This document shows positions 1 to 64,000 of a stretch of 64,000 bases of DNA, piece after piece. The DNA lies in the IMG/VR virus record IMGVR_UViG_3300045135_002615, positions 1 through 64,000 of that record; one strand, 5' to 3'. The position numbers and the translations under genes are program-made. Below the pieces are notes generated by a model. That model was given only the letters and a program-made list of their open reading frames with translations, searched no databases and was not told where the DNA came from. Each line of letters begins with the position of its first letter. Within the stretch, counting starts at the first letter, position 1.

Positions 1-22
1 GTGAGATACTCTAGGTTACACA

Positions 23-988
23 CTAGATTTGATGGGTGAGTAGTTGGTGTCTTACACCAACTAGGTCTCCATTGTAGTCGTACTCAATAGTTCCCCTATC
101 CTTAACTTTTTTGACCCTCTCCCTTGGGACGAGAACGACTTTGTCCGCATTGGTCTCTCGGAGTATAGCCGCTAAGTGGCTAAAGCTAGGTGCGTTAGTC
201 ATCTTTTTAAGATACATAACTTCCCTAAAAACAATGACTGCCATCACGGAGGTTACCCCAATCTCAATAATTAGTTTTGAGAGAGGTCCATTACCGAACA
301 AACTTCCAAGTAGGGCTTCAATCCCTTCACCAGAAAGAAGGGCTATTACATCTGAGAAGTCAAGTTGTCCCGTCAGCCCCGCAACTACAGCGACCGCGTT
401 AAGATCGTATTGCCAATCCCATGCCCATAGAAACAATCCGATCTTAGCGGGCGTGCTGATTGTTTTGAGTACTTTAGATTTAGAGATTAAGCAATCAAGA
501 TACTTGGCTAAGGATATGGTCTTTGTCTTAATCTTGTTAAGACCCCTTAGAACGAAATTGGGCAGCTTATTGACTGCCTTCTCTATCATGCTGTCCCATG
601 AGTTCTTCTCTTGGAGGACTTCATAAAGAGCAGCTAATATAGGCATCTCTTTATAGAGGTATCTACCTAGTTTTGGTAGTAACTGCTTAGCTTCCTTTAT
701 CTTCCGTTTAATAGCTTTCCCCATTTTGATGAGAAGGTTCAGCCCTTCTCTTTTTCCAAGTCCAAGTAAGCTCTTAAACTTTTCCCATGCTCTTGGTGCT
801 TTCTTGAACGTGTCATAGATGAACTGAACCTTCTTTTGAGCAGTCTCGCGTAAGGAGGATGCCGTCTTGCTACCTAAGTTGGTGCTCGTATTTATAGCAA
901 TGACGGAAGCATAAAGAGGGTCAAACCCACTTGAGGATGACTCTCGTATCTTTAACCCTATGTAAAAACACTCTTTTGCAAAACTCAT
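23..988 (-). CDS. hypothetical protein, probable virion/head-associated (contains K-T-A-S motif)
   Basis: 321-aa ORF, SD-like GTGAGG upstream of ATG; SKTASS motif like other putative late proteins here; no recognisable enzyme motif. Confidence 0.75.
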   Translation of the reverse strand: MSFAKECFYIGLKIRESSSSGFDPLYASVIAINTSTNLGSKTASSLRETAQKKVQFIYDTFKKAPRAWEKFKSLLGLGKREGLNLLIKMGKAIKRKIKEAKQLLPKLGRYLYKEMPILAALYEVLQEKNSWDSMIEKAVNKLPNFVLRGLNKIKTKTISLAKYLDCLISKSKVLKTISTPAKIGLFLWAWDWQYDLNAVAVVAGLTGQLDFSDVIALLSGEGIEALLGSLFGNGPLSKLIIEIGVTSVMAVIVFREVMYLKKMTNAPSFSHLAAILRETNADKVVLVPRERVKKVKDRGTIEYDYNGDLVGVRHQLLTHQI

Positions 989-1077
989 GTCTACCTCACT
1001 TATCTGCCCATTGCAACCAATAGAACATAAATAACTTATTTATATGGTGATGGTTGTACTAGGCAAAAGGAGCAACC

Positions 1078-2037
1078 ATGATCGACTTTCTCTCACCACC
1101 GATCCTTTTTAACCCACCCCGTATAGCAAGCGAAAGAGACTCATATCGGCTATCTAAGATAGCCCTGTATCAGTTCAAGCAAGCGAACACTATGGATAAG
1201 AGGGCTAACTGGCTTGGTAACGTCATTAGCTCAGGTCTTACGAAGATCGAGAACTTCTTTAAGCACATCACAGATGCGGTGTTTGGTGCTTTTCAAAAGA
1301 TCATCATCTCTACACCTGTAGTCACACAAGCGACCCGTATTTTTCAGAGACTCGCCTATGATAGACTTCTTGTGAACTTCTTCAGGGCATGGGAAATCGG
1401 AGCAGGTGACTTCAAAGCAAAACGACCGCAGAGAGATGAGCGAGATGTTAAGCGTATTGCCAAATACGCACCTTATGAGGTCTACTTGATGGGCTTTGAG
1501 GGTCGCCCTTCAGAAGACACGATTCCTCTTGCTGAGAAGCTCGCTAGGAAGTCTTTAGGTGCTAGGACTGTATCTCTCATTCTTCTTGAGATGGTTAATC
1601 TCTTCAACCCGATTAAGACAATGCACTATCTTGTAAAGATAAAAGACTTGTGGGGGACAAGTAGAAAAGATTATGTTGCAATGAGAGCTCTATGGTCGCT
1701 CCCAGGTATCATTTTTCAAAGCAAGATGATGCTCTCTGCCTTTGGGATGTCTTTTTTGAGTGGCTTTGGCCTACCCGTAGCTATCGTAGGTGCTTTAGCT
1801 TACTACGGCGTGTCTGACATTCTCATCAAAGATTCAAGAGTGTTTAAGAAACTTATCAAGACAATCCATAAAGAGACACGATATCGGTATAGCCCTCACG
1901 ATCTCGTCAAGAAAATCCCGCCCAAAGATGTCTACCTTCAAGTAGCTCAAGACAGGTATGTCAATGTCTTGAAAGCCCCGAAAGAAGACATCGAACACGC
2001 CGTCGAGATCGGCAAGAAGCAAAAGGACAAGTTATGA
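1078..2037 (+). CDS. hypothetical protein, paralog 1 of a tandem trio (probable virion protein)
   Basis: AAGGAG RBS; shares MI.FL..P, R.AS, KRANW, LGARTVSL, (F/I)NP blocks with the next two ORFs. Confidence 0.85.
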   Translation: MIDFLSPPILFNPPRIASERDSYRLSKIALYQFKQANTMDKRANWLGNVISSGLTKIENFFKHITDAVFGAFQKIIISTPVVTQATRIFQRLAYDRLLVNFFRAWEIGAGDFKAKRPQRDERDVKRIAKYAPYEVYLMGFEGRPSEDTIPLAEKLARKSLGARTVSLILLEMVNLFNPIKTMHYLVKIKDLWGTSRKDYVAMRALWSLPGIIFQSKMMLSAFGMSFLSGFGLPVAIVGALAYYGVSDILIKDSRVFKKLIKTIHKETRYRYSPHDLVKKIPPKDVYLQVAQDRYVNVLKAPKEDIEHAVEIGKKQKDKL

Positions 2038-3005
2038 TCAACTTCCTACTACCCCCTGAAGAGTTCGCTCTTATCCGCATCGCTAGTGTAAACCCTTATC
2101 AACTAGGACGTATTGCACATCGTCAGTTCCGATATGCAAACACTAGAGTTAAGAGAGCCAACTGGTTATGGAATGCTCTTAAAGCTGGTGTTGCATGGGT
2201 CAAGGACTTGCCGAATAAGATGGCAAACCTCTTCTATGGCTTCTTTCAGATGATCATTGTTAAGGCACCTATAGTCGCTCAGATTACTAGGCTTTTCCAA
2301 AAGCTAGCATATAAGAGAATACTTGTTCTTCTTCACCGTTCATGGTCATATGGTAGAGAAGATAAGAGCTATGAGAACCCCATGAGAAACGAGAGGGGTT
2401 TGAGAGATTTACACCCTCACTTAGACTACCCCTCATATGTTATGGGTTATGAAGGTAAGCCCGATAGTTCTCTCCCCAAGAGAGCTATCGAGATCGCTAA
2501 AAGAGAGCTTGGAGCTAGGACTGTATCCCTGATGATAAGGGACGCTTTGCGTTCTATTAACCCTATCCCACAACTAAAGATATTCTTCGATGGTGAAGTT
2601 AGAGAGTATGGGAAGGTTTATAGGTTTAAGGCAAAAAATACACCTTTTAGGCACGCCATCCCTCTTCTCCTTAAAAGTTTCTTTCTCATGATTTTTGGTC
2701 TCAAGTTCATGGCTACCATAGGTGTCTATGGTGTGAGTGGTCTTGTTATTGCGGCAATGACCCAGTACACAGCAAAAGAGGTGTTCACTTCAAATGAAGG
2801 TTCCGCGACATACTCAAGTGTTGCAAAAAGCGTCCGAGAGTTCTGGATTAAATATGTTCAGAGGAAGGATCTACTCAAAACATTAAGCCCAAGAGATGTC
2901 TTTGTGAGGACTAATGAAGACACCTTCAAATCTGTTCTTGAAGTACCCAAGAAAAACATAGAACAGGCAGATGAGGCCCACCCTATCGTAAGCCCAACGA
3001 AATAG
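2034..3005 (+). CDS. hypothetical protein, paralog 2 of tandem trio
   Basis: ATGA overlap with upstream paralog; RIASVNPYQL, KRANW, LGARTVSL, RSINP blocks. Confidence 0.85.
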   Translation: MINFLLPPEEFALIRIASVNPYQLGRIAHRQFRYANTRVKRANWLWNALKAGVAWVKDLPNKMANLFYGFFQMIIVKAPIVAQITRLFQKLAYKRILVLLHRSWSYGREDKSYENPMRNERGLRDLHPHLDYPSYVMGYEGKPDSSLPKRAIEIAKRELGARTVSLMIRDALRSINPIPQLKIFFDGEVREYGKVYRFKAKNTPFRHAIPLLLKSFFLMIFGLKFMATIGVYGVSGLVIAAMTQYTAKEVFTSNEGSATYSSVAKSVREFWIKYVQRKDLLKTLSPRDVFVRTNEDTFKSVLEVPKKNIEQADEAHPIVSPTK

Positions 3006-3017
3006 TTTTTTCTTTTA

Positions 3018-3054
3018 TAGCCTCACATAAGCACACTCAATTTATGTGAGGCTA
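3018..3054 (+). promoter_or_regulatory. RBS-sequestering hairpin overlapping a putative late-promoter motif
   Basis: TAGCCTCACATAA (3018-3030) and TTATGTGAGGCTA (3042-3054) are a perfect 13-bp inverted repeat; the 3' arm holds the SD; CTTTTATA lies at 3012-3019. Confidence 0.6.
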
Positions 3055-3057
3055 CAC

Positions 3058-3981
3058 ATGATCAACTTTCTAAGTAACCCTTCTGACTTCCGTACTCAGA
3101 GCTACCGCGTAGCTTCTGTCTCCCCTTCTCATCTAGCTAAGATTGCTTCTATGCAATACAGCACCCGCCTCCCCCTTCAGAAGAAGGTCAAGTGGGCGAC
3201 TAATGTCATGGCGACCCCTAAGATCGCAGGCATTCGTGACATTGGGAAGAAGGTCTCCGATGCCTTCTTCTCCTTCTTTCAAACACTCTTTGTTAAGACA
3301 CCTGTAATTAAGCAGATCTTGGCTGTCTATCGTAAGGTTGCTGAGAAGAGGCTCAGAGAGATCCTCCATAAATCATGGAAGGTGGCTTTTGACGACCTTT
3401 CTAATTTTGTGACTGTTCCGAAGTCACGCATTAACTTCTTGAAGACATATGGGAAGAACTACTTCTACGATGTCTACCTAGAGACTTTCCAATCAGGTAG
3501 TATAGGTGCGGCTAAGGCATTATTACCTAACCTACAGCAAAGAGCAAAAGATATCGCTGAGAGAGAGATCGGCTTCCGACTAATCTCCTCTCTCGCAAGA
3601 GATGCTCTCCGTTCAATCAACCCCTTCTCCCACATGAAACAGATGAACAATGTATTTGAGTACCTTTATGATAGTTTCAGAACACCTGAACCAGGTGAGA
3701 AAAAGAAGTTAAAAGAGCCCCCTATCGGCTTCATCCTCCCAATGTTCCTTAAGTCAGTCCTTCTTTACATGGCATGGGGTTTTCTATCTACTGCTACCCT
3801 CTCTCCTGTTTTGTTACTTGCCTTTGCAAACTACTCCCCCAAGGAGATATACGCAGCACAGGAGAAGATGGGTCTTGTCAAGTACTTAACTAGGACACTC
3901 GGCAAGGGTTGGAATTGGCTGTCCTTCGGTGACCCTAATAAGGGTCAAGACCCTTCTACACTATGGGCTGAGGGCTTCTAA
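3058..3981 (+). CDS. hypothetical protein, paralog 3 of tandem trio
   Basis: ATG at 3058 (MINFLSNP, matches paralog starts; ORF open from 3046); RVASVSP, EREIGFRLISSL, RSINP blocks. Confidence 0.85.
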   Translation: MINFLSNPSDFRTQSYRVASVSPSHLAKIASMQYSTRLPLQKKVKWATNVMATPKIAGIRDIGKKVSDAFFSFFQTLFVKTPVIKQILAVYRKVAEKRLREILHKSWKVAFDDLSNFVTVPKSRINFLKTYGKNYFYDVYLETFQSGSIGAAKALLPNLQQRAKDIAEREIGFRLISSLARDALRSINPFSHMKQMNNVFEYLYDSFRTPEPGEKKKLKEPPIGFILPMFLKSVLLYMAWGFLSTATLSPVLLLAFANYSPKEIYAAQEKMGLVKYLTRTLGKGWNWLSFGDPNKGQDPSTLWAEGF

Positions 3982-4081
3982 GACCCCTCTTTTGACTCTA
4001 AGTATCTCAGTTTTCAAAGAAAAAACCGCCCCCCTCTGATGCGTTGATATAAATACAACACAACACAAAGGGAAATAAACA

Positions 4082-4885
4082 ATGAGCGGAACTAAGTACA
4101 ACTGGACATCTATTGAGAATGCGATTAAGAATGCGATTAAGCGAGAGGGGACGGACCCGACAGGGAGGGTGTTCATTTATGCAGACCTCCGTGGATTAGA
4201 CCTTAGTGGTCTTGACCTCAGCGGACTTGATCTCACCAAAGCTGACCTCAGAAAGGCTAAGCTCACAGGTGCGAACCTTGAGGGGACGGACCTCAGATGG
4301 GCTAACCTCAAGGGGGCGGATCTGAGCGGGGCTATCCTCACAGGGGCATCTCTCAGCGGGGTTAACCTCAGTGGGTTTAACCTCAGTGGGTTTAACCTAA
4401 CAGGTGCTAGTCTCTATAAAGCTAACCTCAAGGGTGCGAACCTGAAGGGTGCTGACCTCAGCGGGGCTTTCCTCGCGTGGGCTGAGCTCAAGGGGGCTGA
4501 TCTCACCAACGCTACCCTCACAGGTGCAGACCTAACTAAGGCGAAACTCAGAGGTCAAGACCTGAGTGGTCTTGACCTCAGTGGGGCTAACCTCAGATGG
4601 GCTAACATCAGAAAGGCTACTCTCATTGGTACTGACCTAACAGGTGCTATCCTTGAGGGGGCGTGGCTCACAGGGTCTAACTTCACGGGTGCTGACCTAA
4701 CAGGGGCTAACCTATCTAAGCTCAAAAGCTCATTCCTCAAAGAGACTAACTTCACGGGTGCGAACCTCAGTGGAGCGAACCTTACCAAATCTGACTTCAG
4801 CGGAGCTGACCTTACTGACGCTGACCTTACAGGTGCTGAGTTTAACAAGGTTGAAGAACCACTTCTTCTCTCTGATCTCTTATAA
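4082..4885 (+). CDS. pentapeptide repeat protein
   Basis: long run of A(D/N)L(S/T)G-type pentapeptides after a short N-terminal domain. Confidence 0.92.
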   Translation: MSGTKYNWTSIENAIKNAIKREGTDPTGRVFIYADLRGLDLSGLDLSGLDLTKADLRKAKLTGANLEGTDLRWANLKGADLSGAILTGASLSGVNLSGFNLSGFNLTGASLYKANLKGANLKGADLSGAFLAWAELKGADLTNATLTGADLTKAKLRGQDLSGLDLSGANLRWANIRKATLIGTDLTGAILEGAWLTGSNFTGADLTGANLSKLKSSFLKETNFTGANLSGANLTKSDFSGADLTDADLTGAEFNKVEEPLLLSDLL

Positions 4886-4905
4886 TAATCACTTTGATCC
4901 TTTAA

Positions 4906-4954
4906 AGGGTGGGGGTGTATCTTTTCATGGATACACCCCCCACCTTTTTTTTTT
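4906..4954 (+). terminator. intrinsic terminator
   Basis: GGTGGGGGTGTATC / GATACACCCCCCACC stem followed by T-run. Confidence 0.75.
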
Positions 4955-5003
4955 CTTTTATACCTCCCCTTAGCCAACTCAACCCAAAGGAAGGACTCAA
5001 CCA

Positions 5004-5459
5004 ATGAGACATCTAACCGCCAGTCAAAAAATCGCTCAACTTGAGCATCGCATCGCCCATCTTGAGAAAATGGGCTTTTTAACCCCAAGAGCAAAGAAGG
5101 ATCTACAATCAGCCTTATCTACAGCCAAGAAAAGCGGGTATGGCGATTTTGTAAGTGATATTAGTTACCTTTTGAAGGCTAAATCACCGGATGATTTCCA
5201 TAGCGTTTGGTACGACGCTTTTCATCGCTTAGATGGGCATAAAGCCAGCTTGTATCGTGAGATGGATTATTTAGAGAGTGAGGTGGTCTCCGAAATAGAT
5301 AAGACAGTACAGAAGCTCAATGTTCGTATCCAAAAAGCTCAGAAAAAAATACAAGAGCTCTCTAAGAAGAAAATGGAGAGTGAGAAGAGGATGGCGGAGA
5401 TTGAAAAAGAGTTGGAGCCCCTTGAGGAGATATACACACACCTTCAGAGCTTCGATTAA
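5004..5459 (+). CDS. hypothetical coiled-coil protein (N-terminus KIAQLEHRIAHLEKMG shared with 19496 ORF)
   Basis: AAGGAAGG RBS, 151 aa, heptad-rich C-terminus. Confidence 0.8.
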   Translation: MRHLTASQKIAQLEHRIAHLEKMGFLTPRAKKDLQSALSTAKKSGYGDFVSDISYLLKAKSPDDFHSVWYDAFHRLDGHKASLYREMDYLESEVVSEIDKTVQKLNVRIQKAQKKIQELSKKKMESEKRMAEIEKELEPLEEIYTHLQSFD

Positions 5460-5469
5460 TACACCCTTT

Positions 5470-5514
5470 ATGAAGCCCTCCCTATAGACGCATATACTCA
5501 TAGGAGGGCTTCAT
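5470..5514 (+). promoter_or_regulatory. RBS-sequestering hairpin upstream of the split-intein gene
   Basis: ATGAAGCCCTCC / GGAGGGCTTCAT 12-bp perfect core (plus CTAT/ATAG beyond a bulge); 3' arm contains GGAGG, ending 2 nt before ATG 5516; CTTTAT motif at 5466-5471. Confidence 0.6.
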
Positions 5515-5515
5515 C

Positions 5516-6019
5516 ATGGCTGTTGCCTTTAAACGTAATCAGATACTCACAAGAGGTGACCTCGACATCTTCCTCACTAACTCATCAGGGAATGTCGCTA
5601 ACGCCTCTAGTATCTCATACGCTCTATACTTCGTTGACCCTGGTCCACCCGAAACAGATGTACTCATCGGTGACCCCCAACGTATCCCCGAAAACCCATC
5701 TATCGGTGAATACTACGCATCCGTTCGTATCCCTACTACCGCTACCTATGGTCGCTATCGTATCCGATGGACCCTTAAAGAGTTTGTTAACTCAAACGCT
5801 CAGACCGTTGTCCAAGAGTTTGAAGTCGTCCCTGAGAACTCCGTGCTCGGTCCTGAGATGTCCAACGGCGAAAAACAAATGGTCTATAAGCTCCGTATGC
5901 TCCTAAGAGACCAATGCCTCGGTGGTGAGGAACAAATCACCATTGACGCTGATGGTGAAAAGATTACTCTCTCCATAGAGGAGCTATATGACATCATAGG
6001 GGAGACAGGCAATGCTTGA
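5516..6019 (+). CDS. fractured gene part 1: N-extein (133 aa, probable head-tail adaptor/neck protein) + split intein 1 N-fragment
   Basis: extein ends ...LRMLLRDQ, followed by intein block-A-like CLGGEEQITI and stop after 34 aa. Confidence 0.85.
   Translation: MAVAFKRNQILTRGDLDIFLTNSSGNVANASSISYALYFVDPGPPETDVLIGDPQRIPENPSIGEYYASVRIPTTATYGRYRIRWTLKEFVNSNAQTVVQEFEVVPENSVLGPEMSNGEKQMVYKLRMLLRDQCLGGEEQITIDADGEKITLSIEELYDIIGETGNA
5915..6016 (+). mobile_element. split intein 1, short N-fragment (34 aa)
   Basis: starts with Cys (CLGGEEQITIDADGEKITLSIEELYDII), acidic; parallels IntN2 (SVRGDT...KVKLTIEELHEII). Confidence 0.8.
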
Positions 6020-6113
6020 AGGACTGCTAACTAAGTTTGAACTCACAAGAGAGCAACTAAATAAAAAAGGTCGAGTCTCTAAAGAGATTGTAGAAAAGGA
6101 GCTTGGTCTATGA
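6012..6113 (+). CDS. 33-aa ORF inside the intein-1 split, possibly a remnant of a free-standing endonuclease gene
   Basis: MLEGLLTKFELTREQLNKKGRVSKEIVEKELGL*; overlaps stop of part 1 and ATGA-overlaps part 2; too short for the ORF track. Confidence 0.5.
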   Translation: MLEGLLTKFELTREQLNKKGRVSKEIVEKELGL

Positions 6114-6496
6114 CATCTCAAGAGAAAACACAGAAGATCAAAGATGCCTTCCAAAAAGGAAAACTCACCATCAAATCTATGGACTCTCAAGGTGAGTTCT
6201 CTTGGAAGCAAATCTCTAAAGCACACAAGAACCCGACACCAGTTGAACCCATATATAAAATCACCACTGAGCAAGGGAAGCAACTCATAGTCACAGGAGG
6301 GCATCGTGTGTATATGAGCCCTAACCTCTGTGTCCCCGCTGAAGATCTCTCTGTCGGTCTTAGCCTACAGACAACACAAGGCTTAACTAAGGTCTCCCAT
6401 ATCGAGGTCATACAAAACAGACCCTTTATGTTCGACCTGACCGTAGAGGATAACCATAACCTTGTACTAGAAGGTTCTGATGTGGTCGTACACAAC
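6110..6496 (+). mobile_element. split intein 1, long C-fragment (129 aa)
   Basis: TxxH, DLTV..NHN, terminal His-Asn followed by Cys+1; basic N-terminus; no endonuclease domain. Confidence 0.88.
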
Positions 6497-6880
6497 TGCC
6501 CTGATAAGTTTTACCATTTCAGACCTCCCGAGCATGAATCCAACATCGGATCATACAATCAAGTCTTCGGTCAAGTATGGGAAGATGCCGAGTTCCTTGA
6601 GTACCTTGAGAGAGCACTCGATTGGTGGAACCTCCAACCTCCCGAAACTGAGAACCTCTCAAATATGGATCAACTCATCTCTCAAAAGCCCGCATGGAGA
6701 ACTCCCATCCTTCAAGGTGCTATTCAGTTCGCTGCTATGGCTCTACAAGCAAATTGGATCGTGGACGAATTCTCGGTTAGGGGGGATACCGACTTAGAGG
6801 TATTACTCCCTAGTGGGGAGAAGGTTAAGCTCACGATTGAAGAACTTCATGAGATTATAAAAGAGGAGGGTGAGGAGTAA
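6110..6880 (+). CDS. fractured gene part 2: split intein 1 C-fragment + middle extein (92 aa) + split intein 2 N-fragment
   Basis: TGGH (block B), FMFDLTVEDNHNL (block F), VVHN/C (block G) at residues 129/130; C-terminal SVRGDT...IEELHEII intein N-fragment. Confidence 0.9.
   Translation: MTSQEKTQKIKDAFQKGKLTIKSMDSQGEFSWKQISKAHKNPTPVEPIYKITTEQGKQLIVTGGHRVYMSPNLCVPAEDLSVGLSLQTTQGLTKVSHIEVIQNRPFMFDLTVEDNHNLVLEGSDVVVHNCPDKFYHFRPPEHESNIGSYNQVFGQVWEDAEFLEYLERALDWWNLQPPETENLSNMDQLISQKPAWRTPILQGAIQFAAMALQANWIVDEFSVRGDTDLEVLLPSGEKVKLTIEELHEIIKEEGEE
6773..6877 (+). mobile_element. split intein 2, short N-fragment (35 aa, Ser1)
   Basis: SVRGDTDLEVLLPSGEKVKLTIEELHEII resembles block A (C/S-x-x-G-D-T) and aligns with IntN1. 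Confidence 0.78.
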
Positions 6881-7827
6881 TGTTGAAGCAAAGACACCTC
6901 ATAATGAAATACGGGTTTAACCAAAGGCACTTAAAGAGTTTGATTGAGGAGGGTATCCTTAAGACCTTGCCCACAGAGGGCAAACGTAAAGTACCCCTCA
7001 TAGACCCTGAAAGTTTTGAAAGTCTTTTAGAAGGGGTACACTACCTCTCATGTAAGGAGTGTGGGTCGAGGGTTGCTCAAGTGTCACCAATGCACTTGAA
7101 ATCTTGTTCAGGCTTGTCTTTAGACTCCTACTTTAAGAAGCACACGGATGCTCCATACATGTGTGAGTTCACAAAGAAGAACAAGAAGAAGTCAGAGGAG
7201 CAAAAGATAAGACAGTCCGAAACCCTCAAGGCAAGGTTCAAGACCCCTGAAGGCGAGATCACCCGAAGGCAGATTAGTGAAGCAAGTATAAAAATGCAAC
7301 AGAGTGAGGTGGGAGATCGCATCAAAGATGCTCTTAGAGAAAATAACAAAAACCCTATCTCTCTCGCTAAAAAGAGCAAAAAGTCTAAAGCAATGTGGGC
7401 TACCAAGTCCCATCAAGAAAAGATAAAAAAGTGGCACAAGGATAACCGAGATCAAGTCCTTGAAAGCTGTAAGTACGCAAGAGAACACATCTCCCACACT
7501 TACACAAAACCGCACCATACTTTGAAACAGATGCTTGTTTCAGAGGGTATCGAGACTTTGACTGAACATAGCGTTTCTCACTACCATATAGATGAAGCCA
7601 TACCTTCTCTCAAAATCGCTATAGAGGTTGATGGGTGTTATTGGCATGGGTGCGATGCCTGTGGGTTTACCCCCACAAAAAGAATCGCAGGGAATGATAA
7701 AGCCAAAAACACAAACCTATCTAAGCTAGGGTGGGCTGTGCTTAGGTTAAAAGAACACGAGGTCTATGGTGACCCTGACTCTTGTCTTGAAAGAATAAAA
7801 AACCTAATCCAGCAAAGGAGCGTATGA
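6880..7827 (+). CDS. free-standing Vsr/DUF559-like (PD-(D/E)xK) endonuclease, probable homing endonuclease
   Basis: C-terminal YHIDEAIPSLKIAIEVDGCYWHGC...DKAKN..L..LGWAVLRL.E; N-terminal CKECG..HL..C zinc motif and basic NUMOD3-like segments; lies between the halves of split intein 2. Confidence 0.85.
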   Translation: MLKQRHLIMKYGFNQRHLKSLIEEGILKTLPTEGKRKVPLIDPESFESLLEGVHYLSCKECGSRVAQVSPMHLKSCSGLSLDSYFKKHTDAPYMCEFTKKNKKKSEEQKIRQSETLKARFKTPEGEITRRQISEASIKMQQSEVGDRIKDALRENNKNPISLAKKSKKSKAMWATKSHQEKIKKWHKDNRDQVLESCKYAREHISHTYTKPHHTLKQMLVSEGIETLTEHSVSHYHIDEAIPSLKIAIEVDGCYWHGCDACGFTPTKRIAGNDKAKNTNLSKLGWAVLRLKEHEVYGDPDSCLERIKNLIQQRSV

Positions 7828-8231
7828 TGGACAACTCGACCAAACAAGCAATCAAGCAGGCTTTCTTACAAGGGGAGCTTAAAGTTCTCTCCGTAGATAA
7901 CGACACCAACCAAGTAGACTACCAAGTCATCTCGGATGTGATGAAGCATCATACTCCACATAAGAGAATACTTCGAGTAGAACTCGATAATGGTCAGTTC
8001 GTCATCGCTACCCAAGACCACTCCCTATTCACTATCGAAGAGGGTAAAATCAAAGCCATTGAAACAGATCAGTTTTCTGTTGGAGATACTCTCGCTATCG
8101 TTGAAGACGGTCAAGTCAAAGGGTGTCTTATCACTAACATCTCTCAAGAGGATGACTGCGAACACACTTATGACCTCTGTGTGCCTAGGAACGAAAACTT
8201 TGTGCTTGCTAACGGAATACTAGCCCACAAC
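7824..8231 (+). mobile_element. split intein 2, long C-fragment (136 aa)
   Basis: TxDH, YDL.V..NENF, terminal His-Asn followed by Ser+1; N-terminus (KQAIKQAFLQGEL) resembles IntC1 (QKIKDAFQKGKL). Confidence 0.88.
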
Positions 8232-8453
8232 TCGTATTCGATAGGTGGTATCAGCTTAGACTTAGACCGCTCCTCTAAGTATGAGTCTCTAAAGTCCACC
8301 GCTGAGTCCATGTGGTCTCAATCCGTTGAAGCAAAAGCACGCACTACCAAGTTTATGCGAGGTCTAAGGCAACCTAAATATGGTGTCGGTATTCGCAGTA
8401 GTTTTGGTCCTGCGGTTGGGCGAGGCGTTCTTTCACCGAGAAACTTTCTTTGA
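7824..8453 (+). CDS. fractured gene part 3: split intein 2 C-fragment + C-extein (73 aa)
   Basis: ATQDHSL (block B), TYDLCVPRNENFVLANGILAHN/S (blocks F, G); extein begins SYSIGGISLDL. Confidence 0.9.
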   Translation: MMDNSTKQAIKQAFLQGELKVLSVDNDTNQVDYQVISDVMKHHTPHKRILRVELDNGQFVIATQDHSLFTIEEGKIKAIETDQFSVGDTLAIVEDGQVKGCLITNISQEDDCEHTYDLCVPRNENFVLANGILAHNSYSIGGISLDLDRSSKYESLKSTAESMWSQSVEAKARTTKFMRGLRQPKYGVGIRSSFGPAVGRGVLSPRNFL

Positions 8454-8494
8454 TTTTTAGGGGTTTATCTTTGTAGAGACTCCGAAAAAAGTGC

Positions 8495-8524
8495 TTGACA
8501 TGCAAGTAAAGATTGGGGTATGTA
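8495..8524 (+). promoter_or_regulatory. sigma70-like promoter
   Basis: TTGACA (8495) - 18 nt - TATGTA; followed by AGAAAGGA RBS and ATG 8554. Confidence 0.45.
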
Positions 8525-8553
8525 TCTGAACTCAACCAAGAGAAAGGATACAT

Positions 8554-8724
8554 ATGTCAACTCATTGCCCTGCGTGTAAGAAGCAGGTGAGCCCAAAGGG
8601 GCTGCCAGGTCATATAAAAAAGTGCTCTCTATGGGACACCAAGATTGGGGTCCCATCATCAGAGTTCAACTTTGATGAATACTTCCAAAGGGGTTTGTAT
8701 GAGCCTCAAGGGTGCTACTTTTGA
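8554..8724 (+). CDS. small C2HC zinc-finger ORF (56 aa), possibly a truncated gene
   Basis: MSTHCPACKKQVSPKGLPGHIKKCSLW...; good RBS; below ORF-track cut-off; last codons overlap the next gene in another frame. Confidence 0.6.
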   Translation: MSTHCPACKKQVSPKGLPGHIKKCSLWDTKIGVPSSEFNFDEYFQRGLYEPQGCYF

Positions 8725-9634
8725 GGGTTGTCTTCTTGATGAGGTATTCTTCCACGAGTGTGACTCCTCATCACTTGAGGGTGTGGCCTTTGAGGGTTGT
8801 ACTTTGGGTGGTTACTTTGAGAAGTTCGAGGAGGCTACTTTCGTAGACTGCGAGGATGAGGACTACGAGGAAGACGAGGATGAGGTGGAAGTTGAGGACT
8901 TTCACGTTGACCTCTCGGAGTATGACATCTCGGAGTATGACATCTCGGAGATTGACCTCATCAAATTCATCGCTCAGCTCAAGGCGGAGCATGCCCCCGA
9001 AGCCCTACAGCTCACGGGGGCTGACCTCAGCGGTGCTGACCTCAGCGGAGCTGACCTCAGCGAGGTGGAGTTCTTCTCTGAGATTGACCTCACAGGGGCT
9101 AACCTCAGCGGTGCGAACCTCACTGATGCGTTCTTCGATGGGGTGAACCTCCGCGAGGCTGACCTCAGCGGTGCAAACCTCACGGGGGCGATCATCACGC
9201 CCGCCTCGCTCAAGCTCGCTAACCTCACAGGGGCTAACCTCAGCGGTGCTTGTCTCGGAGGCGACCTCTCAGGATCTAACCTCAGCGGTGCGACCTTGAC
9301 GGGGGCAGAGCTGATCGGTGCAACCCTGAAGGGTGCTGACCTCAGCGGTGCTGACCTGACGGGTGCGAACCTGAGCGGTGCGGACCTGACGGGTGCGGAC
9401 CTCTCAGGGGCTAAGCTCACAGGTGCTAAGCTCACTGAGGCTAACCTTGAGGGTGCTAACCTTGAGGGTGCTGACCTCACGGGGACTGACCTCACCCTCA
9501 CCAAGCTCGCTTATGGGGACTTGAGAGGGGTGACCCTCAAGGGTGCAGTCTTCGCCAACACCGACCTCACCAACGCCGACCTTGATGGTGTGAAACTCAC
9601 CAAGACCCAAATCAAGGCGGCGACCAAATCATAA
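8699..9634 (+). CDS. pentapeptide repeat protein with acidic N-terminal insert
   Basis: extensive ADLSG/ANLTG repeats; N-terminal part duplicates the C-terminus of the 9873 gene; frame open from 8645, ATG 8699 chosen. Confidence 0.9.
   Translation: MSLKGATFEGCLLDEVFFHECDSSSLEGVAFEGCTLGGYFEKFEEATFVDCEDEDYEEDEDEVEVEDFHVDLSEYDISEYDISEIDLIKFIAQLKAEHAPEALQLTGADLSGADLSGADLSEVEFFSEIDLTGANLSGANLTDAFFDGVNLREADLSGANLTGAIITPASLKLANLTGANLSGACLGGDLSGSNLSGATLTGAELIGATLKGADLSGADLTGANLSGADLTGADLSGAKLTGAKLTEANLEGANLEGADLTGTDLTLTKLAYGDLRGVTLKGAVFANTDLTNADLDGVKLTKTQIKAATKS
8769..8856 (+). repeat. 88-nt direct repeat, copy 1 (copy 2 at 10351-10438)
   Basis: CATCACTTGAGGGTGT..CCTTTGAGGGTTGT...GACTGCGAGGA, 85/88 identical by eye. 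Confidence 0.9.
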
Positions 9635-9743
9635 AGCCACCACGAGATGGCTAACCTAAACGATTAAACACACACTTCATCACAGCCACCACGAGATGGC
9701 TAATCCTTAGAAGTGTAGAGCTCCTCGAAGTGTAGAGCTCCTC
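9635..9743 (+). repeat. intergenic direct repeats: AGCCACCACGAGATGGCTAA x2 and GAAGTGTAGAGCTCCTC x2
   Basis: copies at 9635-9654 and 9684-9703; tandem copies at 9710-9726 and 9727-9743. Confidence 0.85.
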
Positions 9744-9749
9744 AATGTC

Positions 9750-9800
9750 AAAAGAGCCCGACTGACCTATCAAATGGTTGGTCGGGCTCTTTTTTTTTTT
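9750..9800 (+). terminator. bidirectional intrinsic terminator
   Basis: AAAAGAGCCCGACTGACC-TATCAAAT-GGTTGGTCGGGCTCTTTT + T-run. Confidence 0.85.
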
Positions 9801-9831
9801 ACCTCCCCCCCCACCTCCTATTCATATAAGT
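9801..9831 (+). promoter_or_regulatory. putative phage early promoter (C-rich box + TTCATATAAGT)
   Basis: CTCCTATTCATATAAGT identical at 9815-9831 and 12271-12287; related motifs before 4082, 17709, 18232, 24695. Confidence 0.6.
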
Positions 9832-9872
9832 GATTAACGACAACAACGATAACTACCTACTAAGGAAAAGAA

Positions 9873-10496
9873 ATGTCAGACAAGAAGATTATAGATTTTG
9901 ATGAGTATGAGTGGAACTACGGCGACGATACCGTAAACTACGAAGGTCATGCTTTTTGGTTAAAGTTTGATGGTGACCTGACAGGTCACACCCTCACAGG
10001 GGCAACCATTGAGGGCACCCTCTTCAAGGGTGCGGATCTCAGGGGGGCAACCATTAAGGTAGAGGCTCTCACAGAGAGCCTCTTTGTGGATTGCAACCTT
10101 GAGGGTGCAACCCTCTCGGCAACTAATCGAGGCGTGAACCGCGTAGTCTGGACGGGCTGCAACCTTCGTGGTGCAACCATCAAGAACACCTGGCTTGATG
10201 GGGTATGCTTAAGGAACTGCGACCTTCGTGATGTAACATTCGAGGGCTGCTTATTTGATGTATATAATACTGTCCTTCTTCAAGATTGCAACCTGCAAGG
10301 TGCAACCTTTAAGGATTGCTCCTTGAGCTCTGATTTCGTTCTTCATGGGACATCACTTGAGGGTGTAACCTTTGAGGGTTGTACTTTGGGTGGTTACTTT
10401 GAGAAGTTCGAGGAGGCTACTTTCGTGGACTGCGAGGACAGGACTACGAGGACTACGAGGACTACGAGGATGACGAGGACTAAGAACCTCACCTAG
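9873..10496 (+). CDS. pentapeptide repeat protein (divergent), 3' end probably frameshifted
   Basis: ADLRG/CNLEG/ATFKD repeats; AAGGA RBS; tail reads RTTRTT where the alternative frame reads EDYEDYEDDED like the paralog. Confidence 0.85.
   Translation: MSDKKIIDFDEYEWNYGDDTVNYEGHAFWLKFDGDLTGHTLTGATIEGTLFKGADLRGATIKVEALTESLFVDCNLEGATLSATNRGVNRVVWTGCNLRGATIKNTWLDGVCLRNCDLRDVTFEGCLFDVYNTVLLQDCNLQGATFKDCSLSSDFVLHGTSLEGVTFEGCTLGGYFEKFEEATFVDCEDRTTRTTRTTRMTRTKNLT
10351..10438 (+). repeat. 88-nt direct repeat, copy 2
   Basis: see 8769-8856. Confidence 0.9.
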
Positions 10497-10511
10497 ATAG
10501 AGACCCTCAAT

Positions 10512-10559
10512 AAAAGAGCCCGACTGACCATTTGATAGGTCAGTCGGGCTCTTTTTTTT
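10512..10559. terminator. bidirectional terminator between convergent genes; inverted copy of the 9750 hairpin
   Basis: AAAAGAGCCCGACTGACC-ATTTGATA-GGTCAGTCGGGCTCTTTT; the loop is the reverse complement of the 9750 loop. Confidence 0.85.
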
Positions 10560-10579
10560 ATCTAAAAGTGTCCTTAACT

Positions 10580-11038
10580 TCAAGTAAGGTCTAGACCTGC
10601 CTCTAACCATGAGAGGTCAAGTGTCCATTGATGCTGAGACCTCTCCTCCCACTTACTAAAGACACTCTCGATGTAGAGCTCTAACTGTAAAGGGTGCTTG
10701 AACTCGTTGAGTACAGCTATCTTGTTAAGCACTTGCTCCTGAACCTCAGGTGACTCTACAGAGAGTGTCCTCCCTAGATGCTTTGCCTTATGGCAGGTGG
10801 GGCATAAAGAGATCAACCCCTTGAGGGTCTGTGTCTTTGTCCCATCATCATAATGCCATATCTCATGACACTCTACGGGGTGTGTGGGACCTTTTTCGGA
10901 GCATATCTCGCATCGGTATTGAGCGTTTCGATATGACTGCCTCCGTAATGTGTCCCATCTCTCTTTAGAGAGGTTGGCTTCAGTGCGTAGGTTGTTGCCC
11001 CATGACGTTGAAGGGACAAGTTCAATAGTGAGTTTCAT
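10580..11038 (-). CDS. HNH endonuclease
   Basis: CEIC...ECHEIW...LISLCPTCHKAKH zinc/HNH-type pattern. Confidence 0.8.
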   Translation of the reverse strand: MKLTIELVPSTSWGNNLRTEANLSKERWDTLRRQSYRNAQYRCEICSEKGPTHPVECHEIWHYDDGTKTQTLKGLISLCPTCHKAKHLGRTLSVESPEVQEQVLNKIAVLNEFKHPLQLELYIESVFSKWEERSQHQWTLDLSWLEAGLDLT

Positions 11039-11062
11039 AGTGACCTCGTGGTGTTGTGGTGT

Positions 11063-11117
11063 TCACTTGACTTATAGGATCATGGTCATGGGAGGTTGTA
11101 TCTTATAAGTCAAGTGA
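11063..11117. promoter_or_regulatory. 18-bp inverted repeat forming a symmetric divergent promoter/operator
   Basis: TCACTTGACTTATAGGAT (11063-80) vs ATCTTATAAGTCAAGTGA (11100-17), 17/18 complementary, between divergent genes. Confidence 0.6.
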
Positions 11118-11141
11118 TGAACATTTGAAAGGCACATTGAT

Positions 11142-12248
11142 ATGAGACTAACAAAGATAGATACATGGGTAGACGAGCCAATCAATACAGACCATCCCTT
11201 ACTGATCTCTAGTGTTGATTGGGCTCACACAGAGCTTGTAGATCGTGTGAATATCCCACTTGGCTCTAATGTCCAAGTGGGGTGCTCTTCTTCAGAGGAG
11301 TTGGACATTGAGGTGTGGCTAGAAGAAGCCGTTACCGAGGTCACCCGACAGACCTCAGTAGAAGGTATGGGTACTAGGACTTATCTTGAGCAAGAGACAC
11401 AGATCAAAGTGTTGGGTACAACGATCAGATCAATTTCCCCTCGCCCTATTAGGGTCAAGAACCTTGATGATGACAAGCAGTACCTCCTAGTGACTTCAGA
11501 TCACTTTAAGATCATAGAGATAGAGGGGGCATCCCTCACACTTGAGGAACAAGTAAAGCTGTACAGGGTGACACACGGACTGAGTAAGGATTTGCAAGGT
11601 ATTAGCTTGTCTAACTGCAAGGTCCCCTTTGACCTTAGCGGGTGCGACTTGAGCGGTAGTTCATTTGATCAAGTGGACTTCTTAGGTGATCTAAGGGGAG
11701 CTAATCTATCAGGGACACACCTCACATATTGTGATTTAAAAGGGTTGAACATTGAAGGGGCTGACTTCAGCAACAGCACCCTTAATAGCGTTGACTTCTC
11801 CTGCTCTAGCTTAAAGGGTTCAACCTTTTTAGACGCGGATCTTGATAGCCCCCTCTTTGTAACGTGTTCACTTGAGGGGGTGGACTTCACAAAAGCCAGT
11901 TTTAATGGTGGTGACTTTACTTGTGCTCTTTGTGAGGGGGTGGACTTTAGTGGTCTTGAGTATAGTTATGACGAGAGCTTGTCTGATTGTCTCAACGGCT
12001 ATCTTAATGACCCTAGGCTCTTGTTTAGTTGGGCGGATTTGAGGCGGGCTAAGTTTGATGGGTTGTCTTTGAACCATGCTCAGTTTAATGGTGCTACCTT
12101 GACGGGGGCAACATTTAAGGATTGTGATCTTAGTTCATCAGAAGACGACTACAGAGATGGTCGTTATGAATACTATTCAGAGGGCACGAACTTCAAGGGT
12201 GCAGAGCTAGGTCTAAAATTAAGGGTCACTTTAAGGGCTTATTTATAA
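11142..12248 (+). CDS. pentapeptide repeat protein with unique N-terminal domain
   Basis: C-terminal CDLSG/ANLSG/ADFSN/VDFTK repeats. Confidence 0.88.
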   Translation: MRLTKIDTWVDEPINTDHPLLISSVDWAHTELVDRVNIPLGSNVQVGCSSSEELDIEVWLEEAVTEVTRQTSVEGMGTRTYLEQETQIKVLGTTIRSISPRPIRVKNLDDDKQYLLVTSDHFKIIEIEGASLTLEEQVKLYRVTHGLSKDLQGISLSNCKVPFDLSGCDLSGSSFDQVDFLGDLRGANLSGTHLTYCDLKGLNIEGADFSNSTLNSVDFSCSSLKGSTFLDADLDSPLFVTCSLEGVDFTKASFNGGDFTCALCEGVDFSGLEYSYDESLSDCLNGYLNDPRLLFSWADLRRAKFDGLSLNHAQFNGATLTGATFKDCDLSSSEDDYRDGRYEYYSEGTNFKGAELGLKLRVTLRAYL

Positions 12249-12255
12249 AGATTTT

Positions 12256-12287
12256 TACCTCTCCCCCAAACTCCTATTCATATAAGT
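12256..12287 (+). promoter_or_regulatory. putative phage early promoter
   Basis: C-rich box + CTCCTATTCATATAAGT, then CAACAAC leader and AAGGAG. Confidence 0.6.
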
Positions 12288-12320
12288 AGCTAAGAAACAA
12301 CAACACCTAAAGGAGAAAAG

Positions 12321-12761
12321 ATGTCAGATTATTGGCTTCAAGAGATGATTGAGACTGTAGGACGCCCCCTCACCGAGCGTGAGGCAGGGGTGATTTGGGA
12401 TGAGGCTCTCTCCAGGAGCGGTGTGGCAGACCTTCGCGGGTATCGCCGCACATCGCTCCAGACCCTTGAGGGTCAGCTTTATGGTCTGAGGGCTTATATG
12501 GACAGGTCGGAGGCTGACCCGCGAGGGTACATGATCGGTATCTCTGACCGAGATAGTAGCTACTACGCGACACCCTATAGTCGCCTCATCGAGGCGATCA
12601 AGGAGGTAGCAAAGAACCCTCCTATTTGCCGCCCTGCACATCAGTTGGAGGTGGCTAGTGAGGAGTCTGCGGGCTTCCTTCTCACTGAAGAGGAGGCTAA
12701 AGACCTCCCTGAAGGTGCCCTATTCACGGGTACTAATGGTCAGTGGTACATCCGTCTCTGA
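12321..12761 (+). CDS. hypothetical protein
   Basis: 146 aa, AAGGAG RBS, own promoter and terminator. Confidence 0.8.
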   Translation: MSDYWLQEMIETVGRPLTEREAGVIWDEALSRSGVADLRGYRRTSLQTLEGQLYGLRAYMDRSEADPRGYMIGISDRDSSYYATPYSRLIEAIKEVAKNPPICRPAHQLEVASEESAGFLLTEEEAKDLPEGALFTGTNGQWYIRL

Positions 12762-12786
12762 TCTTCTTAAAGGATCTGATCTTCTT

Positions 12787-12830
12787 AAAGGCTCTGTCTA
12801 TCAGCAATGGTAGACAGAGCCTTTTTTTTT
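12787..12830 (+). terminator. intrinsic terminator
   Basis: AAAGGCTCTGTCTA...TAGACAGAGCCTTTTTTTTT. Confidence 0.85.
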
Positions 12831-12863
12831 AATCTATGATTCATAGGGGAATGGAGGTGACAC

Positions 12864-13307
12864 ATGCGTTATTTAGTATCGAACCTTAAAGACCGATGGG
12901 GTAACTACGTTGAGATTACTCTGATCTCTAATGGAGCAGGGGTTGGTCAAGTTTGGGGCTATCATAACACTTATGAGAACTATATGGACTTCCATTGCGT
13001 CTCAGATTTGATTGCCCTCGCTAGTCGTAACCCTCGTGTATGGGAAGGAACTGCCATGCGTATAGCGGAGGTAGACCATAGCTCTTTAAATGCTTCTTTA
13101 AGAGGTAAGGGTCTTGGGGTACAGATGTACCTGAGATACGCAAGAGAACATTGGGACTTTAATGGAGGCAAGCCTTTCATCTTCATCCCGCAGTCTTGTA
13201 ATGACCAAGAGGGGACTACCTCAGATATGGCATTAAACGTATGGAGGTCACTAGCTCGCAAGTACCCTTCATCGGGTGAATGTATCCTCATCAGCAAGCG
13301 ACCTTAA
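12864..13307 (+). CDS. GNAT-like acetyltransferase
   Basis: LNASLRGKGLGVQMY resembles the R/Q-x-x-G-x-G/A acetyl-CoA motif; GGAGG RBS. Confidence 0.6.
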   Translation: MRYLVSNLKDRWGNYVEITLISNGAGVGQVWGYHNTYENYMDFHCVSDLIALASRNPRVWEGTAMRIAEVDHSSLNASLRGKGLGVQMYLRYAREHWDFNGGKPFIFIPQSCNDQEGTTSDMALNVWRSLARKYPSSGECILISKRP

Positions 13308-13349
13308 TATAAACCCCATCAGCCAACCTATCAAATAAGGAGAAAGCTG

Positions 13350-15899
13350 ATGGCTAAGAGTTTTTCAAACGAAGCGGATGTCGTACACCACTTCAAATCA
13401 TTATTAGAGGACGCCACAGGAGCTCACTTTCAGACCCTCTCATCAAACAAGGGTGAGAAGTCTACATGGGCAACTGATGGTGTGATTGAGTGGGACTCCC
13501 CCACTAAGACCTCAGTACGAGTTTTATTAGAGACTAAGTTCGGTACGGACTTGACCCGTGAGCAGGTACGCTCAAATGTACTCGCTCAGGCATTGTACTA
13601 CTGCAAGAGGTTTGAGGGTAGGGGTGAGGACATCCCTAACGTGATCCTCATCGGCGATCAAGATCATTGTTTTGTGATTGGTTACGATGCGGTTAAGGAG
13701 TTCATGAGTGCGGAGGTAGATTGGAGTCGTAGACCTAGTTCACCTGACCCGAAGCTACATGTAGAGGTAGATGTTCACTTAGAGGGGACTCTAGCGGTGG
13801 ACGGGGTTAAGATGAAGGAGATATGTGAGCAGCTTGCGGAGGGTTGTGTGATAAAGGTGAAGCCCTCACCTGAGAACATCTCTGCGATGTATCAGCATTG
13901 GGTGACGCACATTATTCCAGAGGGTAAGTATGAGCCAGTGGAGATGACGGACATCTTCTTTGGTTGTGTCTTATACTCTGAGTCTGATGATCACTATGCG
14001 GTAGTCCACCCTAAGAAGAAGGACACCTTGTTGATGGGAGGTAAGGAGTACCACGTCAAGGTATCCGCGATGAACGGCTTCTTCGAGCGTAGGCAACGTG
14101 GTTTGAGTGCAAAGGATGCGGAAGAGCTTCTGTCTATGAGGGATCGTATCATTGAGGATGACGCGAGGCGTAGGCAGGGTGCGTTTTACACCCCACGTTT
14201 ATGGGTAGACGAGGCACATAGGGAGATGGAGAAGGTATTGGGTCATGATTGGAGGGATGAGTGTATTGTTTGGGATTGTTGTGCGGGTACAGGCAACCTT
14301 ACGAGGGACTATGACTTTAAGAATCTTATTCTGTCTACGGCGGAGGCACCTGATGTGAAGGCGATTAAGCGAGAGGGGTTTAATGAGGGTGCTCATGTGT
14401 TTCAGTATGACTTTTTGAACCCAGAGGCACCGTCACCTTTTTTTGAGGAGGGAGACAACGTATTGCCTTTGAGGGTGAAGGAGTTATTGAGGTCAGGTGC
14501 TGAGCAGGGGAAGCGTTTGGTATTTTTCATTAATCCACCTTATGCGACAGCAGGGAACGCGGGTGCAAAGGGGACATCTAAGGCTGGGGTTGCGGGTACA
14601 CTTGCGAACGCCGCTATGAAGAAGGATAAGTTAGGTGCTTGTTCACAACAGCTTTACGCTCAGTTCATGTATCAGTGTGAGCAGGTAGCTTCAGAGCATG
14701 GGTTCGAGAAGAAGAGCGTAGGCATCTTCTCACCTAGTTTGTTCATGGTGTCGGGGTCATTCGCAAAGTTCCGCCCTTTTTGGTACGAGCGATACTCTTA
14801 TCAGTCGGGCTTCATGTTCCAAGCCTCGCAGTTTGCTGACGTGAGTGGTGCATGGGCTATCTCGTTTACAACTTGGAATGAGGGCAAGACCGATATCACT
14901 CAATATCTCCCAATCATGCTTAAGAGCAAGAGAGATGCAGAGGAGATTATCCCACTCTCAGAGAAGCTCCTTTATAATGCGAGGGGTAGAGAGGCATCTG
15001 TTTGGGTGCGGGGGTTTGTTAAGGGGGTCAAGGCATGTCCTGTGCCTAACATGTCTTCAGGATTGAAGTTGAAGGAAGGTAAGATCACGTTGTGTTCGGG
15101 TGCCCTCCTTTACATGGTGAATGATAGTAACGCACTTTGCTATTCTCTAAAAGATGTTTTTTTCATCTCAAGTGCTTCCACACGAGGGCACGGGCTCTCA
15201 GTTTTAGCTGGAGAGGCATGGAGGAGGGCGATATCTCACTATGGTGCTCGTAAACTCTCTGTAGACACATGGATGACACATAATGACGAGTACCTAGCAC
15301 CAAGCACAGAGATTGAAGGCTATGACCAATGGGTAGATGACTGCCACATCTACGCTCTCTTAGAGAGCAAGAACAACATGACCTCTATGCGTGACGTAGA
15401 ATACAAAGGCAAGAAGTGGAATATCCATAACCACTTCTTCTGGCTCACCCGCAAAGAAGCTCTCGACCTCTACGGCAACCACCCCGATACAAGGAAGCTC
15501 TACCAAGACGCTAAAAAGAACCCTATCCCATATGAGAAGGAAGAAGGTGTACTCGGTGAAGACCTTACCCCTCAATGGCGTAAAGACGGTGACCCCTACT
15601 TCGCACACATCTTGCCCACCCTTGATCTCTCTCCATTAGCTAATGAAATCCTAGATGATCTCAAAGCCCTTCATGTGGAGAGCTTTACTTTACGCTCAAA
15701 GACAACCTCAGTGTTGGAGAAGGGTAAGTCTATTGATCTTCACTTAGGTGCTTGGGACGCAGGTGTCTATCAGCACAAGAAGCTATGGGCTACAGAGCCT
15801 ACCCTGAAGGCGAAGTGGGAAGCGATTAAAACTAAACATCGCACTCTTGCCCAGCAACTAGAGCATGGTGTGTATACCTATGGGTTCTTGATCAAATAA
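13350..15899 (+). CDS. fused restriction endonuclease / N6-adenine methyltransferase (type IIG/IIL-like)
   Basis: N-terminal TDG...LLETK and QALYY (PD-(D/E)xK-like); GAFYTP; WDCCAGTGNL (motif I); INPPY (motif IV); C-terminal TRD-like region. Confidence 0.82.
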   Translation: MAKSFSNEADVVHHFKSLLEDATGAHFQTLSSNKGEKSTWATDGVIEWDSPTKTSVRVLLETKFGTDLTREQVRSNVLAQALYYCKRFEGRGEDIPNVILIGDQDHCFVIGYDAVKEFMSAEVDWSRRPSSPDPKLHVEVDVHLEGTLAVDGVKMKEICEQLAEGCVIKVKPSPENISAMYQHWVTHIIPEGKYEPVEMTDIFFGCVLYSESDDHYAVVHPKKKDTLLMGGKEYHVKVSAMNGFFERRQRGLSAKDAEELLSMRDRIIEDDARRRQGAFYTPRLWVDEAHREMEKVLGHDWRDECIVWDCCAGTGNLTRDYDFKNLILSTAEAPDVKAIKREGFNEGAHVFQYDFLNPEAPSPFFEEGDNVLPLRVKELLRSGAEQGKRLVFFINPPYATAGNAGAKGTSKAGVAGTLANAAMKKDKLGACSQQLYAQFMYQCEQVASEHGFEKKSVGIFSPSLFMVSGSFAKFRPFWYERYSYQSGFMFQASQFADVSGAWAISFTTWNEGKTDITQYLPIMLKSKRDAEEIIPLSEKLLYNARGREASVWVRGFVKGVKACPVPNMSSGLKLKEGKITLCSGALLYMVNDSNALCYSLKDVFFISSASTRGHGLSVLAGEAWRRAISHYGARKLSVDTWMTHNDEYLAPSTEIEGYDQWVDDCHIYALLESKNNMTSMRDVEYKGKKWNIHNHFFWLTRKEALDLYGNHPDTRKLYQDAKKNPIPYEKEEGVLGEDLTPQWRKDGDPYFAHILPTLDLSPLANEILDDLKALHVESFTLRSKTTSVLEKGKSIDLHLGAWDAGVYQHKKLWATEPTLKAKWEAIKTKHRTLAQQLEHGVYTYGFLIK

Positions 15900-16140
15900 G
15901 GGAGGTCTTATGAGGGTTAGTTCTATCGGGGTTAAGAGCCTCTATACGGCTCAGGGAAATAAGGCTTCTGAGTGGGGTGAGAGAGCCTGTTAAGGGGGTT
16001 AAGACCATTAAAGGGGGACTAGGGTTAAGACTACGCTAGACTTCTGAGGTGCCTCTTAGGGGAGTTAGTGGTCGGGTTTCTCCTAGAAAATATGGGACGT
16101 TTTAACTATGCGTTTTCGGGTGCTTACTGACGGGTCGGGC

Positions 16141-16168
16141 TTGTAAGACGTTTCAGAAGTGGTATAAT
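16141..16168 (+). promoter_or_regulatory. sigma70-like promoter
   Basis: TTGTAA - 16 nt - TATAAT upstream of the Dam-like gene. Confidence 0.5.
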
Positions 16169-16272
16169 TGTTATAATAGAGGCGTAAGTGCTCACTTATA
16201 CACCGTGACAATAGACCAAGAAAGACACATCTAGACTAATGATTGGGTCTAGAAGAAAGAGAAAAATATAGT

Positions 16273-17202
16273 ATGACTAAGGCAGTGAAAACCGCTAAGC
16301 GTGGCAGAGGAGTGTCCCCAATATATCTAGATGAAGACGACCAAGCGAATCAGTCAAATGTTATTCACCCACGAGGTCGCAGACGAAAGAAAATAGTCTT
16401 CGGATGGTATGGCGGAAAGTTCTCTCATCTTGATTGGTTATTGCCTTTGCTACCCGAGTGTCATCACTACTGCGAACCCTTCTCAGGATCTGGTGCCGTG
16501 CTTATCAATCGTGATGCCTCGCCCGTTGAGACTTACAACGACATAGATGGTGACGTGGTGAATTTCTTCCGTGTGCTTCGTGACTCTCATGAAGAGCTGA
16601 TTAGGGCAATTTCCTTGACGCCATTTTCACGCGAAGAATACCACCATGCGATCAGTGGCGACACAAGTGGTATCAGTGACGTGGAACGGGCAAGAAGGTT
16701 CTACATAAAGGCTCGCCAGACTCGCACAGGGCTTGCTCAGACCGCATCACTTGGTCGTTGGGCGAACTGCAAAAACACGAGCCGATCAGGGATGTCCGGT
16801 GTTGTCTCCCGATGGCTTGGTGGCGTGAATGCACTGGACGAGATCGCCGAGCGACTTATTCGGGTGCAAATCGAAAACAGACCCGCTGTTGATGTAATCC
16901 GTCTGTATGACAGCCCCAAGACGCTTTTCTATTGTGACCCGCCCTATCTCCACGCAACACGAGGTGACGCTAAGGCTTACGGGTTCGAGATGGACGAGAG
17001 TCAGCATCGGGAATTTGCCAAAGCGGTTAATGAGTGCAAAGGTATGGTAGCTGTGTCTGGGTATGACCACCCGCTGATGGACGATCTCTTCAAACCCGAA
17101 CATTGGTTCAAGACCCAAGGTCCTGACAAAACGATCCACTCGACCAAGGGTAAAAGGTCAGAAGTCCTTTGGACAAACTATGACCCCAAGTTAAAACCAT
17201 AG
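16273..17202 (+). CDS. Dam-like (D12-class) DNA adenine methyltransferase
   Basis: WYGGKFSHL, CEPFSGSGAV, YNDIDGDVVNFF, FYCDPPY, EVLWTNY; start uncertain (frame open from 16243). Confidence 0.9.
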   Translation: MTKAVKTAKRGRGVSPIYLDEDDQANQSNVIHPRGRRRKKIVFGWYGGKFSHLDWLLPLLPECHHYCEPFSGSGAVLINRDASPVETYNDIDGDVVNFFRVLRDSHEELIRAISLTPFSREEYHHAISGDTSGISDVERARRFYIKARQTRTGLAQTASLGRWANCKNTSRSGMSGVVSRWLGGVNALDEIAERLIRVQIENRPAVDVIRLYDSPKTLFYCDPPYLHATRGDAKAYGFEMDESQHREFAKAVNECKGMVAVSGYDHPLMDDLFKPEHWFKTQGPDKTIHSTKGKRSEVLWTNYDPKLKP

Positions 17203-17217
17203 TTTGAATGCTATTCA

Positions 17218-17652
17218 TTGTGTGGGGCTTTAGGTGAGAGCACTAATCTGATAGTGCCGAACTCACTTTATTGCCTTTTAAGTGTTTGCTGTAGTTTAAT
17301 GTGTGCCAAACAGGTCGGGCAATGGAGACTATGTGCCCTTGACCACCATACCCTTCTTGGTAGGCTATGGCGTGGTGCTCCTGCTAGAAATCGAGGCGAG
17401 GGGAGAGCTGATCCCAACAGATATGGGAAGATACTCTTTGATGACCATAGCTGGGTGTTGAAAGAGGTCGAAGGGGCTCGGAGGGCTCTTCGTAGATATG
17501 CGAAGCTCTATGACCTTGAGCTTACGGACTTCTTTAAACGTCTAGGGGGGAGAGGTACTACCTACCCTCGTGACTTGAATCTATCAGGTGGGATTCAGAG
17601 TCCTGTGTTCACTCTATACGACCCCAACTTCCAAGACGACTTGGGATATTAA
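17218..17652 (+). CDS. hypothetical protein, C-terminal part paralogous to 17709 ORF; start uncertain, possibly degraded
   Basis: WVLKEVEGARRALRRYAKLYDL vs WAVKEIRAARSVLRAYARRYKL; no clear RBS. Confidence 0.5.
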   Translation: MCGALGESTNLIVPNSLYCLLSVCCSLMCAKQVGQWRLCALDHHTLLGRLWRGAPARNRGEGRADPNRYGKILFDDHSWVLKEVEGARRALRRYAKLYDLELTDFFKRLGGRGTTYPRDLNLSGGIQSPVFTLYDPNFQDDLGY

Positions 17653-17708
17653 CTCCCCTGCGAACGTATTCATATAATATAGGGAACACACGTTATAAGG
17701 AGAAACAC

Positions 17709-18167
17709 ATGAACCAAGCAAAGCAGATTATTGAGAAATTCCGCAAGAGCTATAAGCCTATTGCACCACCCGAAGACAGCGTTCTTTACCCTCTCTATGA
17801 GAGGCTGACCTCAAGAGGTTGGGTTGTCTCTTATGAGGAGGTTGCTCAAGGTCTCGCGGTGAACCCTGTACTGAAGTACACCACTGATCAGATCTTGAGT
17901 GATCCGTACTTAAAGATTGATGAAGAAGGTGAGTTGCACTTTAAGTACCCCGTATGGGCGGTCAAGGAGATCAGAGCAGCCCGTAGCGTATTGAGAGCTT
18001 ACGCACGAAGGTACAAACTCGACTTCATTGATGACTTTGAGAACCTCCCCAATAACTTGGGCTTCAGCCGCACCCCAAGTATTGACAAGCCTGAGTTCTT
18101 CATCTCTATCCCTGATGATGGGAAGTCGGTTTGGAGACTTGAGAAGTATCTTAGGGAGAACACCTAA
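17709..18167 (+). CDS. hypothetical protein
   Basis: AAGGAG RBS, preceded by TATTCATATAAT motif. Confidence 0.8.
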   Translation: MNQAKQIIEKFRKSYKPIAPPEDSVLYPLYERLTSRGWVVSYEEVAQGLAVNPVLKYTTDQILSDPYLKIDEEGELHFKYPVWAVKEIRAARSVLRAYARRYKLDFIDDFENLPNNLGFSRTPSIDKPEFFISIPDDGKSVWRLEKYLRENT

Positions 18168-18183
18168 GATACTCACCCCCCCC

Positions 18184-18228
18184 AATCCATTGATGTAAGT
18201 ATCCAACAACAACTTACATCAATGGATT
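18184..18228. repeat. perfect 17-bp inverted repeat over the promoter/leader of the 18232 gene
   Basis: AATCCATTGATGTAAGT (18184-200) / ACTTACATCAATGGATT (18212-28), 11-nt loop. Confidence 0.85.
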
Positions 18229-18231
18229 TAT

Positions 18232-18888
18232 ATGTTTAATCTCTTTAACTACAGCAAGAGGGATCTCACCGCCGCCATTGCGGGGGTCAAAGCACTCACG
18301 GGTGCTAAGCTTCGTAATGCCCCACTAGGTGCGGTTGATCTCTCTTATGCAGATCTCTCTTATGCAGACCTAAGAGGAGCTGATCTCACAGGTGCGAACC
18401 TAACAGGTGCTAAGCTCACAATGGCTAGGCTCAAAGGAGCTGACCTCACGGGTGCTGACCTCACAGGGACTACTTTGAGTATGGTGAGAGCCCCTCAAGC
18501 GAACTTCACGGGGGCGTATGCTCCTTTGAGTGATCCTGCTCTCTTTAATGGTGCGGAGCTAACAGGAGCTATCTTTGAGAGGGCTCTTTTGGACTCATCA
18601 CTCTTTAAGAGTGCCATTCTAAAGGATGTAAACTTTACTGAAGCCTCTCTCATCGAGGCGAACTTCAAGAAGGCAGAGTGTAAGGGGACAGACTTTGTAT
18701 ACGCCAACATGGAGCGTGTGAAGTTTGACTCGGCAGAGCTGACAGATGTGAGCTTCATCTCTGCGAACTTGAGTTATGCCGACTTTGAGGATGCCACCTT
18801 GACAGAGGTGGACTTCAGAGAGGCTACGACAACTAGAATTCGATTATTAGACGCGGTTATGTCCCGCATTGAGACAGACGAGGCGTAA
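18232..18888 (+). CDS. pentapeptide repeat protein
   Basis: ADLSY/ADLRG/ANLTG/VNFTE/ADFED repeats. Confidence 0.9.
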   Translation: MFNLFNYSKRDLTAAIAGVKALTGAKLRNAPLGAVDLSYADLSYADLRGADLTGANLTGAKLTMARLKGADLTGADLTGTTLSMVRAPQANFTGAYAPLSDPALFNGAELTGAIFERALLDSSLFKSAILKDVNFTEASLIEANFKKAECKGTDFVYANMERVKFDSAELTDVSFISANLSYADFEDATLTEVDFREATTTRIRLLDAVMSRIETDEA

Positions 18889-18894
18889 ATCAAA

Positions 18895-19371
18895 ATGGAT
18901 AACAAGACAGATATGAACAAGACAGATATGAACAAGACAGATGCGAACAAGACAGATATGGCGTTAGCCTTCGTGAGCGGGGGGTGGACATGGTTGAAGG
19001 ATTCTACCTCCTCTCTACTAGGCTTCTTGTGGATGATCCTTAAAGAGATCGGCACACTGAAGATCTTCAAGTGGCTCTTGATGGGCGTGGTCGCCTTGAT
19101 CATCGCATGGGCAGGTTGGAAGTACTACTCAGTCGAGACCTATGCCGTGTGCATTAAAATGGACGACAAGGGTAAGACCCAAGACATGACTAAGCCCATG
19201 AAGCTCAAGTCAAAAGCTCACGAGAAGATCGCGGCACAACTCACCGCTCAAGATTGGGTGTGTGAGGAGTACAAGGTGGACATGGAGATGATTGATCTAT
19301 TGAACACCATGTACATCAGTCACACGGAGATCATGCGAAGCAAGCTAGGTTCAGAGTCAACCACCCCTTAA
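18895..19371 (+). CDS. hypothetical membrane protein with NKTD(M/A) x4 repeat
   Basis: 15-nt tandem repeat 18901-18960; hydrophobic segment WLLMGVVALIIAWAGW. Confidence 0.75.
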   Translation: MDNKTDMNKTDMNKTDANKTDMALAFVSGGWTWLKDSTSSLLGFLWMILKEIGTLKIFKWLLMGVVALIIAWAGWKYYSVETYAVCIKMDDKGKTQDMTKPMKLKSKAHEKIAAQLTAQDWVCEEYKVDMEMIDLLNTMYISHTEIMRSKLGSESTTP

Positions 19372-19374
19372 ATT

Positions 19375-19427
19375 AAAAAAGAGCCCCTCTCTAGTAAACT
19401 GAACGACTAGAGAGGGGCTCTTTTTTT
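19375..19427 (+). terminator. intrinsic terminator
   Basis: GAGCCCCTCTCTAGT/ACTAGAGAGGGGCTC 15-bp stem flanked by A- and T-runs. Confidence 0.88.
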
Positions 19428-19495
19428 GTTGGGGGGGTTTGAGTGTTAGATCTTTTATAGTATGATATACAGGACACCTATACGGGAGGGCAACT

Positions 19496-19933
19496 ATGGA
19501 TAAGATAGCTCAATTAGAAGCACGCCTAGCACAACTTGAAAAGCAATCAGGACTCTTTGACTTCTTTAAGAAGAAGAAGACCCCAAGTATGAGTTCAACG
19601 GCATACATAGCTACTGAGATACTAGAGGCGTGTTTGGTTGATTTAAAAAAGAACAGGCTGGTTTTGGATTCGGAAAGAGTGACTGTAGAGGAAGACCTTG
19701 TCGTTTCCTCTATAGTCTCTACGAGTGTTGCAGTCATCGAGGACTCATATCTCAAAAAGACCGAGTACTATGATCTCATCTGTTATGTTAAAGAGGTCTC
19801 TCAGATAGAAGATCAATTCATAGTAACCATCGAGCTTGACCATGAGACTTTATATAAGGGGGTCTATAATCTCCGAGACCGCATGGTGAGTATCTCTAAG
19901 ATGGTACTTAGGGAGTTTGCTTCCCGCGTCTAA
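19496..19933 (+). CDS. hypothetical protein (KIAQLEARLAQLEKQSG N-terminus)
   Basis: GGGAGG RBS; CTTTTATAG motif upstream; N-terminus similar to 5004 ORF. Confidence 0.8.
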   Translation: MDKIAQLEARLAQLEKQSGLFDFFKKKKTPSMSSTAYIATEILEACLVDLKKNRLVLDSERVTVEEDLVVSSIVSTSVAVIEDSYLKKTEYYDLICYVKEVSQIEDQFIVTIELDHETLYKGVYNLRDRMVSISKMVLREFASRV

Positions 19934-20049
19934 AAAAATTTGAAGCCGGGGTGAGATGGTTGGTATAAGGGTGTTGCTCTTTGAAAAAACAGGTACTACA
20001 CATCATTAATCTTATAAGGCTCTTACCACTCAACATGGAAGGAGCACTT

Positions 20050-20283
20050 ATGATGCAACAATGGTGGATTTTCAATATTTCGGATGGTGAGGTGAACCGG
20101 ATGGCGTTTGAGGAGCTTCCTCCTCGCCCATCAGACGCTCGTGAGCCTGAGAATGGCGACCCTTACACCCCTTGGTATGAGCTCTTAGAGCATTGGGATG
20201 ACGAGCATATCCACATCAAGGCAGAGAGCTTAGAAATCGCAGAGATCAAAGCGAAGAACATCTTAGCTTTGAGAAAAGCGTGA
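20050..20283 (+). CDS. hypothetical protein
   Basis: GGAG RBS before ATG 20050 (frame open from 19981). Confidence 0.7.
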   Translation: MMQQWWIFNISDGEVNRMAFEELPPRPSDAREPENGDPYTPWYELLEHWDDEHIHIKAESLEIAEIKAKNILALRKA

Positions 20284-20326
20284 TAAGCGTATTGCTCTCC
20301 GATCCCGTGTCAAACGGGAAACTTAT

Positions 20327-20377
20327 GTAGAGGTGTAGGTGGCTACACTCTGAGGGGTTCGACTCCCAACTTCTACG
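20327..20377 (+). ncRNA. tRNA-like minigene 1 (acceptor stem + one hairpin + degenerate T-arm)
   Basis: GTAGAGG/CTTCTAC 7-bp stem, TGTAG-GTGG-CTACA hairpin, GGG-TTCGACT-CCC T-loop; no anticodon arm. Confidence 0.4.
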
Positions 20378-20405
20378 ACACACACACACACAAGGAGACA
20401 TTGAT

Positions 20406-20612
20406 ATGTCAGAGAAGAGCAGTAAGAATGGCTACGAGATTCGAGAGAATCTCCTCCACATGGCAGTTGGTATTCTTTCAGATCGTGACAACAAGGATCG
20501 TGAGAACGAGTATCTCAAGCCTGAAGGTCAACGTAAACCCATCAAAGGGTATGATCTTGAAGAGGTGCTTGCTACTGCGGAGAAGCTCTATAGCTTTGTA
20601 GGCAAGAAGTAA
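20406..20612 (+). CDS. small phage hypothetical protein (YEIR...A.KLY.FV type)
   Basis: AAGGAG RBS after a CA-repeat leader; pattern recalled from other phage small proteins, not searched. Confidence 0.8.
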   Translation: MSEKSSKNGYEIRENLLHMAVGILSDRDNKDRENEYLKPEGQRKPIKGYDLEEVLATAEKLYSFVGKK

Positions 20613-20639
20613 GTCATTCTTGAGGGCTGAACCCCTCAC

Positions 20640-20712
20640 GCGACTATAGCTCAGTTGGTAGAGCATCGGTCTTACACACCGATGGTCACAGGTTCAAGTC
20701 CTGTTGGTCGCA
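20640..20712 (+). tRNA. tRNA-Val(UAC)
   Basis: GCGACTA/TGGTCGC acceptor; TCGGT-CTTACAC-ACCGA anticodon arm; ACAGG-TTCAAGT-CCTGT. Confidence 0.95.
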
Positions 20713-20743
20713 CTAGCCCTGCCCGTTAAAGGTGTTTCTCCTC

Positions 20744-20777
20744 CTCGTTGTTCCGTGAGGAGGGCTAAAACGGAACC
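20744..20777 (+). repeat. conserved pre-tRNA spacer hairpin, copy 1
   Basis: CTCGTTGTTCCGTGAGGAGGGCTAAAACGGAACC; 32/34 identical to 21376-21409. Confidence 0.85.
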
Positions 20778-20782
20778 TCTAT

Positions 20783-20856
20783 GCCTACTTAGCTCAGTTG
20801 GTTAGAGCAACGGACTGTTAATCCGTAGGTCCAAGGTTCAAGTCCTTGAGTGGGCG
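20783..20856 (+). tRNA. tRNA-Asn(GUU)
   Basis: GCCTACT/AGTGGGC; ACGGA-CTGTTAA-TCCGT; CAAGG-TTCAAGT-CCTTG. Confidence 0.95.
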
Positions 20857-20944
20857 GTCCCTTCCCCTTTGGTGCAGAGGGGTGTCAACACTTTATCATG
20901 TAGTGTGGGGAAGAACATGAGACGCCTGTAAAAACAGCCTTGTA

Positions 20945-20969
20945 CTCCGTGAGGCGGGCATCAACGGAG
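20945..20969 (+). repeat. conserved spacer hairpin, divergent copy 3
   Basis: CTCCGT-GAGGCGGGCATCA-ACGGAG: same stem and GAGG.GGGC loop with compensatory stem change. Confidence 0.6.
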
Positions 20970-20975
20970 GTTTAT

Positions 20976-21025
20976 GTGGTCAGCCATATGGGGCTGCTTA
21001 ACAGGTTCGATTCCTGTAGATCGCA
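20976..21025 (+). ncRNA. tRNA-like minigene 2 (acceptor-like stem + one hairpin + perfect T-arm)
   Basis: GTGGTC/GATCGC stem, CAGCC-ATATGG-GGCTG hairpin, ACAGG-TTCGATT-CCTGT; 3' trailer TCGCACTAGCC same as after tRNA-Val. Confidence 0.5.
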
Positions 21026-21103
21026 CTAGCCGCAGAAAGTTTGGTAAAAGCCAAGAGATTAAGCTCCTCAAAAACTTTAACCCCTTATTTGAAGCGGCTT
21101 TCA

Positions 21104-21185
21104 CGGGATGTGGCGGAATTGGTAGACGCACTGGATTTAGGTTCCAGCGTTGTAAGACGTGGGGGTTCGACTCCCCCCATCCCGA
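21104..21185 (+). tRNA. tRNA-Leu(UAG)
   Basis: CGGGATG/CATCCCG; CTGGA-TTTAGGT-TCCAG; long variable arm; GGGGG-TTCGACT-CCCCC. Confidence 0.95.
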
Positions 21186-21189
21186 CTAA

Positions 21190-21221
21190 GGGCAGGTTTT
21201 TTTAACCTGCCCGTTTTTTTT
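21190..21221 (+). terminator. intrinsic terminator
   Basis: GGGCAGGTT/AACCTGCCC stem + T8. Confidence 0.75.
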
Positions 21222-21270
21222 ATGTTTGCCTTGTATAATGCTCTGTGAGCTGATATAGGTTAGCTCGTTT

Positions 21271-21343
21271 GCTGGTGTAGCTCAATTGGTAGAGCACCTG
21301 TCTTGTAAACAGGGGGTTGGGGGTTCAAGTCCCTCCTCCAGCA
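21271..21343 (+). tRNA. tRNA-Thr(UGU)
   Basis: GCTGGTG/CTCCAGC (one T-T mismatch); CCTGT-CTTGTAA-ACAGG; TTCAAGT T-loop. Confidence 0.92.
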
Positions 21344-21375
21344 TTAGCCTCTTCCCTTTAAGGGTGATTCTCAAC

Positions 21376-21409
21376 CTCGTTGTTCCGTGAGGTGGGCTAG
21401 AACGGAACC
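21376..21409 (+). repeat. conserved pre-tRNA spacer hairpin, copy 2
   Basis: CTCGTTGTTCCGTGAGGTGGGCTAGAACGGAACC. Confidence 0.85.
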
Positions 21410-21411
21410 AT

Positions 21412-21484
21412 GCAAGAATAACTCAATTGGTAGAGTATCTGCCTTCCAAGCAGAATGTTGCGGGTTCGAGTCCCGTTTCTTGCT
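21412..21484 (+). tRNA. tRNA-Gly(UCC)
   Basis: GCAAGAA/TTCTTGC; TCTGC-CTTCCAA-GCAGA; GCGGG-TTCGAGT-CCCGT. Confidence 0.95.
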
Positions 21485-21651
21485 CTCTCTCCTTTTGGAG
21501 GGGATAAGGGAAGCCCTTTCTCTGTGGGGTCAATCACAGAGAGTTTTGTTCTAGAGGGGTCTAAAGCCTTGACAGAACACTGACTACACTAAATAACATC
21601 CTAACTCACGATTTGAGCGTTGTCCGTTGGGCATATAGTGTAGTCATTTAT

Positions 21652-21734
21652 GGGTAGGTGGCCGAGTGGTTAAAGGCATCAGGCTGTAAACCTGACCTCG
21701 ATAGAGTACGGGGGTTCAAATCCCTCCCTGCCCA
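21652..21734 (+). tRNA. tRNA-Tyr(GUA)
   Basis: GGGTAGG/CCTGCCC; TCAGG-CTGTAAA-CCTGA; long variable arm; TTCAAAT T-loop. Confidence 0.95.
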
Positions 21735-21737
21735 TAT

Positions 21738-21773
21738 AGGGGAGCTGACTTAGGTCGGCTCCCCTTTTTTTTT
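21738..21773 (+). terminator. intrinsic terminator ending the tRNA cluster
   Basis: AGGGGAGCTGAC/GTCGGCTCCCCT stem + T-run. Confidence 0.85.
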
Positions 21774-21819
21774 GTTTATTACCCACTCGGAGTATGTCGT
21801 TTCAAGTGAGGTATGACAC

Positions 21820-22539
21820 ATGAGTAAGTTCCAAGTAGACCCTAACATTGAGGGCTATGTCCCTAATATCAGTGCTGTAGTTTCGTTAAAGAAGAGAAAC
21901 CCTGAGAAGGCAATTCATGCTGCGGGGCAGATGCTCTTATTTTTATCCGATTGGTCAGAGAAGTACCCAGAGGAGCTCACCACAGAATTCTTATTTGGGT
22001 CGATTGATGACATAAAGGAGCTCTTGAGGGTGATCGGTCAAGAAGGGTCTATGTATAGTTTTGGGCAGGTATTATTGACCCGTATGGTTTCTCTTTGTAA
22101 GCAAACCAAGAAGTCCGAAGAGTTGGTTAAGAGGGTCATGAAGAAGATAGATAAGTGGTTTTCTAAGGTCAACAATAATAGGACAAGGCTATCTAGCTAC
22201 GATAAGGTTAGTCAAGACATAAAAATCACAATGAAGAAAGTTCGCCAATCCCGTATTATGACTCACTCGGACAAGGTTCGTTTGAGAGGTCGTCTTACTA
22301 AGCTTGGAGAATTGTTGGCTGAAAAAAAAGCCTTGAAGGTAGATAAGCAAATGAGGAAGGGTCGTATTCTTCTCAAAGAGATAGACCGAGCCCTCGACCT
22401 TGCGGAGATTGAGGATATAGATGATCAAAACATTCAAGCGATTAAGAAGATGTTTGATGAGGTGCAACTCTCATATGTATCTCATCTCTTAGAAGATGAG
22501 ATAGACGAGGTATATAAGAGATTGAGTCCCTATCTATAA
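21820..22539 (+). CDS. hypothetical helical protein
   Basis: 239 aa, GAGGT RBS. Confidence 0.8.
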   Translation: MSKFQVDPNIEGYVPNISAVVSLKKRNPEKAIHAAGQMLLFLSDWSEKYPEELTTEFLFGSIDDIKELLRVIGQEGSMYSFGQVLLTRMVSLCKQTKKSEELVKRVMKKIDKWFSKVNNNRTRLSSYDKVSQDIKITMKKVRQSRIMTHSDKVRLRGRLTKLGELLAEKKALKVDKQMRKGRILLKEIDRALDLAEIEDIDDQNIQAIKKMFDEVQLSYVSHLLEDEIDEVYKRLSPYL

Positions 22540-22605
22540 GAGCCTTTAATGTCTGCTTAAGTTATTGTATAATCTGTCAGATACTCAATGACATAAGGAA
22601 GACCA

Positions 22606-23283
22606 ATGACTCGGCTAGTATGTATCTCAGACACGCACACTCACCACTCTAAGTTGGTCTTACCTGATGGGGACATCTTAGTTCACTCAGGTGACTTCTC
22701 AAAGACAGGTCGTGTGAGAGAGATGATCCCCTTCTTCAAGTGGTTTGCTTCACAGCCCCATAAGCATAAGGTGCTTGTAGCGGGGAACCATGATTTGACC
22801 CTTGATGAAGATCACTATAAATATGAATGGAGAAGGTGGCATCCTGTACCTGAAGACGATGTCTCTATTCGTGCATATTTAGCGAGGGAAGAAGGGATCA
22901 CTTACCTGTTGGATAGGGAAGTGAACCTTGATGGTGTGCGTATTTATGGTAGTCCCTGGCAACCTGCTTTTGGCGGGTGGGGTTTCAACCTTGAGAGGGG
23001 TTCAAACGAGCTGAAGAGGGTATGGGCTAACATCCCTGAAGGTCTAGATGTGTTGGTCACGCACGGACCTCCGTATGGTATCCGAGATCAGTTAGATACG
23101 GGTGAGGCTGTAGGGTGTGAAGACTTGTTGGAGGCTGTAAAGAGAACGGCACCTAGAGTCCATGTTTTTGGGCATATTCATGAGGGGTACGGGATCACAG
23201 AGGGGGAGACAACCTTCATTAATGCGGCGAGCTGTAATGGTTGCTATCGCTTAGCGAACGCCCCATTGGTGTATGACTTATAG
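22606..23283 (+). CDS. calcineurin-like metallophosphoesterase (MPPED/239FB-like)
   Basis: SDTH, HSGDF, AGNHD, THGPP, GHIHE motifs. Confidence 0.93.
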   Translation: MTRLVCISDTHTHHSKLVLPDGDILVHSGDFSKTGRVREMIPFFKWFASQPHKHKVLVAGNHDLTLDEDHYKYEWRRWHPVPEDDVSIRAYLAREEGITYLLDREVNLDGVRIYGSPWQPAFGGWGFNLERGSNELKRVWANIPEGLDVLVTHGPPYGIRDQLDTGEAVGCEDLLEAVKRTAPRVHVFGHIHEGYGITEGETTFINAASCNGCYRLANAPLVYDL

Positions 23284-23317
23284 TGGTACTCTATGACCCA
23301 CACTATGAAGGAGTCAT

Positions 23318-23596
23318 ATGAAGAGCCTAGAAGAGATCGCAAGAGAAGTAGCCCTGCTAGTTGAGGACAAGCAAGCTCAATATGGAGATGCCTTTGGCAA
23401 GTCCGAGCAGATACTCAAGGTGCTGTACCCTAATGGAGTAAAGCCAGAGGACTATCAAAACCTTCTCACGATCACCCGTATTGTAGACAAGCTGTTTCGT
23501 CTAGCTACGAACAATGGCAATGACAGAGAAGACCCATGGAGAGACATCTGTGGGTATTCCCTGTTATCTTTAAGGAGCAAGGAAGATGAGCACTAA
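23318..23596 (+). CDS. Nmad1/DUF1599-like (nucleotide-modification-associated) domain protein
   Basis: K...YGDAF...RIVDKLFRL...EDPWRDICGYSLL pattern. Confidence 0.65.
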   Translation: MKSLEEIAREVALLVEDKQAQYGDAFGKSEQILKVLYPNGVKPEDYQNLLTITRIVDKLFRLATNNGNDREDPWRDICGYSLLSLRSKEDEH

Positions 23597-23813
23597 GAGT
23601 ACAATCACACATGGGGCATCTTATCATGTCTATCAAGAGATGTGTGTTACAGATAAGGTTTATATCCGAGTAGATAAGGAAAGCTCAGATGTACGGATAG
23701 GGGAGAGCACACAGACCTTCATCATATCCCCTGAGCTTATGGACGAGATTGCTAAGGGTTGGTTGGAGAAACGGGACAGATTTGATGAGGAGGAAAGTCT
23801 CTTCACACCCTAA
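23586..23813 (+). CDS. hypothetical protein
   Basis: AAGGAAG RBS, overlaps upstream gene end. Confidence 0.7.
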   Translation: MSTKSTITHGASYHVYQEMCVTDKVYIRVDKESSDVRIGESTQTFIISPELMDEIAKGWLEKRDRFDEEESLFTP

Positions 23814-23954
23814 TGGATTTCTGTCTGGCGGTGCATCGGTAAGAACAAGACCGACAACACAAAGAGTAGTTGAAAAAACTTTGGCAATCCTTACTATAAC
23901 AAAGGTATCCATTAACAGGGTGTCCTCGGGTGCCCCTCTACAAGGAAAGGGATC

Positions 23955-24503
23955 GTGATGAAGATCACATCCATCATGTTGAGCCTGATGGCTCTCCTCT
24001 TCACCACTAACGTGTCAGCAGAGGAGACTTGTTCAAGCTCTCCATACAAGCTCATTGACAACTCCTTCAAGTTTGGCATGACGAGAGCTCAAGCTGCCGA
24101 GTCCATTGTAAGGGCATACGGCTCCAAAGGCTTCATCGTGCCAAACAAGGACCTCGTCATCTTCAAGTTCACCAAGCCTGTGAAAAACCTTGAGGCTATC
24201 GCAGCTCTCATTGTTGGAGACAGGGTCGTTCGTATCATGTACACATATGATGAAAGCTTCATGCGTTCACTCGGTGGTGTGGTGCCTTCTTTCAAGCTCC
24301 TCTTTGGCAAGGTCACCGAGAAGTACGGAAGTCCTGACGGTACAAACCCTGATGAGGGTCGTGTGTGGTGGGCGAGACCTGGTATTGATCAGATGACGTT
24401 GATTGCTAAAGAGCCTCTGACCCTTCAGGTCCGCTTTGACTGCGATGTTCTTGAGTCTAACGTAAGGCAGAAGCAAGCAGAGACGGCTGAGTTCGGTATC
24501 TAA
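23955..24503 (+). CDS. exported protein with signal peptide
   Basis: MKITSIMLSLMALLFTTNVSA-EE: basic-hydrophobic-VSA signal-peptide pattern; AAGGAAAGGG RBS. Confidence 0.8.
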   Translation: MMKITSIMLSLMALLFTTNVSAEETCSSSPYKLIDNSFKFGMTRAQAAESIVRAYGSKGFIVPNKDLVIFKFTKPVKNLEAIAALIVGDRVVRIMYTYDESFMRSLGGVVPSFKLLFGKVTEKYGSPDGTNPDEGRVWWARPGIDQMTLIAKEPLTLQVRFDCDVLESNVRQKQAETAEFGI

Positions 24504-24532
24504 TGAGCTTGTGTACCCATTAGGGTGCTCAT

Positions 24533-24581
24533 AAAGACCCCCCCCAATCTACCCTGCACGGAGATTGGGGGGGTCTTTTTT
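24533..24581 (+). terminator. intrinsic terminator
   Basis: AAAGACCCCCCCCAATCT/AGATTGGGGGGGTCTTTT stem + T-run. Confidence 0.82.
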
Positions 24582-24694
24582 ATCTATTACCACACTAGGA
24601 AGGACATAGAGGTTTACTATTACTTGACCTCTAATACTCCACCACATCTCCCTTGATAGTCATATAAGAGAAAATAACTAGCAAGGAGAATAGA

Positions 24695-24952
24695 ATGAAG
24701 ATTGATTTTAAGAGCGGTGACCTTGTCATCCGCCGAGCCCAAAATGGGTTCGTAGTCTACTCGATGGGTGTTGACTCAGAGTATGACCTTTATGTGTATG
24801 AGTTTGAGGACAGCCCCCTCAAGAGCGATAGTGTGATTGAGGCAGATGCTGTACTCAAGTTGCTCGCAGACCACTTTGAGAGTTGCCTGAGGACGAAGCA
24901 CCGAGGAGGACTCAGTGTAGAGGTGAAGGAGGATGGTCATGCCGTGGACTGA
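24695..24952 (+). CDS. hypothetical protein
   Basis: AAGGAG RBS; GTCATATAAG motif upstream. Confidence 0.75.
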   Translation: MKIDFKSGDLVIRRAQNGFVVYSMGVDSEYDLYVYEFEDSPLKSDSVIEADAVLKLLADHFESCLRTKHRGGLSVEVKEDGHAVD

Positions 24953-25391
24953 GATTGTAAAGGGGGAGCGGAGGGCTTTAAATGCCCATATGTCAAGCGG
25001 AGTGGTGATCGCAAACAACATAGAATACAAACTCACTAACGCATTTGTGTCCGCGATGTCTGAGCTTGGTTTTTCTCCTGACCTCCCTCTCAATGACCAC
25101 CCTGGTTGGGAAGATGAGAGGCACGCCTTTGCAGAGGAGCTTGAAGACTTCTACAGGTTGGCAATTGACTTCAAACACAAAGCATTATGGAAGGGTTACA
25201 ACCTCACCCTTAAAACGGAGATCGAGTATCCCCGTGATTATCGAGGTGCATCCGTATTGAATGTCTCCGCTCATTTTGAGAAGGAGGGTGACTTCTATTC
25301 ATTTGAGACTCGATCAGAAGAAGTGGGTTCTTTCAGACATCTACTTGAGCTGTTGATGATGGAGTGTAGAGAGGTCTATAAGCTTCTATGA
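24939..25391 (+). CDS. hypothetical protein, paralog A (WTEIV.G family)
   Basis: MPWTEIVKG...AFVSAMSELGF; AAGGAGG RBS fits ATG 24939. Confidence 0.8.
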   Translation: MPWTEIVKGERRALNAHMSSGVVIANNIEYKLTNAFVSAMSELGFSPDLPLNDHPGWEDERHAFAEELEDFYRLAIDFKHKALWKGYNLTLKTEIEYPRDYRGASVLNVSAHFEKEGDFYSFETRSEEVGSFRHLLELLMMECREVYKLL

Positions 25392-25873
25392 GATGGACTG
25401 AGATTGTAAATGGCAAGCGTCAGGCTGTTGAAGGGATGGCATTCGATTCAATAACAGGACATGTGATCGAAGGACATACCTTCACCAACTTGACCTATGC
25501 TCTATATGGAGCTTTGAGAGAGATGGGGTTTGATGAAGTGTACATTGGAGAGGGTAAGCTGCATGAAATTCACCCTCCTATTTTCGAGCACACCCGTCAC
25601 GCCTTTTGCATAGAAACAGATTCACATGTTGAGATGAGAGGTTACTCTGTCCACCCGACCATATGGAAGGGCTACAAGCTCACACTTAACTTTTATATTT
25701 GCTACCCTAAGACCTCCGTAGGAGACTCAAGGGTTGAGCTGTCCATAAAGAAAGTAGATCAAAGAGACAGCGTTACCTACACCAAACCTACTTGGTATCT
25801 TGTATCCACCTTCACGGATATTCTTAACAAGGTTATAGATACGACCCGACAAGGGTTTTTAATGGAGAACTAA
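25388..25873 (+). CDS. hypothetical protein, paralog B
   Basis: MRWTEIVNG...ALYGALREMGF...WKGYKLTL; ATGA overlap. Confidence 0.8.
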   Translation: MRWTEIVNGKRQAVEGMAFDSITGHVIEGHTFTNLTYALYGALREMGFDEVYIGEGKLHEIHPPIFEHTRHAFCIETDSHVEMRGYSVHPTIWKGYKLTLNFYICYPKTSVGDSRVELSIKKVDQRDSVTYTKPTWYLVSTFTDILNKVIDTTRQGFLMEN

Positions 25874-26229
25874 TGTACAGCATTCAAATGATTGAAGATA
25901 ACTCACAACACAACAAACACAAGATTTTCAAGGATCACTTGTGTAGAGGGCTGACAACCCTGAATATAGACCTCACTCGTGGTGGGGTTGATGTCCCCAA
26001 GAAGTTTTTAGCGGATAAGTCCATCACCTTGAACGTGTCGCTCTTCTTTGGGGGCGACCTTGTGTTCAGTGTAGACGGGGGTGTGACCGCAGTCTTAACT
26101 TTCTCAGGTGAAAAGTATCGCTGCCATATTCCTTGGTCAGCTATCTACATGATTTCGAGTAGTAGTGATCGAACCGCCTCGGCATTTAAACAAGATGCTC
26201 CACAATGGATGGAGGTTGACGAGGTATAA
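25873..26229 (+). CDS. sspB: SspB-like ClpXP adaptor (stringent starvation protein B family)
   Basis: GVDVP...ITLNVS...DL...GV...LTFSG...IPWSAI matches the SspB core pattern as I recall it, myxobacterial/deltaproteobacterial type. Confidence 0.72.
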   Translation: MYSIQMIEDNSQHNKHKIFKDHLCRGLTTLNIDLTRGGVDVPKKFLADKSITLNVSLFFGGDLVFSVDGGVTAVLTFSGEKYRCHIPWSAIYMISSSSDRTASAFKQDAPQWMEVDEV

Positions 26230-26249
26230 TATAGACAAGGAGGTGGACT

Positions 26250-26477
26250 ATGGAAGACACAACTATTGTCTATGAAGGTGATCTCCAAGAGGTCAACATC
26301 AAAATCCAAGCCCTTGATCGTATCTCAACCATGTACTACAACTTGATTGAGCGATATGAGAACGAAGACCCATATCCACCAGAGAGTGTAGCATGGGCTA
26401 AAGAGCAACATGCGAAGATCAATAATCAGATCGCAGAGCTCTTGACCCTTAAATCCAAGCTCGGTCTTCCCTTGTAA
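26250..26477 (+). CDS. hypothetical protein
   Basis: AAGGAGGT RBS. Confidence 0.75.
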   Translation: MEDTTIVYEGDLQEVNIKIQALDRISTMYYNLIERYENEDPYPPESVAWAKEQHAKINNQIAELLTLKSKLGLPL

Positions 26478-26482
26478 TATTT

Positions 26483-26698
26483 TTGTTGCTTCTGTGTTTC
26501 TGTGTGGTACTAATGAAGGGTACCCCTCGCCACAGGAAGCACATCATGATAGCGACAAATGGATTTATCCTCATTAGCTTGATTGTCCTCCTCTCTAGCA
26601 CCCTGAAGAATGGGTTGAGAGATGGGCTTGCCATGATGTCCCTAGCACAAGGCTTTTATATGGCTCTATGGGTGTGCTTGGTTGTGGCAACCCACTAA
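26483..26698 (+). CDS. small hypothetical membrane protein
   Basis: two hydrophobic segments; start uncertain. Confidence 0.45.
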   Translation: MLLLCFCVVLMKGTPRHRKHIMIATNGFILISLIVLLSSTLKNGLRDGLAMMSLAQGFYMALWVCLVVATH

Positions 26699-26708
26699 GG
26701 AAAGATAA

Positions 26709-26909
26709 ATGAAAGAGAAGAAGGCAGCAGAGTTCCTCAAGAAGTTCCATGATCTCCAAAGAGAGTATGAGGTGGAGGTAGATGGTCCACTTGCACTATA
26801 TACGAGAGAGGGAGTTCTCTTAGGAGACATTGAACAGAACTTCGATAGTATCGACTTGGTAGAGGATGGGATCGTTCAAGCAAGCTATTCTATTGAGAGG
26901 GACTCATAA
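26709..26909 (+). CDS. hypothetical protein
   Basis: AAGGA RBS. Confidence 0.7.
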   Translation: MKEKKAAEFLKKFHDLQREYEVEVDGPLALYTREGVLLGDIEQNFDSIDLVEDGIVQASYSIERDS

Positions 26910-26959
26910 GTTTTATATCTCTACCAACCATGCCGTTGTAAACAGCATGGAGTTCGGCT

Positions 26960-27424
26960 ATGTGGTATGAAGTTAAGGGTCGAGAACGTATCGCTCAGGT
27001 AGGGTGCTCTTATGATGGGGACATGGTTTGGAACCCGCTCACTCATAAAAGCACCCCTATCAATGAAGCCCTCGTCTCCGCATTAGGAGAGTTAGGCTTT
27101 GTGCATGTGTCTAGCACAGATAAGATGGAGCTAGTGGACATTGAGGCTTTGGATAAAGCGGGGGTGACCTTTGTTGACCCCTCCTCTTTCATTCGTGAGG
27201 AGTTCTCAATCATCCGCAAAGGGGCAAAGGAAACCATAGTGGTTTACCCTGCTCCACGAGAGGATAGAATATTGTATGTGGTGTGTATGGGTGAGGAGCA
27301 ACTGCTCTTTATCTCACATACGTTCACTTCATTCTTAAATGACTTTGTTGTAGGTTTTCGCCAATGGTGGTCACGCAAACACAGCGGCACCCAAGTTTTG
27401 ACCTCTAGGGGGACAGAAGGTTGA
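26960..27424 (+). CDS. hypothetical protein, paralog C of the WTEIV.G family
   Basis: MWYEVKG...NEALVSALGELGF; GGAG RBS. Confidence 0.75.
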   Translation: MWYEVKGRERIAQVGCSYDGDMVWNPLTHKSTPINEALVSALGELGFVHVSSTDKMELVDIEALDKAGVTFVDPSSFIREEFSIIRKGAKETIVVYPAPREDRILYVVCMGEEQLLFISHTFTSFLNDFVVGFRQWWSRKHSGTQVLTSRGTEG

Positions 27425-29653
27425 GAAGGGTACGCCAAGTATAGGGTCTATGTCAGAGCCGCAGACAATAGCACCTGAAGCTACTCCTGGGCTCAAGAGT
27501 GAGATGCTAGGGGAAGCAATACGGGTAGCTGTTCGTGCGGAGGTCTGTATGACAGCAGAAGACATAGAGATCAAAGCCCCACCGACCATGTTGACCGTAC
27601 CTGTAGGAGCGATGAACTTAAATCCGTCCATTGAGTGAGTGGCTACATTGGTACCTACAGTGTTTGTACTTTGACCTACACCTATGGTGGTTGTCTCAGT
27701 ACCTGTAGCGATGGTCTTTGTGTTTGTAGTAGCCGTCAGGTAGATCTCTTCACGCCCACCATAGGCATTAGTGTAAGAGTCGCTCGGACCTCCTGGGTGA
27801 CCTGTTACAGGGTTGGCTGCAATCGTCACTTTCTTAACGGGTCCATGTAAGGCATTAAAGGAAGGTGGTCCTGCTATGACTTCATCGTAAGAACCTGTAG
27901 AGGTCACCTTAACCCTATCACCCGCAAGGTTAAGCCCACTACCTGTAGACAGATCAAGCAGACTATTAGAGTTAAGGCGTATTTCACCTGCCTCTGAGAA
28001 GTCTACTATAGGTGCTTTAAAAGACAATGAGGTGCCCGATTGGAGAGCTACTCTTTTAGTTCCATTAATGAAGATAGAGGCTTCTCTACCATCCCCTTCT
28101 AGAGGTCCGCCTTCTCTTGAACCTTCCGCTTTGAGCGTGATGGTGTTTGACGAGATGTAGCTCTCGTTGGTAGTAAAGAGATTGATACTATCCGCCCCAA
28201 GTGTCAGTTCAGCTTCAGATGAGAGTTGAACTCCACCGAGGGCAGATACTCTAACGGCATCTGAAGCGGGGCTCGACACATGAGCTTTAAACTTACCTCC
28301 CTTAGTCCATGAGGCGAAGGCATCTCTCACGTTAGAGAGAACTGGAGACACCTTCAGTAGCGTAGCTGCATGGTCTTCAACCCTTGTCTCATCATCTGCG
28401 GCGACTATCTCTTGTTCTTGAGGTACAAGAGGTAGTCCATATAGGGGCTTACCTTGGTTTGAGAACGGATCATTACCTACAGGTGTTCCTAGTACCCATT
28501 CAATGAAGGGTGTGTTAGAATCGCCACCTCTCTCATTAGGTAGTTTGTCTGCATCGAAGCCATCTGTTTGTTCGGTGACAGGTAATGTCCCATCCGTTGT
28601 ATGTGTGACTTCTATACGGTATTCAGTAAAGGCATTGCCCGTATCTGTAGCGTTATCGCCTTCAGTCCCCAACCTGAAGATAGACTTACCACCATAGGTG
28701 AGCCCCTCTAGTGTCTCATCAAAGAACTCCTCTCCTACAAGCCCTGCGTCATACAAGAACCGATAGGGATCCATAGGAGGCTCTACCTCTCCCTCAAAGG
28801 TTCGTGACCCCGTGATGTCTCCATCTTCATTAATAGTGGGGTTGTTTCTAACGAAGAGGGGGTGTGGTGAGAGTAGACCGGGTGTCTCCTCTCTGACTTC
28901 GTATTCATCGTCTAGAGGGTAGAGTGGTCTACCTTGTGTATCTAGTTGTATTGAGCTATCCCACTTGATGCCGTCAGAGAACATCTCTTTAGGTAGTGAC
29001 CGTGCATCACGTTGGACCATACCTGCGTATACTCTTGCCCCCGACATGGCATGGAACTGCTGTAGTGACCTCAATACAATGGCTTGGTCTTGATCTCGGA
29101 GTAGTATCTCGTTCGATCTACGATTGGAGAGAAGGACACTCTCATCAAGCACAAGGTCAGAACCTTGTGATGAGCTTGCACCTACGTTACCTGGTTGATA
29201 GTGTCTTAGTTTGTTCCTTACTCTAGAGTAATGGCTCTCAATCTCTTGGCGTCTCTTATTGGAGTCAAATCCTTCACCTGGTTTGAAGGATTGAGTGGGC
29301 AACCAATCATGTCCCAAGTAAGTAGCTTGAGGCCACCATGCAAGGATAGCGGGGGTCTTCCCATTAGCAGGACCTTTGGAGTCCCCGACAAACCAACCTA
29401 CGACACATTTATCTCCGATCTCAGGTATGGCACCCATGAAGTGTCTACTACCAATAGAGGGTAAGAGTATCTCCACACCACTCAAGGGGTATGAGAGGTC
29501 GCCTTCTCCGTGTATGATCTGAAGAGTACACTTCAGCTCCGCCGCATGAATCTCTAAGACTTTAGCGATGCTCAGACCTAGTGATGCCCACCCTGTAGAG
29601 GGGTCACCATCTTTACGGGCTAAGTCTTCGATCATATTCTGTGATGTCTTCAT
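27371..29653 (-). CDS. baseplate central spike protein (gp5/gpV-like)
   Basis: N-terminal OB-fold-like IPEIGDKCVVGW, beta-helix-like C-terminus, position after hub in tail module. Confidence 0.65.
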   Translation of the reverse strand: MKTSQNMIEDLARKDGDPSTGWASLGLSIAKVLEIHAAELKCTLQIIHGEGDLSYPLSGVEILLPSIGSRHFMGAIPEIGDKCVVGWFVGDSKGPANGKTPAILAWWPQATYLGHDWLPTQSFKPGEGFDSNKRRQEIESHYSRVRNKLRHYQPGNVGASSSQGSDLVLDESVLLSNRRSNEILLRDQDQAIVLRSLQQFHAMSGARVYAGMVQRDARSLPKEMFSDGIKWDSSIQLDTQGRPLYPLDDEYEVREETPGLLSPHPLFVRNNPTINEDGDITGSRTFEGEVEPPMDPYRFLYDAGLVGEEFFDETLEGLTYGGKSIFRLGTEGDNATDTGNAFTEYRIEVTHTTDGTLPVTEQTDGFDADKLPNERGGDSNTPFIEWVLGTPVGNDPFSNQGKPLYGLPLVPQEQEIVAADDETRVEDHAATLLKVSPVLSNVRDAFASWTKGGKFKAHVSSPASDAVRVSALGGVQLSSEAELTLGADSINLFTTNESYISSNTITLKAEGSREGGPLEGDGREASIFINGTKRVALQSGTSLSFKAPIVDFSEAGEIRLNSNSLLDLSTGSGLNLAGDRVKVTSTGSYDEVIAGPPSFNALHGPVKKVTIAANPVTGHPGGPSDSYTNAYGGREEIYLTATTNTKTIATGTETTTIGVGQSTNTVGTNVATHSMDGFKFIAPTGTVNMVGGALISMSSAVIQTSARTATRIASPSISLLSPGVASGAIVCGSDIDPILGVPFSTFCPPRGQNLGAAVFA

Positions 29654-32600
29654 GAGTTCTCACCCCTTTTGGTCTTAGCCTTAATGAACTGAGTCAGGTC
29701 ATCGGTAGCTTCTACGATTTGATCTACTTGTTGACCCCACTCAGCAATTTCCTTCTCAAGAAGTTTACCGACTCGATTCGCTCGATTAGCTCCCGCGATG
29801 GGAGAGCCCCTCAACGCCTTTTGATGCTCTTCCCATGTTTGCTTGTTCTCTCTAGACTTTCTAAGAGACCTAGCGATCAAGGGGTTCTCTATCTCTACAA
29901 TGGTGTTCTCAAGATCAAGTGCAGAGTAAAGGAGATCAGCTTCAGAAGTATTACCCTTACAGGAGCACATCGCTTCTGATCGTGTGGGTGGTCTGATCTC
30001 AGATAGTGCTTTAGGGGTATTCGTAATGACCTGTTCATCTGACCTCGACATCATTAAGTTGATAATCCCCTCATGTCTTAGACCAGGGTCGAACTGAACT
30101 GACTGATCATCTATGTTCAAACCATAAGCTGCATATATCCTAGAGACTGCCTCTTTATCCGTAGACATGATCTCATCCATCCTAGACCTTAACGTGTCCC
30201 TCAACTCCTCATTGAACGCATCTATACTCTCATAAGAGGAGAGGCTCTCTCTTAGATCAGCGATCTGTCTTTGAGTTAGAATACCTAGCGGGTCTTGTCT
30301 TAAAAGGATGTCAAATAGAGTCTTACGGGCGGGCTTCAAACCTCTCCCGTATTGATACGCCCCAAACACCTCATATCCTTGATCATCAGACACAGGGAAC
30401 ACAGGGGCGAACATCTTTCCTTTTTTGAACCTACGGCGAACTTCCTTGCGAGATCTACCCTTGTAAAACCCGCCCTTGATAGAGGGTACAAATGCCTTTT
30501 GCACATCGGATAGAATTTTAATGATTGCTTGAGTTCTCGCTTGAGCTGTGCCTGTCCATTTTTGATATAGCTCAGGGTAGTACCCTTTTAGCTTTGCCTC
30601 CAATGCGAAGGCTGTCTCAGTGGCGAGGACGGCAGCAACTTGAGCTTTGTTATTGTTCCCGAAGGGGAGGTCTTTAAGTCTAGTGTTTGGGTCTAAGGCT
30701 GACCCGTATATCAACCTAGATGGGAACTGCCTTGAGTTAGCATAGTCAAATCTAAACAGAGCCTCATTGAGAGTGTTCACTGTGGTAGTGGGCTTGTACT
30801 TCTTTATGATGGTTGCCTTGATGACATTCACAATGTTCTGTCGTAGTGCTCTACCAAACCCGCTCTCTGTTTCCCATTTAGATGGGTCGAAGGTGAGTCC
30901 TACTTCTACGGTATCTTCGGTGATGGTGTAGTTGGTAGAGAACGTGAGTGTCTTAATGTCTTTCGTAGGGACTACTTCAAAGCCTCTTGTAAACAGAGTC
31001 CTTGCAAAGATACCTCGAACAACAGAACCCCGACGCTGTTCAAACTCAACCACATCACCACCGAGCTCAGGGTCAGGATAGACAATATTAAGATCACTCA
31101 CGGTAGCTGAACCTGCGGGTTCAAAATAAAGTTGAGCCATATCATCTTCACCTTCAGGTGGCTTTACTGAAGGCACAGGAGGTCCCTGATGTTCGGGAGA
31201 GGGATGAGAGGATGAGAAGTATCTATAGTAGCCAGGTAGGTGAGGTGCAAAACTACTCTTCTTGTTCTCAAGCAACCTCAAGATGTTTGAGGTCTTCAAT
31301 GTTCCGTCATCAACCTCTGTCTTTCGCTGTTCACGGATAGCGAGGATCAAGTCGTAGATGGTGAAAGTAGTAGAGCCTTGAGGAGACCTTAATTGCTCTA
31401 TTGCTTCTTCAAGTGTGCGTTGAGCTGTCTCACGGAGTTGCTTAGCCTCATCTATTCGAGACCCTGAAGCATATTTAGACCTACCTGCTAGTTTAGATGC
31501 TCTCTCATCGGCTTTGACCTTCTCATAGGTAGCCTTCTCTAGAGCGGACTCACCGAGGATAACATTACGTTGAGATATGGTTCTCCTTGAGAGTTTAGAA
31601 TATGAGTATCTACCTCTACTGTCTTTTCTTAAATACTGAGTACCTTCCTTCTCAAGACCGAGTACACCCTCTTGATCACCAATCTTGATCTTCCAAGGAC
31701 CATTAAAGAGATCACCGCCTTCATCTGTTTGGATGATGCCGTACTTCTTACCTTCCATGAGGAGCATATTGCGATATGCTTCACGGACTTCGCTCCCGAT
31801 TCTGCCCATAGACTGATAGTCGAGGCTATACGTTAAGAAGCTAGGGTCCATCTTATAGGGGTCAAGAGCCATCACCACATTGGGGAAGCCCTGTAGTTTC
31901 TTTGTTTGGAAGGTATCCCCATTAACATCATTAGCGGTAGCTCTACGATAGAGATACTTCTTAGGCATTGAAGGGTCACCTAAGTCCACCGCACGGGCAG
32001 GGTCTTCATTATACTTGATGTCGGGATCTCCAGGTGGGAAGAACTTTTTCCGCTGACATGTGAGCGATAGAGTGGTGGTGCAATCACCTCCAAAGCTGAA
32101 GGAGTGATCAACTTGCTCTACATAGTAGAAGCAGTCATTTTCCTCAACATAGATGGGATAGCCTGGTTTGATCTCAGGTCTTAGAGGGATTGTGATAGAG
32201 CATGTCTCTGTTGATTTATTAGCTGAATCGAGGGCTACGACCGCAGCGTAAAAAGCCTTCCTTGCGGTGTTGTAGTATGTCGTATCAAAGGACATCTCTT
32301 TCCACCCGTACTTGGCAACCAACTTATAGTCCACATACATGCCCTTGATACCCCATTCACCCTCAACAGATGAGACTTTAATATTCCTGAAGGGTCCACC
32401 ACTACATACGACATAGGTGTACTCAGGTTCAGCGTGTTCAAAGCTGATATCTAGCGTATGTCTACGCTCAATCCTGTAGACTCTATCACCGCTGGTGTTC
32501 ATGTTGTACATGGGGGGTTTGAATACGAGGTTGCCATCAAAGTCTTGATAGAACTCATACCCGACCCTCTCCGCCACTTTATCAGCTAGAGACTTCTTGG

Positions 32601-33744
32601 AGCTATAGTTCGATTGGAAGAAGTTGACTTGCCCAAGAGCACCAAGATCAGTGATGAACTCTTGTAGGGAAAGGACATTGACAGGGTCTTCTTTTTTGCC
32701 CTCAATCGAGGGGAGCTGACGTACATCAAGACCTCTTACAAGACGACCACCTGCATCTTGAGCGACAAACCCTGCTTTCATAAGGTTGCTCAATACCGAC
32801 CTTGAGTTCCTCCTTGAGATCGTGTGTTGCTTGAGTTGACCTTTAACAACAGACTTAAACTCGTTGTCTTTGCCGTAAGGGGTGGTATCTACAAGGATAG
32901 CTTGTTCTAGTGAGTTGTACATACGCCCACTCACCCCAAACATCTTCAACCCATAGAGTCCATTTTCCCACCTGTTCTCAAGATAGCGTAGATACATAGA
33001 GTAGAACTGCTGACCTGTAGAGACTTTGCCAAGTAGGTTTGACTTCTGTTGAAGTACGAAGTTAGTACCTTGTGCCGTACCCCCCGCATCTCTAAAGAGA
33101 TCATAGATGATTTGGTGAGCAGTCATGTTGGTGTACACATGACCTTGCAGGTTGATGTTGCCCCTTGCTTCTTTAGGGTCGGCGGCGAAGTAGCCTTGTT
33201 TCTCATTTACGAACTGATTGTCCCATAGGGAGATCATAGGTCTTGCAGAGATGGATACCTTATAGGCGTTCTCAGAATAGTTGACTGACACTCCACTGAT
33301 GAAACCATGGAACACAGGGTAGTAAGGTCTTGCCTCAACCTCATTAAGCATGATGGTCTCTGAGCCACCTCCTTCAAGTTGTAGTTCAATCTCATCACCA
33401 GGTGCAGTAAGCTCAGCCGTCTTGAAGAATCCCCTGTAGTAGACGTTGATCTCAATCCCTGTAGTAAGGATAAACTCGCCGTCTTTGTAAACAAGATCGC
33501 CGTATGATTTTGGAACGGTGAAGTTAATACTACAGGAGGGGACCCCATTTACGGAGCATCCCGTGTTTACGCTATTGATGAAGGAGCTGAAGTCGATCCT
33601 GTTTTTACACTCAGGACAACCTGGCAAGGTAGTGTCACCATTAAACTGAACGATTGCGTCAGGAGTCCATGACTCAACAGTTCTATGCTTTTGTTGGAAC
33701 TCACTTGACCATGTTCCTGCGTAGGGTCTTTGATCTGTCTTCAT
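29650..33744 (-). CDS. baseplate hub protein (gp27/gpD-like) with large insertions
   Basis: ITIPLRPEIKPGYPIY...YYVEQVDHSFSFG...TTTLSL is a typical hub C-domain; follows TMP and tube-initiator-like genes. Confidence 0.65.
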   Translation of the reverse strand: MKTDQRPYAGTWSSEFQQKHRTVESWTPDAIVQFNGDTTLPGCPECKNRIDFSSFINSVNTGCSVNGVPSCSINFTVPKSYGDLVYKDGEFILTTGIEINVYYRGFFKTAELTAPGDEIELQLEGGGSETIMLNEVEARPYYPVFHGFISGVSVNYSENAYKVSISARPMISLWDNQFVNEKQGYFAADPKEARGNINLQGHVYTNMTAHQIIYDLFRDAGGTAQGTNFVLQQKSNLLGKVSTGQQFYSMYLRYLENRWENGLYGLKMFGVSGRMYNSLEQAILVDTTPYGKDNEFKSVVKGQLKQHTISRRNSRSVLSNLMKAGFVAQDAGGRLVRGLDVRQLPSIEGKKEDPVNVLSLQEFITDLGALGQVNFFQSNYSSKKSLADKVAERVGYEFYQDFDGNLVFKPPMYNMNTSGDRVYRIERRHTLDISFEHAEPEYTYVVCSGGPFRNIKVSSVEGEWGIKGMYVDYKLVAKYGWKEMSFDTTYYNTARKAFYAAVVALDSANKSTETCSITIPLRPEIKPGYPIYVEENDCFYYVEQVDHSFSFGGDCTTTLSLTCQRKKFFPPGDPDIKYNEDPARAVDLGDPSMPKKYLYRRATANDVNGDTFQTKKLQGFPNVVMALDPYKMDPSFLTYSLDYQSMGRIGSEVREAYRNMLLMEGKKYGIIQTDEGGDLFNGPWKIKIGDQEGVLGLEKEGTQYLRKDSRGRYSYSKLSRRTISQRNVILGESALEKATYEKVKADERASKLAGRSKYASGSRIDEAKQLRETAQRTLEEAIEQLRSPQGSTTFTIYDLILAIREQRKTEVDDGTLKTSNILRLLENKKSSFAPHLPGYYRYFSSSHPSPEHQGPPVPSVKPPEGEDDMAQLYFEPAGSATVSDLNIVYPDPELGGDVVEFEQRRGSVVRGIFARTLFTRGFEVVPTKDIKTLTFSTNYTITEDTVEVGLTFDPSKWETESGFGRALRQNIVNVIKATIIKKYKPTTTVNTLNEALFRFDYANSRQFPSRLIYGSALDPNTRLKDLPFGNNNKAQVAAVLATETAFALEAKLKGYYPELYQKWTGTAQARTQAIIKILSDVQKAFVPSIKGGFYKGRSRKEVRRRFKKGKMFAPVFPVSDDQGYEVFGAYQYGRGLKPARKTLFDILLRQDPLGILTQRQIADLRESLSSYESIDAFNEELRDTLRSRMDEIMSTDKEAVSRIYAAYGLNIDDQSVQFDPGLRHEGIINLMMSRSDEQVITNTPKALSEIRPPTRSEAMCSCKGNTSEADLLYSALDLENTIVEIENPLIARSLRKSRENKQTWEEHQKALRGSPIAGANRANRVGKLLEKEIAEWGQQVDQIVEATDDLTQFIKAKTKRGENS

Positions 33745-33749
33745 TGAGA

Positions 33750-34688
33750 TTACCCTCTTGAGTTGGGTGCGAACATTTGGAACAACTGACTCTTAGCTTC
33801 AAAGTCTTGTTCATAGTGACGATACACCTCGAAGGTCATATCAAAATCAATGTTCCCGTTTTGGTTGTCCTCACCAATAGTGAAGTTCAGACCCTTAATC
33901 CTACCTTGCCACCTTTGACCATCATAATAGATGCTATGTGTTCCAACGTCATGGTACGCCCTTGATCTACCTAGTGTATCTGCAAGAGCAGCCCCATTAC
34001 GATATGAAGCGAGGATGTTCATTAGCTGTCTCCACCCAGCAGAGTCTCTCCTTGAGGCAAACTGAAGCCCTGAGATACCACTGAGGTTGCCATGTATGTC
34101 AGGTACCTCTCGGTTAGCTCTCCCGGATATGAATGAACCGATAGTGCAGTTGATGGATATCTCTGTCAGCTCCTCTCCCCAACGATAAAAGACAAAGCCG
34201 TACCTACTCGTGTCTGTATAGCTTTGTTTTGACCCATAAGTGAAACCCATCTCTTTAGGGTTGATGAGAAAAACGATAGGAGGTGTAGCACTCAATACTC
34301 TATGCTGATAAGCCATACTCACCAACTGATCCCTATCCACCATACCCGCTTCTTCTCTTCTCTGTTGACCTTCTACCCTTGTACCTCTAATCGGCTCCTT
34401 AGCGTAGGTGCTAATCTTTGGGCTAAATTTGAGCGTTTGATAGTCAATGGTATTAGCCATATTAGGTGAGCTTGGTAAACGGCTTCTAAAGGGTCTTGCG
34501 GTGGTTGATTTGACGTAGTTGCCTATAGATGGAGGGTCTATGGCGAGGATAAAAGGAGACATGGACCTCAAGTGCTGTTGGTTGGTGGGGTCGAGAGGTA
34601 TTGTTCCTGGGTTGGGGTCAGGGAAGAGGAAGAACTCTTCCGTAGTGGGTAGCCTTAAAAATGGTTTGGTGTCTATTGTGCCTCTCAT
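33750..34688 (-). CDS. tail-tube-initiator/baseplate protein (tube-fold-like)
   Basis: FLINP.E...YRWGEEL..I...; wide similarity with the adjacent 34691 ORF; position. Confidence 0.6.
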   Translation of the reverse strand: MRGTIDTKPFLRLPTTEEFFLFPDPNPGTIPLDPTNQQHLRSMSPFILAIDPPSIGNYVKSTTARPFRSRLPSSPNMANTIDYQTLKFSPKISTYAKEPIRGTRVEGQQRREEAGMVDRDQLVSMAYQHRVLSATPPIVFLINPKEMGFTYGSKQSYTDTSRYGFVFYRWGEELTEISINCTIGSFISGRANREVPDIHGNLSGISGLQFASRRDSAGWRQLMNILASYRNGAALADTLGRSRAYHDVGTHSIYYDGQRWQGRIKGLNFTIGEDNQNGNIDFDMTFEVYRHYEQDFEAKSQLFQMFAPNSRG

Positions 34689-34690
34689 GT

Positions 34691-35299
34691 TTAACCCCTG
34701 TATATGTCTTGAGTGCGTACCCCATGGTATTCCCTCTCAACTTGCATAGCGAGACTCACTTTGAACTGATACGGGTTCTCCGCACTATCTGTGACTGAGA
34801 AGGATTGGAACCAACCAAACCATGTCCCACCATCAAAGGTCATTTTGATCTTGCCTTGTAGGATCACTTGACCGATGTCGTCATAGATTGACCCGTTACA
34901 ATGGAAGAGGGCGAGGAGGTCTAGATACTTATCATAGGTGATTGTATCTCTACGAGTGCCACCGATAGTGGAGCCATACGTCTCACCGTTGATCGTGGAG
35001 GGACCTGTCGTAGCGGTAAGTCCTGTAAAGGGTCTTATGAACGCACCTGAGCTTGCTTCAAAGGAGATCGTAGAGGGATTATCTCCCCAATAGTATTCAA
35101 TCCACCCATTCAGGGTATTTGTGATGTTGCGTTGCTTCTCATACTTGTACTCCACCTGATTAGGATTAGCGTGGAGTACCATTTTGAGGTTATCAGGCAA
35201 CATGGAGGTTACTCCATCGGGAGCCATGATGTCGAAAACAAAGGGTCGTATTCCGAGTCGGGCGTCTTCTATGTTTTCAGAGATGTGTGACTTGATCAT
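34691..35299 (-). CDS. tail-tube-initiator/baseplate protein
   Basis: LHANP..V.Y.Y...YYWGDNP..ISF; directly downstream of TMP. Confidence 0.6.
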   Translation of the reverse strand: MIKSHISENIEDARLGIRPFVFDIMAPDGVTSMLPDNLKMVLHANPNQVEYKYEKQRNITNTLNGWIEYYWGDNPSTISFEASSGAFIRPFTGLTATTGPSTINGETYGSTIGGTRRDTITYDKYLDLLALFHCNGSIYDDIGQVILQGKIKMTFDGGTWFGWFQSFSVTDSAENPYQFKVSLAMQVEREYHGVRTQDIYRG

Positions 35300-38200
35300 C
35301 TGCTACCTCCTCTAGTGGACTTAACCCAGTTTTCAAGTTGGCGGACAACTTCTTTAGCTTGTTGCTCACCACCACCATTGATATGGAAGGTGGCATTAAA
35401 GGTAGTCCCTCCTCCACCGCCTCCCATCACGCGATCTACAGCCCCACCTGGCTTTGAAGCGAGGACATCATCTTTGCTGTCGAGCTTATAGGCACGACCT
35501 TTAGAGATATAGAGGTCACTCACGGGCATTGGGCTTGAGATGCCCGCTGCTTCTAGGAACTCACGACTAAACCCTAAAGGAGGGCTCTCCGCTCTCCTGG
35601 CAACAATCAAATCCCTCAGTGTCTCATTGTCAAAGCCCTTGATTTTCTCATTGAAGCCGAGTTCATCTGCAATCGCTAATAGCTTAGTTCTTTGTTCTTC
35701 TTTGACCATCGCTTTGGCGATGTTCTCAGCTTGTTTTTCATCTCGCTTTTTAGTGGATGGACTCTTGTTGACAGCGTCTTGCTTCTTGACCTCGGTTTTT
35801 GTTTCCTCAGACTCACTTGAGGGTGTTAATAGCCCTATCATCTCCTCAAATGCCTGTTCAAGTAGACCTTGATCGTCCTTTGCCGCTAGTTCTGAGTACC
35901 TTGATCTTAGCTCTTTTGAAGGACCTTCCTCGGTTCCTTCTGCTAACCTTAATTCTTTGGAGACTCTAACGAACTCATCTTGCTTGGCACCTAACATACC
36001 AGGGAAAACTTTCCCCACTGCACGACCACCTGCTTCTCTACGGAGTTGCTCTGCTGTATAGTCGTCATCCCCGAATTGTATGCCTTCAGCATCGTTGAAG
36101 ATGCCCCGATTGAGTTCCCTCAACTGACCTTTCCTTAGTTCAGTCCTCTTACGGTTGAAGGTCAGTTGCTCTTTTATCTTTTTAGCCTCTTCCTCCAAGT
36201 AAGTCTTTTGGCTACCCTTTGCTGTGGATATCTTTATTTTGTTTGTTGCTAGTTTGTCTTCTAGTGCTCTCCTAGCACTGAGGTCTGATTGTATCTCATC
36301 CTCGATCTCCTTCTTGACAATCTCTTTTTGTTTTTTAGTCTCCTCTGATTCGGACTGCCCTGTGAAGTATCCGAGCAAGTCCATAATGCTAGATGAAATG
36401 GTTTGCAAGTAACCACCCAAGTGGTTATTGATCTGATCAGCAATCGTCATCGTAGCCGTGACGTTTTGCTGAAGGAGATCCGTCTGAGTGGGCTGCTCCT
36501 CCCCTGATTTAGCAAGGGTTTCACCTTGTGCCAAAATGAAGTCCGTTAGGTTCTCAACCGCCACACCCGTCTTAGACATCTGAAGTTTACCCTCCACAGA
36601 CTCAAGTCCCATTTTCTCAAGCTGCTCTCCGGTAAGTTTCCCACTCTTAGCAAGTTCAAACTGACCCTTCATTTGATCTTGCACCTTGGCGTAACCCTCA
36701 ATCTGCTCTTTGCTGAGATCGGTGAACTGCATCATAGCTTTTTTCTGTATGTCCGAGAGCTCCGAGACATCCCGACCCTTTAGGAAGGTCTCCGCACGGG
36801 CATATTGCATGGCAAGACTACCACTTGTGCCCATCTGATCCATCGCCCTCGAACGATCTGTCCTCGATGCTCCTTCCGCAGCCCCTCTCGCTATGTCAAT
36901 CACCTTAGCAAGCTCTCGTCCAAGACCTGCCGTATCATCACTCATACTGAGCTTACCTAAGACGGCTTGCCTATCTTCGGCCGAGAGTGCTTGCAAAGAT
37001 TTGATCATATTGTCTCTACTGGAGGTGTCAATCTTAGCCTGCCCCAACATGTCGAAACCCGCACTACCCTCGAACGTATCAAGGAATGCTTGAGACGACC
37101 TCTTAGCTTCAGTCTGAATAATCTTGCGTGTGCTCTTGCTATTGGTGAGCATCTGCCTCTTAATCTGATCTAGATAGTCCTCTCCTTTAAGGCCACTAGC
37201 TAATGAAGACAAGAAGCCTGAGACACCTTGAGGTCCGACCACACGACCCAATCGGATGAATAGAGCACCCGCTTCTTTAGTGCGGAGGTTCATATTGTCG
37301 AGCTGACCTACGAGGTCGGTTATTTGCTTGTAAAAATTGGCTGTTGAGTAGGTTGACTGTACAGCCATGTCTCTGATGTCACCCATGTAGTCTGCCATAG
37401 ATCTGAAGGCAGCACCATTACTTGCGGAGACACCGATCTGATACGCAAAACGCTCAGCCGCCGTCACAGCCTCATTCATGTCAATACCGAGGGCAAGTGA
37501 CATCTCTTTGAGAGCGAACATGCCATCTTTCATGTTTTGAATGCCCTGCTCCCCACCACCAAGAGCTTTAAAGCCTAGATTGGCATTGTTGAGCGTTCCA
37601 ACTAGAGCCATCACATCATCATTGAGCATCCCAAGTGAGTTACTGAATGAACCATCTGTAAACGTAAGTCTAACCTTCTCTAAGTTCTTTTGAGCATCAC
37701 CTGCACGAACGGCGAGTAGATCAGTGAAAGAGGTGCTCTCAAGGATCTTCTTATTCATATCCTTAACGGCACCCTCAGCCATTGTGAACAGCTTAACAAC
37801 GAGGGCGAGTCCTGCACCTACAGCCAGCACCGTCTTGGCGAGTCCTGCAAACGTACCCGCCAACTTCATTAACCCTAGACCCTCTTCTTTGGAGCCTGCT
37901 TCCTCAGACTTTTTGGCGTACTCTATAGACTTGGCGTTTAAGCCCTCAGAGATTTTACTAGCAATATTGGTAGGTATCTCAGAGAGGTCTGCCACCCCTT
38001 GTTTGAGGGTGTCGATTCCTGTCTCTAGTCTTTTTAAGAAATTCCTCTCAATGGCTTCACCGAGTTCACCGATCTCTTTAGCTCGATCTTTTCTGTTTCT
38101 CTCAAGACCTTCATAAGCCTCCTTTGCACCTTCGATTGACTTGTTGAAGTTATCAATGTCTTGAACAAACTTTTTGGCTGATGTCGCTTGTGCATCTAGG

Positions 38201-38526
38201 GTGGTTTTGATGTTCTGTGCGGCTCTCTGAGCAGCCCCGACAAGAGCATCATTACCTTCGGACTGACCTTTGATGATCTGTTCTTGAGTGAACATGACGC
38301 TCTTGTAAGATTGCTTCATCTGTTCGGATAGCTGGTCAATTGTATTCTTTAGCTCTCTACGTTGGAAGCGATTAGCCGTAGTCATCTTAGATTGAGCTAC
38401 TTGAATCTGTTTACCTATCTCATTGATACTGGTAACAGAACCCTGTAGTACCTGTGAGGTGACTTGTTTTTTGAGGTCTTGGAGAGCCTTCTCCATCGCG
38501 GTGATGTCTTTACTGCCTCCAATCAT
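35296..38526 (-). CDS. tape measure protein
   Basis: 1076 aa, helical A/K/E/Q-rich, GGGGGG-TTFNATFHING C-terminus, after tube and chaperones. Confidence 0.8.
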   Translation of the reverse strand: MIGGSKDITAMEKALQDLKKQVTSQVLQGSVTSINEIGKQIQVAQSKMTTANRFQRRELKNTIDQLSEQMKQSYKSVMFTQEQIIKGQSEGNDALVGAAQRAAQNIKTTLDAQATSAKKFVQDIDNFNKSIEGAKEAYEGLERNRKDRAKEIGELGEAIERNFLKRLETGIDTLKQGVADLSEIPTNIASKISEGLNAKSIEYAKKSEEAGSKEEGLGLMKLAGTFAGLAKTVLAVGAGLALVVKLFTMAEGAVKDMNKKILESTSFTDLLAVRAGDAQKNLEKVRLTFTDGSFSNSLGMLNDDVMALVGTLNNANLGFKALGGGEQGIQNMKDGMFALKEMSLALGIDMNEAVTAAERFAYQIGVSASNGAAFRSMADYMGDIRDMAVQSTYSTANFYKQITDLVGQLDNMNLRTKEAGALFIRLGRVVGPQGVSGFLSSLASGLKGEDYLDQIKRQMLTNSKSTRKIIQTEAKRSSQAFLDTFEGSAGFDMLGQAKIDTSSRDNMIKSLQALSAEDRQAVLGKLSMSDDTAGLGRELAKVIDIARGAAEGASRTDRSRAMDQMGTSGSLAMQYARAETFLKGRDVSELSDIQKKAMMQFTDLSKEQIEGYAKVQDQMKGQFELAKSGKLTGEQLEKMGLESVEGKLQMSKTGVAVENLTDFILAQGETLAKSGEEQPTQTDLLQQNVTATMTIADQINNHLGGYLQTISSSIMDLLGYFTGQSESEETKKQKEIVKKEIEDEIQSDLSARRALEDKLATNKIKISTAKGSQKTYLEEEAKKIKEQLTFNRKRTELRKGQLRELNRGIFNDAEGIQFGDDDYTAEQLRREAGGRAVGKVFPGMLGAKQDEFVRVSKELRLAEGTEEGPSKELRSRYSELAAKDDQGLLEQAFEEMIGLLTPSSESEETKTEVKKQDAVNKSPSTKKRDEKQAENIAKAMVKEEQRTKLLAIADELGFNEKIKGFDNETLRDLIVARRAESPPLGFSREFLEAAGISSPMPVSDLYISKGRAYKLDSKDDVLASKPGGAVDRVMGGGGGGTTFNATFHINGGGEQQAKEVVRQLENWVKSTRGGSR

Positions 38527-38527
38527 A

Positions 38528-39607
38528 TCAACCTCCTATGGTTGGCTTTCTCTTGGCTACTTGATCCATCAAAGAAGGTGCAGTCCCACTCGTCACCTCA
38601 CGGGCGGCGAGATATTTACTCTTTAAGAAGTCATCGTACTCATGACCCTCATCTATGACGATGGTCTTCTTGCCTTGAAGAAGTTGACCAAGCTCTTCAT
38701 CTGTATACGCCTTCATTGGTGAGAGCATAGATAAACTATTTAGGTCTTCCTCCATCTCCTGCGTCTGACGTTGATTGCGTGAGACCATAGAGCGACCATT
38801 GTTAATGAACTTCTGAAGGTTCTCTTTATATTCACGCACCACGCGGTCGTGGTGGTCTTCCTCACCATCTACCCAACTCTTGTACTCTTTTTGGAGGTCT
38901 TCAATCGTCTTGCCTTTGATAGCTCTCTCATGTGATTCTTCCTCATTAGTCTCACCCCTACGAGCACGCTCAATGGTCTCTTGCCTATACTTACTCTCCT
39001 TCTCTTTCCTGCTGTCCCACTTCTTCTGGACTTGATCTACACCCTTTGGGTTCATTGAGGACGCTTGGAAGAACGTGCGACTCCATGCATCGTCAAGTTC
39101 TTCTTTCCTGTCTTCAGTCTGATTGTAGATCACCCAACTCAGTTGAATCTCATTCAACACACCCCTGAGACCATCTATGGGAGCATTGACACGCAAGGAG
39201 TGCTTCCACCTTGACCATAGGCTTCTAGAGAGGTCAGTGTAACAGAACGCCTCAAAGTATTTGTATTGCTCTTGGCTGTTCTTGATCGCTTTCCAAAAGA
39301 ACGGAGCAAGTCTAGGTGTTATCCTTGGAGTGTTCTTAAAGAACTGTAGGAGATCATATTCATGTCCATCAACATGAAACCCTCCAACTGAGTGGAGGGA
39401 GAGAGCCAAGATATATGCCTCTTGTTCTCTCTCACCACCACCATAAGAGATACATCGCTCATAGTCTGTGGGGTTAGGTGCTCTAAAAGACAACACCCTC
39501 CCTTTGACTTTGAGTGAGAGTATCACCCCACCTGTGCGGATGAAGTTATATAGGTACTCACTGAACTGATTGTTCATCTGCGTTTGTAGCTTTCGAGAGT
39601 TCATCAA
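38528..39607 (-). CDS. tail assembly chaperone-like protein 2 (start uncertain)
   Basis: between chaperone 1 and TMP; overlaps the end of the 39558 ORF; no strong RBS. Confidence 0.6.
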   Translation of the reverse strand: MMNSRKLQTQMNNQFSEYLYNFIRTGGVILSLKVKGRVLSFRAPNPTDYERCISYGGGEREQEAYILALSLHSVGGFHVDGHEYDLLQFFKNTPRITPRLAPFFWKAIKNSQEQYKYFEAFCYTDLSRSLWSRWKHSLRVNAPIDGLRGVLNEIQLSWVIYNQTEDRKEELDDAWSRTFFQASSMNPKGVDQVQKKWDSRKEKESKYRQETIERARRGETNEEESHERAIKGKTIEDLQKEYKSWVDGEEDHHDRVVREYKENLQKFINNGRSMVSRNQRQTQEMEEDLNSLSMLSPMKAYTDEELGQLLQGKKTIVIDEGHEYDDFLKSKYLAAREVTSGTAPSLMDQVAKRKPTIGG

Positions 39608-40115
39608 GACCTGAAGGTCTCTTTAAGGCTTCAACGCGACCTTCAAGGTTCTCGATCTCTGCCTCTGTGCTCTCTACGTTGAGCTTCAAACTTTCATCCA
39701 TGTTCTTTTCGATCTCCTCTGTGAGCACAATGTAGTGTTCATAGAGCTTTGAGATCACAGGACGTGACCAATCATCAATCAGTTGAGACACCGCCTCGAT
39801 ACGGCTCATCTTAATGTGTTTACCGTTAGCGAGGGTCTCACTTGTCTCTACATGTTCTTGGTCACGAAGATCAACACCATTGATAGCCACGATAGCTCTT
39901 GCGAGTGTCTCCTTACGGAACACATCTGCAAACTCTAAAGCGGCAGCGGGACTACCTGTCACATCTGGGAGGAGCTTTTGGACTTCTGTCTCTTCAAGAG
40001 GGGTGAGGGACTTGAGTGTGACTTGCACACCACCGAGTTCTACGGTCTTCTCAAGTTTACACAGACCCTCAAGAGGAGACATAAGCTCCTTGAGTTGGGC
40101 GAAGTTGATTGTCAT
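39558..40115 (-). CDS. tail assembly chaperone
   Basis: V.LKSLT..EE..V..., LARAIVAING; directly after tube gene. Confidence 0.65.
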   Translation of the reverse strand: MTINFAQLKELMSPLEGLCKLEKTVELGGVQVTLKSLTPLEETEVQKLLPDVTGSPAAALEFADVFRKETLARAIVAINGVDLRDQEHVETSETLANGKHIKMSRIEAVSQLIDDWSRPVISKLYEHYIVLTEEIEKNMDESLKLNVESTEAEIENLEGRVEALKRPSGLDELSKATNADEQSVQ

Positions 40116-40166
40116 GTTAATCCTGTCCGTTTAGTTGAAGGGTACGGCTACCCTTTTATACCGAGC

Positions 40167-41027
40167 TTAGTCGAGTTGGACGACACCTGAGTCAGCTTCT
40201 GGGTCAGCTTCTGGGTCAGCTTCACCCGCCACCGTAACACCAAAACTCCTACTAGCAGAAACACTATCAAGAAGTGGGTCCGCACCATAGTTGCTATAGA
40301 GGATAGAAGCACCTTGACCAATCGTTGGGTCATTACCTGTAGCCATGAACTCACCATAGGTTGAGTAGAGATCATGTACGTCTGTAACCTTAGCTTGGAT
40401 GCTTTGAGAGATGATCCCGCCATCGGCACTAAAGTCACCAAAGGGCATGTCAGTGATCCAACAGCCCTCATAGTAAGTGATGAGTGCTTTGTGCTTCGCT
40501 TTTGAGTTCCCCTGTTCATCTACATACTGATCACTACCTGTAGCATTCTGACCTGAGAAGTCTACATCCTTAAGACCAAGTGCGGTAGAGCCATTAGACT
40601 CTACATCTGCTAGGGTTGAGAACACCATCTGTTGTTCAACATCGAAAGGCCACCTGTGTTGCTGAAGGGTACGAACAGGTCCGTCAATACCACCAGCATA
40701 ACCGAACGCTTGATGTCCATTAGAGAGATAGAGCAAAGCACGCTCAGCCGTGAACGAGTGCTCGCCTGTCACACTAGGTACGAGCTCCGCGATCTGATCA
40801 CCGAAGCCGATACCTCTAATCGCAGTGGCATCGCGAGCTGATGAACCAGGTGCAAAGCTACTCACCACACCAATCTGATAAAGGAGACCCTCTTCCCCAC
40901 CGTATGCGGGTGTTAGGATACGCACCTTTTGAGAGACAACAGCTCTTGTGTTAGGTGAGCTATTGTGCTTGTAAAGGGAGCTAGTCCCCTGTACCCCATT
41001 TTGGGGGTTTAGATCATTGTTCGCCAT
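40167..41027 (-). CDS. tail tube protein
   Basis: AAGGAGG RBS before ATG 41027; IGVVSSF...AIRGIGFGDQIAELVP, TYYEGCW beta-rich tube pattern; heads the chaperone-TMP block. Confidence 0.72.
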   Translation of the reverse strand: MANNDLNPQNGVQGTSSLYKHNSSPNTRAVVSQKVRILTPAYGGEEGLLYQIGVVSSFAPGSSARDATAIRGIGFGDQIAELVPSVTGEHSFTAERALLYLSNGHQAFGYAGGIDGPVRTLQQHRWPFDVEQQMVFSTLADVESNGSTALGLKDVDFSGQNATGSDQYVDEQGNSKAKHKALITYYEGCWITDMPFGDFSADGGIISQSIQAKVTDVHDLYSTYGEFMATGNDPTIGQGASILYSNYGADPLLDSVSASRSFGVTVAGEADPEADPEADSGVVQLD

Positions 41028-41100
41028 GTTGTCCTCCTTAGAGAGCCAATAGTCCATTTATGAGCAACTGATAAAGAAACTATTAACGAGGACTTAGACG

Positions 41101-41838
41101 ATGGCATTCACCACACTTGAGAAGTCATACGGGGGCTATTCCACCCACTCCGTGAGGAACGCTGAACCCAATAAAGACAGGAATGTCCCGAAGTATGTCA
41201 CAGACAAGGCTGATCACTTCGTGGATGACAAGGGCTATGATGAGAGCAAAGCATGGGCGGTAGCTTGGTCTATATACTGCAAGTACAAAGAGCCAGGTTC
41301 AAAGCATTGCAAAAAGGAGAAGGGCGAGTACTTCAAGAATAGGAAAGCCTATCCCAACAAGAAAGAATATGAGAGAGCCAAGAGACAAGCAAAGTACATT
41401 AGTGGAATCATGCACAAGAAGATTTCAAGGTTGTTGATCGCCGTCTACTCTATGCTTGAAGATTACCCTGAGCGTATTCAAGACATTGTGATGTGGAAGT
41501 GGACTAGAGGGGTGTACCCTCAATCCTTCAACACAAAATCTATGATCCCTAAGTATGTGGGTCAAGTATCTCACCTTATGAATGAGGAGATGAGACCTTC
41601 AGGTGTCACTAAAGAAGAGAACCACAAGGCAAATAAGATACTATGGGAGATATTTAAGTTCATCAATGACAAGTGGTCAGATCATCTCTACGCTTCATTG
41701 TCAGATAAGTTTGAAGGTTTCCTCTGCTTCCAAATACGCATGGAGATTTTAGCCCCTGCGAACAGGATCATGTTTGCGATACCTTACTCTAGGATACTCT
41801 TAGAGCTCTTCCCTGACTCCCTCTTTCCACCTTCATAA
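41101..41838 (+). CDS. hypothetical protein, probable virion protein (weak ChaB-like KAWAVAWS segment)
   Basis: 245 aa, GAGG RBS; RKAY and RQAK motifs. Confidence 0.75.
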   Translation: MAFTTLEKSYGGYSTHSVRNAEPNKDRNVPKYVTDKADHFVDDKGYDESKAWAVAWSIYCKYKEPGSKHCKKEKGEYFKNRKAYPNKKEYERAKRQAKYISGIMHKKISRLLIAVYSMLEDYPERIQDIVMWKWTRGVYPQSFNTKSMIPKYVGQVSHLMNEEMRPSGVTKEENHKANKILWEIFKFINDKWSDHLYASLSDKFEGFLCFQIRMEILAPANRIMFAIPYSRILLELFPDSLFPPS

Positions 41839-41896
41839 GAGTTGGTCGAGTTCTTTACTCATTGTATAACTCCCTTACTAGCAATAAGGAGACACT

Positions 41897-44797
41897 ATGA
41901 GTGAAGAAAAACTATTGAAGACAATTGAACGACTAAGAGAGATCAGGGCTAAAGAGGACTTGAACCCACCTCCCTCAAAAATCTTGAGGTCACATCTCCC
42001 TAATGGGGTAGAACTGAAGCTACGTCAGTATCAGATACAGGGTATCTTACACTTGATCGCCATGCCACGCTTTGTTTTGGGAGACGACACTGGGTTGGGG
42101 AAGTGCGTTACGGGAGACACCCTCATCTCTACAGATAAGGGGTTACTCCCAATTGCTTCTTTAAATCCTGGAGTGTCTGAACCTGACACATTCGTCCCTT
42201 TTGATGGCGATGCTCAAGTTGTTGTGAGAGGCGAAACCCGTAGGATAAGAAGCTTCTACTATGGTGGGCTTAAGCCTACAGTTAAGATCCGCACCCGCAG
42301 AGGATATGAGATTGAAGGGTCTCACATCCACCCCTTACTTGTTAGGGGTGAAGATGGCTCTGAGGATTGGGTGAAGATGTCTGATCTTAAAGAGGGCGAC
42401 ACCCTTTGTTTAAATCGAAGCTCTTATGTAAGTGAGTGCCACACAGTTAAACTCGTCCAAATACCTCAAGGACAACCTGGTGAAAAAAAATATCGTGTAC
42501 CACAGGTGCTTGATAGCAGACTAGCACGACTCTTTGGGTACCTTGTTTCTGAGGGTTGGTTCAACCATGACTATCATTTCAACGTGGCACAATGCTTGGA
42601 GAAGAACCCCGAAGTCTGTCGTGACATTGAGGACTGTTTTACGGCACTCTCTGACTATAAACCTAGATATGCAGATGGTGTCTACTCTATATCAAGCAGT
42701 TACCTCATACGCTTTTTAGAGGCACAAGGATTGACTAAAGGAGTCGCTAAAGATAAGGCGGTGCCTTTTTGTGTGTTAAGGGCAAACCCTTCTCTCCAAG
42801 CAGAGTTTTTAAAAGCCCTGTTTGAGGCTGAGGGACATGTATCTCAAGAGACGATTGAGATCAGTTCCGCTTCATCGACACTCCTAAAGCAAGTTCAAAC
42901 TATGCTTCTTAGCTTTGGGGTGCTCTCTACGAGAAGGGAAAAATATGTCAAAGGATACGACCACACATATTGGAGGCTAACCATTACGGGAGCGGACACT
43001 AAGTGCTTCATGTCTCAAATTGGTATGGTTAGCTCTCGTAAGATAGAGGCTCTTAAAAACATATGTTCTAAGATAGGTGGTAACACCAATCTAGATACTG
43101 TACCTCACACGAAGGAGCTATTTGAGAGGTATCGGCTCAAAGTCGCACACCCTACAAAACATGGCAACTCTTTTGTAGGGACTCTTGGTCATATCAGAGC
43201 AGAGAGACGCAATCCGAGCTACGACTTCATTCGCAAATGTGTCCGTGACATTCATGTTGACGGAGAACTTCAGGACATTCTAGCTAACAACTACTTCTAT
43301 GACCCGATTGTGGAGGTCACCTATGGTGAGGCAGAGGTTTTCGACATTGAGGTCGATCACCCAGAGCACTCATTTGTTGGGAACGGATTCGTATGTCACA
43401 ACACATTGCAGTCCATCGCAGCCCTCTCATATATTTGGGATAAGAACCCATCTATCCCCGCTCTCATCTGCACAACAAAGTCCGCCGTAGGGCAATGGGA
43501 ATCCGAGTTCGATAAGTTCACTCATGGGGTCAAGGTCTTTAAATGCCTCGGCACTAAAAAGAAGCGTGAAAAGATCCATAACGAGTTCAACCTCGCTGAA
43601 GGTCCAAAAGTGATCATCATGGGATACCGCACCGCTGTGCAAGACTTCCAATACATTCAACACATGGTAGGGCATGTTGTCATCTTTGATGAAGCTACCG
43701 CTTTTAAAAATGACACCTCTCAAGTCCATCAGGTGTGTAAGCACATGGCAGGGTCTGCCGAGCGTGTATGGTCTCTATCTGCGACCATCATCAAGAATAG
43801 GCTCATGGAAGCATGGGCTATCTACAAAGTCACAGTCCCTCACTTATTTGGTGCAAAGACACACTTCATGCGTGAGTATTGCATCACCCGTGATCAAACT
43901 ATACCTGGCTCTCGCCGCCGTATTCAGATTGTGGTGGGTCACAGGAAGCGTGACATCCAAGCCTTCCGTGAGCACATTGATGCTTATTTCTTAGGTCGCC
44001 CTAAACATGAGGTTGCTCAAGAGCTACCACCTCTCACAACTAAGATCATTGAATGTGAACTCTCTAAGGCTCAGAAGAACAAGTATGCAGAAGCCCTTCA
44101 AGGGTTACTTGAGTACCTAGACCCTGAGACAGGGGAGCTTGCCGAGCGTGAAGTAAGTAAGCTCACCGCAGTCACCGTCTGCCAACAGATTGTGAACCAC
44201 CCCGCCCTTGTAGATTGTGAGGGAGATAGCGGGAAGCTCGATACCCTCTTAGACTTGGTGACTAATGAACTTGAAGGTGAGAAGGTGATTGTGTTCTCTC
44301 GCTTCAGGGGTATGGTTGACATCTTAGAGGCGGAGCTCAATGGTAAGGGTATTCAGACCTGTCGTATCACGGGAGCTGAGTCGGGTGATGAGCGTTTAGC
44401 CTCTCAGAAGGCGTTTCAAGACCCTGAGAGTGAGACAAAGGTATGCCTCATCACAATGGCTGCCGCAGAGGGTGTAAATCTACAACTCGCTAAGGCGGTT
44501 ATCTTTTATGATACCCCTTGGTCAGCAGGAGACTACCTTCAAATCGTAGGTCGTATGATCCGTATTGGGTCTATCCATGACAAGGTGTTCAGCTATCACA
44601 TCTGTGCCCCTAAGACCATTGATGATAGAGTGATGAAAACCCTCAAAGCTAAGATGGGTCTTATCGAAGCGGTACTCGGTAAGAGGCTAAAGGAAGATGG
44701 TGAGTCAGACGCTATCGTAGAGGTAGGTCAATCTGAGCTGGCGGACATCTTTGACGGGCTTCTTGAGGATGCCCAAGAGATCATTAAGGTGAAGTGA
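41897..44797 (+). CDS. SNF2-family (SF2) helicase containing an intein
   Basis: LGDDTGLGK/T (Walker A, split by intein), IFDEA, SATIIKN, KVIVFS, AAAEGVNLQ, QIVGRMIRIG. Confidence 0.93.
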   Translation: MSEEKLLKTIERLREIRAKEDLNPPPSKILRSHLPNGVELKLRQYQIQGILHLIAMPRFVLGDDTGLGKCVTGDTLISTDKGLLPIASLNPGVSEPDTFVPFDGDAQVVVRGETRRIRSFYYGGLKPTVKIRTRRGYEIEGSHIHPLLVRGEDGSEDWVKMSDLKEGDTLCLNRSSYVSECHTVKLVQIPQGQPGEKKYRVPQVLDSRLARLFGYLVSEGWFNHDYHFNVAQCLEKNPEVCRDIEDCFTALSDYKPRYADGVYSISSSYLIRFLEAQGLTKGVAKDKAVPFCVLRANPSLQAEFLKALFEAEGHVSQETIEISSASSTLLKQVQTMLLSFGVLSTRREKYVKGYDHTYWRLTITGADTKCFMSQIGMVSSRKIEALKNICSKIGGNTNLDTVPHTKELFERYRLKVAHPTKHGNSFVGTLGHIRAERRNPSYDFIRKCVRDIHVDGELQDILANNYFYDPIVEVTYGEAEVFDIEVDHPEHSFVGNGFVCHNTLQSIAALSYIWDKNPSIPALICTTKSAVGQWESEFDKFTHGVKVFKCLGTKKKREKIHNEFNLAEGPKVIIMGYRTAVQDFQYIQHMVGHVVIFDEATAFKNDTSQVHQVCKHMAGSAERVWSLSATIIKNRLMEAWAIYKVTVPHLFGAKTHFMREYCITRDQTIPGSRRRIQIVVGHRKRDIQAFREHIDAYFLGRPKHEVAQELPPLTTKIIECELSKAQKNKYAEALQGLLEYLDPETGELAEREVSKLTAVTVCQQIVNHPALVDCEGDSGKLDTLLDLVTNELEGEKVIVFSRFRGMVDILEAELNGKGIQTCRITGAESGDERLASQKAFQDPESETKVCLITMAAAEGVNLQLAKAVIFYDTPWSAGDYLQIVGRMIRIGSIHDKVFSYHICAPKTIDDRVMKTLKAKMGLIEAVLGKRLKEDGESDAIVEVGQSELADIFDGLLEDAQEIIKVK
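42104..43402 (+). mobile_element. full-length intein with LAGLIDADG homing endonuclease (433 aa)
   Basis: CVTGDTLI start, GSHIHP block B, LFGYLVSEGW and FLKALFEAEG LAGLIDADG motifs, VFDIEV...CHN/T end. Confidence 0.93.
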
Positions 44798-44821
44798 GTC
44801 CTAGTTGGACAACACTCCAAC

Positions 44822-44862
44822 AAAAAAGCCCCCTCGTCCTGTCTTGAACGAGGGGGCTTTTT
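44822..44862. terminator. bidirectional terminator between convergent genes
   Basis: AAAAAAGCCCCCTCGT/ACGAGGGGGCTTTTT. Confidence 0.85.
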
Positions 44863-44863
44863 A

Positions 44864-45412
44864 TTAGCCTTCGGTGGGGATGATGACCGCATACCGACCT
44901 CGCCATTCGGAGGTCTTAGGCACATTAGGATCACCAGGAAACGCTGTGTATACACTCATTAGTTTTCCCTCTGACAACGCTGTCATGAGGAGGGGTTCTT
45001 CAATGACATCACGAGGGAGAAACTCTTTGCTTGCAGGACCAACGATTATGGTGACCTCGTCCGTCTCAAAGCTCTTTAGAGGGGCTGTCGTTTTAACCGC
45101 CACTACGGAGATCCTCCGCCCATCCTCTTCCTTGACGACCCATGTCAAGCTCGCACTAGGTAACTTGAGGGCTTCCTTCATAGGGAGTACGAGATGGTAT
45201 CCCACATTAGGCTTTTTAATTGTAAAGAACTGAACACCCTGATCGGACTTAACCTTCAAACCCTTCACAAGTGACTCAATGTCACTCTCTGATAGAGCCC
45301 TTGAAAACACTGACCCCGTGCCAATTTTGTTGTGTATTTGGATGTGCTTAACCACCGCTTCGGGGAGTACAAGCACACCGCCATCATCTGTTGGGAAAAC
45401 TCTTGTTGTCAT
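44864..45412 (-). CDS. hypothetical protein
   Basis: 182 aa, AAGGGG RBS. Confidence 0.75.
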   Translation of the reverse strand: MTTRVFPTDDGGVLVLPEAVVKHIQIHNKIGTGSVFSRALSESDIESLVKGLKVKSDQGVQFFTIKKPNVGYHLVLPMKEALKLPSASLTWVVKEEDGRRISVVAVKTTAPLKSFETDEVTIIVGPASKEFLPRDVIEEPLLMTALSEGKLMSVYTAFPGDPNVPKTSEWRGRYAVIIPTEG

Positions 45413-45423
45413 ATGGATACCCC

Positions 45424-45756
45424 TTAGTGAGTATAGGCGTGGATACGTCTAACGATAACAGGGTCGGAGAGGGATTCTCCTGTTTGGGCGGCACTGATAA
45501 GTGCGTAGAGAGCCTCTTGAGCCCATGAAGGGAGTAAGGCTTTTGCTTGGAGTTCAAGGTCTTGAAGGATAGGATACCACTCCCGATTTGTCATGGTAAG
45601 GGGGCGGTATTTAAGTGTACCTCCCCTGCCGTCATCGCTGACGTAGCATACGGCAACATCGCCATGCCTTAATGTTGCTGTCCACTCGACCCATCCGTTT
45701 TGAGCAGAGGGGGTCATCTTTACATCGGTCACAGTCAGTTCTTCGAGTCTCATCAT
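45424..45756 (-). CDS. hypothetical protein
   Basis: AAGGAG RBS; DDGRGG motif. Confidence 0.75.
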   Translation of the reverse strand: MMRLEELTVTDVKMTPSAQNGWVEWTATLRHGDVAVCYVSDDGRGGTLKYRPLTMTNREWYPILQDLELQAKALLPSWAQEALYALISAAQTGESLSDPVIVRRIHAYTH

Positions 45757-45837
45757 ATCTCCTTTTTGAGTTAATGGGTTATAGTGTGGTTATAGTATAT
45801 TGAGTACAAACCCATTAGAGTTTAAAGAGGTTAAGTT

Positions 45838-46101
45838 ATGTACATGATCCATGATTTGATGACGGGTAAACCACTCTATCCTATTTTACGCGGTAAGATA
45901 GAGAAGGCTTATTTTGTTCGTAGTGATGCGGTTAAAGACGCTGAAAAAGAGAGCGTTGCAAATCTCTCGATGAGAGTAGACGTGGTGGAGATCAGCCCTC
46001 ACGCCAAGCTATGGATGGAAAACCAAGCAAGGATGCAGAATGCAGTACACTCATATCAACCCCGAAACGAAGAAGAGAGAGTGCCTCAGAGTAAGACCTG
46101 A
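45838..46101 (+). CDS. hypothetical protein
   Basis: GAGG RBS, 87 aa. Confidence 0.6.
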   Translation: MYMIHDLMTGKPLYPILRGKIEKAYFVRSDAVKDAEKESVANLSMRVDVVEISPHAKLWMENQARMQNAVHSYQPRNEEERVPQSKT

Positions 46102-46366
46102 GTGTACCTTCCAAGAGTACATTGAGCAGGTCTTGAAAGAGGCGGGATTCAGGGTAGAGGAGAGAGACCCACTCTATAACAGAGTACACCTAAAGGGGTG
46201 TCTCGACATCGTCGTATTTTGGAAGGTGGGCTCAATGCAATTGTTTGAGTCTAGGGAATTCCTACTCTTCCTTTCAGACATCACATGGGAAGGGTGGCAC
46301 TTCCATCGACTAGGTGACAGTATCCTTGAGACGTTAAGGGCTCAGTGGAAGCACCACAACGCCTAA
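46040..46366 (+). CDS. hypothetical protein
   Basis: 108 aa, overlaps previous ORF by 62 nt; start uncertain. Confidence 0.5.
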   Translation: MQYTHINPETKKRECLRVRPECTFQEYIEQVLKEAGFRVEERDPLYNRVHLKGCLDIVVFWKVGSMQLFESREFLLFLSDITWEGWHFHRLGDSILETLRAQWKHHNA

Positions 46367-46599
46367 GATTTAGCGGATCTTCTCTTATTACGTTCTTTCC
46401 TGCGAGCTACTTCATCAGGTTCAAAGTAACCGATAGTGAGCCTTATGTCATAGAGGCACTTAGCACACATACCCGTGCCGTCATACCAGTTCAAACCCCA
46501 CCCTAATAGGGTCTCAGGTAGTTTACCCCCGCAAGAAGTACAGTGTCCAATATAACGTGCTTTAAAGTGTTTGTGCTTCTCTACGGGGATCTTCTTCAT
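46363..46599 (-). CDS. small zinc-ribbon protein
   Basis: CTSCG...CAKC; follows the 46603 gene in the same direction. Confidence 0.6.
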   Translation of the reverse strand: MKKIPVEKHKHFKARYIGHCTSCGGKLPETLLGWGLNWYDGTGMCAKCLYDIRLTIGYFEPDEVARRKERNKRRSAKS

Positions 46600-46602
46600 G
46601 GC

Positions 46603-49600
46603 TTACTCTTTATTGTATGGTGCGGGGTCTATGTCCTCTACAGACAACACATTATACCCTCGAACTAGAGGCTTGCCCTTGATGCGGTATCTATCAGCAG
46701 CTGACCAACCTTCCCCATAACCTGTAGGTGAGATGATACCTCCAAGTACAAGTGAATCTTGGATCACCTCATCGGGTGAACGGGTGTTACCATCAATACA
46801 ATGAGTGAGGATAATGAGCTGAACCTCATCTCCTCTAGTGAGTGTTTGTCCATTAAAAGACTCCTCACCGCAACGAACGAGCATCGCCCTACAAGCAAGG
46901 ACACTACCTTTAAGGGTAGGCTTCAAGCTCTCGGCAAAGGAGGCTACGAGGAAGCTGAAGGGAGAACCAGGCACATTACCTGAAGCACCCATGACGGCAC
47001 CTGAACCTCTTGTAAGAGAGAATAGGTTTGTAGCCTCCGCAAGAGGAGCTACTTGGGAAAGGTCTCCACTTGTGAGTTGGATCACGTCCCCCGCAGTTCC
47101 GAGTATCCGAGTGTAGGGTTGACCATTAGGGCTTACGGGAACACTTGTAGAGAGGGTACTCAAGTTACCCGTGCGAGAGAACAAGAAGCTAGACTTATCG
47201 TTGAGTACATCTTCACAAAGGAAGTCGGTGTCTCTGACCATAGACCCTAGTGGGAGTCTTGTGGTCACACCCACCATAGAGATGGGTGTTTCACCATTAC
47301 CTGCATTAGCAGGGTTGGTTCTCGTGGGGGTTGAGAAGTCTACTACATACTCGGTTCGATTAGTCAGCCCGATTAAATCCTCCTCTCTACTTCTCGTGAG
47401 TGAAGCAGAGTAGAACTTGAATGCCATAGGTGCTTCTTTAACGCCCTCGAACAACTGAATATCCCTACCTAGAGCAAACGATCTGTACCCACTAAAGCCG
47501 AGAGATGAGTTGTCCGTGGCGTAAGGCTCTTGGATCACAAGACCATAGAAAGACTCATCTTGAGGTGTGATGCCATAGTGTTGGTATGAGGTGTACCCTT
47601 CTAGTTGTAGAGCTCTTTGCATGTCCATAATGAGCTCTTCTAAGGTTGTTTGAATGGTTGTGTTGATAGAGTAGCTGAAAGACCCTCTTGAGTTACGGAT
47701 GCTTAGGTAGGCTCCATTGAACTCCGCGAAGGATGACGTGAACATATAGAGGGTTGCAAACCCGCCTTGATCGGGCTTATCCGTAAAAGCAGATGTGAGG
47801 ACATAAGGGTATTGGAGAGGGTGGTTAGACATATCCCTAGATGTCGGGTAGAAGGCGTAACCTACATCTGTGATAGTGGAGGGGTATATGGCACCCCCAA
47901 TCTTACCTGTGCCAAGTGTCGTATAGAAGTCCATTGACGCAAGGACTTCAAAGTCACGTCTGTTATTGAGTTCTACGGTATCTTGATCACGGGTACCTAT
48001 CTCAAGGTCACTTGCTGACTTACGACCATAAGGGATTGTAGAGTCTGAGTCCTCAAGAAGAGTAACGCTCTTTGTATGGTAGGGGTCTCCTTGATAGGCA
48101 CCTCTCTGATAAGAGATAGCTATCTTTGTTCCCGCAGGAGGGGCGAAGGGGATGACAGAGTCAATGTAAACCTTAGAGGTTTCATCAGAGGCTCTTTGAG
48201 TACCTGCTCCGTTGTAGCTGCGAACAAGTACGTTACGATTAGAGCTAATAAACCCGTTAGCAAATCCAAAGACCACCGCTTCAACCACATACTCAAAGTC
48301 GCTGAATACTGAGTTAGAACTATAACCTGGAGCTCTAGAGATGTCGATAGCGTGCTCTGTTAGAACATAAGTGTGAGCTTCGTTGAATGTCGTATCGTTG
48401 ATGTCCTCATTACCACCATATTTATTGATAAAGAGTGTGAAGCGGTCTGTATCAGTTCTCAAGAGGTTAGGGCAATCGCCATTAACGACTGCATCTAGAG
48501 GGTTGGTTCTTGTGGCGTCATGAGCACTAGTATTACCCGCACCGATGATGTGGGTGAGGTATGCGTTACGCTCATACACACCATAAATACGAGCTACACC
48601 GAAGAAGGGAGGTAGCTCAATACCCTGTAGATATGTGCCGAAGTCGGTTGTGGGTGCATAGATAGCATCTTCACGAGTACCTACAGTTCCACCATTAAAT
48701 CTCTTGCGAACACCAATGGCGTTGACACCTGAGAGACTCAGAGCCCACTCTCCATAAGTGGCGTTGGTGTCAAACAAGACGGGTTCTACATTTTGGTTCC
48801 CGTTATTGGAGACACCCCCAATGATGTTGAATACGCTGTCAGTGTTGGAGACACGATCTACAAAGATATGGTTCAAACCACTCATGAAAGCGTCACTCGT
48901 AGAGGTACGAGTGTGCATGGGGATGTCTTGTCTACCAAAACGAGGCATGAGGGCTTCAGGTAGGACATAAGCACCAAGACGGTCACTCAAAAAGAACGCA
49001 CCTCCATCAACAGCATGACCTGCATCGTAGACAGAGGGGATAAGGGCGGAGACTTCTTGATGTTGATGGAGGATTACTTGCTTACGCTGATAAGGGCGAA
49101 TAACAATCGTCTTTGAACCCTCGTCCTTAAAGACCTCCATCTCCCTATCAAGTTCCCCATTGACAATGGCTCCGCCGAGCTTCCTAGAGTCCGCAATACC
49201 AATAGGGAAGTTTGAACAGGGGAGCCTATTCCATAGTGACACATGACCTTGTGTGGGCAAGTTGATGTCACCATTAATGAGGGGGATTAAGTTAGCGTTG
49301 GTGGTATCAAGGTCGGAAGCCGCGTTGCGTAAGAAGTGATCTCTGTTAGGGGCTTGGAGGCTGACCTTATGGATGTTCTCAGCATTGTTTGCGGTAGCAC
49401 CCGCATTAGGAGGGTAGAGGATAGACACTCCGAGTTGGAAGTCTTGTTCAATATAGAGCCTAGAACTACCTGATGAGTTAGAAGTCACGGCTATGGCAAT
49501 CTCGGTGTCCTCTACGGTGATCTGTTGGCTTCTAAACTCAACCGTCATCTCAAGACCATCGGTGAAGAGTCCTTCCCTAGTGCCTGCTTCATCAATGGGC

Positions 49601-51762
49601 TCAAGGATGACGTAGTTGAAGAGTGTACCTGATGGGACCCAAGCGTCCTCATTGGTGTTCAAGAAGTAGTTGACTGTTTGGTTGTAAGGACCGAAGGAGA
49701 TCACCTTATAGGTGCCATTATTCTTTCGAGTACCATCAACATCGCCATAGACAACAGCATAGAGGTTACCCCTAAGCATCAAGCCGAGTTCATTCACCCC
49801 AAAGGGGAACGAGGAGAGCTCAAGTGCAATGACCTCCTCAAAGAGGTTAGGTGTTGTGTTGACAGAAGAACTTGGCAGTCCTGCATTAGACCCGTTCTTC
49901 TTGTAGATCACCGTATAGTTGTGGTCGTTCTTAGAAGCACCTGCGACATCAATCGTGAAGGGCTCACTTGCTCGATTGCGACCTAAGACAATAAAGGGCT
50001 TCTCATAGTTGTACGCCTTCTCAGGGTAAGAGAAGAACCCATGAGAAGAACCTAACTCTTCAATCGTAAATGGAGGGGCTTTGTCTTCATCCATATCCCT
50101 CGGAGCAATGAATCTTACGCCCTTGGATTCTAGGTCAACACCCTTTAGACCATAAGCTAGATTATCGAGTGTATCATCAAGGCTCATGAATAAGACAGCA
50201 CCCATTTTAAAGGGGGCGGTGCTACCACTATCGAGCAAGAACGCTGAAGGGTTCAAGTCAGGACCGAGATCCCAGTTCGTTTGGTCTGTCACATTCAAGT
50301 TAGTAGTAGACATCCCGTTCACATCAGTAGCTACATTAGGATCGAGATACATTGTCAGACCCATCTGTGGAACCGCCGCATCAGACCAAGTGTCCCTAAA
50401 GCCATTAGGGGCGTCCATCTGATGGACACGATTAGCAGAAGTTGCACTCAAGTAAGACACCTCCTCGTAGGAGACACCCTTACAATAAGCGTTAACTGAG
50501 TTCTGCTTGTATGAAGACCTCATACGACCAAAGAGAACATCTGAGACAGCCCCCTCAAGCATGGACTGATAGTCCCATTGACCAAGAGTGACCGCATGTC
50601 TCATGTCTAGCAGATCCTTCTCATGGATCTGATCTGCATAAAGTCCATCAGGTCTACCATTGAAGAGTGACACCGGCTCTCCTGTCTCATGTCTCTTTGC
50701 CTGTGTACCTGCGACACCTCTCTCAGAGATCGTAACCACACCTGTGCTTGGGTTAACAGCGGACACCTTGACGACCTCTCGACCAAGACCACTTCCAATT
50801 ACGAAGAACCGATCACCCGCCAAGAAGAGGTCTGGGTCGTCAAGCCCGGACCCCGCAAGGTCATCAATGTTGATGAAAGGCGTATTCGTAGATGCAAACC
50901 CTGCGTTAAGGGTAGGGTTCGTGAGAGCCGAGGCTTCGTTAGCGAGTGTAATCGAAGGTCTCCTATTAATCGCTCCATTTTGGTTAGGTCCACCTGAGCT
51001 AGAAACCGCTACATAAGGAGCAGAGTTCCTGCGGAACACCATAGCTAGAGGGATAGCGTAAATAGAGTCCTCTGCGAGGAGGTCATTTACAACATTGGCA
51101 ACCCATAATCCTGAGTCACCTTCTACAGGAGTGAAGGTAGCTGTAGTACCTCCAACGACAGGTCCATTGGCTTTGACAAGATTACTTGAGATACCTTCAG
51201 GGTGATATTTCAAGTCAATATCGGAGACAACTCGCACTTGATATTGAACCTGCACACGCTTAGTGGTCTCAAACCCAACTTGAGGGTCAACCATCTCATC
51301 ACTCACACCACTACCTGCGACATTGCCATTAGAATAGACGGTGGTGCTTGTCGGCTTGTTGGTGAGAGGGTCACCTGAGTTGTCTGAGCTAATGATACTC
51401 TTCCAAATCTCAAGGAATACGAAATCTCCACGGGTACCCGAACTTGGAGGAGGTGGTAGTTTAACCTCTAGTTCTTCTACGTTGACGAGATGACCTTTAA
51501 TGAGAGCCTTGAAGGGTTTGATCTTAAAGTAGTTAGACCACAAGGGGTTGAACACAAAGTCACGCTCACAAGAAGTGGGGCTGATAAGAGCTCCGCTATG
51601 TGCTTGAGATGTGATGAGTTCAGCCATGTTGCTAGATGAGAGCTGACCCATGAGGTTAAGCTCGCTATCTAGAGGAGGCTTGCCCGCTTGCCATATTACA
51701 TTGGTGTATTGGCGGTTCTCAGTGGTGAGTGTGCGTGTAGGGTATTTGAAGTCGTCTGCCAT
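46603..51762 (-). CDS. large structural protein (baseplate wedge/fibre-anchor-like), paralog of 58216 ORF
   Basis: 1719 aa; KPPLDSELNL, DFVFLEIW, KRVQVQY, RPDGLYAD..DLLDMR blocks shared with the 1062-aa ORF. Confidence 0.75.
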   Translation of the reverse strand: MADDFKYPTRTLTTENRQYTNVIWQAGKPPLDSELNLMGQLSSSNMAELITSQAHSGALISPTSCERDFVFNPLWSNYFKIKPFKALIKGHLVNVEELEVKLPPPPSSGTRGDFVFLEIWKSIISSDNSGDPLTNKPTSTTVYSNGNVAGSGVSDEMVDPQVGFETTKRVQVQYQVRVVSDIDLKYHPEGISSNLVKANGPVVGGTTATFTPVEGDSGLWVANVVNDLLAEDSIYAIPLAMVFRRNSAPYVAVSSSGGPNQNGAINRRPSITLANEASALTNPTLNAGFASTNTPFINIDDLAGSGLDDPDLFLAGDRFFVIGSGLGREVVKVSAVNPSTGVVTISERGVAGTQAKRHETGEPVSLFNGRPDGLYADQIHEKDLLDMRHAVTLGQWDYQSMLEGAVSDVLFGRMRSSYKQNSVNAYCKGVSYEEVSYLSATSANRVHQMDAPNGFRDTWSDAAVPQMGLTMYLDPNVATDVNGMSTTNLNVTDQTNWDLGPDLNPSAFLLDSGSTAPFKMGAVLFMSLDDTLDNLAYGLKGVDLESKGVRFIAPRDMDEDKAPPFTIEELGSSHGFFSYPEKAYNYEKPFIVLGRNRASEPFTIDVAGASKNDHNYTVIYKKNGSNAGLPSSSVNTTPNLFEEVIALELSSFPFGVNELGLMLRGNLYAVVYGDVDGTRKNNGTYKVISFGPYNQTVNYFLNTNEDAWVPSGTLFNYVILEPIDEAGTREGLFTDGLEMTVEFRSQQITVEDTEIAIAVTSNSSGSSRLYIEQDFQLGVSILYPPNAGATANNAENIHKVSLQAPNRDHFLRNAASDLDTTNANLIPLINGDINLPTQGHVSLWNRLPCSNFPIGIADSRKLGGAIVNGELDREMEVFKDEGSKTIVIRPYQRKQVILHQHQEVSALIPSVYDAGHAVDGGAFFLSDRLGAYVLPEALMPRFGRQDIPMHTRTSTSDAFMSGLNHIFVDRVSNTDSVFNIIGGVSNNGNQNVEPVLFDTNATYGEWALSLSGVNAIGVRKRFNGGTVGTREDAIYAPTTDFGTYLQGIELPPFFGVARIYGVYERNAYLTHIIGAGNTSAHDATRTNPLDAVVNGDCPNLLRTDTDRFTLFINKYGGNEDINDTTFNEAHTYVLTEHAIDISRAPGYSSNSVFSDFEYVVEAVVFGFANGFISSNRNVLVRSYNGAGTQRASDETSKVYIDSVIPFAPPAGTKIAISYQRGAYQGDPYHTKSVTLLEDSDSTIPYGRKSASDLEIGTRDQDTVELNNRRDFEVLASMDFYTTLGTGKIGGAIYPSTITDVGYAFYPTSRDMSNHPLQYPYVLTSAFTDKPDQGGFATLYMFTSSFAEFNGAYLSIRNSRGSFSYSINTTIQTTLEELIMDMQRALQLEGYTSYQHYGITPQDESFYGLVIQEPYATDNSSLGFSGYRSFALGRDIQLFEGVKEAPMAFKFYSASLTRSREEDLIGLTNRTEYVVDFSTPTRTNPANAGNGETPISMVGVTTRLPLGSMVRDTDFLCEDVLNDKSSFLFSRTGNLSTLSTSVPVSPNGQPYTRILGTAGDVIQLTSGDLSQVAPLAEATNLFSLTRGSGAVMGASGNVPGSPFSFLVASFAESLKPTLKGSVLACRAMLVRCGEESFNGQTLTRGDEVQLIILTHCIDGNTRSPDEVIQDSLVLGGIISPTGYGEGWSAADRYRIKGKPLVRGYNVLSVEDIDPAPYNKE

Positions 51763-51781
51763 GTTGACCTGCCTTATGCTG

Positions 51782-52573
51782 TCAGTACATCAGAGTGTAT
51801 GAGAGGAGATGGACATCCACGTTAGTGGGGTTAACAAACGCTAAACGAATAGACGTTTGTGCTACAGTGTAAGTCACCCTTTGGAGCTTAGTGATCTCCT
51901 GATAGGTGTTCCCATTATCGTTGGAGATATATGCTCTAATGAAACCGCTCGTGTCATAGTGCAGATTACCCGCACGATCAAGTGACCCGACATTCGCACT
52001 TGTGCCAGATAAATCAGTGCTGTCCTTCGTAAACACCTTGAGACAATCATGGAAGTCAATCAGGAACTCTCTGCGACCTAAGCCGTCTGAAGTATGGGCG
52101 GTGATGTCAATCGGGTTGGTGATGAGACAATGGTTGCTTGCAGATGTGATGTCCGTGACCCTGACTCCACCTTCAACCATGTTCTGTTGAGGGAACCTGC
52201 CTCTAATAGCAAGGGTATGAGGTGTATCTCCTGCTTTAAAGCTCGTAGTGAGGAATGCACCTGCATCTACAGAGGGGAAACTAGCGGAGGTGTCAAAGAG
52301 TAATGTGAAATCTGCATATGTCTCAAGGTAGTTAGCGTCACAGACCTCATACCCAAAGACACTTAGGTATCTCTCACGGATAAGGTTGACGAGGGCGGTC
52401 TTTGTTGCGGGGATGTCGGACACATCGAGGTTCTGCATGTCACGGGTGAAGTCAAACCCTTCAGGGAAGTCTAGGCTATAAAGCCCCTTCATCTGTATGG
52501 GTTGGTTTCGTAGTGAGTAGGTGGGTAGATATTGAACAAGTCGATCATCTGACCGATTCAAAATAAAGGGCAT
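51782..52573 (-). CDS. hypothetical structural protein
   Basis: 263 aa, within the coupled structural operon. Confidence 0.75.
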   Translation of the reverse strand: MPFILNRSDDRLVQYLPTYSLRNQPIQMKGLYSLDFPEGFDFTRDMQNLDVSDIPATKTALVNLIRERYLSVFGYEVCDANYLETYADFTLLFDTSASFPSVDAGAFLTTSFKAGDTPHTLAIRGRFPQQNMVEGGVRVTDITSASNHCLITNPIDITAHTSDGLGRREFLIDFHDCLKVFTKDSTDLSGTSANVGSLDRAGNLHYDTSGFIRAYISNDNGNTYQEITKLQRVTYTVAQTSIRLAFVNPTNVDVHLLSYTLMY

Positions 52574-55500
52574 TAGCCTTCTCCTTTAAGGGGCTTCTTG
52601 AACTCATCACCGAGTTCTCTTGCTGAGTGTTCACCATAAGTATAAGTCGCCTTATTGGTCAGACTTGAAGTCTCCTTCAAGTAGCTCTCAAACAGCCCCC
52701 CATTAGTAGAGCGAGCATAATAGAGAGTCGGGTTAGCATACAGATCAAGAGAGGTGTATGAGGGGCGTTCTATCGCCACATCCCTATCATAGTTTGTACC
52801 ATCTGGACGGAGAACCTCAATCCCCATCAATCCCCTACGAGCCCATAGAGGTGCTCGATCATCAGGAGGGAAAGAGTGTCCTCGATATGACTTCATCGGA
52901 GTCGGGTGGATGTCTATAATCGTTTCATTAGCGGGTGTGTCGTTAGCTATATCAGCAACCTCTAAGGTGAGATTGTTGATGTCATTAACATCTACGAGCT
53001 TAGTTGCATCACCTGGATGCCTCTCATACTTAGGGTAGTCGGGGTGACTTAAGAGCACCTTGACTAAGATGGGAGCTTGGAAGTTGTTACTTGCACCTGC
53101 CACCTCGGGGTCGATACCTCTTGTGTCTCTCGTATATGTTTTATCTATGAGGCAGTTGTCTACTCTGATGTCCTGTTTAAGACCGAGATATTCATCTACG
53201 CTTAGATTAGCGTCCGCCGCTGAGGGGTCGAAGGGATCGTAATAATTCCCGTCTGGGTTGAAAGCGGGGACAATCCCAAGATTAAGGTCAAGGTCAACAC
53301 ACACAACACCTTCATCTACTAGGTACTTCTCGTGATAAGATGTACAACACCCTGCTCCATCTACAAGAGTTGAAGCCTTATCGTTTGTAGGTCCATTAGG
53401 GTCTAGTAAACCCGCATCGACATCTGTCTTGTCGCCAATGAAGTGACGGTATGACTCTCCGTATTCACCATCCATAACACCGACATCGAGCCATGTGGTG
53501 AGCCCTGGTACTTTGACATAGACCCTCATGACTCTCTTTCGCATGAGATACCTTGCCCCATTAATAGTGTGGACAAGACCATCTCTTCTTTGGAGTGGGA
53601 ACTGAGGGTCGATATAAGAGATCATGTCCCAATCAACACCTACGAGGCGTAGCTTAACAGGAGCAAACTGAACTTGTCCTGTTTCGTCTTTTGTGGCTCG
53701 AACCCAACCCTGCTCAATAAGTCCATAGTTTTGTGCTTCTCTTGCCGAGTGGTAAACCTCACCGCCTTCAGGGGGGAGTTCATACCAATCTTTGTTCCAA
53801 TAGGGAGCTTGGGGGGTGAGTACCGGGTTGCCCCCGAAGTTCACATCGAACGCTCTCAAATAACCGACATCAGGGTAGTCCATAGGGTCCGCGATTTCAT
53901 TAAGAAGAGCGGATGTCTCATAGTTAGGTTGAGCGTGACGTAGTTTGGGACTTGTTGCGACCACATCATCATCAATCCAATCATCTCCCTCACGGTCATC
54001 TCCTGTGTTTTTACCTGTGTTAGGTAAGTGATAACCCTTTGAAGAGGCAATGAGAGGGTTAGTAGTTAGGTCTTGACCTTCAAGTGTGGAGTTGGTATTC
54101 CCATCAAAGTCCCAATAGGGATAGACCAAAACCCCTCTTGGTGGAGTTCCGTATTTACCTCCAGTGAGGTGATTACGGGCGAGGTCGGGGAGACCCATGA
54201 CTTGAGCTTCTCTCCAATCAGGTGTGTTGGGGTCTGAAGAGAAGAAGGCTCTTCGGGCGTGCCAGCTATTTCTTAAATAGCCAGCTCCACCATGTCCCGC
54301 AGTGGCTTGGAATACTTGAGGTCTACCAAAGGTAACATAGCTATCAAAGGCTTTTGCAGTCAGTGTGCTTATATCACGCACGGGAACAGCGATATAGCCT
54401 CCGTTCACACCTTCTGAGGGGTTGGGTAGACCTGGACCACTTAGGTTGTCTTTAATGAGTGTATTTGTATTCCCTAAGATGAAGGCTTCAGTGAGGGAGT
54501 TGTTATCTGTATTTGAATATCGGATAGAAGTCTCAGGGTCGGTAGGGTCTTTAAAGAGGTGATAGAGAGTAGACTCTATTCTGTAAGACTCATCAAGGAA
54601 CCTCTCTTGGGTGTCTTTACGAAGGGTAAAGAGTGACCTTAAAGGGATGCGAGTATTGTTGACGGGGGCAACAGCATGTATTTGGTCCTCCGAGTAGAAG
54701 GGTTCATTACCTAACCCGCTGACTGTGATGTACCCTCTTAGGTCTTGAGTAAAGTTGCCGTATTCAGGGAGTTCCCTGTTTCCTGTCGGGGGGACTTCAA
54801 TCCACACAATCCCGTAGTTAATATATCCATTATGGTCGAGAGAAGGGCGAGGATGCGGATGAGTCGGGGAGTCATAGAGCACTAACTCCTCGGAGGAAAG
54901 CTCAAACTCAAATGCTCTGACAAAAGATACATACCCAACATTGGCTACGGGGTCTGTATCAAAAGGAGCTATGGCGGGGTCCATATCTTGACCGAGCCAT
55001 TCGCACTGACCTGTAGGGATACCATGTAAGTTAGCATAGAGCTCTAGATAGAAACCTTGAACCCAAATGTCTACCGGATTTTGTTCTAAAGCAAAGCCAA
55101 GTAGAAGGTCGGGTTTCCCTGTAGCCCCTAGACTGAGAATGGATTCATTAACAGAGTTTTCGTCTAGAGTGCTTGGGTCAGTTAAAGGGACTGATGAATA
55201 GCACTCGACATAGTACTCGACACCCTTGACCATGAGGAACTTAGCGGAGGCGAATACATCAAGAAATGTAAGATCGGAAGAGGTAGGTCTATAGACAGGT
55301 CGATCACTTGGGTACTGATATCCTTCAGGTGTCTCAACATCAGCATCATTTTCATCAACTCTATTCCAACCTGAGCATAGCTCTAGAGCATAACCATTAC
55401 TTTCTGAACCTGCTATTGGGAGGAGGGTGAGAGGTTGATAGACCTTATAACCCTCTTCATCATAGCGATAAATGGAGAACGATTGACCCGCTCTACGAGG

Positions 55501-58212
55501 AGAAGTAGTCGTTGTGATATGAGCGGGGTCCGTGCTTTCAATCGTGTTCTGCCAACCCGCAAAGAGATACACCTCTAAGAAGTTGTGATTGAAGTCCCCA
55601 TAAGGGGCTTCTTGATTTCCGCTCAAGGTGTAATAGTCAGACATCTGTGTGATGTTTGAACTTGATGACGTTGTACGAACCTCACCAACAGGTGATAACC
55701 TTCTGCCGTATAGCTCAAGTAAAGACAGCTTACGGGCGGAGTGGTAGAGCAACTTAGCATTATTACCTGTGGTGGCTTCTACATCATCAAGGACTACCTC
55801 TACTCCTACGTTGTCAAGATGCCTATGAGGTTTATTAACAAGGATAGATGTCCTTGTGGCAGAGGTTGAGAAGGTACAGAAGCCGTCCTTTTTATCCCAT
55901 TCTTCAAGTAGAGAAACAGGCTTAACTGAGTCCCCCTTAGCGTAGACTACAAGTGTCCCCATCTCACCCTCAAGCCATGTGCTTTGGTGTTTAACACCAC
56001 CCTCACCCGAGTGTATAATCGAGAGGTTATCAGTTGCAGTGAGTGAACTTGTTAAAACTTGTGCAAGAGGGCGTACAGAAGCATAAGGTTGATTAGATGT
56101 CGCCTCCGTGTACTTCCACTCTGAATAGGAATCGTCTGTTCGTGCATCGAACTCAACATCAAGCCGTACACGCAGGTTTCTCTGTTCTTCCACTCTAACA
56201 GGGTCTGGCACACCTCCCCTTTTAGAGATGTGTCCGTCATAAGAGAAGGGTGAAGTGGGGTGGACATAGATAACACCTGAGATGAAACTGAAGTAGGTGT
56301 TGTACCTTTGAAGTTTACCCCTATTGAGGTTGTCTTCGTAAGAATGTAAGAACTCAACCCTACTTGAAGTCTCAATAGAACCTGACCCATAATAGGGCGT
56401 GGTGTGCTTCATCTCAAAGTTCACGTTAGGCCTGAATAGACTTAGGTTTTGTACTCCCGTAAACCCTTCAGCACTACTGACAACACCTAGATCGTTGTTC
56501 GAGCCTATAGATTGACCTATATTGTTTGCGGGGTCTGAGTAGTCAATGAGGTTGACGCTATATACCTCCTCGTTAGAGGGTGCGATACCATCTCTAACGA
56601 GCCTTTCAAATGAAGCCTCTGTCTTGAAATGTACGAGAGCAAAAGATCCGAAGTTGTACTCTAGGTGGGTTGAGTCAGATGAGAGTGCCGGATAGGTGTC
56701 ACTCGCCAAGTCCATCAAGTCTACACAGTGCCTATATCGAGCTACCTGAGCTGTAGGTTTATCCTCTCCAAACGTGACGTAACCTCCTGCACTCTCAAAG
56801 TAAGGAGAGTAACCCACCTTTTCTTGGTCCTTGTTAGGTAGGTTCTTGGTGAAGAACCTCTCCCTATCTTCTACAGGTATGGAAAGAGCATTAGCCGTAT
56901 AGTCTTTGAGCATAGGCATACGGTAAGAGAGGAAGTTTCGTTCTTCTCTTACTACGGCTGTCTCTAAGCTTCTCATGAACTCATATGGCGAGAAGAGGAC
57001 AGGGATACCTAGAGAGTAGGTGTTATCTTGAACATTGAAAGCTAAGGGGTCTTTGAGCAGACGTACCTGCCCTCTATGGAACCCCGGATCTGACACATTA
57101 TGGTTAGCTCCTGTACGGGAGTAGTGGGGAGGATAGTTCCCAGTGTGTAGTTCATAAAGGTCAAACTGCCCTGCCTCCCTTGAAGGGAAAGCCCCTTCGC
57201 TACCTTCCGAGAAGATACCCCCAGGCAAACCATCATTAGGACCGATCCCTTGACCTAGGTTAATGGCGGCAACACATCTATTTAAAACTTCGGTAGCATC
57301 TTGAGCCATTCCGTTGAAGCCTGTTGAGATATCGAACTCCTCCGAAGAGAACCGAATAAGAGCTACGACACCTCTATCGGCAGGGTAGAGGACACCGCTA
57401 ATGACAAGACCTAAGTCATCAGGGTCACCTGCTAAGGTTTCTGAAACGAAGGGGTTATAAGTCTGAGTAGAGTAAGGGGTCAGGCTCAACGAGGGTGTAA
57501 TCGTAGAGGTATCTCCATTAAGGTTTTTGAACCCTAAAGTGGCGGATCCCTGTCCTGCTGAAAACCCTACGCTCTTGGTGTGTGTTGAGTTGAACAGGTC
57601 ACCCTCATTTTCGCTGAAATAAGAGGGTTTATAGAGGAAGGGGTAGACCTGCTCAGGGTCGAGCTGTCTAAGGGCTTCACGGGGTACGGATTGAGCTATT
57701 AGGGTTGACCCACCATGTGTGTATTGGTCATCTCCGAATCCGAAGTAGCTTGTAGTCTCAGCATCGCGGTAGTTGAGATTGATGGTGTCATATAAGCCAC
57801 CTTCATTAACCCACTTAACTTCATCAAGGGTGATAGGGTTAAATAGAGACCCATACCCATAGTGAGGCATTTGTCTCTTCTCTGCCCACACCCTAGAAGG
57901 TTGAATCCATGGGTTGGGGTCAATGACTTTAAGAAAACCCCAATCGGGTCTACCGTCATGGCTTACAGTGATGTTGCCATGCTGATACGAGAGAGGAGCT
58001 TGACCGAGGCGTGGAGGGTTAGATGCACCACCCACAAGACTATCTAGGTTATCCTGTACGTTCGTATCAAGGAAGCCCTCACCTGTAGACAGCACTTGAC
58101 TTGCGTTAGGTGAGGGTGAGGAGGGGGCTAGTGGGTTGTAAGAGTTCTTATAGTCTGACCCTTGAGTTGAACTGACTCTAGTGTCCCCATTGTTAATCGT
58201 TCTCTTTGGCAT
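52573..58212 (-). CDS. very large hypothetical structural protein (baseplate/receptor-binding candidate)
   Basis: 1879 aa, G/S/T/D/N/P/Y-rich, beta-like; operon context. Confidence 0.75.
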   Translation of the reverse strand: MPKRTINNGDTRVSSTQGSDYKNSYNPLAPSSPSPNASQVLSTGEGFLDTNVQDNLDSLVGGASNPPRLGQAPLSYQHGNITVSHDGRPDWGFLKVIDPNPWIQPSRVWAEKRQMPHYGYGSLFNPITLDEVKWVNEGGLYDTINLNYRDAETTSYFGFGDDQYTHGGSTLIAQSVPREALRQLDPEQVYPFLYKPSYFSENEGDLFNSTHTKSVGFSAGQGSATLGFKNLNGDTSTITPSLSLTPYSTQTYNPFVSETLAGDPDDLGLVISGVLYPADRGVVALIRFSSEEFDISTGFNGMAQDATEVLNRCVAAINLGQGIGPNDGLPGGIFSEGSEGAFPSREAGQFDLYELHTGNYPPHYSRTGANHNVSDPGFHRGQVRLLKDPLAFNVQDNTYSLGIPVLFSPYEFMRSLETAVVREERNFLSYRMPMLKDYTANALSIPVEDRERFFTKNLPNKDQEKVGYSPYFESAGGYVTFGEDKPTAQVARYRHCVDLMDLASDTYPALSSDSTHLEYNFGSFALVHFKTEASFERLVRDGIAPSNEEVYSVNLIDYSDPANNIGQSIGSNNDLGVVSSAEGFTGVQNLSLFRPNVNFEMKHTTPYYGSGSIETSSRVEFLHSYEDNLNRGKLQRYNTYFSFISGVIYVHPTSPFSYDGHISKRGGVPDPVRVEEQRNLRVRLDVEFDARTDDSYSEWKYTEATSNQPYASVRPLAQVLTSSLTATDNLSIIHSGEGGVKHQSTWLEGEMGTLVVYAKGDSVKPVSLLEEWDKKDGFCTFSTSATRTSILVNKPHRHLDNVGVEVVLDDVEATTGNNAKLLYHSARKLSLLELYGRRLSPVGEVRTTSSSSNITQMSDYYTLSGNQEAPYGDFNHNFLEVYLFAGWQNTIESTDPAHITTTTSPRRAGQSFSIYRYDEEGYKVYQPLTLLPIAGSESNGYALELCSGWNRVDENDADVETPEGYQYPSDRPVYRPTSSDLTFLDVFASAKFLMVKGVEYYVECYSSVPLTDPSTLDENSVNESILSLGATGKPDLLLGFALEQNPVDIWVQGFYLELYANLHGIPTGQCEWLGQDMDPAIAPFDTDPVANVGYVSFVRAFEFELSSEELVLYDSPTHPHPRPSLDHNGYINYGIVWIEVPPTGNRELPEYGNFTQDLRGYITVSGLGNEPFYSEDQIHAVAPVNNTRIPLRSLFTLRKDTQERFLDESYRIESTLYHLFKDPTDPETSIRYSNTDNNSLTEAFILGNTNTLIKDNLSGPGLPNPSEGVNGGYIAVPVRDISTLTAKAFDSYVTFGRPQVFQATAGHGGAGYLRNSWHARRAFFSSDPNTPDWREAQVMGLPDLARNHLTGGKYGTPPRGVLVYPYWDFDGNTNSTLEGQDLTTNPLIASSKGYHLPNTGKNTGDDREGDDWIDDDVVATSPKLRHAQPNYETSALLNEIADPMDYPDVGYLRAFDVNFGGNPVLTPQAPYWNKDWYELPPEGGEVYHSAREAQNYGLIEQGWVRATKDETGQVQFAPVKLRLVGVDWDMISYIDPQFPLQRRDGLVHTINGARYLMRKRVMRVYVKVPGLTTWLDVGVMDGEYGESYRHFIGDKTDVDAGLLDPNGPTNDKASTLVDGAGCCTSYHEKYLVDEGVVCVDLDLNLGIVPAFNPDGNYYDPFDPSAADANLSVDEYLGLKQDIRVDNCLIDKTYTRDTRGIDPEVAGASNNFQAPILVKVLLSHPDYPKYERHPGDATKLVDVNDINNLTLEVADIANDTPANETIIDIHPTPMKSYRGHSFPPDDRAPLWARRGLMGIEVLRPDGTNYDRDVAIERPSYTSLDLYANPTLYYARSTNGGLFESYLKETSSLTNKATYTYGEHSARELGDEFKKPLKGEG

Positions 58213-58215
58213 GGA

Positions 58216-61200
58216 TCACTCCCCAAGAAGTAGAAGGTTGCGTGTGCGATAGACGCAAGCAACGACAAGATTAGTGTTGCTATCTGTAGTCATGTCTACT
58301 GCTACAGATTGACCCCATGTATTAGTCTTGACAAAGACAACTAAGAGAACCTCACCACGTCTATACAAGTCATGTTCATCAGTGACCACTTTCATTAAAC
58401 AAGGCACAGCCGTCTTGTAGTCACGGGTGAAATTGGTCATGTTCTTTGCAAACGTAGCTGGGACATAAGACCCATCACCCATCGCAGGGTAGACCACACG
58501 GTTGAACCCGTCTTTCTGGGGGGGTGTCGTCAAAGACCCAAGCACGAGATTAACGGAACTAGCCAACGACACAAATGAAGGGAGATCAACGGCACCTGTG
58601 TTGATCCCAAGATCATCTAAGAACACTTCATTAGTGTTCATGACGAGGTACTCATCATAACCATTAGCTTCACCGAGAGGAGATGACCCAAGCTCATAGG
58701 TGGGGTTGCTAAAGGGGTATGTGAAACTCGACCTCATAAAGCCACTGACCTTGTCACCCATAGCTAGTGGTTCTAACTCTAGGTTGTAGGGGACTACACC
58801 ACCATTATTGGTGCTGATTTGAGCCTGTGCGAGAGGAAAGTCGGACCCACATGTTTGAGGAGCTTGGCGGTTGTAATAGACGAGCATGGTTGCAGCGGTA
58901 GGGGCGACTAAAGGATAGCAGTCTATTTGGATGTTCCTCTGACCTGCTCCCCATACTTCATTCCATGCGATCTTGGGTTCTGAGTGACCAAACTGACACT
59001 CGGCTTCGTTCAGTGTGAGGGGTACGGGGTTGAGTGCATCTGACACATCTGTGACGGTGATTGTAGAGGTATCTCCATAGACTCTAAAGGGCAAATAAGT
59101 AAACGACTGACCCCTTGAGACACAAGAGTGGGATACAACATTGCCGATCTCCTCCAGAGTCACATCTTGCTTAGCTTCTCGCATGGTGACAATCGGCTTA
59201 GGTCTGCTGTTGCCCACCCCTACATTGATGTCTGTGACCCACATGGATTGACCACCTACTTGAACACCCACCCCAAAAGGATAGACACCCGTATCCGCAT
59301 CGGGAACTTGAGCGACGGGAGCGGTCAGCCCATAGTTCCCTGAAGGGTACTCTACGATGAACTCAACAAAGAGAGCACGGCGACTACCATCAACAAGTGG
59401 ATCATTAGAGACTAAGGGGTAGTCCGCACCTCCGCTGAGCCCTCCATTACAGACTTGAGCATTAGCACCTAGAGTGAGGGTCAATATGTTTGTCCCTAAA
59501 CCTTGAGCACTCGTGTAGAAGGCATCTTGTGTAACGTCATTGACGTAGTGACCCTCGTCATGCCAACACATTCCAACATCAATGATTTTTGTACCTACAG
59601 GGAACCGATCAGCCGGGGCATCAAACCCTAGATTTGCGGTGTACCAATCGTGACGACTACCCACTTGCATTGCGGTCAAGTCAAACTCAACCACATCACC
59701 TTCATGCCAACCCTCTTGCGTAGGATCTGCGGGTACTTGTGTGACACCAGGTACATTTGGGTTCGGTGATAAATCTGTTCGTGGGTATACGGGAACGAAG
59801 AACCTCTCGATAGTAGGCTCATTAGAGAACCTCCTCACGATGTGGTCAAATGTCCTCTTATACTCACCTGCGTTGAAGACATAGGAGGGGTCCCCAAAAG
59901 CATCGCACATAAGTGGTGTGTGACTCACCCCTGCCGTACCATTACCCGTATCCGCTAAGTTGTGTGCTTCCGCAACCCATGTCTTATTACGGGTGTCGAG
60001 AAGCTCATGGAACTGGCGAGCAAGTTCTGAAGAGTAATCAACACCATAAGGGAACACACGACGCCTCATATCAAGTACGTCTTCTTGAGTCACTTCATCT
60101 GAGAAATGCCCATCTGGTCGGTCTGACAAGGTCGCAGGAACATTGTCTACATAGGTACTTGGGAGCAGTGATGTGCCATCGTGGTCATGTAAAGCCCCTG
60201 TATTGAACCTTGCGAAAGCATCGAATCCTTGTGTACCACCACGAGGTTGATTACGCCTGTAGACAAAAGCAACAGGCATGGCATACACATAACCATCAAC
60301 CGTCCCAAGTTCATTAGCTAATGTTTCAGAGCCATCACCTGCGACCCATAGACCATTATCTGAGGAGTGTCTGATGAAAGTGGCACTAGCATGTGGGGCG
60401 GACAAAGAACCTTGAGCAAAGAGATCAGGGTAGTTGAACCCGAAGATGTGATCGGACACACTATAGTTCAACATAGGATGTGCTCTTAAGCGGTATTGAA
60501 CTTGAACCCTGCGACTAGAGGAGACTTCAAGAGTTGGGTCTTGTATGTCATCTACGAGCCACAAGTCACTATGTGAGTCTACGTTGCCCGAATAGTACAC
60601 ATGATTGGCATCAGGCTTACCTTCCCCATCTGAGCCACCACTAGGTTGATCTACAACTACGACTCCAGAGCTTGAAGATGAAATCGTGTAGTTAGGGTAG
60701 TTACCGTCTAACCCACCTGTCAGAGAGAGGAACACATAACGGGTACCTCTCGTCTCCGCTGTGACAGTGACAGAACCTAGAGTCAACCCGAGTCCTGGAC
60801 CATCATAGTCGTTGATTGCGTCCGCGATATTTCTTGCAGTCTCAGGTTGAGAGGCGGAGACTTGGTAATCAACACCTGCGGTGAGGGTGATACCATCGCC
60901 TGGGATATTGAAAGAGAGTAAATCACCATTAAGGGGGCTTGAGACTCTGATACGAGCTTTAGCACCCATGCTAGGGGTGACTTCACGCCGCCATACCTCT
61001 AAGAACACGAAGTCCACGAGTCTACCTGACTCTTCGGGTGTAGAGAGAGTGACCTTATTGAGCAATGGGTCTGTTGAGTTAGTGCCTTTTACCTCTACCT
61101 TCATGCCATTCACGTTGGCGGTGAAGCTACGCATATAGAGTGTGTTGGGTGTGAAGTCAGGGTTCAGCACTTTGTTAGGATATGAACCCGTATAGGGCTT

Positions 61201-61404
61201 TACAAATAGGAACTCACCGTGAGTGGGGTTCACGGGGTGCTGTGAGACCATACCTGAAGGTGTGTTCAGACGTTGCTTGAGGATGTCTTGAGACAGGTTG
61301 AGTTCACTATCGAGGAGTGGTCTGCCGAACTGATGAACAACAGAATCCCAAGCGTAGTCAGCAACCTCTAGGTTGCGGCTAGTGGAGGATAAATATTTAG
61401 TCAT
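58216..61404 (-). CDS. large structural protein (baseplate wedge/fibre-anchor-like), paralog of 46603 ORF
   Basis: RPLLDSELNL, DFVFLEVW, RRVQVQY, RPDGHFSD..DVLDMR. Confidence 0.75.
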   Translation of the reverse strand: MTKYLSSTSRNLEVADYAWDSVVHQFGRPLLDSELNLSQDILKQRLNTPSGMVSQHPVNPTHGEFLFVKPYTGSYPNKVLNPDFTPNTLYMRSFTANVNGMKVEVKGTNSTDPLLNKVTLSTPEESGRLVDFVFLEVWRREVTPSMGAKARIRVSSPLNGDLLSFNIPGDGITLTAGVDYQVSASQPETARNIADAINDYDGPGLGLTLGSVTVTAETRGTRYVFLSLTGGLDGNYPNYTISSSSSGVVVVDQPSGGSDGEGKPDANHVYYSGNVDSHSDLWLVDDIQDPTLEVSSSRRVQVQYRLRAHPMLNYSVSDHIFGFNYPDLFAQGSLSAPHASATFIRHSSDNGLWVAGDGSETLANELGTVDGYVYAMPVAFVYRRNQPRGGTQGFDAFARFNTGALHDHDGTSLLPSTYVDNVPATLSDRPDGHFSDEVTQEDVLDMRRRVFPYGVDYSSELARQFHELLDTRNKTWVAEAHNLADTGNGTAGVSHTPLMCDAFGDPSYVFNAGEYKRTFDHIVRRFSNEPTIERFFVPVYPRTDLSPNPNVPGVTQVPADPTQEGWHEGDVVEFDLTAMQVGSRHDWYTANLGFDAPADRFPVGTKIIDVGMCWHDEGHYVNDVTQDAFYTSAQGLGTNILTLTLGANAQVCNGGLSGGADYPLVSNDPLVDGSRRALFVEFIVEYPSGNYGLTAPVAQVPDADTGVYPFGVGVQVGGQSMWVTDINVGVGNSRPKPIVTMREAKQDVTLEEIGNVVSHSCVSRGQSFTYLPFRVYGDTSTITVTDVSDALNPVPLTLNEAECQFGHSEPKIAWNEVWGAGQRNIQIDCYPLVAPTAATMLVYYNRQAPQTCGSDFPLAQAQISTNNGGVVPYNLELEPLAMGDKVSGFMRSSFTYPFSNPTYELGSSPLGEANGYDEYLVMNTNEVFLDDLGINTGAVDLPSFVSLASSVNLVLGSLTTPPQKDGFNRVVYPAMGDGSYVPATFAKNMTNFTRDYKTAVPCLMKVVTDEHDLYRRGEVLLVVFVKTNTWGQSVAVDMTTDSNTNLVVACVYRTRNLLLLGE

Positions 61405-61419
61405 TGGTGAGCCTCTCTA

Positions 61420-62070
61420 TCAGAACGTCAAACGCCATGTGATTGCGAGGACAGCCCCATTAGGTTTATTGATGACAGGAAAGGTCAAGTAGTTGACCAG
61501 TACATCGTAGTCCCGCACGTCCAAAGTCTCGTCACGCTCGTTGGGGAAGTTATTAGGGTTTGAGACGAAGGTGTTAGGGGCGTTGTTTGTATTGACAGCG
61601 GAGAGCAAGCCCATCTCATTTAGAGCACCAACGGCTTCACTAGCTTCAAAGGTTGTAGTGAAGTCTACGATGTTTGTAGGCACGGAGCTGAGAGAACCTT
61701 CTGCTGTCCTATAGGTGACACTTGAGAAGGTCTTCTTATAGAGGGGTGTATTGAGTGTCCTTTGTTGATAGTCAGGTGTATCTGGACTTTGTGCTGTGCC
61801 TGAAGCACCCGTACCTACGGAGAGCATATTGATGTGTCTACTGTTCCCTTGACCGATGTGGTTGGAGAAAAGTAGAGCTGCGAGGATGCCACCATCAAGC
61901 GTATAGATATTGGATTGATCAATGACGACCTCTTCGTGATTGTCATAAGAGAGGACACCAAAGACATCTCCCTTAACGCGGATTGAGGGTTGCTCAATGA
62001 ACCCAAGTCCAAAGTTAAGGGCGGTAGTTGAGGGGGGTGAAATCTTAGATTTAATCATGCTATCCTCCAT
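61420..62070 (-). CDS. baseplate/tail-collar-like protein
   Basis: LSVGTG, FTTTFE..EA.G.LNEMGL, FPVINK...ITWRLTF; GGAGG RBS. Confidence 0.7.
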   Translation of the reverse strand: MEDSMIKSKISPPSTTALNFGLGFIEQPSIRVKGDVFGVLSYDNHEEVVIDQSNIYTLDGGILAALLFSNHIGQGNSRHINMLSVGTGASGTAQSPDTPDYQQRTLNTPLYKKTFSSVTYRTAEGSLSSVPTNIVDFTTTFEASEAVGALNEMGLLSAVNTNNAPNTFVSNPNNFPNERDETLDVRDYDVLVNYLTFPVINKPNGAVLAITWRLTF

Positions 62071-62127
62071 GCTCTTGGGGCACAGAGGTTAGCTGATAGA
62101 ACAACTAAAAAAACGACCCTCTGTACC

Positions 62128-62850
62128 TTACGCTTGGAACGTAAGAGTGTAAGTGATGGTCAGTGTACCATCATCAGTCTTCGTGATGGTGTTCGTAAGG
62201 TGACGGCGGGCAAAGAGCCTCATGTTCGTGCTCGTAGCTGGCTGAGGACCCCCTGTAAAGCAGTCCGCATCTGCGTTGTCTCCCGCAGTCCAAATACCGA
62301 TCTCTGCGATACCATCAGCGAGGTTTCCCTCAGTAGTGTCAAACTCAGCGGTGAACTGAATCTTGTTGGGCTCAGGGAAAGTGACTGAGTTGATCACTTT
62401 GCAATAGATGGGGGTGACGCTCACAGGGTTGAAGTTACCATCAACCATGGTAGTGAGCTGAGATGAGTTCGCCACATCGGTGTTCTGAGAAGCATTGACA
62501 GGAGATACGGTATTTGTCCCTAGTCCGTCATTGAGGTTGCTGCCGACAGCAATGAAAGAGATGCGGTTACGACCAAAGACATCAAGGGCATTACCCGTAG
62601 CCATGTCAGGACCGATGTAGTCAGGTCCATTAGGGTATGCCGTACCATCAGCCGCCATGCCGAGCTGAGCCGCACGATCAGGGGCGGCGAGCGGGGTAAT
62701 CCCGTCACTTGCGTAAATACGAGAGATGATCTGATCCATCAAGATGTTGTTGGACATCTTGACAACGGTGTTGGGACCCTCTGACTCTTGGATCACGTTG
62801 CCCTGTGCATCCTTGAGGACAGCATGGACGTAGCCTTTGATATTGAACAT
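62128..62850 (-). CDS. baseplate/tail-collar-like protein, paralog of 61420 ORF
   Basis: AAGGAG RBS before ATG 62850; IAVGS, FTAEFD..EG...IAEIGI, LFARR...ITK...ITYTLTF. Confidence 0.7.
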   Translation of the reverse strand: MFNIKGYVHAVLKDAQGNVIQESEGPNTVVKMSNNILMDQIISRIYASDGITPLAAPDRAAQLGMAADGTAYPNGPDYIGPDMATGNALDVFGRNRISFIAVGSNLNDGLGTNTVSPVNASQNTDVANSSQLTTMVDGNFNPVSVTPIYCKVINSVTFPEPNKIQFTAEFDTTEGNLADGIAEIGIWTAGDNADADCFTGGPQPATSTNMRLFARRHLTNTITKTDDGTLTITYTLTFQA

Positions 62851-62896
62851 AGTAGAACTCCTTGTGTGTCTATGAAGACACTCCATAAAAGATTTA

Positions 62897-64000
62897 TTAA
62901 GCCGCACCACCATCGGTCTCCCAAATGATGAACCCGTCACGCCTCATTGTGAAGAAGTAATTCCATTGGAATTTATTGCCGTCAGTGTTCTGTATGAGCT
63001 CCATGTAGGGGAGAACACTTGAGGCGTTGTACACGGTAGTCGCACTCGATCCTCCATCATCTGCCCTCACCTCAAAGTACACCTCTACATCAGTAGCGTC
63101 ACCTTGAACCTCTAGTTGAAGCTGATGTCTCGTACCTAGTTGGAGCAACCAACTCGCCTGTGCTTCATTATCGGGGTTGAGCTTAGTTCCACCAGGGAAC
63201 TGCACATACCCGCCATCAACATAGACATAGGTGTAGTTTGCATCATGGAGATCAGGCTCAAGCCACCCTGTGAAGTCGGTAGACCCATCCGTTCCATTAG
63301 GAGATAGGACTGAAGAGTTATCAGGGGCTGGGCGGAGTCTCATCAAATCCGCATCATCACCCGCATCTGTGTATGTGTACTTGATGTACGCATACAGACG
63401 CACGGTCTCCGTCTTGTTGAAGTCAAAGTGTTGTTCACCATTAAAGGCAAACTTCACCGACTTGGTTAACGATTCAGGTGTGATCGTGTGGAGGTGATAG
63501 AGAGGTAGTGTATCAGCAGGTCCAGGGAATAGCTCCACATAGCTCTCACCCTTCAAGTACTGATAGGGTGACTCATTACTACCTCCGATCTTGAACGCAA
63601 GCTCCATGTCAGGGGGGCTCGTGTCATCAGATTCTGTAGAAGCATAGAGTTGATAGTCTCTGTCCCAGACAAGAGGTCCAATCTTAAAGAACGCATCATT
63701 ATTAGGGTTGTTGTACCCCGCAGTCAGCGTGGGGTGGACGGACAAGTCATTAGAGTCTCCTGTGATGACCTCTACAGGGACAGCACCTTGACTATCGGGC
63801 ATTAAAGTGGTGATGGCGGGATAGTTGAGTGTATTCAGTTGACCCTCATAGATACTGAACAGCTCTTCATCATTCACCGAGTTGGAGTTGTACCTCACCC
63901 CAATGTAGATATAAGGGTCTATGAGCACCTCAGTCTCGGTAGATGTGTCTGTTTGAGTAGGTAGTGAGTCCTCCATAACTAACGTCAAAGAGGTGGTTGT
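62897..64000 (-). CDS. structural protein, 5'-partial (open to window edge)
   Basis: no stop codon between 63988 and 64000 in frame; acidic, beta-rich. Confidence 0.7.
   Translation of the reverse strand, partial: TTTSLTLVMEDSLPTQTDTSTETEVLIDPYIYIGVRYNSNSVNDEELFSIYEGQLNTLNYPAITTLMPDSQGAVPVEVITGDSNDLSVHPTLTAGYNNPNNDAFFKIGPLVWDRDYQLYASTESDDTSPPDMELAFKIGGSNESPYQYLKGESYVELFPGPADTLPLYHLHTITPESLTKSVKFAFNGEQHFDFNKTETVRLYAYIKYTYTDAGDDADLMRLRPAPDNSSVLSPNGTDGSTDFTGWLEPDLHDANYTYVYVDGGYVQFPGGTKLNPDNEAQASWLLQLGTRHQLQLEVQGDATDVEVYFEVRADDGGSSATTVYNASSVLPYMELIQNTDGNKFQWNYFFTMRRDGFIIWETDGGAA

Follow-up and report, generated by a model that had tools for sequence, protein, structure and literature searches.

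A phage gene broken twice by intein and endonuclease cassettes: probably a natural case of tandem protein trans-splicing

The locus described here occupies positions 5516-8453 of a 64-kb window (the whole stretch of DNA that was analysed) of a 296.6-kb (~297 kb) phage contig. Three open reading frames (ORFs) on one strand carry parts of one host protein (exteins) fused to N-terminal (IntN) or C-terminal (IntC) intein fragments, an anatomy which had been claimed in a first-pass annotation and which the ORF translations reproduce as claimed. Beyond that annotation, a 315-aa endonuclease ORF fills the second gap between the pieces and a 33-codon endonuclease remnant the first. The features, with the larger ORFs followed by their parts, are:

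5516-6019, plus strand: ORF1, 167 aa, extein 1 (133 aa) followed by IntN1 (34 aa)
5516-5914, plus strand: extein 1, 133 aa, forming the N-terminal part (beta-sandwich) of the host protein, from the translation
5915-6019, plus strand: IntN1, 34 aa and the stop codon, starting CLGG, with Cys1 at 5915-5917 and blocks A and N2
6012-6113, plus strand: mini-ORF of 33 codons, an in-frame deletion remnant of a TnsA-like homing endonuclease gene at site 1
6110-6880, plus strand: ORF2, 256 aa, IntC1 (129 aa), extein 2 (92 aa) and IntN2 (35 aa)
6110-6496, plus strand: IntC1, 129 aa, block B TGGH at residues 62-65, ending VVVHN with the Asn at 6494-6496
6497-6772, plus strand: extein 2, 92 aa, starting CPDKF, with Cys+1 at 6497-6499
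6773-6880, plus strand: IntN2, 35 aa and the stop codon TAA, starting SVRGDT, with Ser1 at 6773-6775
6880-7827, plus strand: free-standing homing endonuclease gene, 315 aa, predicted to be of the Vsr-like / I-Bth0305I type
7824-8453, plus strand: ORF3, 209 aa, IntC2 (136 aa) followed by extein 3 (73 aa)
7824-8231, plus strand: IntC2, 136 aa, block B TQDH at residues 63-66, ending ILAHN with the Asn at 8229-8231
8232-8453, plus strand: extein 3, 73 aa and the stop codon, starting SYSIGG, with Ser+1 at 8232-8234

ORF1, ORF2 and ORF3 encode polypeptides of 18.6, 29.2 and 23.3 kDa, and the predicted spliced protein has 298 aa and a mass of 33.8 kDa. No ORF of the locus is disrupted; ribosome-binding sites are present, and stops are coupled to starts: the first 8 nt of the mini-ORF overlap the ORF1 stop, its end overlaps the ORF2 start in the sequence ATGA, and the endonuclease gene overlaps the ORF2 stop with its own start (TAATG) and the ORF3 start with its own stop (ATGA). 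A scan for promoters and terminators found nothing inside the locus above shuffled expectation; upstream of it, a strong hairpin lies at 4911-4940. The exteins had been described as more C-rich than the intein and endonuclease DNA, an impression that does not hold up, as third-position C is 0.32 vs 0.26 (Fisher p = 0.10, not significant); their GC content is 47.8% vs 43-45%.

The host gene is readily recognized in its unbroken form. Dozens of uninterrupted homologues (295-300 aa, 96-97% identical) span both predicted junctions, and extein 2 by itself retrieves 200 homologues at E <= 1e-3, mostly uninterrupted proteins of 295-300 aa. Extein 1 shares 98% identity with residues 1-134 of P0002, an uninterrupted protein of 298 aa, and extein 3 matches residues 218-298 of the same protein. 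A search for contiguous homologues had been proposed as a check on the predicted 298-aa product, and it bears the prediction out: P0002 and the likewise 298-aa P0003 run colinear with exteins 1-3 and continue through both junctions, where they read ...LLRDQ-S/N-PDRYYHF and ...WIVDEF-S/D-YSIGG, in agreement with the predicted LRMLLRDQ-CPDKFYHF and WIVDEF-SYSIGGISL. The residue that follows each junction (+1) tracks the presence of an intein, with a non-nucleophilic Asn (site 1) or Asp (site 2) in most empty alleles and Cys (site 1) or Ser (site 2) in their place in intein-bearing ones.

Both sets of fragments have the features of class-1 inteins, one of the Cys1 type and one of the Ser1 type, as had been proposed. 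Intein 1 starts with Cys and intein 2 with Ser, each invariant among relatives; block B contains the Thr-x-x-His motif (TGGH in IntC1, TQDH in IntC2); and the C-terminal His-Asn precedes a +1 nucleophile in both (VVVHN-C and ILAHN-S), giving Cys1/Cys+1 in intein 1 and Ser1/Ser+1 in intein 2. The Pfam profile Intein_splicing (PF14890, gathering cut-off 35.8 bits) matches ORF2 with 43.6 bits (E 3.4e-11) and ORF3 with 58.6 bits (E 8.5e-16), and the NCBIfam profiles intein_Cterm (TIGR01443) and intein_Nterm (TIGR01445) score above their cut-offs in both ORFs. In a search of the PDB with a profile containing IntC1, 17 of the 21 matches are intein/HINT structures and the top-ranked ones are all inteins. 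Because curated intein profiles are matched above cut-off and the uninterrupted homologues are colinear, the three-ORF intein architecture is not a product of chance. The fragments also appear to add up to complete inteins: contiguous natural versions in close relatives are colinear with IntN plus IntC, with nothing missing, and they cover the intein N-terminal profile from position 1 (from Cys1 in P0001), of which IntC1 covers positions 15-82 and IntC2 positions 32-83.

Are the three chains ligated, or do they only dock? The pieces could assemble non-covalently, with the intein halves serving merely as docking domains, as endonuclease-derived tails do in the split NrdA of phage Aeh1, a phage protein documented to have been fragmented by a homing endonuclease and to function without splicing (PMC3045599); in our model of the host protein, moreover, both insertion sites fall in low-confidence, probably flexible segments. 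Docking alone, however, needs no catalytic residues, and their conservation therefore counts against this reading: Cys1 or Ser1, the block-B Thr and His, His-Asn and a +1 Cys, Ser or Thr are kept in homologues down to 39% identity. Among the C-pieces homologous to IntC2, TxxH is present in 21/23 (two lack it) and all 23 have AHN at their end, with Ser or, in two relatives, Thr as the next residue; 20/23 are full-length and share the same split point, the other three being shorter. Ser1 is invariant in all 20-odd intein-2 N-pieces, diverged ones included, and even where IntC2 homologues fall to 39% identity, Ser1, TxxH (bar the two exceptions) and AHN with Ser/Thr persist. The switch at +1, mostly Asn/Asp without an intein and a nucleophile with one, points the same way, and we regard docking without ligation as quite unlikely.

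Both inteins are broken at an atypical position. With IntN/IntC lengths of 34/129 aa (intein 1) and 35/136 aa (intein 2), they fall within the range given for S2-type atypical splits, an IntN of ~15-37 aa and an IntC of >100 aa (PMC13014065). Each break lies after helix alpha-1, between blocks N2 and B, which is the S2 site; alignments with contiguous forms place it directly after IEELYDII or IEELHEII, and position 18 of IntC1 corresponds to approximately residue 30 in DnaE inteins. The endonuclease gene sits in the alpha-1 linker of a mini-intein and not at the canonical endonuclease-domain site.

The gene at site 2 is a predicted Vsr-like / EDxHD homing endonuclease of the I-Bth0305I family. 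It matches the Pfam families Vsr (29.7 bits; cut-off 27), DUF559 (32.3; cut-off 20.6) and MTES_1575 (38.5; cut-off 38.2) as well as PHROG homing endonucleases, and it contains an EVDGxYWHG motif; its best PDB match, a weak one, is the I-Bth0305I catalytic domain (3r3p_A, E 0.018). Site 1 presents a decayed counterpart. Its gap between ORF1 and ORF2 measures 90 nt, and compared with L004, where intein 1 is contiguous, the window has 114 nt of inserted sequence. The 33-aa mini-ORF aligns along its whole length to residues 1-33 of the 289-aa endonuclease of L006 (25/33 identical, 76%), its last six residues, EKELGL, being the C-terminus of that endonuclease, which itself matches Pfam Tn7_TnsA-like_N above cut-off. 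The TnsA-like gene is intact at site 1 in L003, L006, L010, L012 and L052.

Across related jumbo-phage contigs, both sites occur empty, with a contiguous intein, with a split intein and an endonuclease gene, and with a split intein and a decayed endonuclease gene. Contiguous forms colinear with the split halves are found for intein 1 in P0001, P0022 and L015 and for intein 2 in L010, P0145, P0148 and P0165, and in P0153 both inteins are contiguous. The three-piece layout recurs in at least three further lineages: it is present in L003 and, with both endonuclease ORFs on 15 contigs, in L050/L051, and further middle pieces of this layout are P0004, P0013, P0021, P0103, P0117 and P0158. Relative to L003, L006 and L008, dS of the intein and endonuclease DNA is 0.5-0.8 and that of the exteins ranges from 1.3 to saturated, as expected for cassettes spread by homing.

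Every segment of the locus has a dN/dS of no more than 0.13. The inteins are under strong purifying selection (IntN1 0.04-0.10, IntC1 0.09-0.10, IntN2 0.00-0.09, IntC2 0.06-0.10), and their overall values of about 0.02-0.10 equal those of the exteins; the site-2 endonuclease stands at 0.09-0.13. These figures bear on whether the gene is decaying and has lost its function, or whether assembly or sequencing produced an artefact. A decay reading can draw on the one endonuclease gene that has visibly decayed (6012-6113) and on a search for a second copy that covered 64 kb of the 296.6-kb contig; within the window, no second copy of the gene is present. Set against this are the low dN/dS throughout, the intact ORFs with their ribosome-binding sites and stop/start coupling, and the recovery of the same architecture in assemblies made by JGI, ENA and Logan from different samples. 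On these grounds, namely selection, undamaged signals and independent recurrence, we reject the pseudogene and artefact readings and give them a very small probability.

We consider it very likely that 5516-8453 is one gene for a conserved 298-aa phage protein, broken twice by intein/endonuclease cassettes and made as three trans-spliced polypeptides; most likely, then, the protein needs post-translational stitching from three chains. IntN1 would dock with IntC1 and IntN2 with IntC2 to complete two HINT domains, each of which would follow the standard four-step route, starting with an acyl shift at Cys1 or Ser1, going on through trans-esterification onto Cys+1 or Ser+1 and cyclisation of Asn, and ending with another acyl shift. 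The ORF2 piece would be ligated at both ends, yielding the mature protein with the junctions ...LLRDQ-CPDKF... and ...VDEF-SYSIGG.... The stop/start overlaps that chain ORF1, the mini-ORF, ORF2, the endonuclease gene and ORF3 would favour co-translation of all pieces, and the endonuclease genes may be the mobility engines of the cassettes, the Vsr-like one intact at site 2 and the TnsA-like one decayed to 33 codons at site 1.

Such a mechanism would work cleanly if the two intein pairs are orthogonal, as we infer they are. The fragments give some cause for hesitation. IntN1 and IntN2 are identical at 12/21 positions and both strongly acidic (net charge about -7 to -8, and -8 for IntN1), so that mis-pairing is conceivable, for example of IntN2 with IntC1 within or between ORF2 molecules. 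A basic N-terminal region occurs in IntC1 only, whose first 40 residues carry a net charge of +5; IntC2 has -11, and because it is acidic it is not obvious that the charge-driven capture known for canonical split inteins operates in the second pair. Cross-reaction is also on record for close homologues among split inteins, GOS-TerL with AceL-TerL (PMC11766414) and CL with CLm (PMC12707363). One junction alone might therefore splice efficiently, or the similar pairs might cross-react, to give a mixture in which a two-piece product occurs beside cleavage products and ORF2 in cyclised or concatenated form. Yet IntC1 and IntC2 are only 27% identical, and the double-split state is kept in several diverged lineages under purifying selection, a persistence which argues that the two pairs cooperate without a costly side reaction. 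We give such a mixture a slim chance and retain ligation of all three pieces by two orthogonal pairs as our reading.

The nature of the host protein is less clear. It is non-enzymatic and possibly structural, and it had been proposed to be a head-tail adaptor. In favour of that proposal, five more distant homologues weakly match phrog_17327 ('head-tail connector') in the same region (best E 1.4e-4), and gp319 of Tunturi_5, at 26.5% identity, is annotated in GenBank as head-tail connector/adaptor. No fold match to a solved adaptor joins them: an AlphaFold2 model of an uninterrupted homologue (pLDDT 69), compared with the PDB by Foldseek, gave only generic beta-sandwich matches, all with TM <= 0.25, and a host-protein profile search of PDB sequences returned no match. 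Matches of the model in BFVD are uncharacterised phage proteins, gp165 and gp160 of phage G, and BppU-N or minor-tail domains, and neither the window ORFs nor P0002 have an extein-related family match in Pfam, NCBIfam or PHROG. Literature searches on gp165 of phage G and on Tunturi_5 yielded nothing usable. Because the exteins lack a convincing fold or family match, the assignment as a head-tail adaptor stays weak. If the host is nonetheless a virion or connector component, a role we infer tentatively, assembly of the jumbo-phage particle would depend on two post-translational ligations, and fractured genes would extend beyond enzymes of DNA metabolism.

The first-pass annotation had not recognised the arrangement as one already described. 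Engineered versions exist, and an incomplete search of the searchable literature turned up no natural intein gene that is doubly split or in three pieces; the locus is probably the first tandem trans-splicing system known from nature. On balance we lean towards a fuller statement, that this is the first natural three-fragment trans-splicing, in which two orthogonal S2 inteins, one Cys-dependent and one Ser1/Ser+1, assemble one jumbo-phage protein, in a family whose living populations keep every stage of the intein/endonuclease cycle at the atypical site, including a contiguous form that has seemingly been re-fused. The family can serve as a natural experiment on the origin of atypically split inteins, since contiguous, split and decayed forms can be compared at one and the same pair of sites.

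The closest natural precedents are the fractured genes of marine phages (gp41-1, NrdJ-1, IMPDH-1 and others; Dassa et al. 2009, PMC2677866), in which an N-terminal part with IntN, an endonuclease gene, and IntC with the C-terminal part follow one another on one strand. Site 2 is organized exactly alike, half of the marine loci carry the same Vsr-like endonuclease family, and our locus shares the general layout, with host parts and intein halves on separate same-strand ORFs and uninterrupted homologues elsewhere. The marine genes, however, are each broken in two where inteins are canonically split; their IntN is ~100 aa long and their hosts are enzymes of DNA metabolism, whereas the gene described here is fractured twice, with S2 splits at both sites, a TnsA-like endonuclease at site 1 and a possibly structural host. 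In fragment lengths the locus resembles AceL-TerL and GOS-TerL, which are also of phage origin and split after alpha-1 into a short IntN (25 and 37 aa) and a long IntC (104 and 115 aa; PMC11766414, PMC13014065); they differ in their host, the terminase large subunit, in having a single split per locus, and in sequence, to which relatedness is marginal. GOS-TerL shares Ser1 with intein 2 but pairs it with Cys+1 instead of Ser+1. The engineered consensus CatC (6dsl_B) also appears among the PDB matches of the IntC1-containing profile (E 0.045). PolB16 OarG, which is likewise natural, has a short IntN and uses nucleophiles of the Ser/Thr type, is split at S1 (15-aa IntN), in contrast to the S2 split of intein 2 (35 aa). 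One natural cysteine-less atypical intein is named in a 2026 paper (PMC13014065); intein 2 has no catalytic cysteine, unlike intein 1 with two, but since IntC2 holds three non-catalytic ones it is cysteine-independent solely in its catalytic residues and not free of cysteine throughout.

Engineering of three-segment ligations suffers from a scarcity of orthogonal split inteins, especially of those with a short IntN or independent of cysteine, and a naturally co-evolved pair, together with dozens of diverged variants for screening, is available from this locus and its relatives. Engineered tandem trans-splicing (PMC12707363) has the same design as the locus, three polypeptides joined by two pairs, with a middle segment flanked by an IntC on its N-terminal side and an IntN on its C-terminal side; the engineered version is man-made from unrelated inteins, whereas the two inteins found here are natural, distant paralogues of each other, and both atypically split.

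The best-supported reading of the locus at 5516-8453 is tandem protein trans-splicing, in which three chains would be joined by two class-1 inteins split at S2, the atypical site after helix alpha-1. A first-pass annotation had described three ORFs: an extein with an intein N-fragment (IntN1), a middle piece in which a C-fragment (IntC1), an extein and a second N-fragment (IntN2) follow one another, and a last piece joining IntC2 to the final extein. The ORF list and translations reproduce this anatomy exactly and add two ORFs that had gone unmentioned:

5516-6019: ORF1, a 133-aa extein, then a 34-aa tail beginning CLGG
6012-6113: mini-ORF of 33 codons, in the 90 nt that separate ORF1 from ORF2
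6110-6880: ORF2, a 129-aa head ending VVVHN, a 92-aa extein from CPDKF and a 35-aa tail from SVRGDT
6880-7827: endonuclease ORF, 315 aa, between ORF2 and ORF3
7824-8453: ORF3, a 136-aa head ending ILAHN and a 73-aa extein from SYSIGG

Stops and starts overlap along this series, which suggests that the whole set from ORF1 to ORF3, mini-ORF and endonuclease included, is translationally coupled. ORF2 and ORF3 both exceed the gathering threshold of Pfam Intein_splicing and score above threshold with the NCBIfam models of the C-terminal and N-terminal intein splicing regions.

Do the exteins belong to one protein? A search with extein 2 alone, the pieces being kept separate, yielded 200 relatives, the majority of them uninterrupted and 295-300 aa long. 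The nearest two, P0002 and P0003 (298 aa; 96-97% identical), are colinear in alignment with exteins 1, 2 and 3 and run through both junctions predicted in the first pass, and the exteins sum to 298 aa (33.8 kDa), the length expected of the spliced product. Those junctions would read ...LLRDQ-CPDKF... and ...VDEF-SYSIGG..., and the unspliced chains would weigh 18.6, 29.2 and 23.3 kDa. At +1, the first extein residue downstream of the intein, uninterrupted alleles mostly carry Asn at site 1 and Asp at site 2, a few having Ser (for example P0002); the intein-bearing alleles of this search always carry Cys at site 1 and Ser at site 2. A tblastn search of the window with P0002 found no further gene copy, matching these three pieces only. 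Among the relatives, the C-terminal pieces P0007, P0008 and P0025 continue for ~20-24 residues (VFPLF...) beyond the usual ...SPRNFL end, as though the usual stop codon were absent in those genomes.

Both inteins also occur naturally in contiguous form in close relatives, intein 1 in P0001, P0022 and the locus L015, intein 2 in the locus L010 and in P0145, P0148 and P0165, and both together in P0153. The split halves in the window line up colinearly with these contiguous inteins, and the split falls directly after the helix IEELYDII in intein 1 and IEELHEII in intein 2. The contiguous forms match the N-terminal splicing-region profile from position 1; the window IntC pieces match it at positions 15-82 and 32-83 only, so it is the short IntN pieces that carry block A and helix alpha-1. 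Searched against the PDB, the profile containing IntC1 matched 21 chains, 17 of them intein or HINT, including all the top-ranked ones; an engineered atypical CatC fragment is among the matches, and the remaining four are weak ADP-ribosyltransferase hits (E about 0.02). In this search residue 18 of IntC1 aligned with about residue 30 of DnaE inteins. The short IntN splits noted at first pass (34 and 35 aa) are thus assigned by contiguous-form alignments and profile coverage to S2, the split position described for AceL-TerL and GOS-TerL (PMC13014065).

The catalytic residues are complete in intein 1 (Cys1, TGGH, HN/Cys) and in intein 2 (Ser1, TQDH, HN/Ser). The Ser start proposed for intein 2 recurs in every homologous N-piece, and the 23 IntC2 homologues, the most distant at 39% identity, all end in AHN followed by Ser or Thr; 20 are full-length and share one split point, and the other three are shorter. 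By the Nei-Gojobori method, comparing the window with four related loci, dN/dS stays at 0.02-0.10 in the intein fragments, close to the 0.00-0.10 of the exteins; the endonuclease has 0.09-0.13. As judged from sequence, each intein is whole, carries an atypical split and evolves under selection.

IntN1 and IntN2 resemble each other (identical at 12 of 21 positions), while IntC1 and IntC2 share 27% identity only, which bears on whether the two pairs would act orthogonally. Charge may assist docking of the first pair (IntN1, -8; first 40 residues of IntC1, +5). It would not aid the second, because IntN2 (-7) and IntC2 (-11) are both negative; there, docking is presumed to be hydrophobic, as described for TerL-type atypical inteins (PMC11766414).

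The product of 6880-7827 matches Pfam Vsr, DUF559 and MTES_1575, bears the PHROG label homing endonuclease and has the I-Bth0305I catalytic domain as its top PDB match; the gene is a predicted Vsr-like homing endonuclease gene. Site 1 holds a different gene in relatives, encoding a TnsA-like PD-(D/E)xK endonuclease of 289-347 aa (L006, L003, L010, L012 and GenBank LR745208.1). The mini-ORF at 6012-6113 is evidently an in-frame deletion remnant of that gene, since 25 of its 33 residues are identical to residues 1-33 of the site-1 endonuclease and its last six are those of the endonuclease C-terminus. In three comparisons synonymous divergence was lower in intein and endonuclease DNA (0.5-0.8) than in the flanking exteins (1.3 to saturated), consistent with cassettes spreading horizontally.

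LR745208.1 (L052) is the published, unannotated record of a 485-kb uncultured huge phage, with the site-1 fractured arrangement at 351707-358318 in these parts:

165 aa: extein 1 and IntN1
347 aa: TnsA-like endonuclease
297 aa: IntC1 and the remainder of the protein

Directly downstream of ORF3, a Cys-rich 56-aa ORF (8554-8724, +) is 58% identical over 45 aa to the N-terminus of a 477-aa ORF of L052 (3744-5177), which lies in the equivalent position after the homologous gene and has a Vsr-like DWWHG motif at its C-terminus; the window ORF looks like a truncated remnant of another free-standing endonuclease-like gene. A 152-aa HNH endonuclease ORF (10580-11038, -; Pfam HNH, 21.8 bits, cut-off 21.4) is possibly a further free-standing mobile nuclease close to the locus.

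We traced the nine segments through 40 loci of IMG/VR and eight from elsewhere. Among the 40, 29 are intein-free, five have site 2 alone split, with a Vsr-like gene, three have site 1 alone occupied (split with a TnsA-like gene or, in L015, contiguous) and three have both occupied. Fully three-piece genes are found in the window (the first 64 kb of the 296,642-bp IMG/VR contig UViG_3300045135_002615), in L003, with both endonuclease ORFs present and the site-1 one interrupted by the contig end, and in the diverged L050/L051 lineage (15 contigs; ORFs of 170, 299, 274, 144 and 209 aa); P0103, P0117 and P0158 are additional diverged middle pieces with both splits. In L004 intein 1 is contiguous and site 2 is split, its endonuclease reduced to a 23-codon remnant. 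The contiguous intein 2 of L010 (IMGVR_UViG_3300020178_000002, 312 kb; L010:3501-4892) reads ...HEIIKEE-R-MMDNLTKQ..., and because it keeps the Met-Met start of a separate IntC2 gene, its sequence suggests a split intein re-fused after deletion of the endonuclease gene. Distant relatives have extra insertion sites: P0144 has one termed site 1b, and P0176 has one that is C-terminal. The host protein is, on this comparative record, an intein hot-spot. P0176 has an added contiguous mini-intein near its C-terminus (GPW/CLYKD...VVHN/TGG), and in P0144, P0158 and P0177 the first intein lies six residues further downstream (HN/SFRPP).

In an AlphaFold2 model of P0002, built on a 72-sequence alignment (pLDDT 69), residues 1-105 form an N-terminal beta-sandwich, and four to five helices come after it; the intein sites, 133/134 and 225/226, lie in invariant sequence motifs where model confidence is low. 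The head-tail adaptor role proposed at first pass gains some weight from weak but recurrent matches to phrog_17327 (head-tail connector), made by five homologues at the same region, and from gp319 of Tunturiibacter phage Tunturi_5, which is annotated as a connector and close to tail genes. BFVD searches matched phage proteins of uncharacterised type, gp165 and gp160 of Bacillus phage G, and BppU-N or minor-tail domains. PDB searches gave no specific match. That the protein acts in the virion or as a connector is therefore plausible, not established.

Pentapeptide-repeat protein genes flank the locus here and in L003, L006 and L008, and a tRNA cluster lies further along:

4082-4885, 8645-9634, 9873-10496, 11142-12248 and 18232-18888 (+): pentapeptide-repeat protein genes
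20640-21735 (+): six tRNA genes, Val-TAC, Asn-GTT, Leu-TAG, Thr-TGT, Gly-TCC and Tyr-GTA

An 88-nt direct repeat (97% identical; 8769-8856 and 10351-10438) connects two of the pentapeptide-repeat genes, and a 48-nt hairpin with a T-run occurs twice (9750-9797 and 10512-10559). Very large ORFs, the longest of 1879 aa, follow one another in long series at 27371-41057 and 46603-63988 (-) and have hardly any family matches; one, 29650-33744 (-), weakly matches PHROG families of baseplate-hub and tail proteins, and a virion module may lie there.

Precedents exist for fractured genes, for Vsr-like endonucleases, for inteins split at S2 and for split inteins with Ser1, and the Vsr-like family at site 2 is the one found in half of the fractured genes of Dassa et al. 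(PMC2677866). Our full-text literature search found neither a TnsA-like endonuclease in a fractured-gene role nor a non-enzymatic host protein for such a gene. Nor did it find any natural S2-split intein with Ser at both 1 and +1: PolB16, called the sole natural cysteine-less atypical intein (PMC13014065), is split at S1, whereas intein 2 of the window (Ser1/Ser+1) is split at S2. The locus family offers a useful natural series for the evolution of inteins and endonucleases, and its inteins are of practical interest as protein ligation tools. The double-split arrangement, not recognised as described at first pass, likewise had no natural precedent in that search, which brought up no natural gene broken twice with a middle piece bearing the IntC and IntN of different split inteins; tandem trans-splicing appears there only as an engineered scheme (PMC12707363), whereas the arrangement in the window is natural.

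Follow-up and report, generated by a model that had tools for sequence, protein, structure and literature searches.

What becomes of a phage gene product that begins with the C-terminal part of an intein (IntC) and ends with an N-terminal part (IntN)? Such a gene, ORF2, lies with two partner genes, ORF1 and ORF3, in the window analyzed here, i.e., the whole 64,000-nt stretch of IMG/VR record IMGVR_UViG_3300045135_002615, and the phage carrying the locus is a marine jumbo phage. The initial annotation framed the arrangement as an either/or, in which the two inteins are orthogonal or else yield alternative products. In our assessment the locus is likely to work by tandem cognate trans-splicing, in which three gene products are joined into one 298-aa protein.

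A host protein encoded in three pieces

The locus consists of three coding pieces and two spacers (Table 1). Each of the three ORFs has a Shine-Dalgarno sequence and an ATG of its own. Five in-frame stops in the spacer between ORF1 and ORF2 rule out read-through of the ORF1 stop into a contiguous intein 1. A nucleotide search of positions 5400-8600 against GenBank phages gave no match.

Table 1. Features of the split-intein locus; positions are those of the window
Feature	Position	Strand	Remarks
ORF1	5516-6019	+	N-extein and IntN1, 167 aa
N-extein, 133 aa, ending ...LLRDQ	5516..5914	+	matches P0002, an intein-free homologue, over residues 1-133 (131/133 identical)
IntN1, 34 aa (Cys1, blocks A and N2), with TGA stop	5915..6019	+	starts CLGG right after the homologue junction RDQ/x
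HE1 remnant, 33 codons	6012..6113	+	reaches into the stop of ORF1 and the start of ORF2
ORF2	6110-6880	+	256 aa: IntC1 aa 1-129, 92-aa extein aa 130-221, IntN2 aa 222-256
IntC1, 129 aa (blocks B, F, G; T62xxH65; terminal HN129)	6110..6496	+	PF14890, 43.6 bits
Middle extein, 92 aa (Cys+1 ... VDEF)	6497..6772	+	88/92 identical to P0002 residues 134-225
IntN2, 35 aa (Ser1), with TAA stop	6773..6880	+	starts exactly after the homologue junction VDEF/x
HE2, 315 aa, intact free-standing gene, putative Vsr-like homing endonuclease	6880..7827	+	between the halves of intein 2
ORF3	7824-8453	+	IntC2 and C-extein, 209 aa
IntC2, 136 aa (T63xxH66, terminal HN136)	7824..8231	+	PF14890, 58.6 bits
C-extein, 73 aa (Ser+1, SYSIGG...), with stop	8232..8453	+	69/73 identical to P0002 residues 226-298

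The composition proposed for ORF2 in the initial annotation, the IntC of one intein, an extein, and the IntN of another, was borne out by the match to Pfam Intein_splicing (PF14890), by the junctions in the homologues, and by the partners found on ORF1 and ORF3. Both IntC fragments score above the PF14890 cut-off of 35.8 bits. Summed, the three exteins make 298 aa, 288 of which (96.6%) are identical to P0002, and retain 57/57 family-invariant residues; invariant columns are kept at 33/33 positions in the middle extein and at 22/22 in the C-extein. Nowhere is the host protein better conserved than in the middle extein, for which 200 homologues were found at E<=1e-3 and which matches the central part of intein-free 298-aa homologues at 100%-96%; all three exteins are constrained as in these homologues. 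On the evidence of such alignments, a conserved 298-aa protein has been invaded after Q133 and after F225 by what are recognizable as two distantly related class-1 mini-inteins.

Three translationally coupled polypeptides of 167, 256, and 209 aa would be made. The IntN1 and IntC1 pair would ligate ...RDQ to CPDK..., the IntN2 and IntC2 pair would ligate ...VDEF to SYSIGG..., and the mature product would have 298 aa and 33.8 kDa. The IntC-extein-IntN order of the middle gene would then be a mere consequence of two independent split inteins residing in one gene. The two pairs are expected to be largely orthogonal, and the order of synthesis probably helps them to pair, since IntC1 would leave the ribosome about 130 residues before IntN2, with IntN1 already made upstream.

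The host protein gave no match in Pfam or PHROGs, the profile search of its family gave none among PDB sequences, and the ten neighboring large ORFs gave none in Pfam or PHROGs, so its function is approached only through fold and language-model leads. In the AlphaFold2 model, the N-extein forms an Ig/macroglobulin-like beta-sandwich (strands at 1-105) followed by the first adaptor helix, and the N-extein model aligns with MG/Ig-like domains at Z 8.5-9.5 (VIA-align). Eight chains of the portal-tail, neck, or connector type align, at Z 7.1-8.2, with residues ~117-295 of the host model, which is weak (pLDDT 63.5). The language-model search returned SU10_adaptor, T4 gp13, Mu gp36, and gp6-connector at 0.82-0.89. 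The host probably serves as a head-tail adaptor or neck protein that carries an additional Ig-like domain at its N-terminus, and as such would be a conserved virion protein.

Cognate or crossed pairing of the intein halves

The likeness of the two inteins that had been noticed by eye holds up: 13/35 residues (37%) are common to IntN1 and IntN2, including GEK(I/V)xL(S/T)IEELxxII, and 36/137 (26%) to IntC1 and IntC2, including the N-terminal helix xIKxAFxxGxL with which both IntC fragments start. Intein 1 and intein 2 fall into separate clades (support for the site-2 clade 98/93); the nearest relatives of IntC1 are all site-1 alleles, with site-2 alleles placed no higher than inteins from unrelated hosts. 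The 26-37% identity and this kinship of IntC1 rule out that one intein was recently copied into the second site.

SICLOPPS, a method reportedly introduced by Scott and colleagues in 1999, is said to place a target between IntC and IntN halves of the same intein, with cyclization as the designed outcome. The label "SICLOPPS-like" given to ORF2 is apt for the gene order, which is the same, but not for the origin of the halves, which belong to two inteins of low identity in separate clades and have their cognate partners on the neighboring genes ORF1 and ORF3.

The alternative that survives best is cross-reaction to a biologically relevant degree. IntN2 and IntC1 would cyclize the 92-aa extein, for which a mass of 10,854 Da was calculated in agreement with the earlier arithmetic, and IntN1 and IntC2 would produce a skipped protein that, as had been computed, has 133+73 = 206 aa and a Q/SYS junction, the products serving as alternative isoforms. 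We consider this rather unlikely, although it has a physical basis. Hydrophobic interface residues are common to both inteins (GEK(I/V)xLxIEELxxII in IntN; I10, A13, and F14 in IntC) and each IntN carries a strong net negative charge (-8 and -7), therefore non-cognate association is plausible; moreover, IntN2 and IntC1 in one chain meet at high effective concentration. When ORF2 is modeled by itself with AlphaFold2, IntN2 has a pLDDT of 76-87, and its strands coincide with the residues that are paired in the cognate complex. This confident fold is no more than suggestive, hinting that IntN2 may be able to complement IntC1 in cis within ORF2. In addition, reports of cross-talk concern chiefly inteins whose split leaves one short fragment (Pinto et al. 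2020, PMC7090010).

Competition modeling argues for cognate pairing. In the four-fragment ESMFold2 model, IntN2 reached an ipSAE of 0.61 vs 0.01 for the best control, a mark attained by 51/78 solved complexes and by 2/108 mismatched pairs. The runs agreed in at least 82% of contacts, with a partner pLDDT of at least 71. All confident IntN2 contacts were made with IntC2 and none with IntC1, which was probably occupied by IntN1, and the IntN2 score fell to 0.01 when IntC2 was replaced. The identity of only 26-37% and the separate clades likewise weigh against cross-reaction.

In relatives, both sites occur empty, with a contiguous intein, split with a homing endonuclease (HE), or split with an HE remnant, in almost every combination. 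IntN1 is fused in frame to IntC1 in P0001/L049 and L012, giving a contiguous intein 1; IntN2 is fused to IntC2 in L008/L009, and each intein is found alone in many relatives. Among the best 120 clusters at 90% identity, 82 have no intein at either site and seven (plus one partial) contain IntC-extein-IntN proteins, which form at least seven clusters at 50% identity. As most relatives have no intein or only one at these sites, a cyclic or skipped product cannot be a conserved function, and a protein without the middle extein, the most conserved part, is unlikely to work. No depletion of doubly split alleles was seen in the best 120 clusters, where eight were observed vs about four expected under independence of the sites, the samples being non-independent. 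That the doubly split state is both frequent and long-lived speaks against a heavy drain into dead-end products.

The divergence of the inteins, their separate clades, their lone occurrence, the persistence of the doubly split state in at least seven 50% clusters, the extein constraint, and the IntN2-IntC2 model make us lean to the orthogonal branch of the original either/or, which was logically sound as posed. A comparison meant to reveal selection for orthogonality gave no signal: the IntN1/IntN2 identity within a genome is 37% in the window and 26% in L047 vs 26-31% between genomes. The cyclic 10.85-kDa extein and the 206-aa skipped product are unlikely as a selected outcome. It is also quite improbable that ORF2 partially self-cyclizes in infected cells to a backbone-cyclic 92-aa protein and that ORF1 and ORF3 form the 206-aa skipped protein alongside. 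If they did, incomplete orthogonality would amount to alternative splicing at the protein level through intein cross-talk, and the order and ratio in which the three cistrons are translated might tune it.

Intein hallmarks and the endonucleases at the breaks

The residues expected of active inteins are in place. The first intein residue is Cys134 of ORF1 for IntN1 and Ser222 of ORF2 for IntN2, which begins SVRGDT... and is ended by the stop codon. The block-B TxxH reads T62-G-G-H65 in IntC1 and T63-Q-D-H66 in IntC2, the latter kept as (T/S)xDH in 23 alleles. The C-terminal junctions are VVHN129/C130 for IntC1 and LAHN136/S137 for IntC2, and every one of the 23 allelic homologues of IntC2 ends ...AHN/(S/T)YS. 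In 14 ORF2 orthologues at 42-89% identity, T62, H65, D109, N129, and S222 are invariant. The +1 residue is C or S at site 1 and S at site 2 only in intein-bearing alleles, while N occupies site 1 and D occupies site 2 in intein-free alleles (80/82 clusters each), the P0002-type allele having S at both; such restriction of C/S to alleles with an intein is the expected signature of active splicing. Both inteins have a short IntN (34-35 aa), with the break between blocks N2 and B and the TxxH located in IntC. Classified by these motifs, intein 1 and intein 2 are naturally split class-1 mini-inteins of the short-IntN type.

The same residues bear on the possibility that nothing is spliced, the polypeptides assembling non-covalently with the intein halves as dimerization handles, or the gene decaying. 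The host protein probably belongs to a virion assembly of several subunits, in which nicks could be tolerated, and HE1 is already degraded in this phage. Nevertheless, the intact and invariant Cys1/Ser1, TxxH, block-F Asp, terminal Asn, and Cys/Ser +1, the restriction of the +1 residue to intein-bearing alleles, and the full set of invariant extein residues make such a reading very improbable. A pseudogene or decay is ruled out, as catalytic and extein invariants are all kept.

The spacers suggest how the inteins were broken. HE2 scores 38.5 bits against MTES_1575, 32.3 bits against DUF559, and 29.7 bits against Vsr (cut-off 27), it also matches PHROG endonuclease and homing-endonuclease families, and it contains the motif EVDGCYWH. 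By these matches it is a putative homing endonuclease of the Vsr-like type. Relatives of HE2 in L014-L017 are 69-91% identical, and in L049 the gene has shrunk to a 79-nt remnant. The HE1 remnant aligns with two stretches of the gene for a 291-aa TnsA-like HE in L008, its initial ~90 nt and its final ~20 nt, joined at a GAAAAG microhomology; an intact TnsA-like HE is present at intein 1 in L008, L010, and L047. As this alignment demonstrates at the sequence level, HE1 has evidently been deleted in this phage down to the remnant. Read in the same way, both inteins were broken at one and the same unusual place, after the block-N2 helix, leaving an IntN of 34-35 aa and an IntC of 129-136 aa, and the break was evidently made by a free-standing HE gene, with which came a stop codon, a ribosome-binding site, and a start codon.

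That the three-piece structure is an artefact of chimeric assembly or of error-made stop codons is barely credible: the window is a metagenome-assembled viral contig, and the sole run with the complete window (a seawater run whose contig covers the entire stretch with 0 differences at 17.5x) is probably its own source assembly, but the same ORF2 architecture and flanking genes recur in independent assemblies from other samples (L047, L048, and the P0087 contig), 256-aa ORF2-type proteins come from JGI, ENA, and Logan, the spacers are recognizable endonuclease genes or remnants rather than random stops, and a ribosome-binding site precedes every piece.

Relation to known split-intein systems

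Short-N-fragment inteins, namely AceL-TerL and GOS-TerL (said to have been described by Thiel and colleagues in 2014) and VidaL (Burton and colleagues, 2020; PDB 6vgv), have reportedly been found in environmental phage-like sequences. The inteins studied here resemble them in an IntN of ~25-35 aa with blocks A and N2 and in an IntC that begins with block B. They differ in the host gene and show weak sequence kinship (E=0.28 for VidaL, with other inteins as the best PDB matches, at E 3e-4 to 0.04), and they stand in tandem in one protein, one with Cys1/Cys+1 and one with Ser1/Ser+1. Genes with several inteins, one of them split, are exemplified by Trichodesmium DnaE. There, the additional inteins are contiguous and, unlike in the present locus, no polypeptide is known to start with an IntC and finish with an IntN. 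Tandem trans-splicing was reportedly engineered by Shi and Muir in 2005 as a three-fragment ligation with orthogonal split inteins. Our locus shares with engineered designs a middle fragment IntC(a)-X-IntN(b), two orthogonal pairs as proposed above, and a defined order (Pinto et al. 2020, PMC7090010; protein transposition, PMC11185735), but these are man-made from unrelated inteins, whereas the two inteins used here are related, belong to the same subfamily, and form a natural arrangement within one operon.

In the literature, we found no natural three-piece or IntC-X-IntN case, only engineered systems, the nearest hint being an incomplete DnaE locus from 2009. The locus seems to be the first natural case on record in which two split inteins would join three gene products into one protein, and is a natural counterpart of engineered tandem trans-splicing. 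It would offer a naturally co-evolved short-IntN pair in one cell, one Cys-dependent and one Ser1/Ser+1, with dozens of allelic variants among which candidate orthogonal pairs could be sought for use in multi-fragment ligation and labeling. Cross-talk and cyclization between related inteins become directly testable in a natural system.

The closest natural precedent is the fractured genes (Dassa, London, Stoddard, Schueler-Furman, Pietrokovski 2009, PMC2677866), in which a split intein likewise breaks a phage gene with a free-standing HE gene between the halves. HE2 belongs to the Vsr-like family first described there, the endonuclease cassette brings its own expression signals in both cases, and an HE-less locus (gp41-7) is known from that study too. 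In contrast, our locus has two breaks in one gene, which create the middle IntC-extein-IntN gene; they lie at the short-IntN site and not at the canonical endonuclease-domain site, the host is probably a structural protein and not a DNA-metabolism enzyme, and the second endonuclease is TnsA-like. The endonuclease remnants here also document how a fractured gene turns into a split intein that has lost its HE. The relatives display each stage at two sites, i.e., empty, contiguous mini-intein, endonuclease-fractured, and HE-less split with remnants, which supports the proposal of fractured genes as a route to split inteins.

Layout of the split gene and its surroundings

A host protein of 298 aa is encoded in three pieces, ORF1, ORF2 and ORF3, which are separated by two inteins, and four plus-strand ORFs fill the region 5516-8453 in succession. 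The Pfam intein splicing domain (cut-off 35.8 bits) matches ORF2 over its N-terminal 129 aa (43.6 bits) and ORF3 over its N-terminal 136 aa (58.6 bits). With the central 92 aa of ORF2 as query, 200 homologues were retrieved, mostly intein-free proteins of 295-300 aa, and comparison of intein-free homologues with the window set the intein/extein boundaries to the single residue. ORF1 consists of N-extein residues 1-133 (ending ...LLRDQ) and the 34-aa IntN1 with Cys as its first residue. ORF2 comprises IntC1 (residues 1-129, ending VVHN), the middle extein (130-221, CPDK... to ...VDEF) and the C-terminal 35-aa IntN2, which begins with Ser, while ORF3 joins IntC2 (1-136, ending LAHN) to a 73-aa C-extein starting SYSIGG.... 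Both Pfam and the comparison with intein-free homologues thus confirm the IntC-extein-IntN architecture that the initial annotation assigned to ORF2. Aligned with successive stretches of P0002, an intein-free homologue, the exteins are identical at 131/133, 88/92 and 69/73 positions, and they retain all 57 columns invariant in an alignment of 28 intein-free homologues. Five in-frame stops between ORF1 and ORF2 and an AGGAG-type ribosome-binding site ahead of every ORF rule out the split as a reading artefact. The stop/start overlaps between pieces, ATGA and TAATG, suggest that their translation is coupled.

The host protein had no sequence-family match, and the AlphaFold2 model of an intein-free homologue was mediocre (pLDDT 63.5). 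In this mediocre model, residues 1-110 adopt the fold of an Ig/macroglobulin-like sandwich (Z 8.5-9.5), and residues ~117-295 align repeatedly to proteins of the head-tail adaptor, neck and connector type (Z 7.1-8.2), including the P1 connector, T4 gp13, the SU10 adaptor, the Mu neck subunit and several portal-tail complexes. An independent language-model search returned SU10_adaptor, T4 gp13, Mu gp36 and the gp6 connector, as well as BppU_N, and Foldseek matched the N-domain to BppU and baseplate proteins. With moderate confidence, the host is probably a virion neck/adaptor-like protein. Both insertion sites lie within invariant motifs (...RDQ|xPDKFYHFRPP... and ...NWIVDEF|xYSIGG...), where inteins usually sit.

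The IMG/VR source record, whose first 64 kb make up the window, has 296,642 bp and an estimated completeness of 95%, which indicates a jumbo phage. DNA near-identical to the window occurs in a seawater metagenome, and more distant relatives in marine, estuary and wetland samples. Most genes neighbouring the three-piece gene had no Pfam or PHROG match, the exceptions including pentapeptide-repeat proteins on both sides (E 1e-65 to 1e-69). PHROG families of unknown function are common to the ORFs at 9873-10496 and 11142-12248. The SNF2-family helicase also carries an intein, which is contiguous and has a LAGLIDADG endonuclease domain, and beyond the window the genome has another intein-like match at ~193,466.

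Features of the window and, where a locus is named, of relatives
Feature	Position	Strand	Remarks
Pentapeptide-repeat protein gene 1	4082-4885	+	Pfam Pentapeptide
ORF1	5516-6019	+	167 aa
ORF2	6110-6880	+	256 aa
Endonuclease gene HE2	6880-7827	+	315 aa
ORF3	7824-8453	+	209 aa
Pentapeptide-repeat protein gene 2	8645-9634	+	Pfam Pentapeptide
DNA methyltransferase gene	16243-17202	+	PHROG 56, E 2e-68
SNF2-family helicase gene	41897-44797	+	966 aa; intein-containing (PF14890 and PF14528)
Very large ORFs	27371-63988	-	760, 1364, 1076, 1719, 1879, 1062 aa; no Pfam match at E<=1e-4
Contiguous form of intein 2	L008 5001-6392		
Contiguous form of intein 1	L012 4533-5885		
HE2 remnant	L049 4252-4330 (also L050)		79 nt

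Kinship and pairing of the two inteins

The similarity of the two inteins noticed in the initial annotation is genuine, with 13/35 residues common to the IntN fragments and 36/137 to the IntC fragments; an N-terminal IntC helix and an IntN helix are also shared. In an exhaustive phmmer search with IntC1, site-1 alleles ranked top, and site-2 alleles followed at E 3e-8 to 1e-5, intermixed with inteins of unrelated large proteins. A midpoint-rooted maximum-likelihood tree built from 71 IntC sequences unites the site-2 inteins in one supported clade (98/93), which also contains one long-branch site-1 sequence and three inteins whose insertion contexts are shifted or divergent. This clade is nested inside site-1 diversity, and intein 1 of the window falls in a distant clade close to the midpoint root. 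The ranking and the tree indicate that the two inteins are old relatives of one subfamily, and rule out that they are recent copies of one another. In three distant host homologues (P0181, P0177 and P0169), a site-2-clade intein ending ...AHN adjoins ...|SF(x)PP. This insertion appears to be displaced to the vicinity of site 1 and suggests that an intein has moved ectopically between sites of the same gene. In P0181 the shifted intein and the site-2 intein co-occur.

The initial annotation proposed that the two inteins are either orthogonal or yield alternative products. Orthogonal tandem trans-splicing is likely and explains the arrangement best, with cross-reaction kept as a minority possibility. 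In favour of orthogonality, the inteins are low in identity, each is found independently of the other, and the doubly split state persists with all three exteins fully conserved. Doubly split clusters were not depleted among the 120 best clusters (8 observed vs ~4 expected under independence, a rough figure as the clusters are not independent). In a four-chain ESMFold2 run with IntN1, IntC1, IntC2 and IntN2, IntN2 made confident contacts exclusively with IntC2, reaching an ipSAE of 0.61 vs 0.01 for the best control, a level attained by 51/78 solved complexes and 2/108 mismatched pairs. Contact agreement between runs was at least 82% and partner pLDDT at least 71. These models support cognate IntN2/IntC2 binding. 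When IntC2 was replaced, the IntN2 score was lost despite the presence of IntC1, which was, however, probably already bound by IntN1. Cognate splicing would dominate with kinetic help: IntN1 would be synthesised first, and IntC1 would emerge ~130 residues ahead of IntN2.

If the inteins cross-reacted, minor by-products would form, i.e., a cyclic middle extein and an extein-skipping ORF1+ORF3 product, whose sizes of 92 and 206 aa had been given correctly; the computed masses are 10,854 Da for the cyclic form and 33,817 Da for the full spliced product. Such reactions would be favoured by the modelled hydrophobic core of the IntN2/IntC2 interface (IntC I10, A13, F14; IntN V/I, L, I, L, I, I), whose residues are identical in intein 1, and by charge, both IntN fragments being strongly acidic and the IntC1 start basic. 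In the AlphaFold2 model of ORF2 alone, IntN2 (pLDDT 76-87) forms strands 228-232 and 238-242 and helix 243-251. These elements are also the ones paired in the cognate complex, a hint of cis docking. Pinto et al. (PMC7090010) found residual cross-interaction mainly between inteins split into one short fragment. A selected function is unlikely for these by-products, since one or both inteins are missing from most relatives.

Endonuclease loss and known systems

HE2, located between IntN2 and IntC2, has matches to Pfam MTES_1575, DUF559 and Vsr as well as homing-endonuclease PHROGs and contains the EVDG..YWH core. ORF1 and ORF2 are 90 nt apart, and this spacer encodes a 33-codon ORF (6012-6113) that overlaps the stop of ORF1 and the start of ORF2. 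At the same position, the related locus L008 carries a TnsA-like endonuclease gene (291 aa, PF08722), and the window spacer corresponds to the first ~90 nt and last ~20 nt of this gene, joined at a GAAAAG microhomology, which indicates loss of HE1 through internal deletion. Judging from these sequences, intein 1 of the window is a split intein now without its endonuclease. L049 and L050 present the mirror case for intein 2, their spacer consisting of ~50 nt from the 5' end and ~35 nt from the 3' end of the Vsr-like gene.

Fractured genes with a split intein and an intervening Vsr-like endonuclease, short-IntN 'atypical' split inteins and HE-less split inteins are all known and are present here as well. 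IntC-X-IntN with two orthogonal inteins is the standard design of engineered three-fragment ligation, whereas SICLOPPS builds this layout from a single intein. Full-text searches outside the subscription journals found no natural precedent, and an earlier report is possible; the closest hint is the incomplete DnaE-1 locus of Dassa et al. Three features appear to be new: two split inteins combined naturally within a single gene, so that a natural IntC-extein-IntN polypeptide arises and recurs across a phage family; the gene-fracturing role of a TnsA-like endonuclease; and endonuclease remnants at both sites, which record the passage from fractured gene to HE-less split intein.

Intein occupancy among relatives

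We classified 39 loci from IMG/VR, four contigs obtained by exact-protein look-ups and roughly 240 protein clusters. The two insertion sites are fixed and their occupancy differs freely, both being empty in 28 loci and in 82/120 best clusters. Intein 1 occurs alone, either split with its endonuclease (L010, L011) or contiguous (L012), and intein 2 occurs alone and split with its endonuclease (L013-L017). Split intein 1 with its endonuclease accompanies contiguous intein 2 in L008 and L009, where one 463-aa ORF comprises IntC1, the middle extein, the entire intein 2 and the C-extein. The IntC2 part of intein 2 in L008 is 89% identical to that of the window, and its join, ...KEE-R-MMDN..., retains the Met-Met that opens the split-form IntC2. 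The converse, contiguous intein 1 with split intein 2, was found in P0001/L049 and P0022; in IntC2 of L049, the first ATG is changed to CTG and the second is used. Both inteins are contiguous in P0161, and both are split with intact endonucleases in L047 and the P0087 contig. L048 has ORF2, HE2 and ORF3 of the window type, with an ORF at the HE1 position truncated by the contig end.

Among the 120 best clusters at 90% identity, 7 (plus one partial) contain the IntC-extein-IntN protein, as do at least 7 representatives at the 50% level. The catalytic residues T62, H65, D109, N129 and Ser222 are invariant in 14 such proteins, which are 42-89% identical. The +1 residue of intein-free alleles is Asn at site 1 and Asp at site 2 (80/82 clusters each), and that of intein-bearing alleles is Cys/Ser and Ser, respectively, the sequence pattern expected if splicing were obligatory. 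P0002, whose exteins are 96.6% identical to those of the window, has Ser at +1 of both sites, which may mean that both inteins were lost precisely and left this footprint, or that the homing site is pre-adapted. In a wetland metagenome (run X2), a related population has an intein-1-free allele joined exactly at the middle-extein start (window 6499). In a metatranscriptome (run X4), RNA-library contigs of a relative span HE2 and IntC2 (window 7533-8193), a weak hint that this region is transcribed, with DNA carry-over as the alternative source of the contigs.
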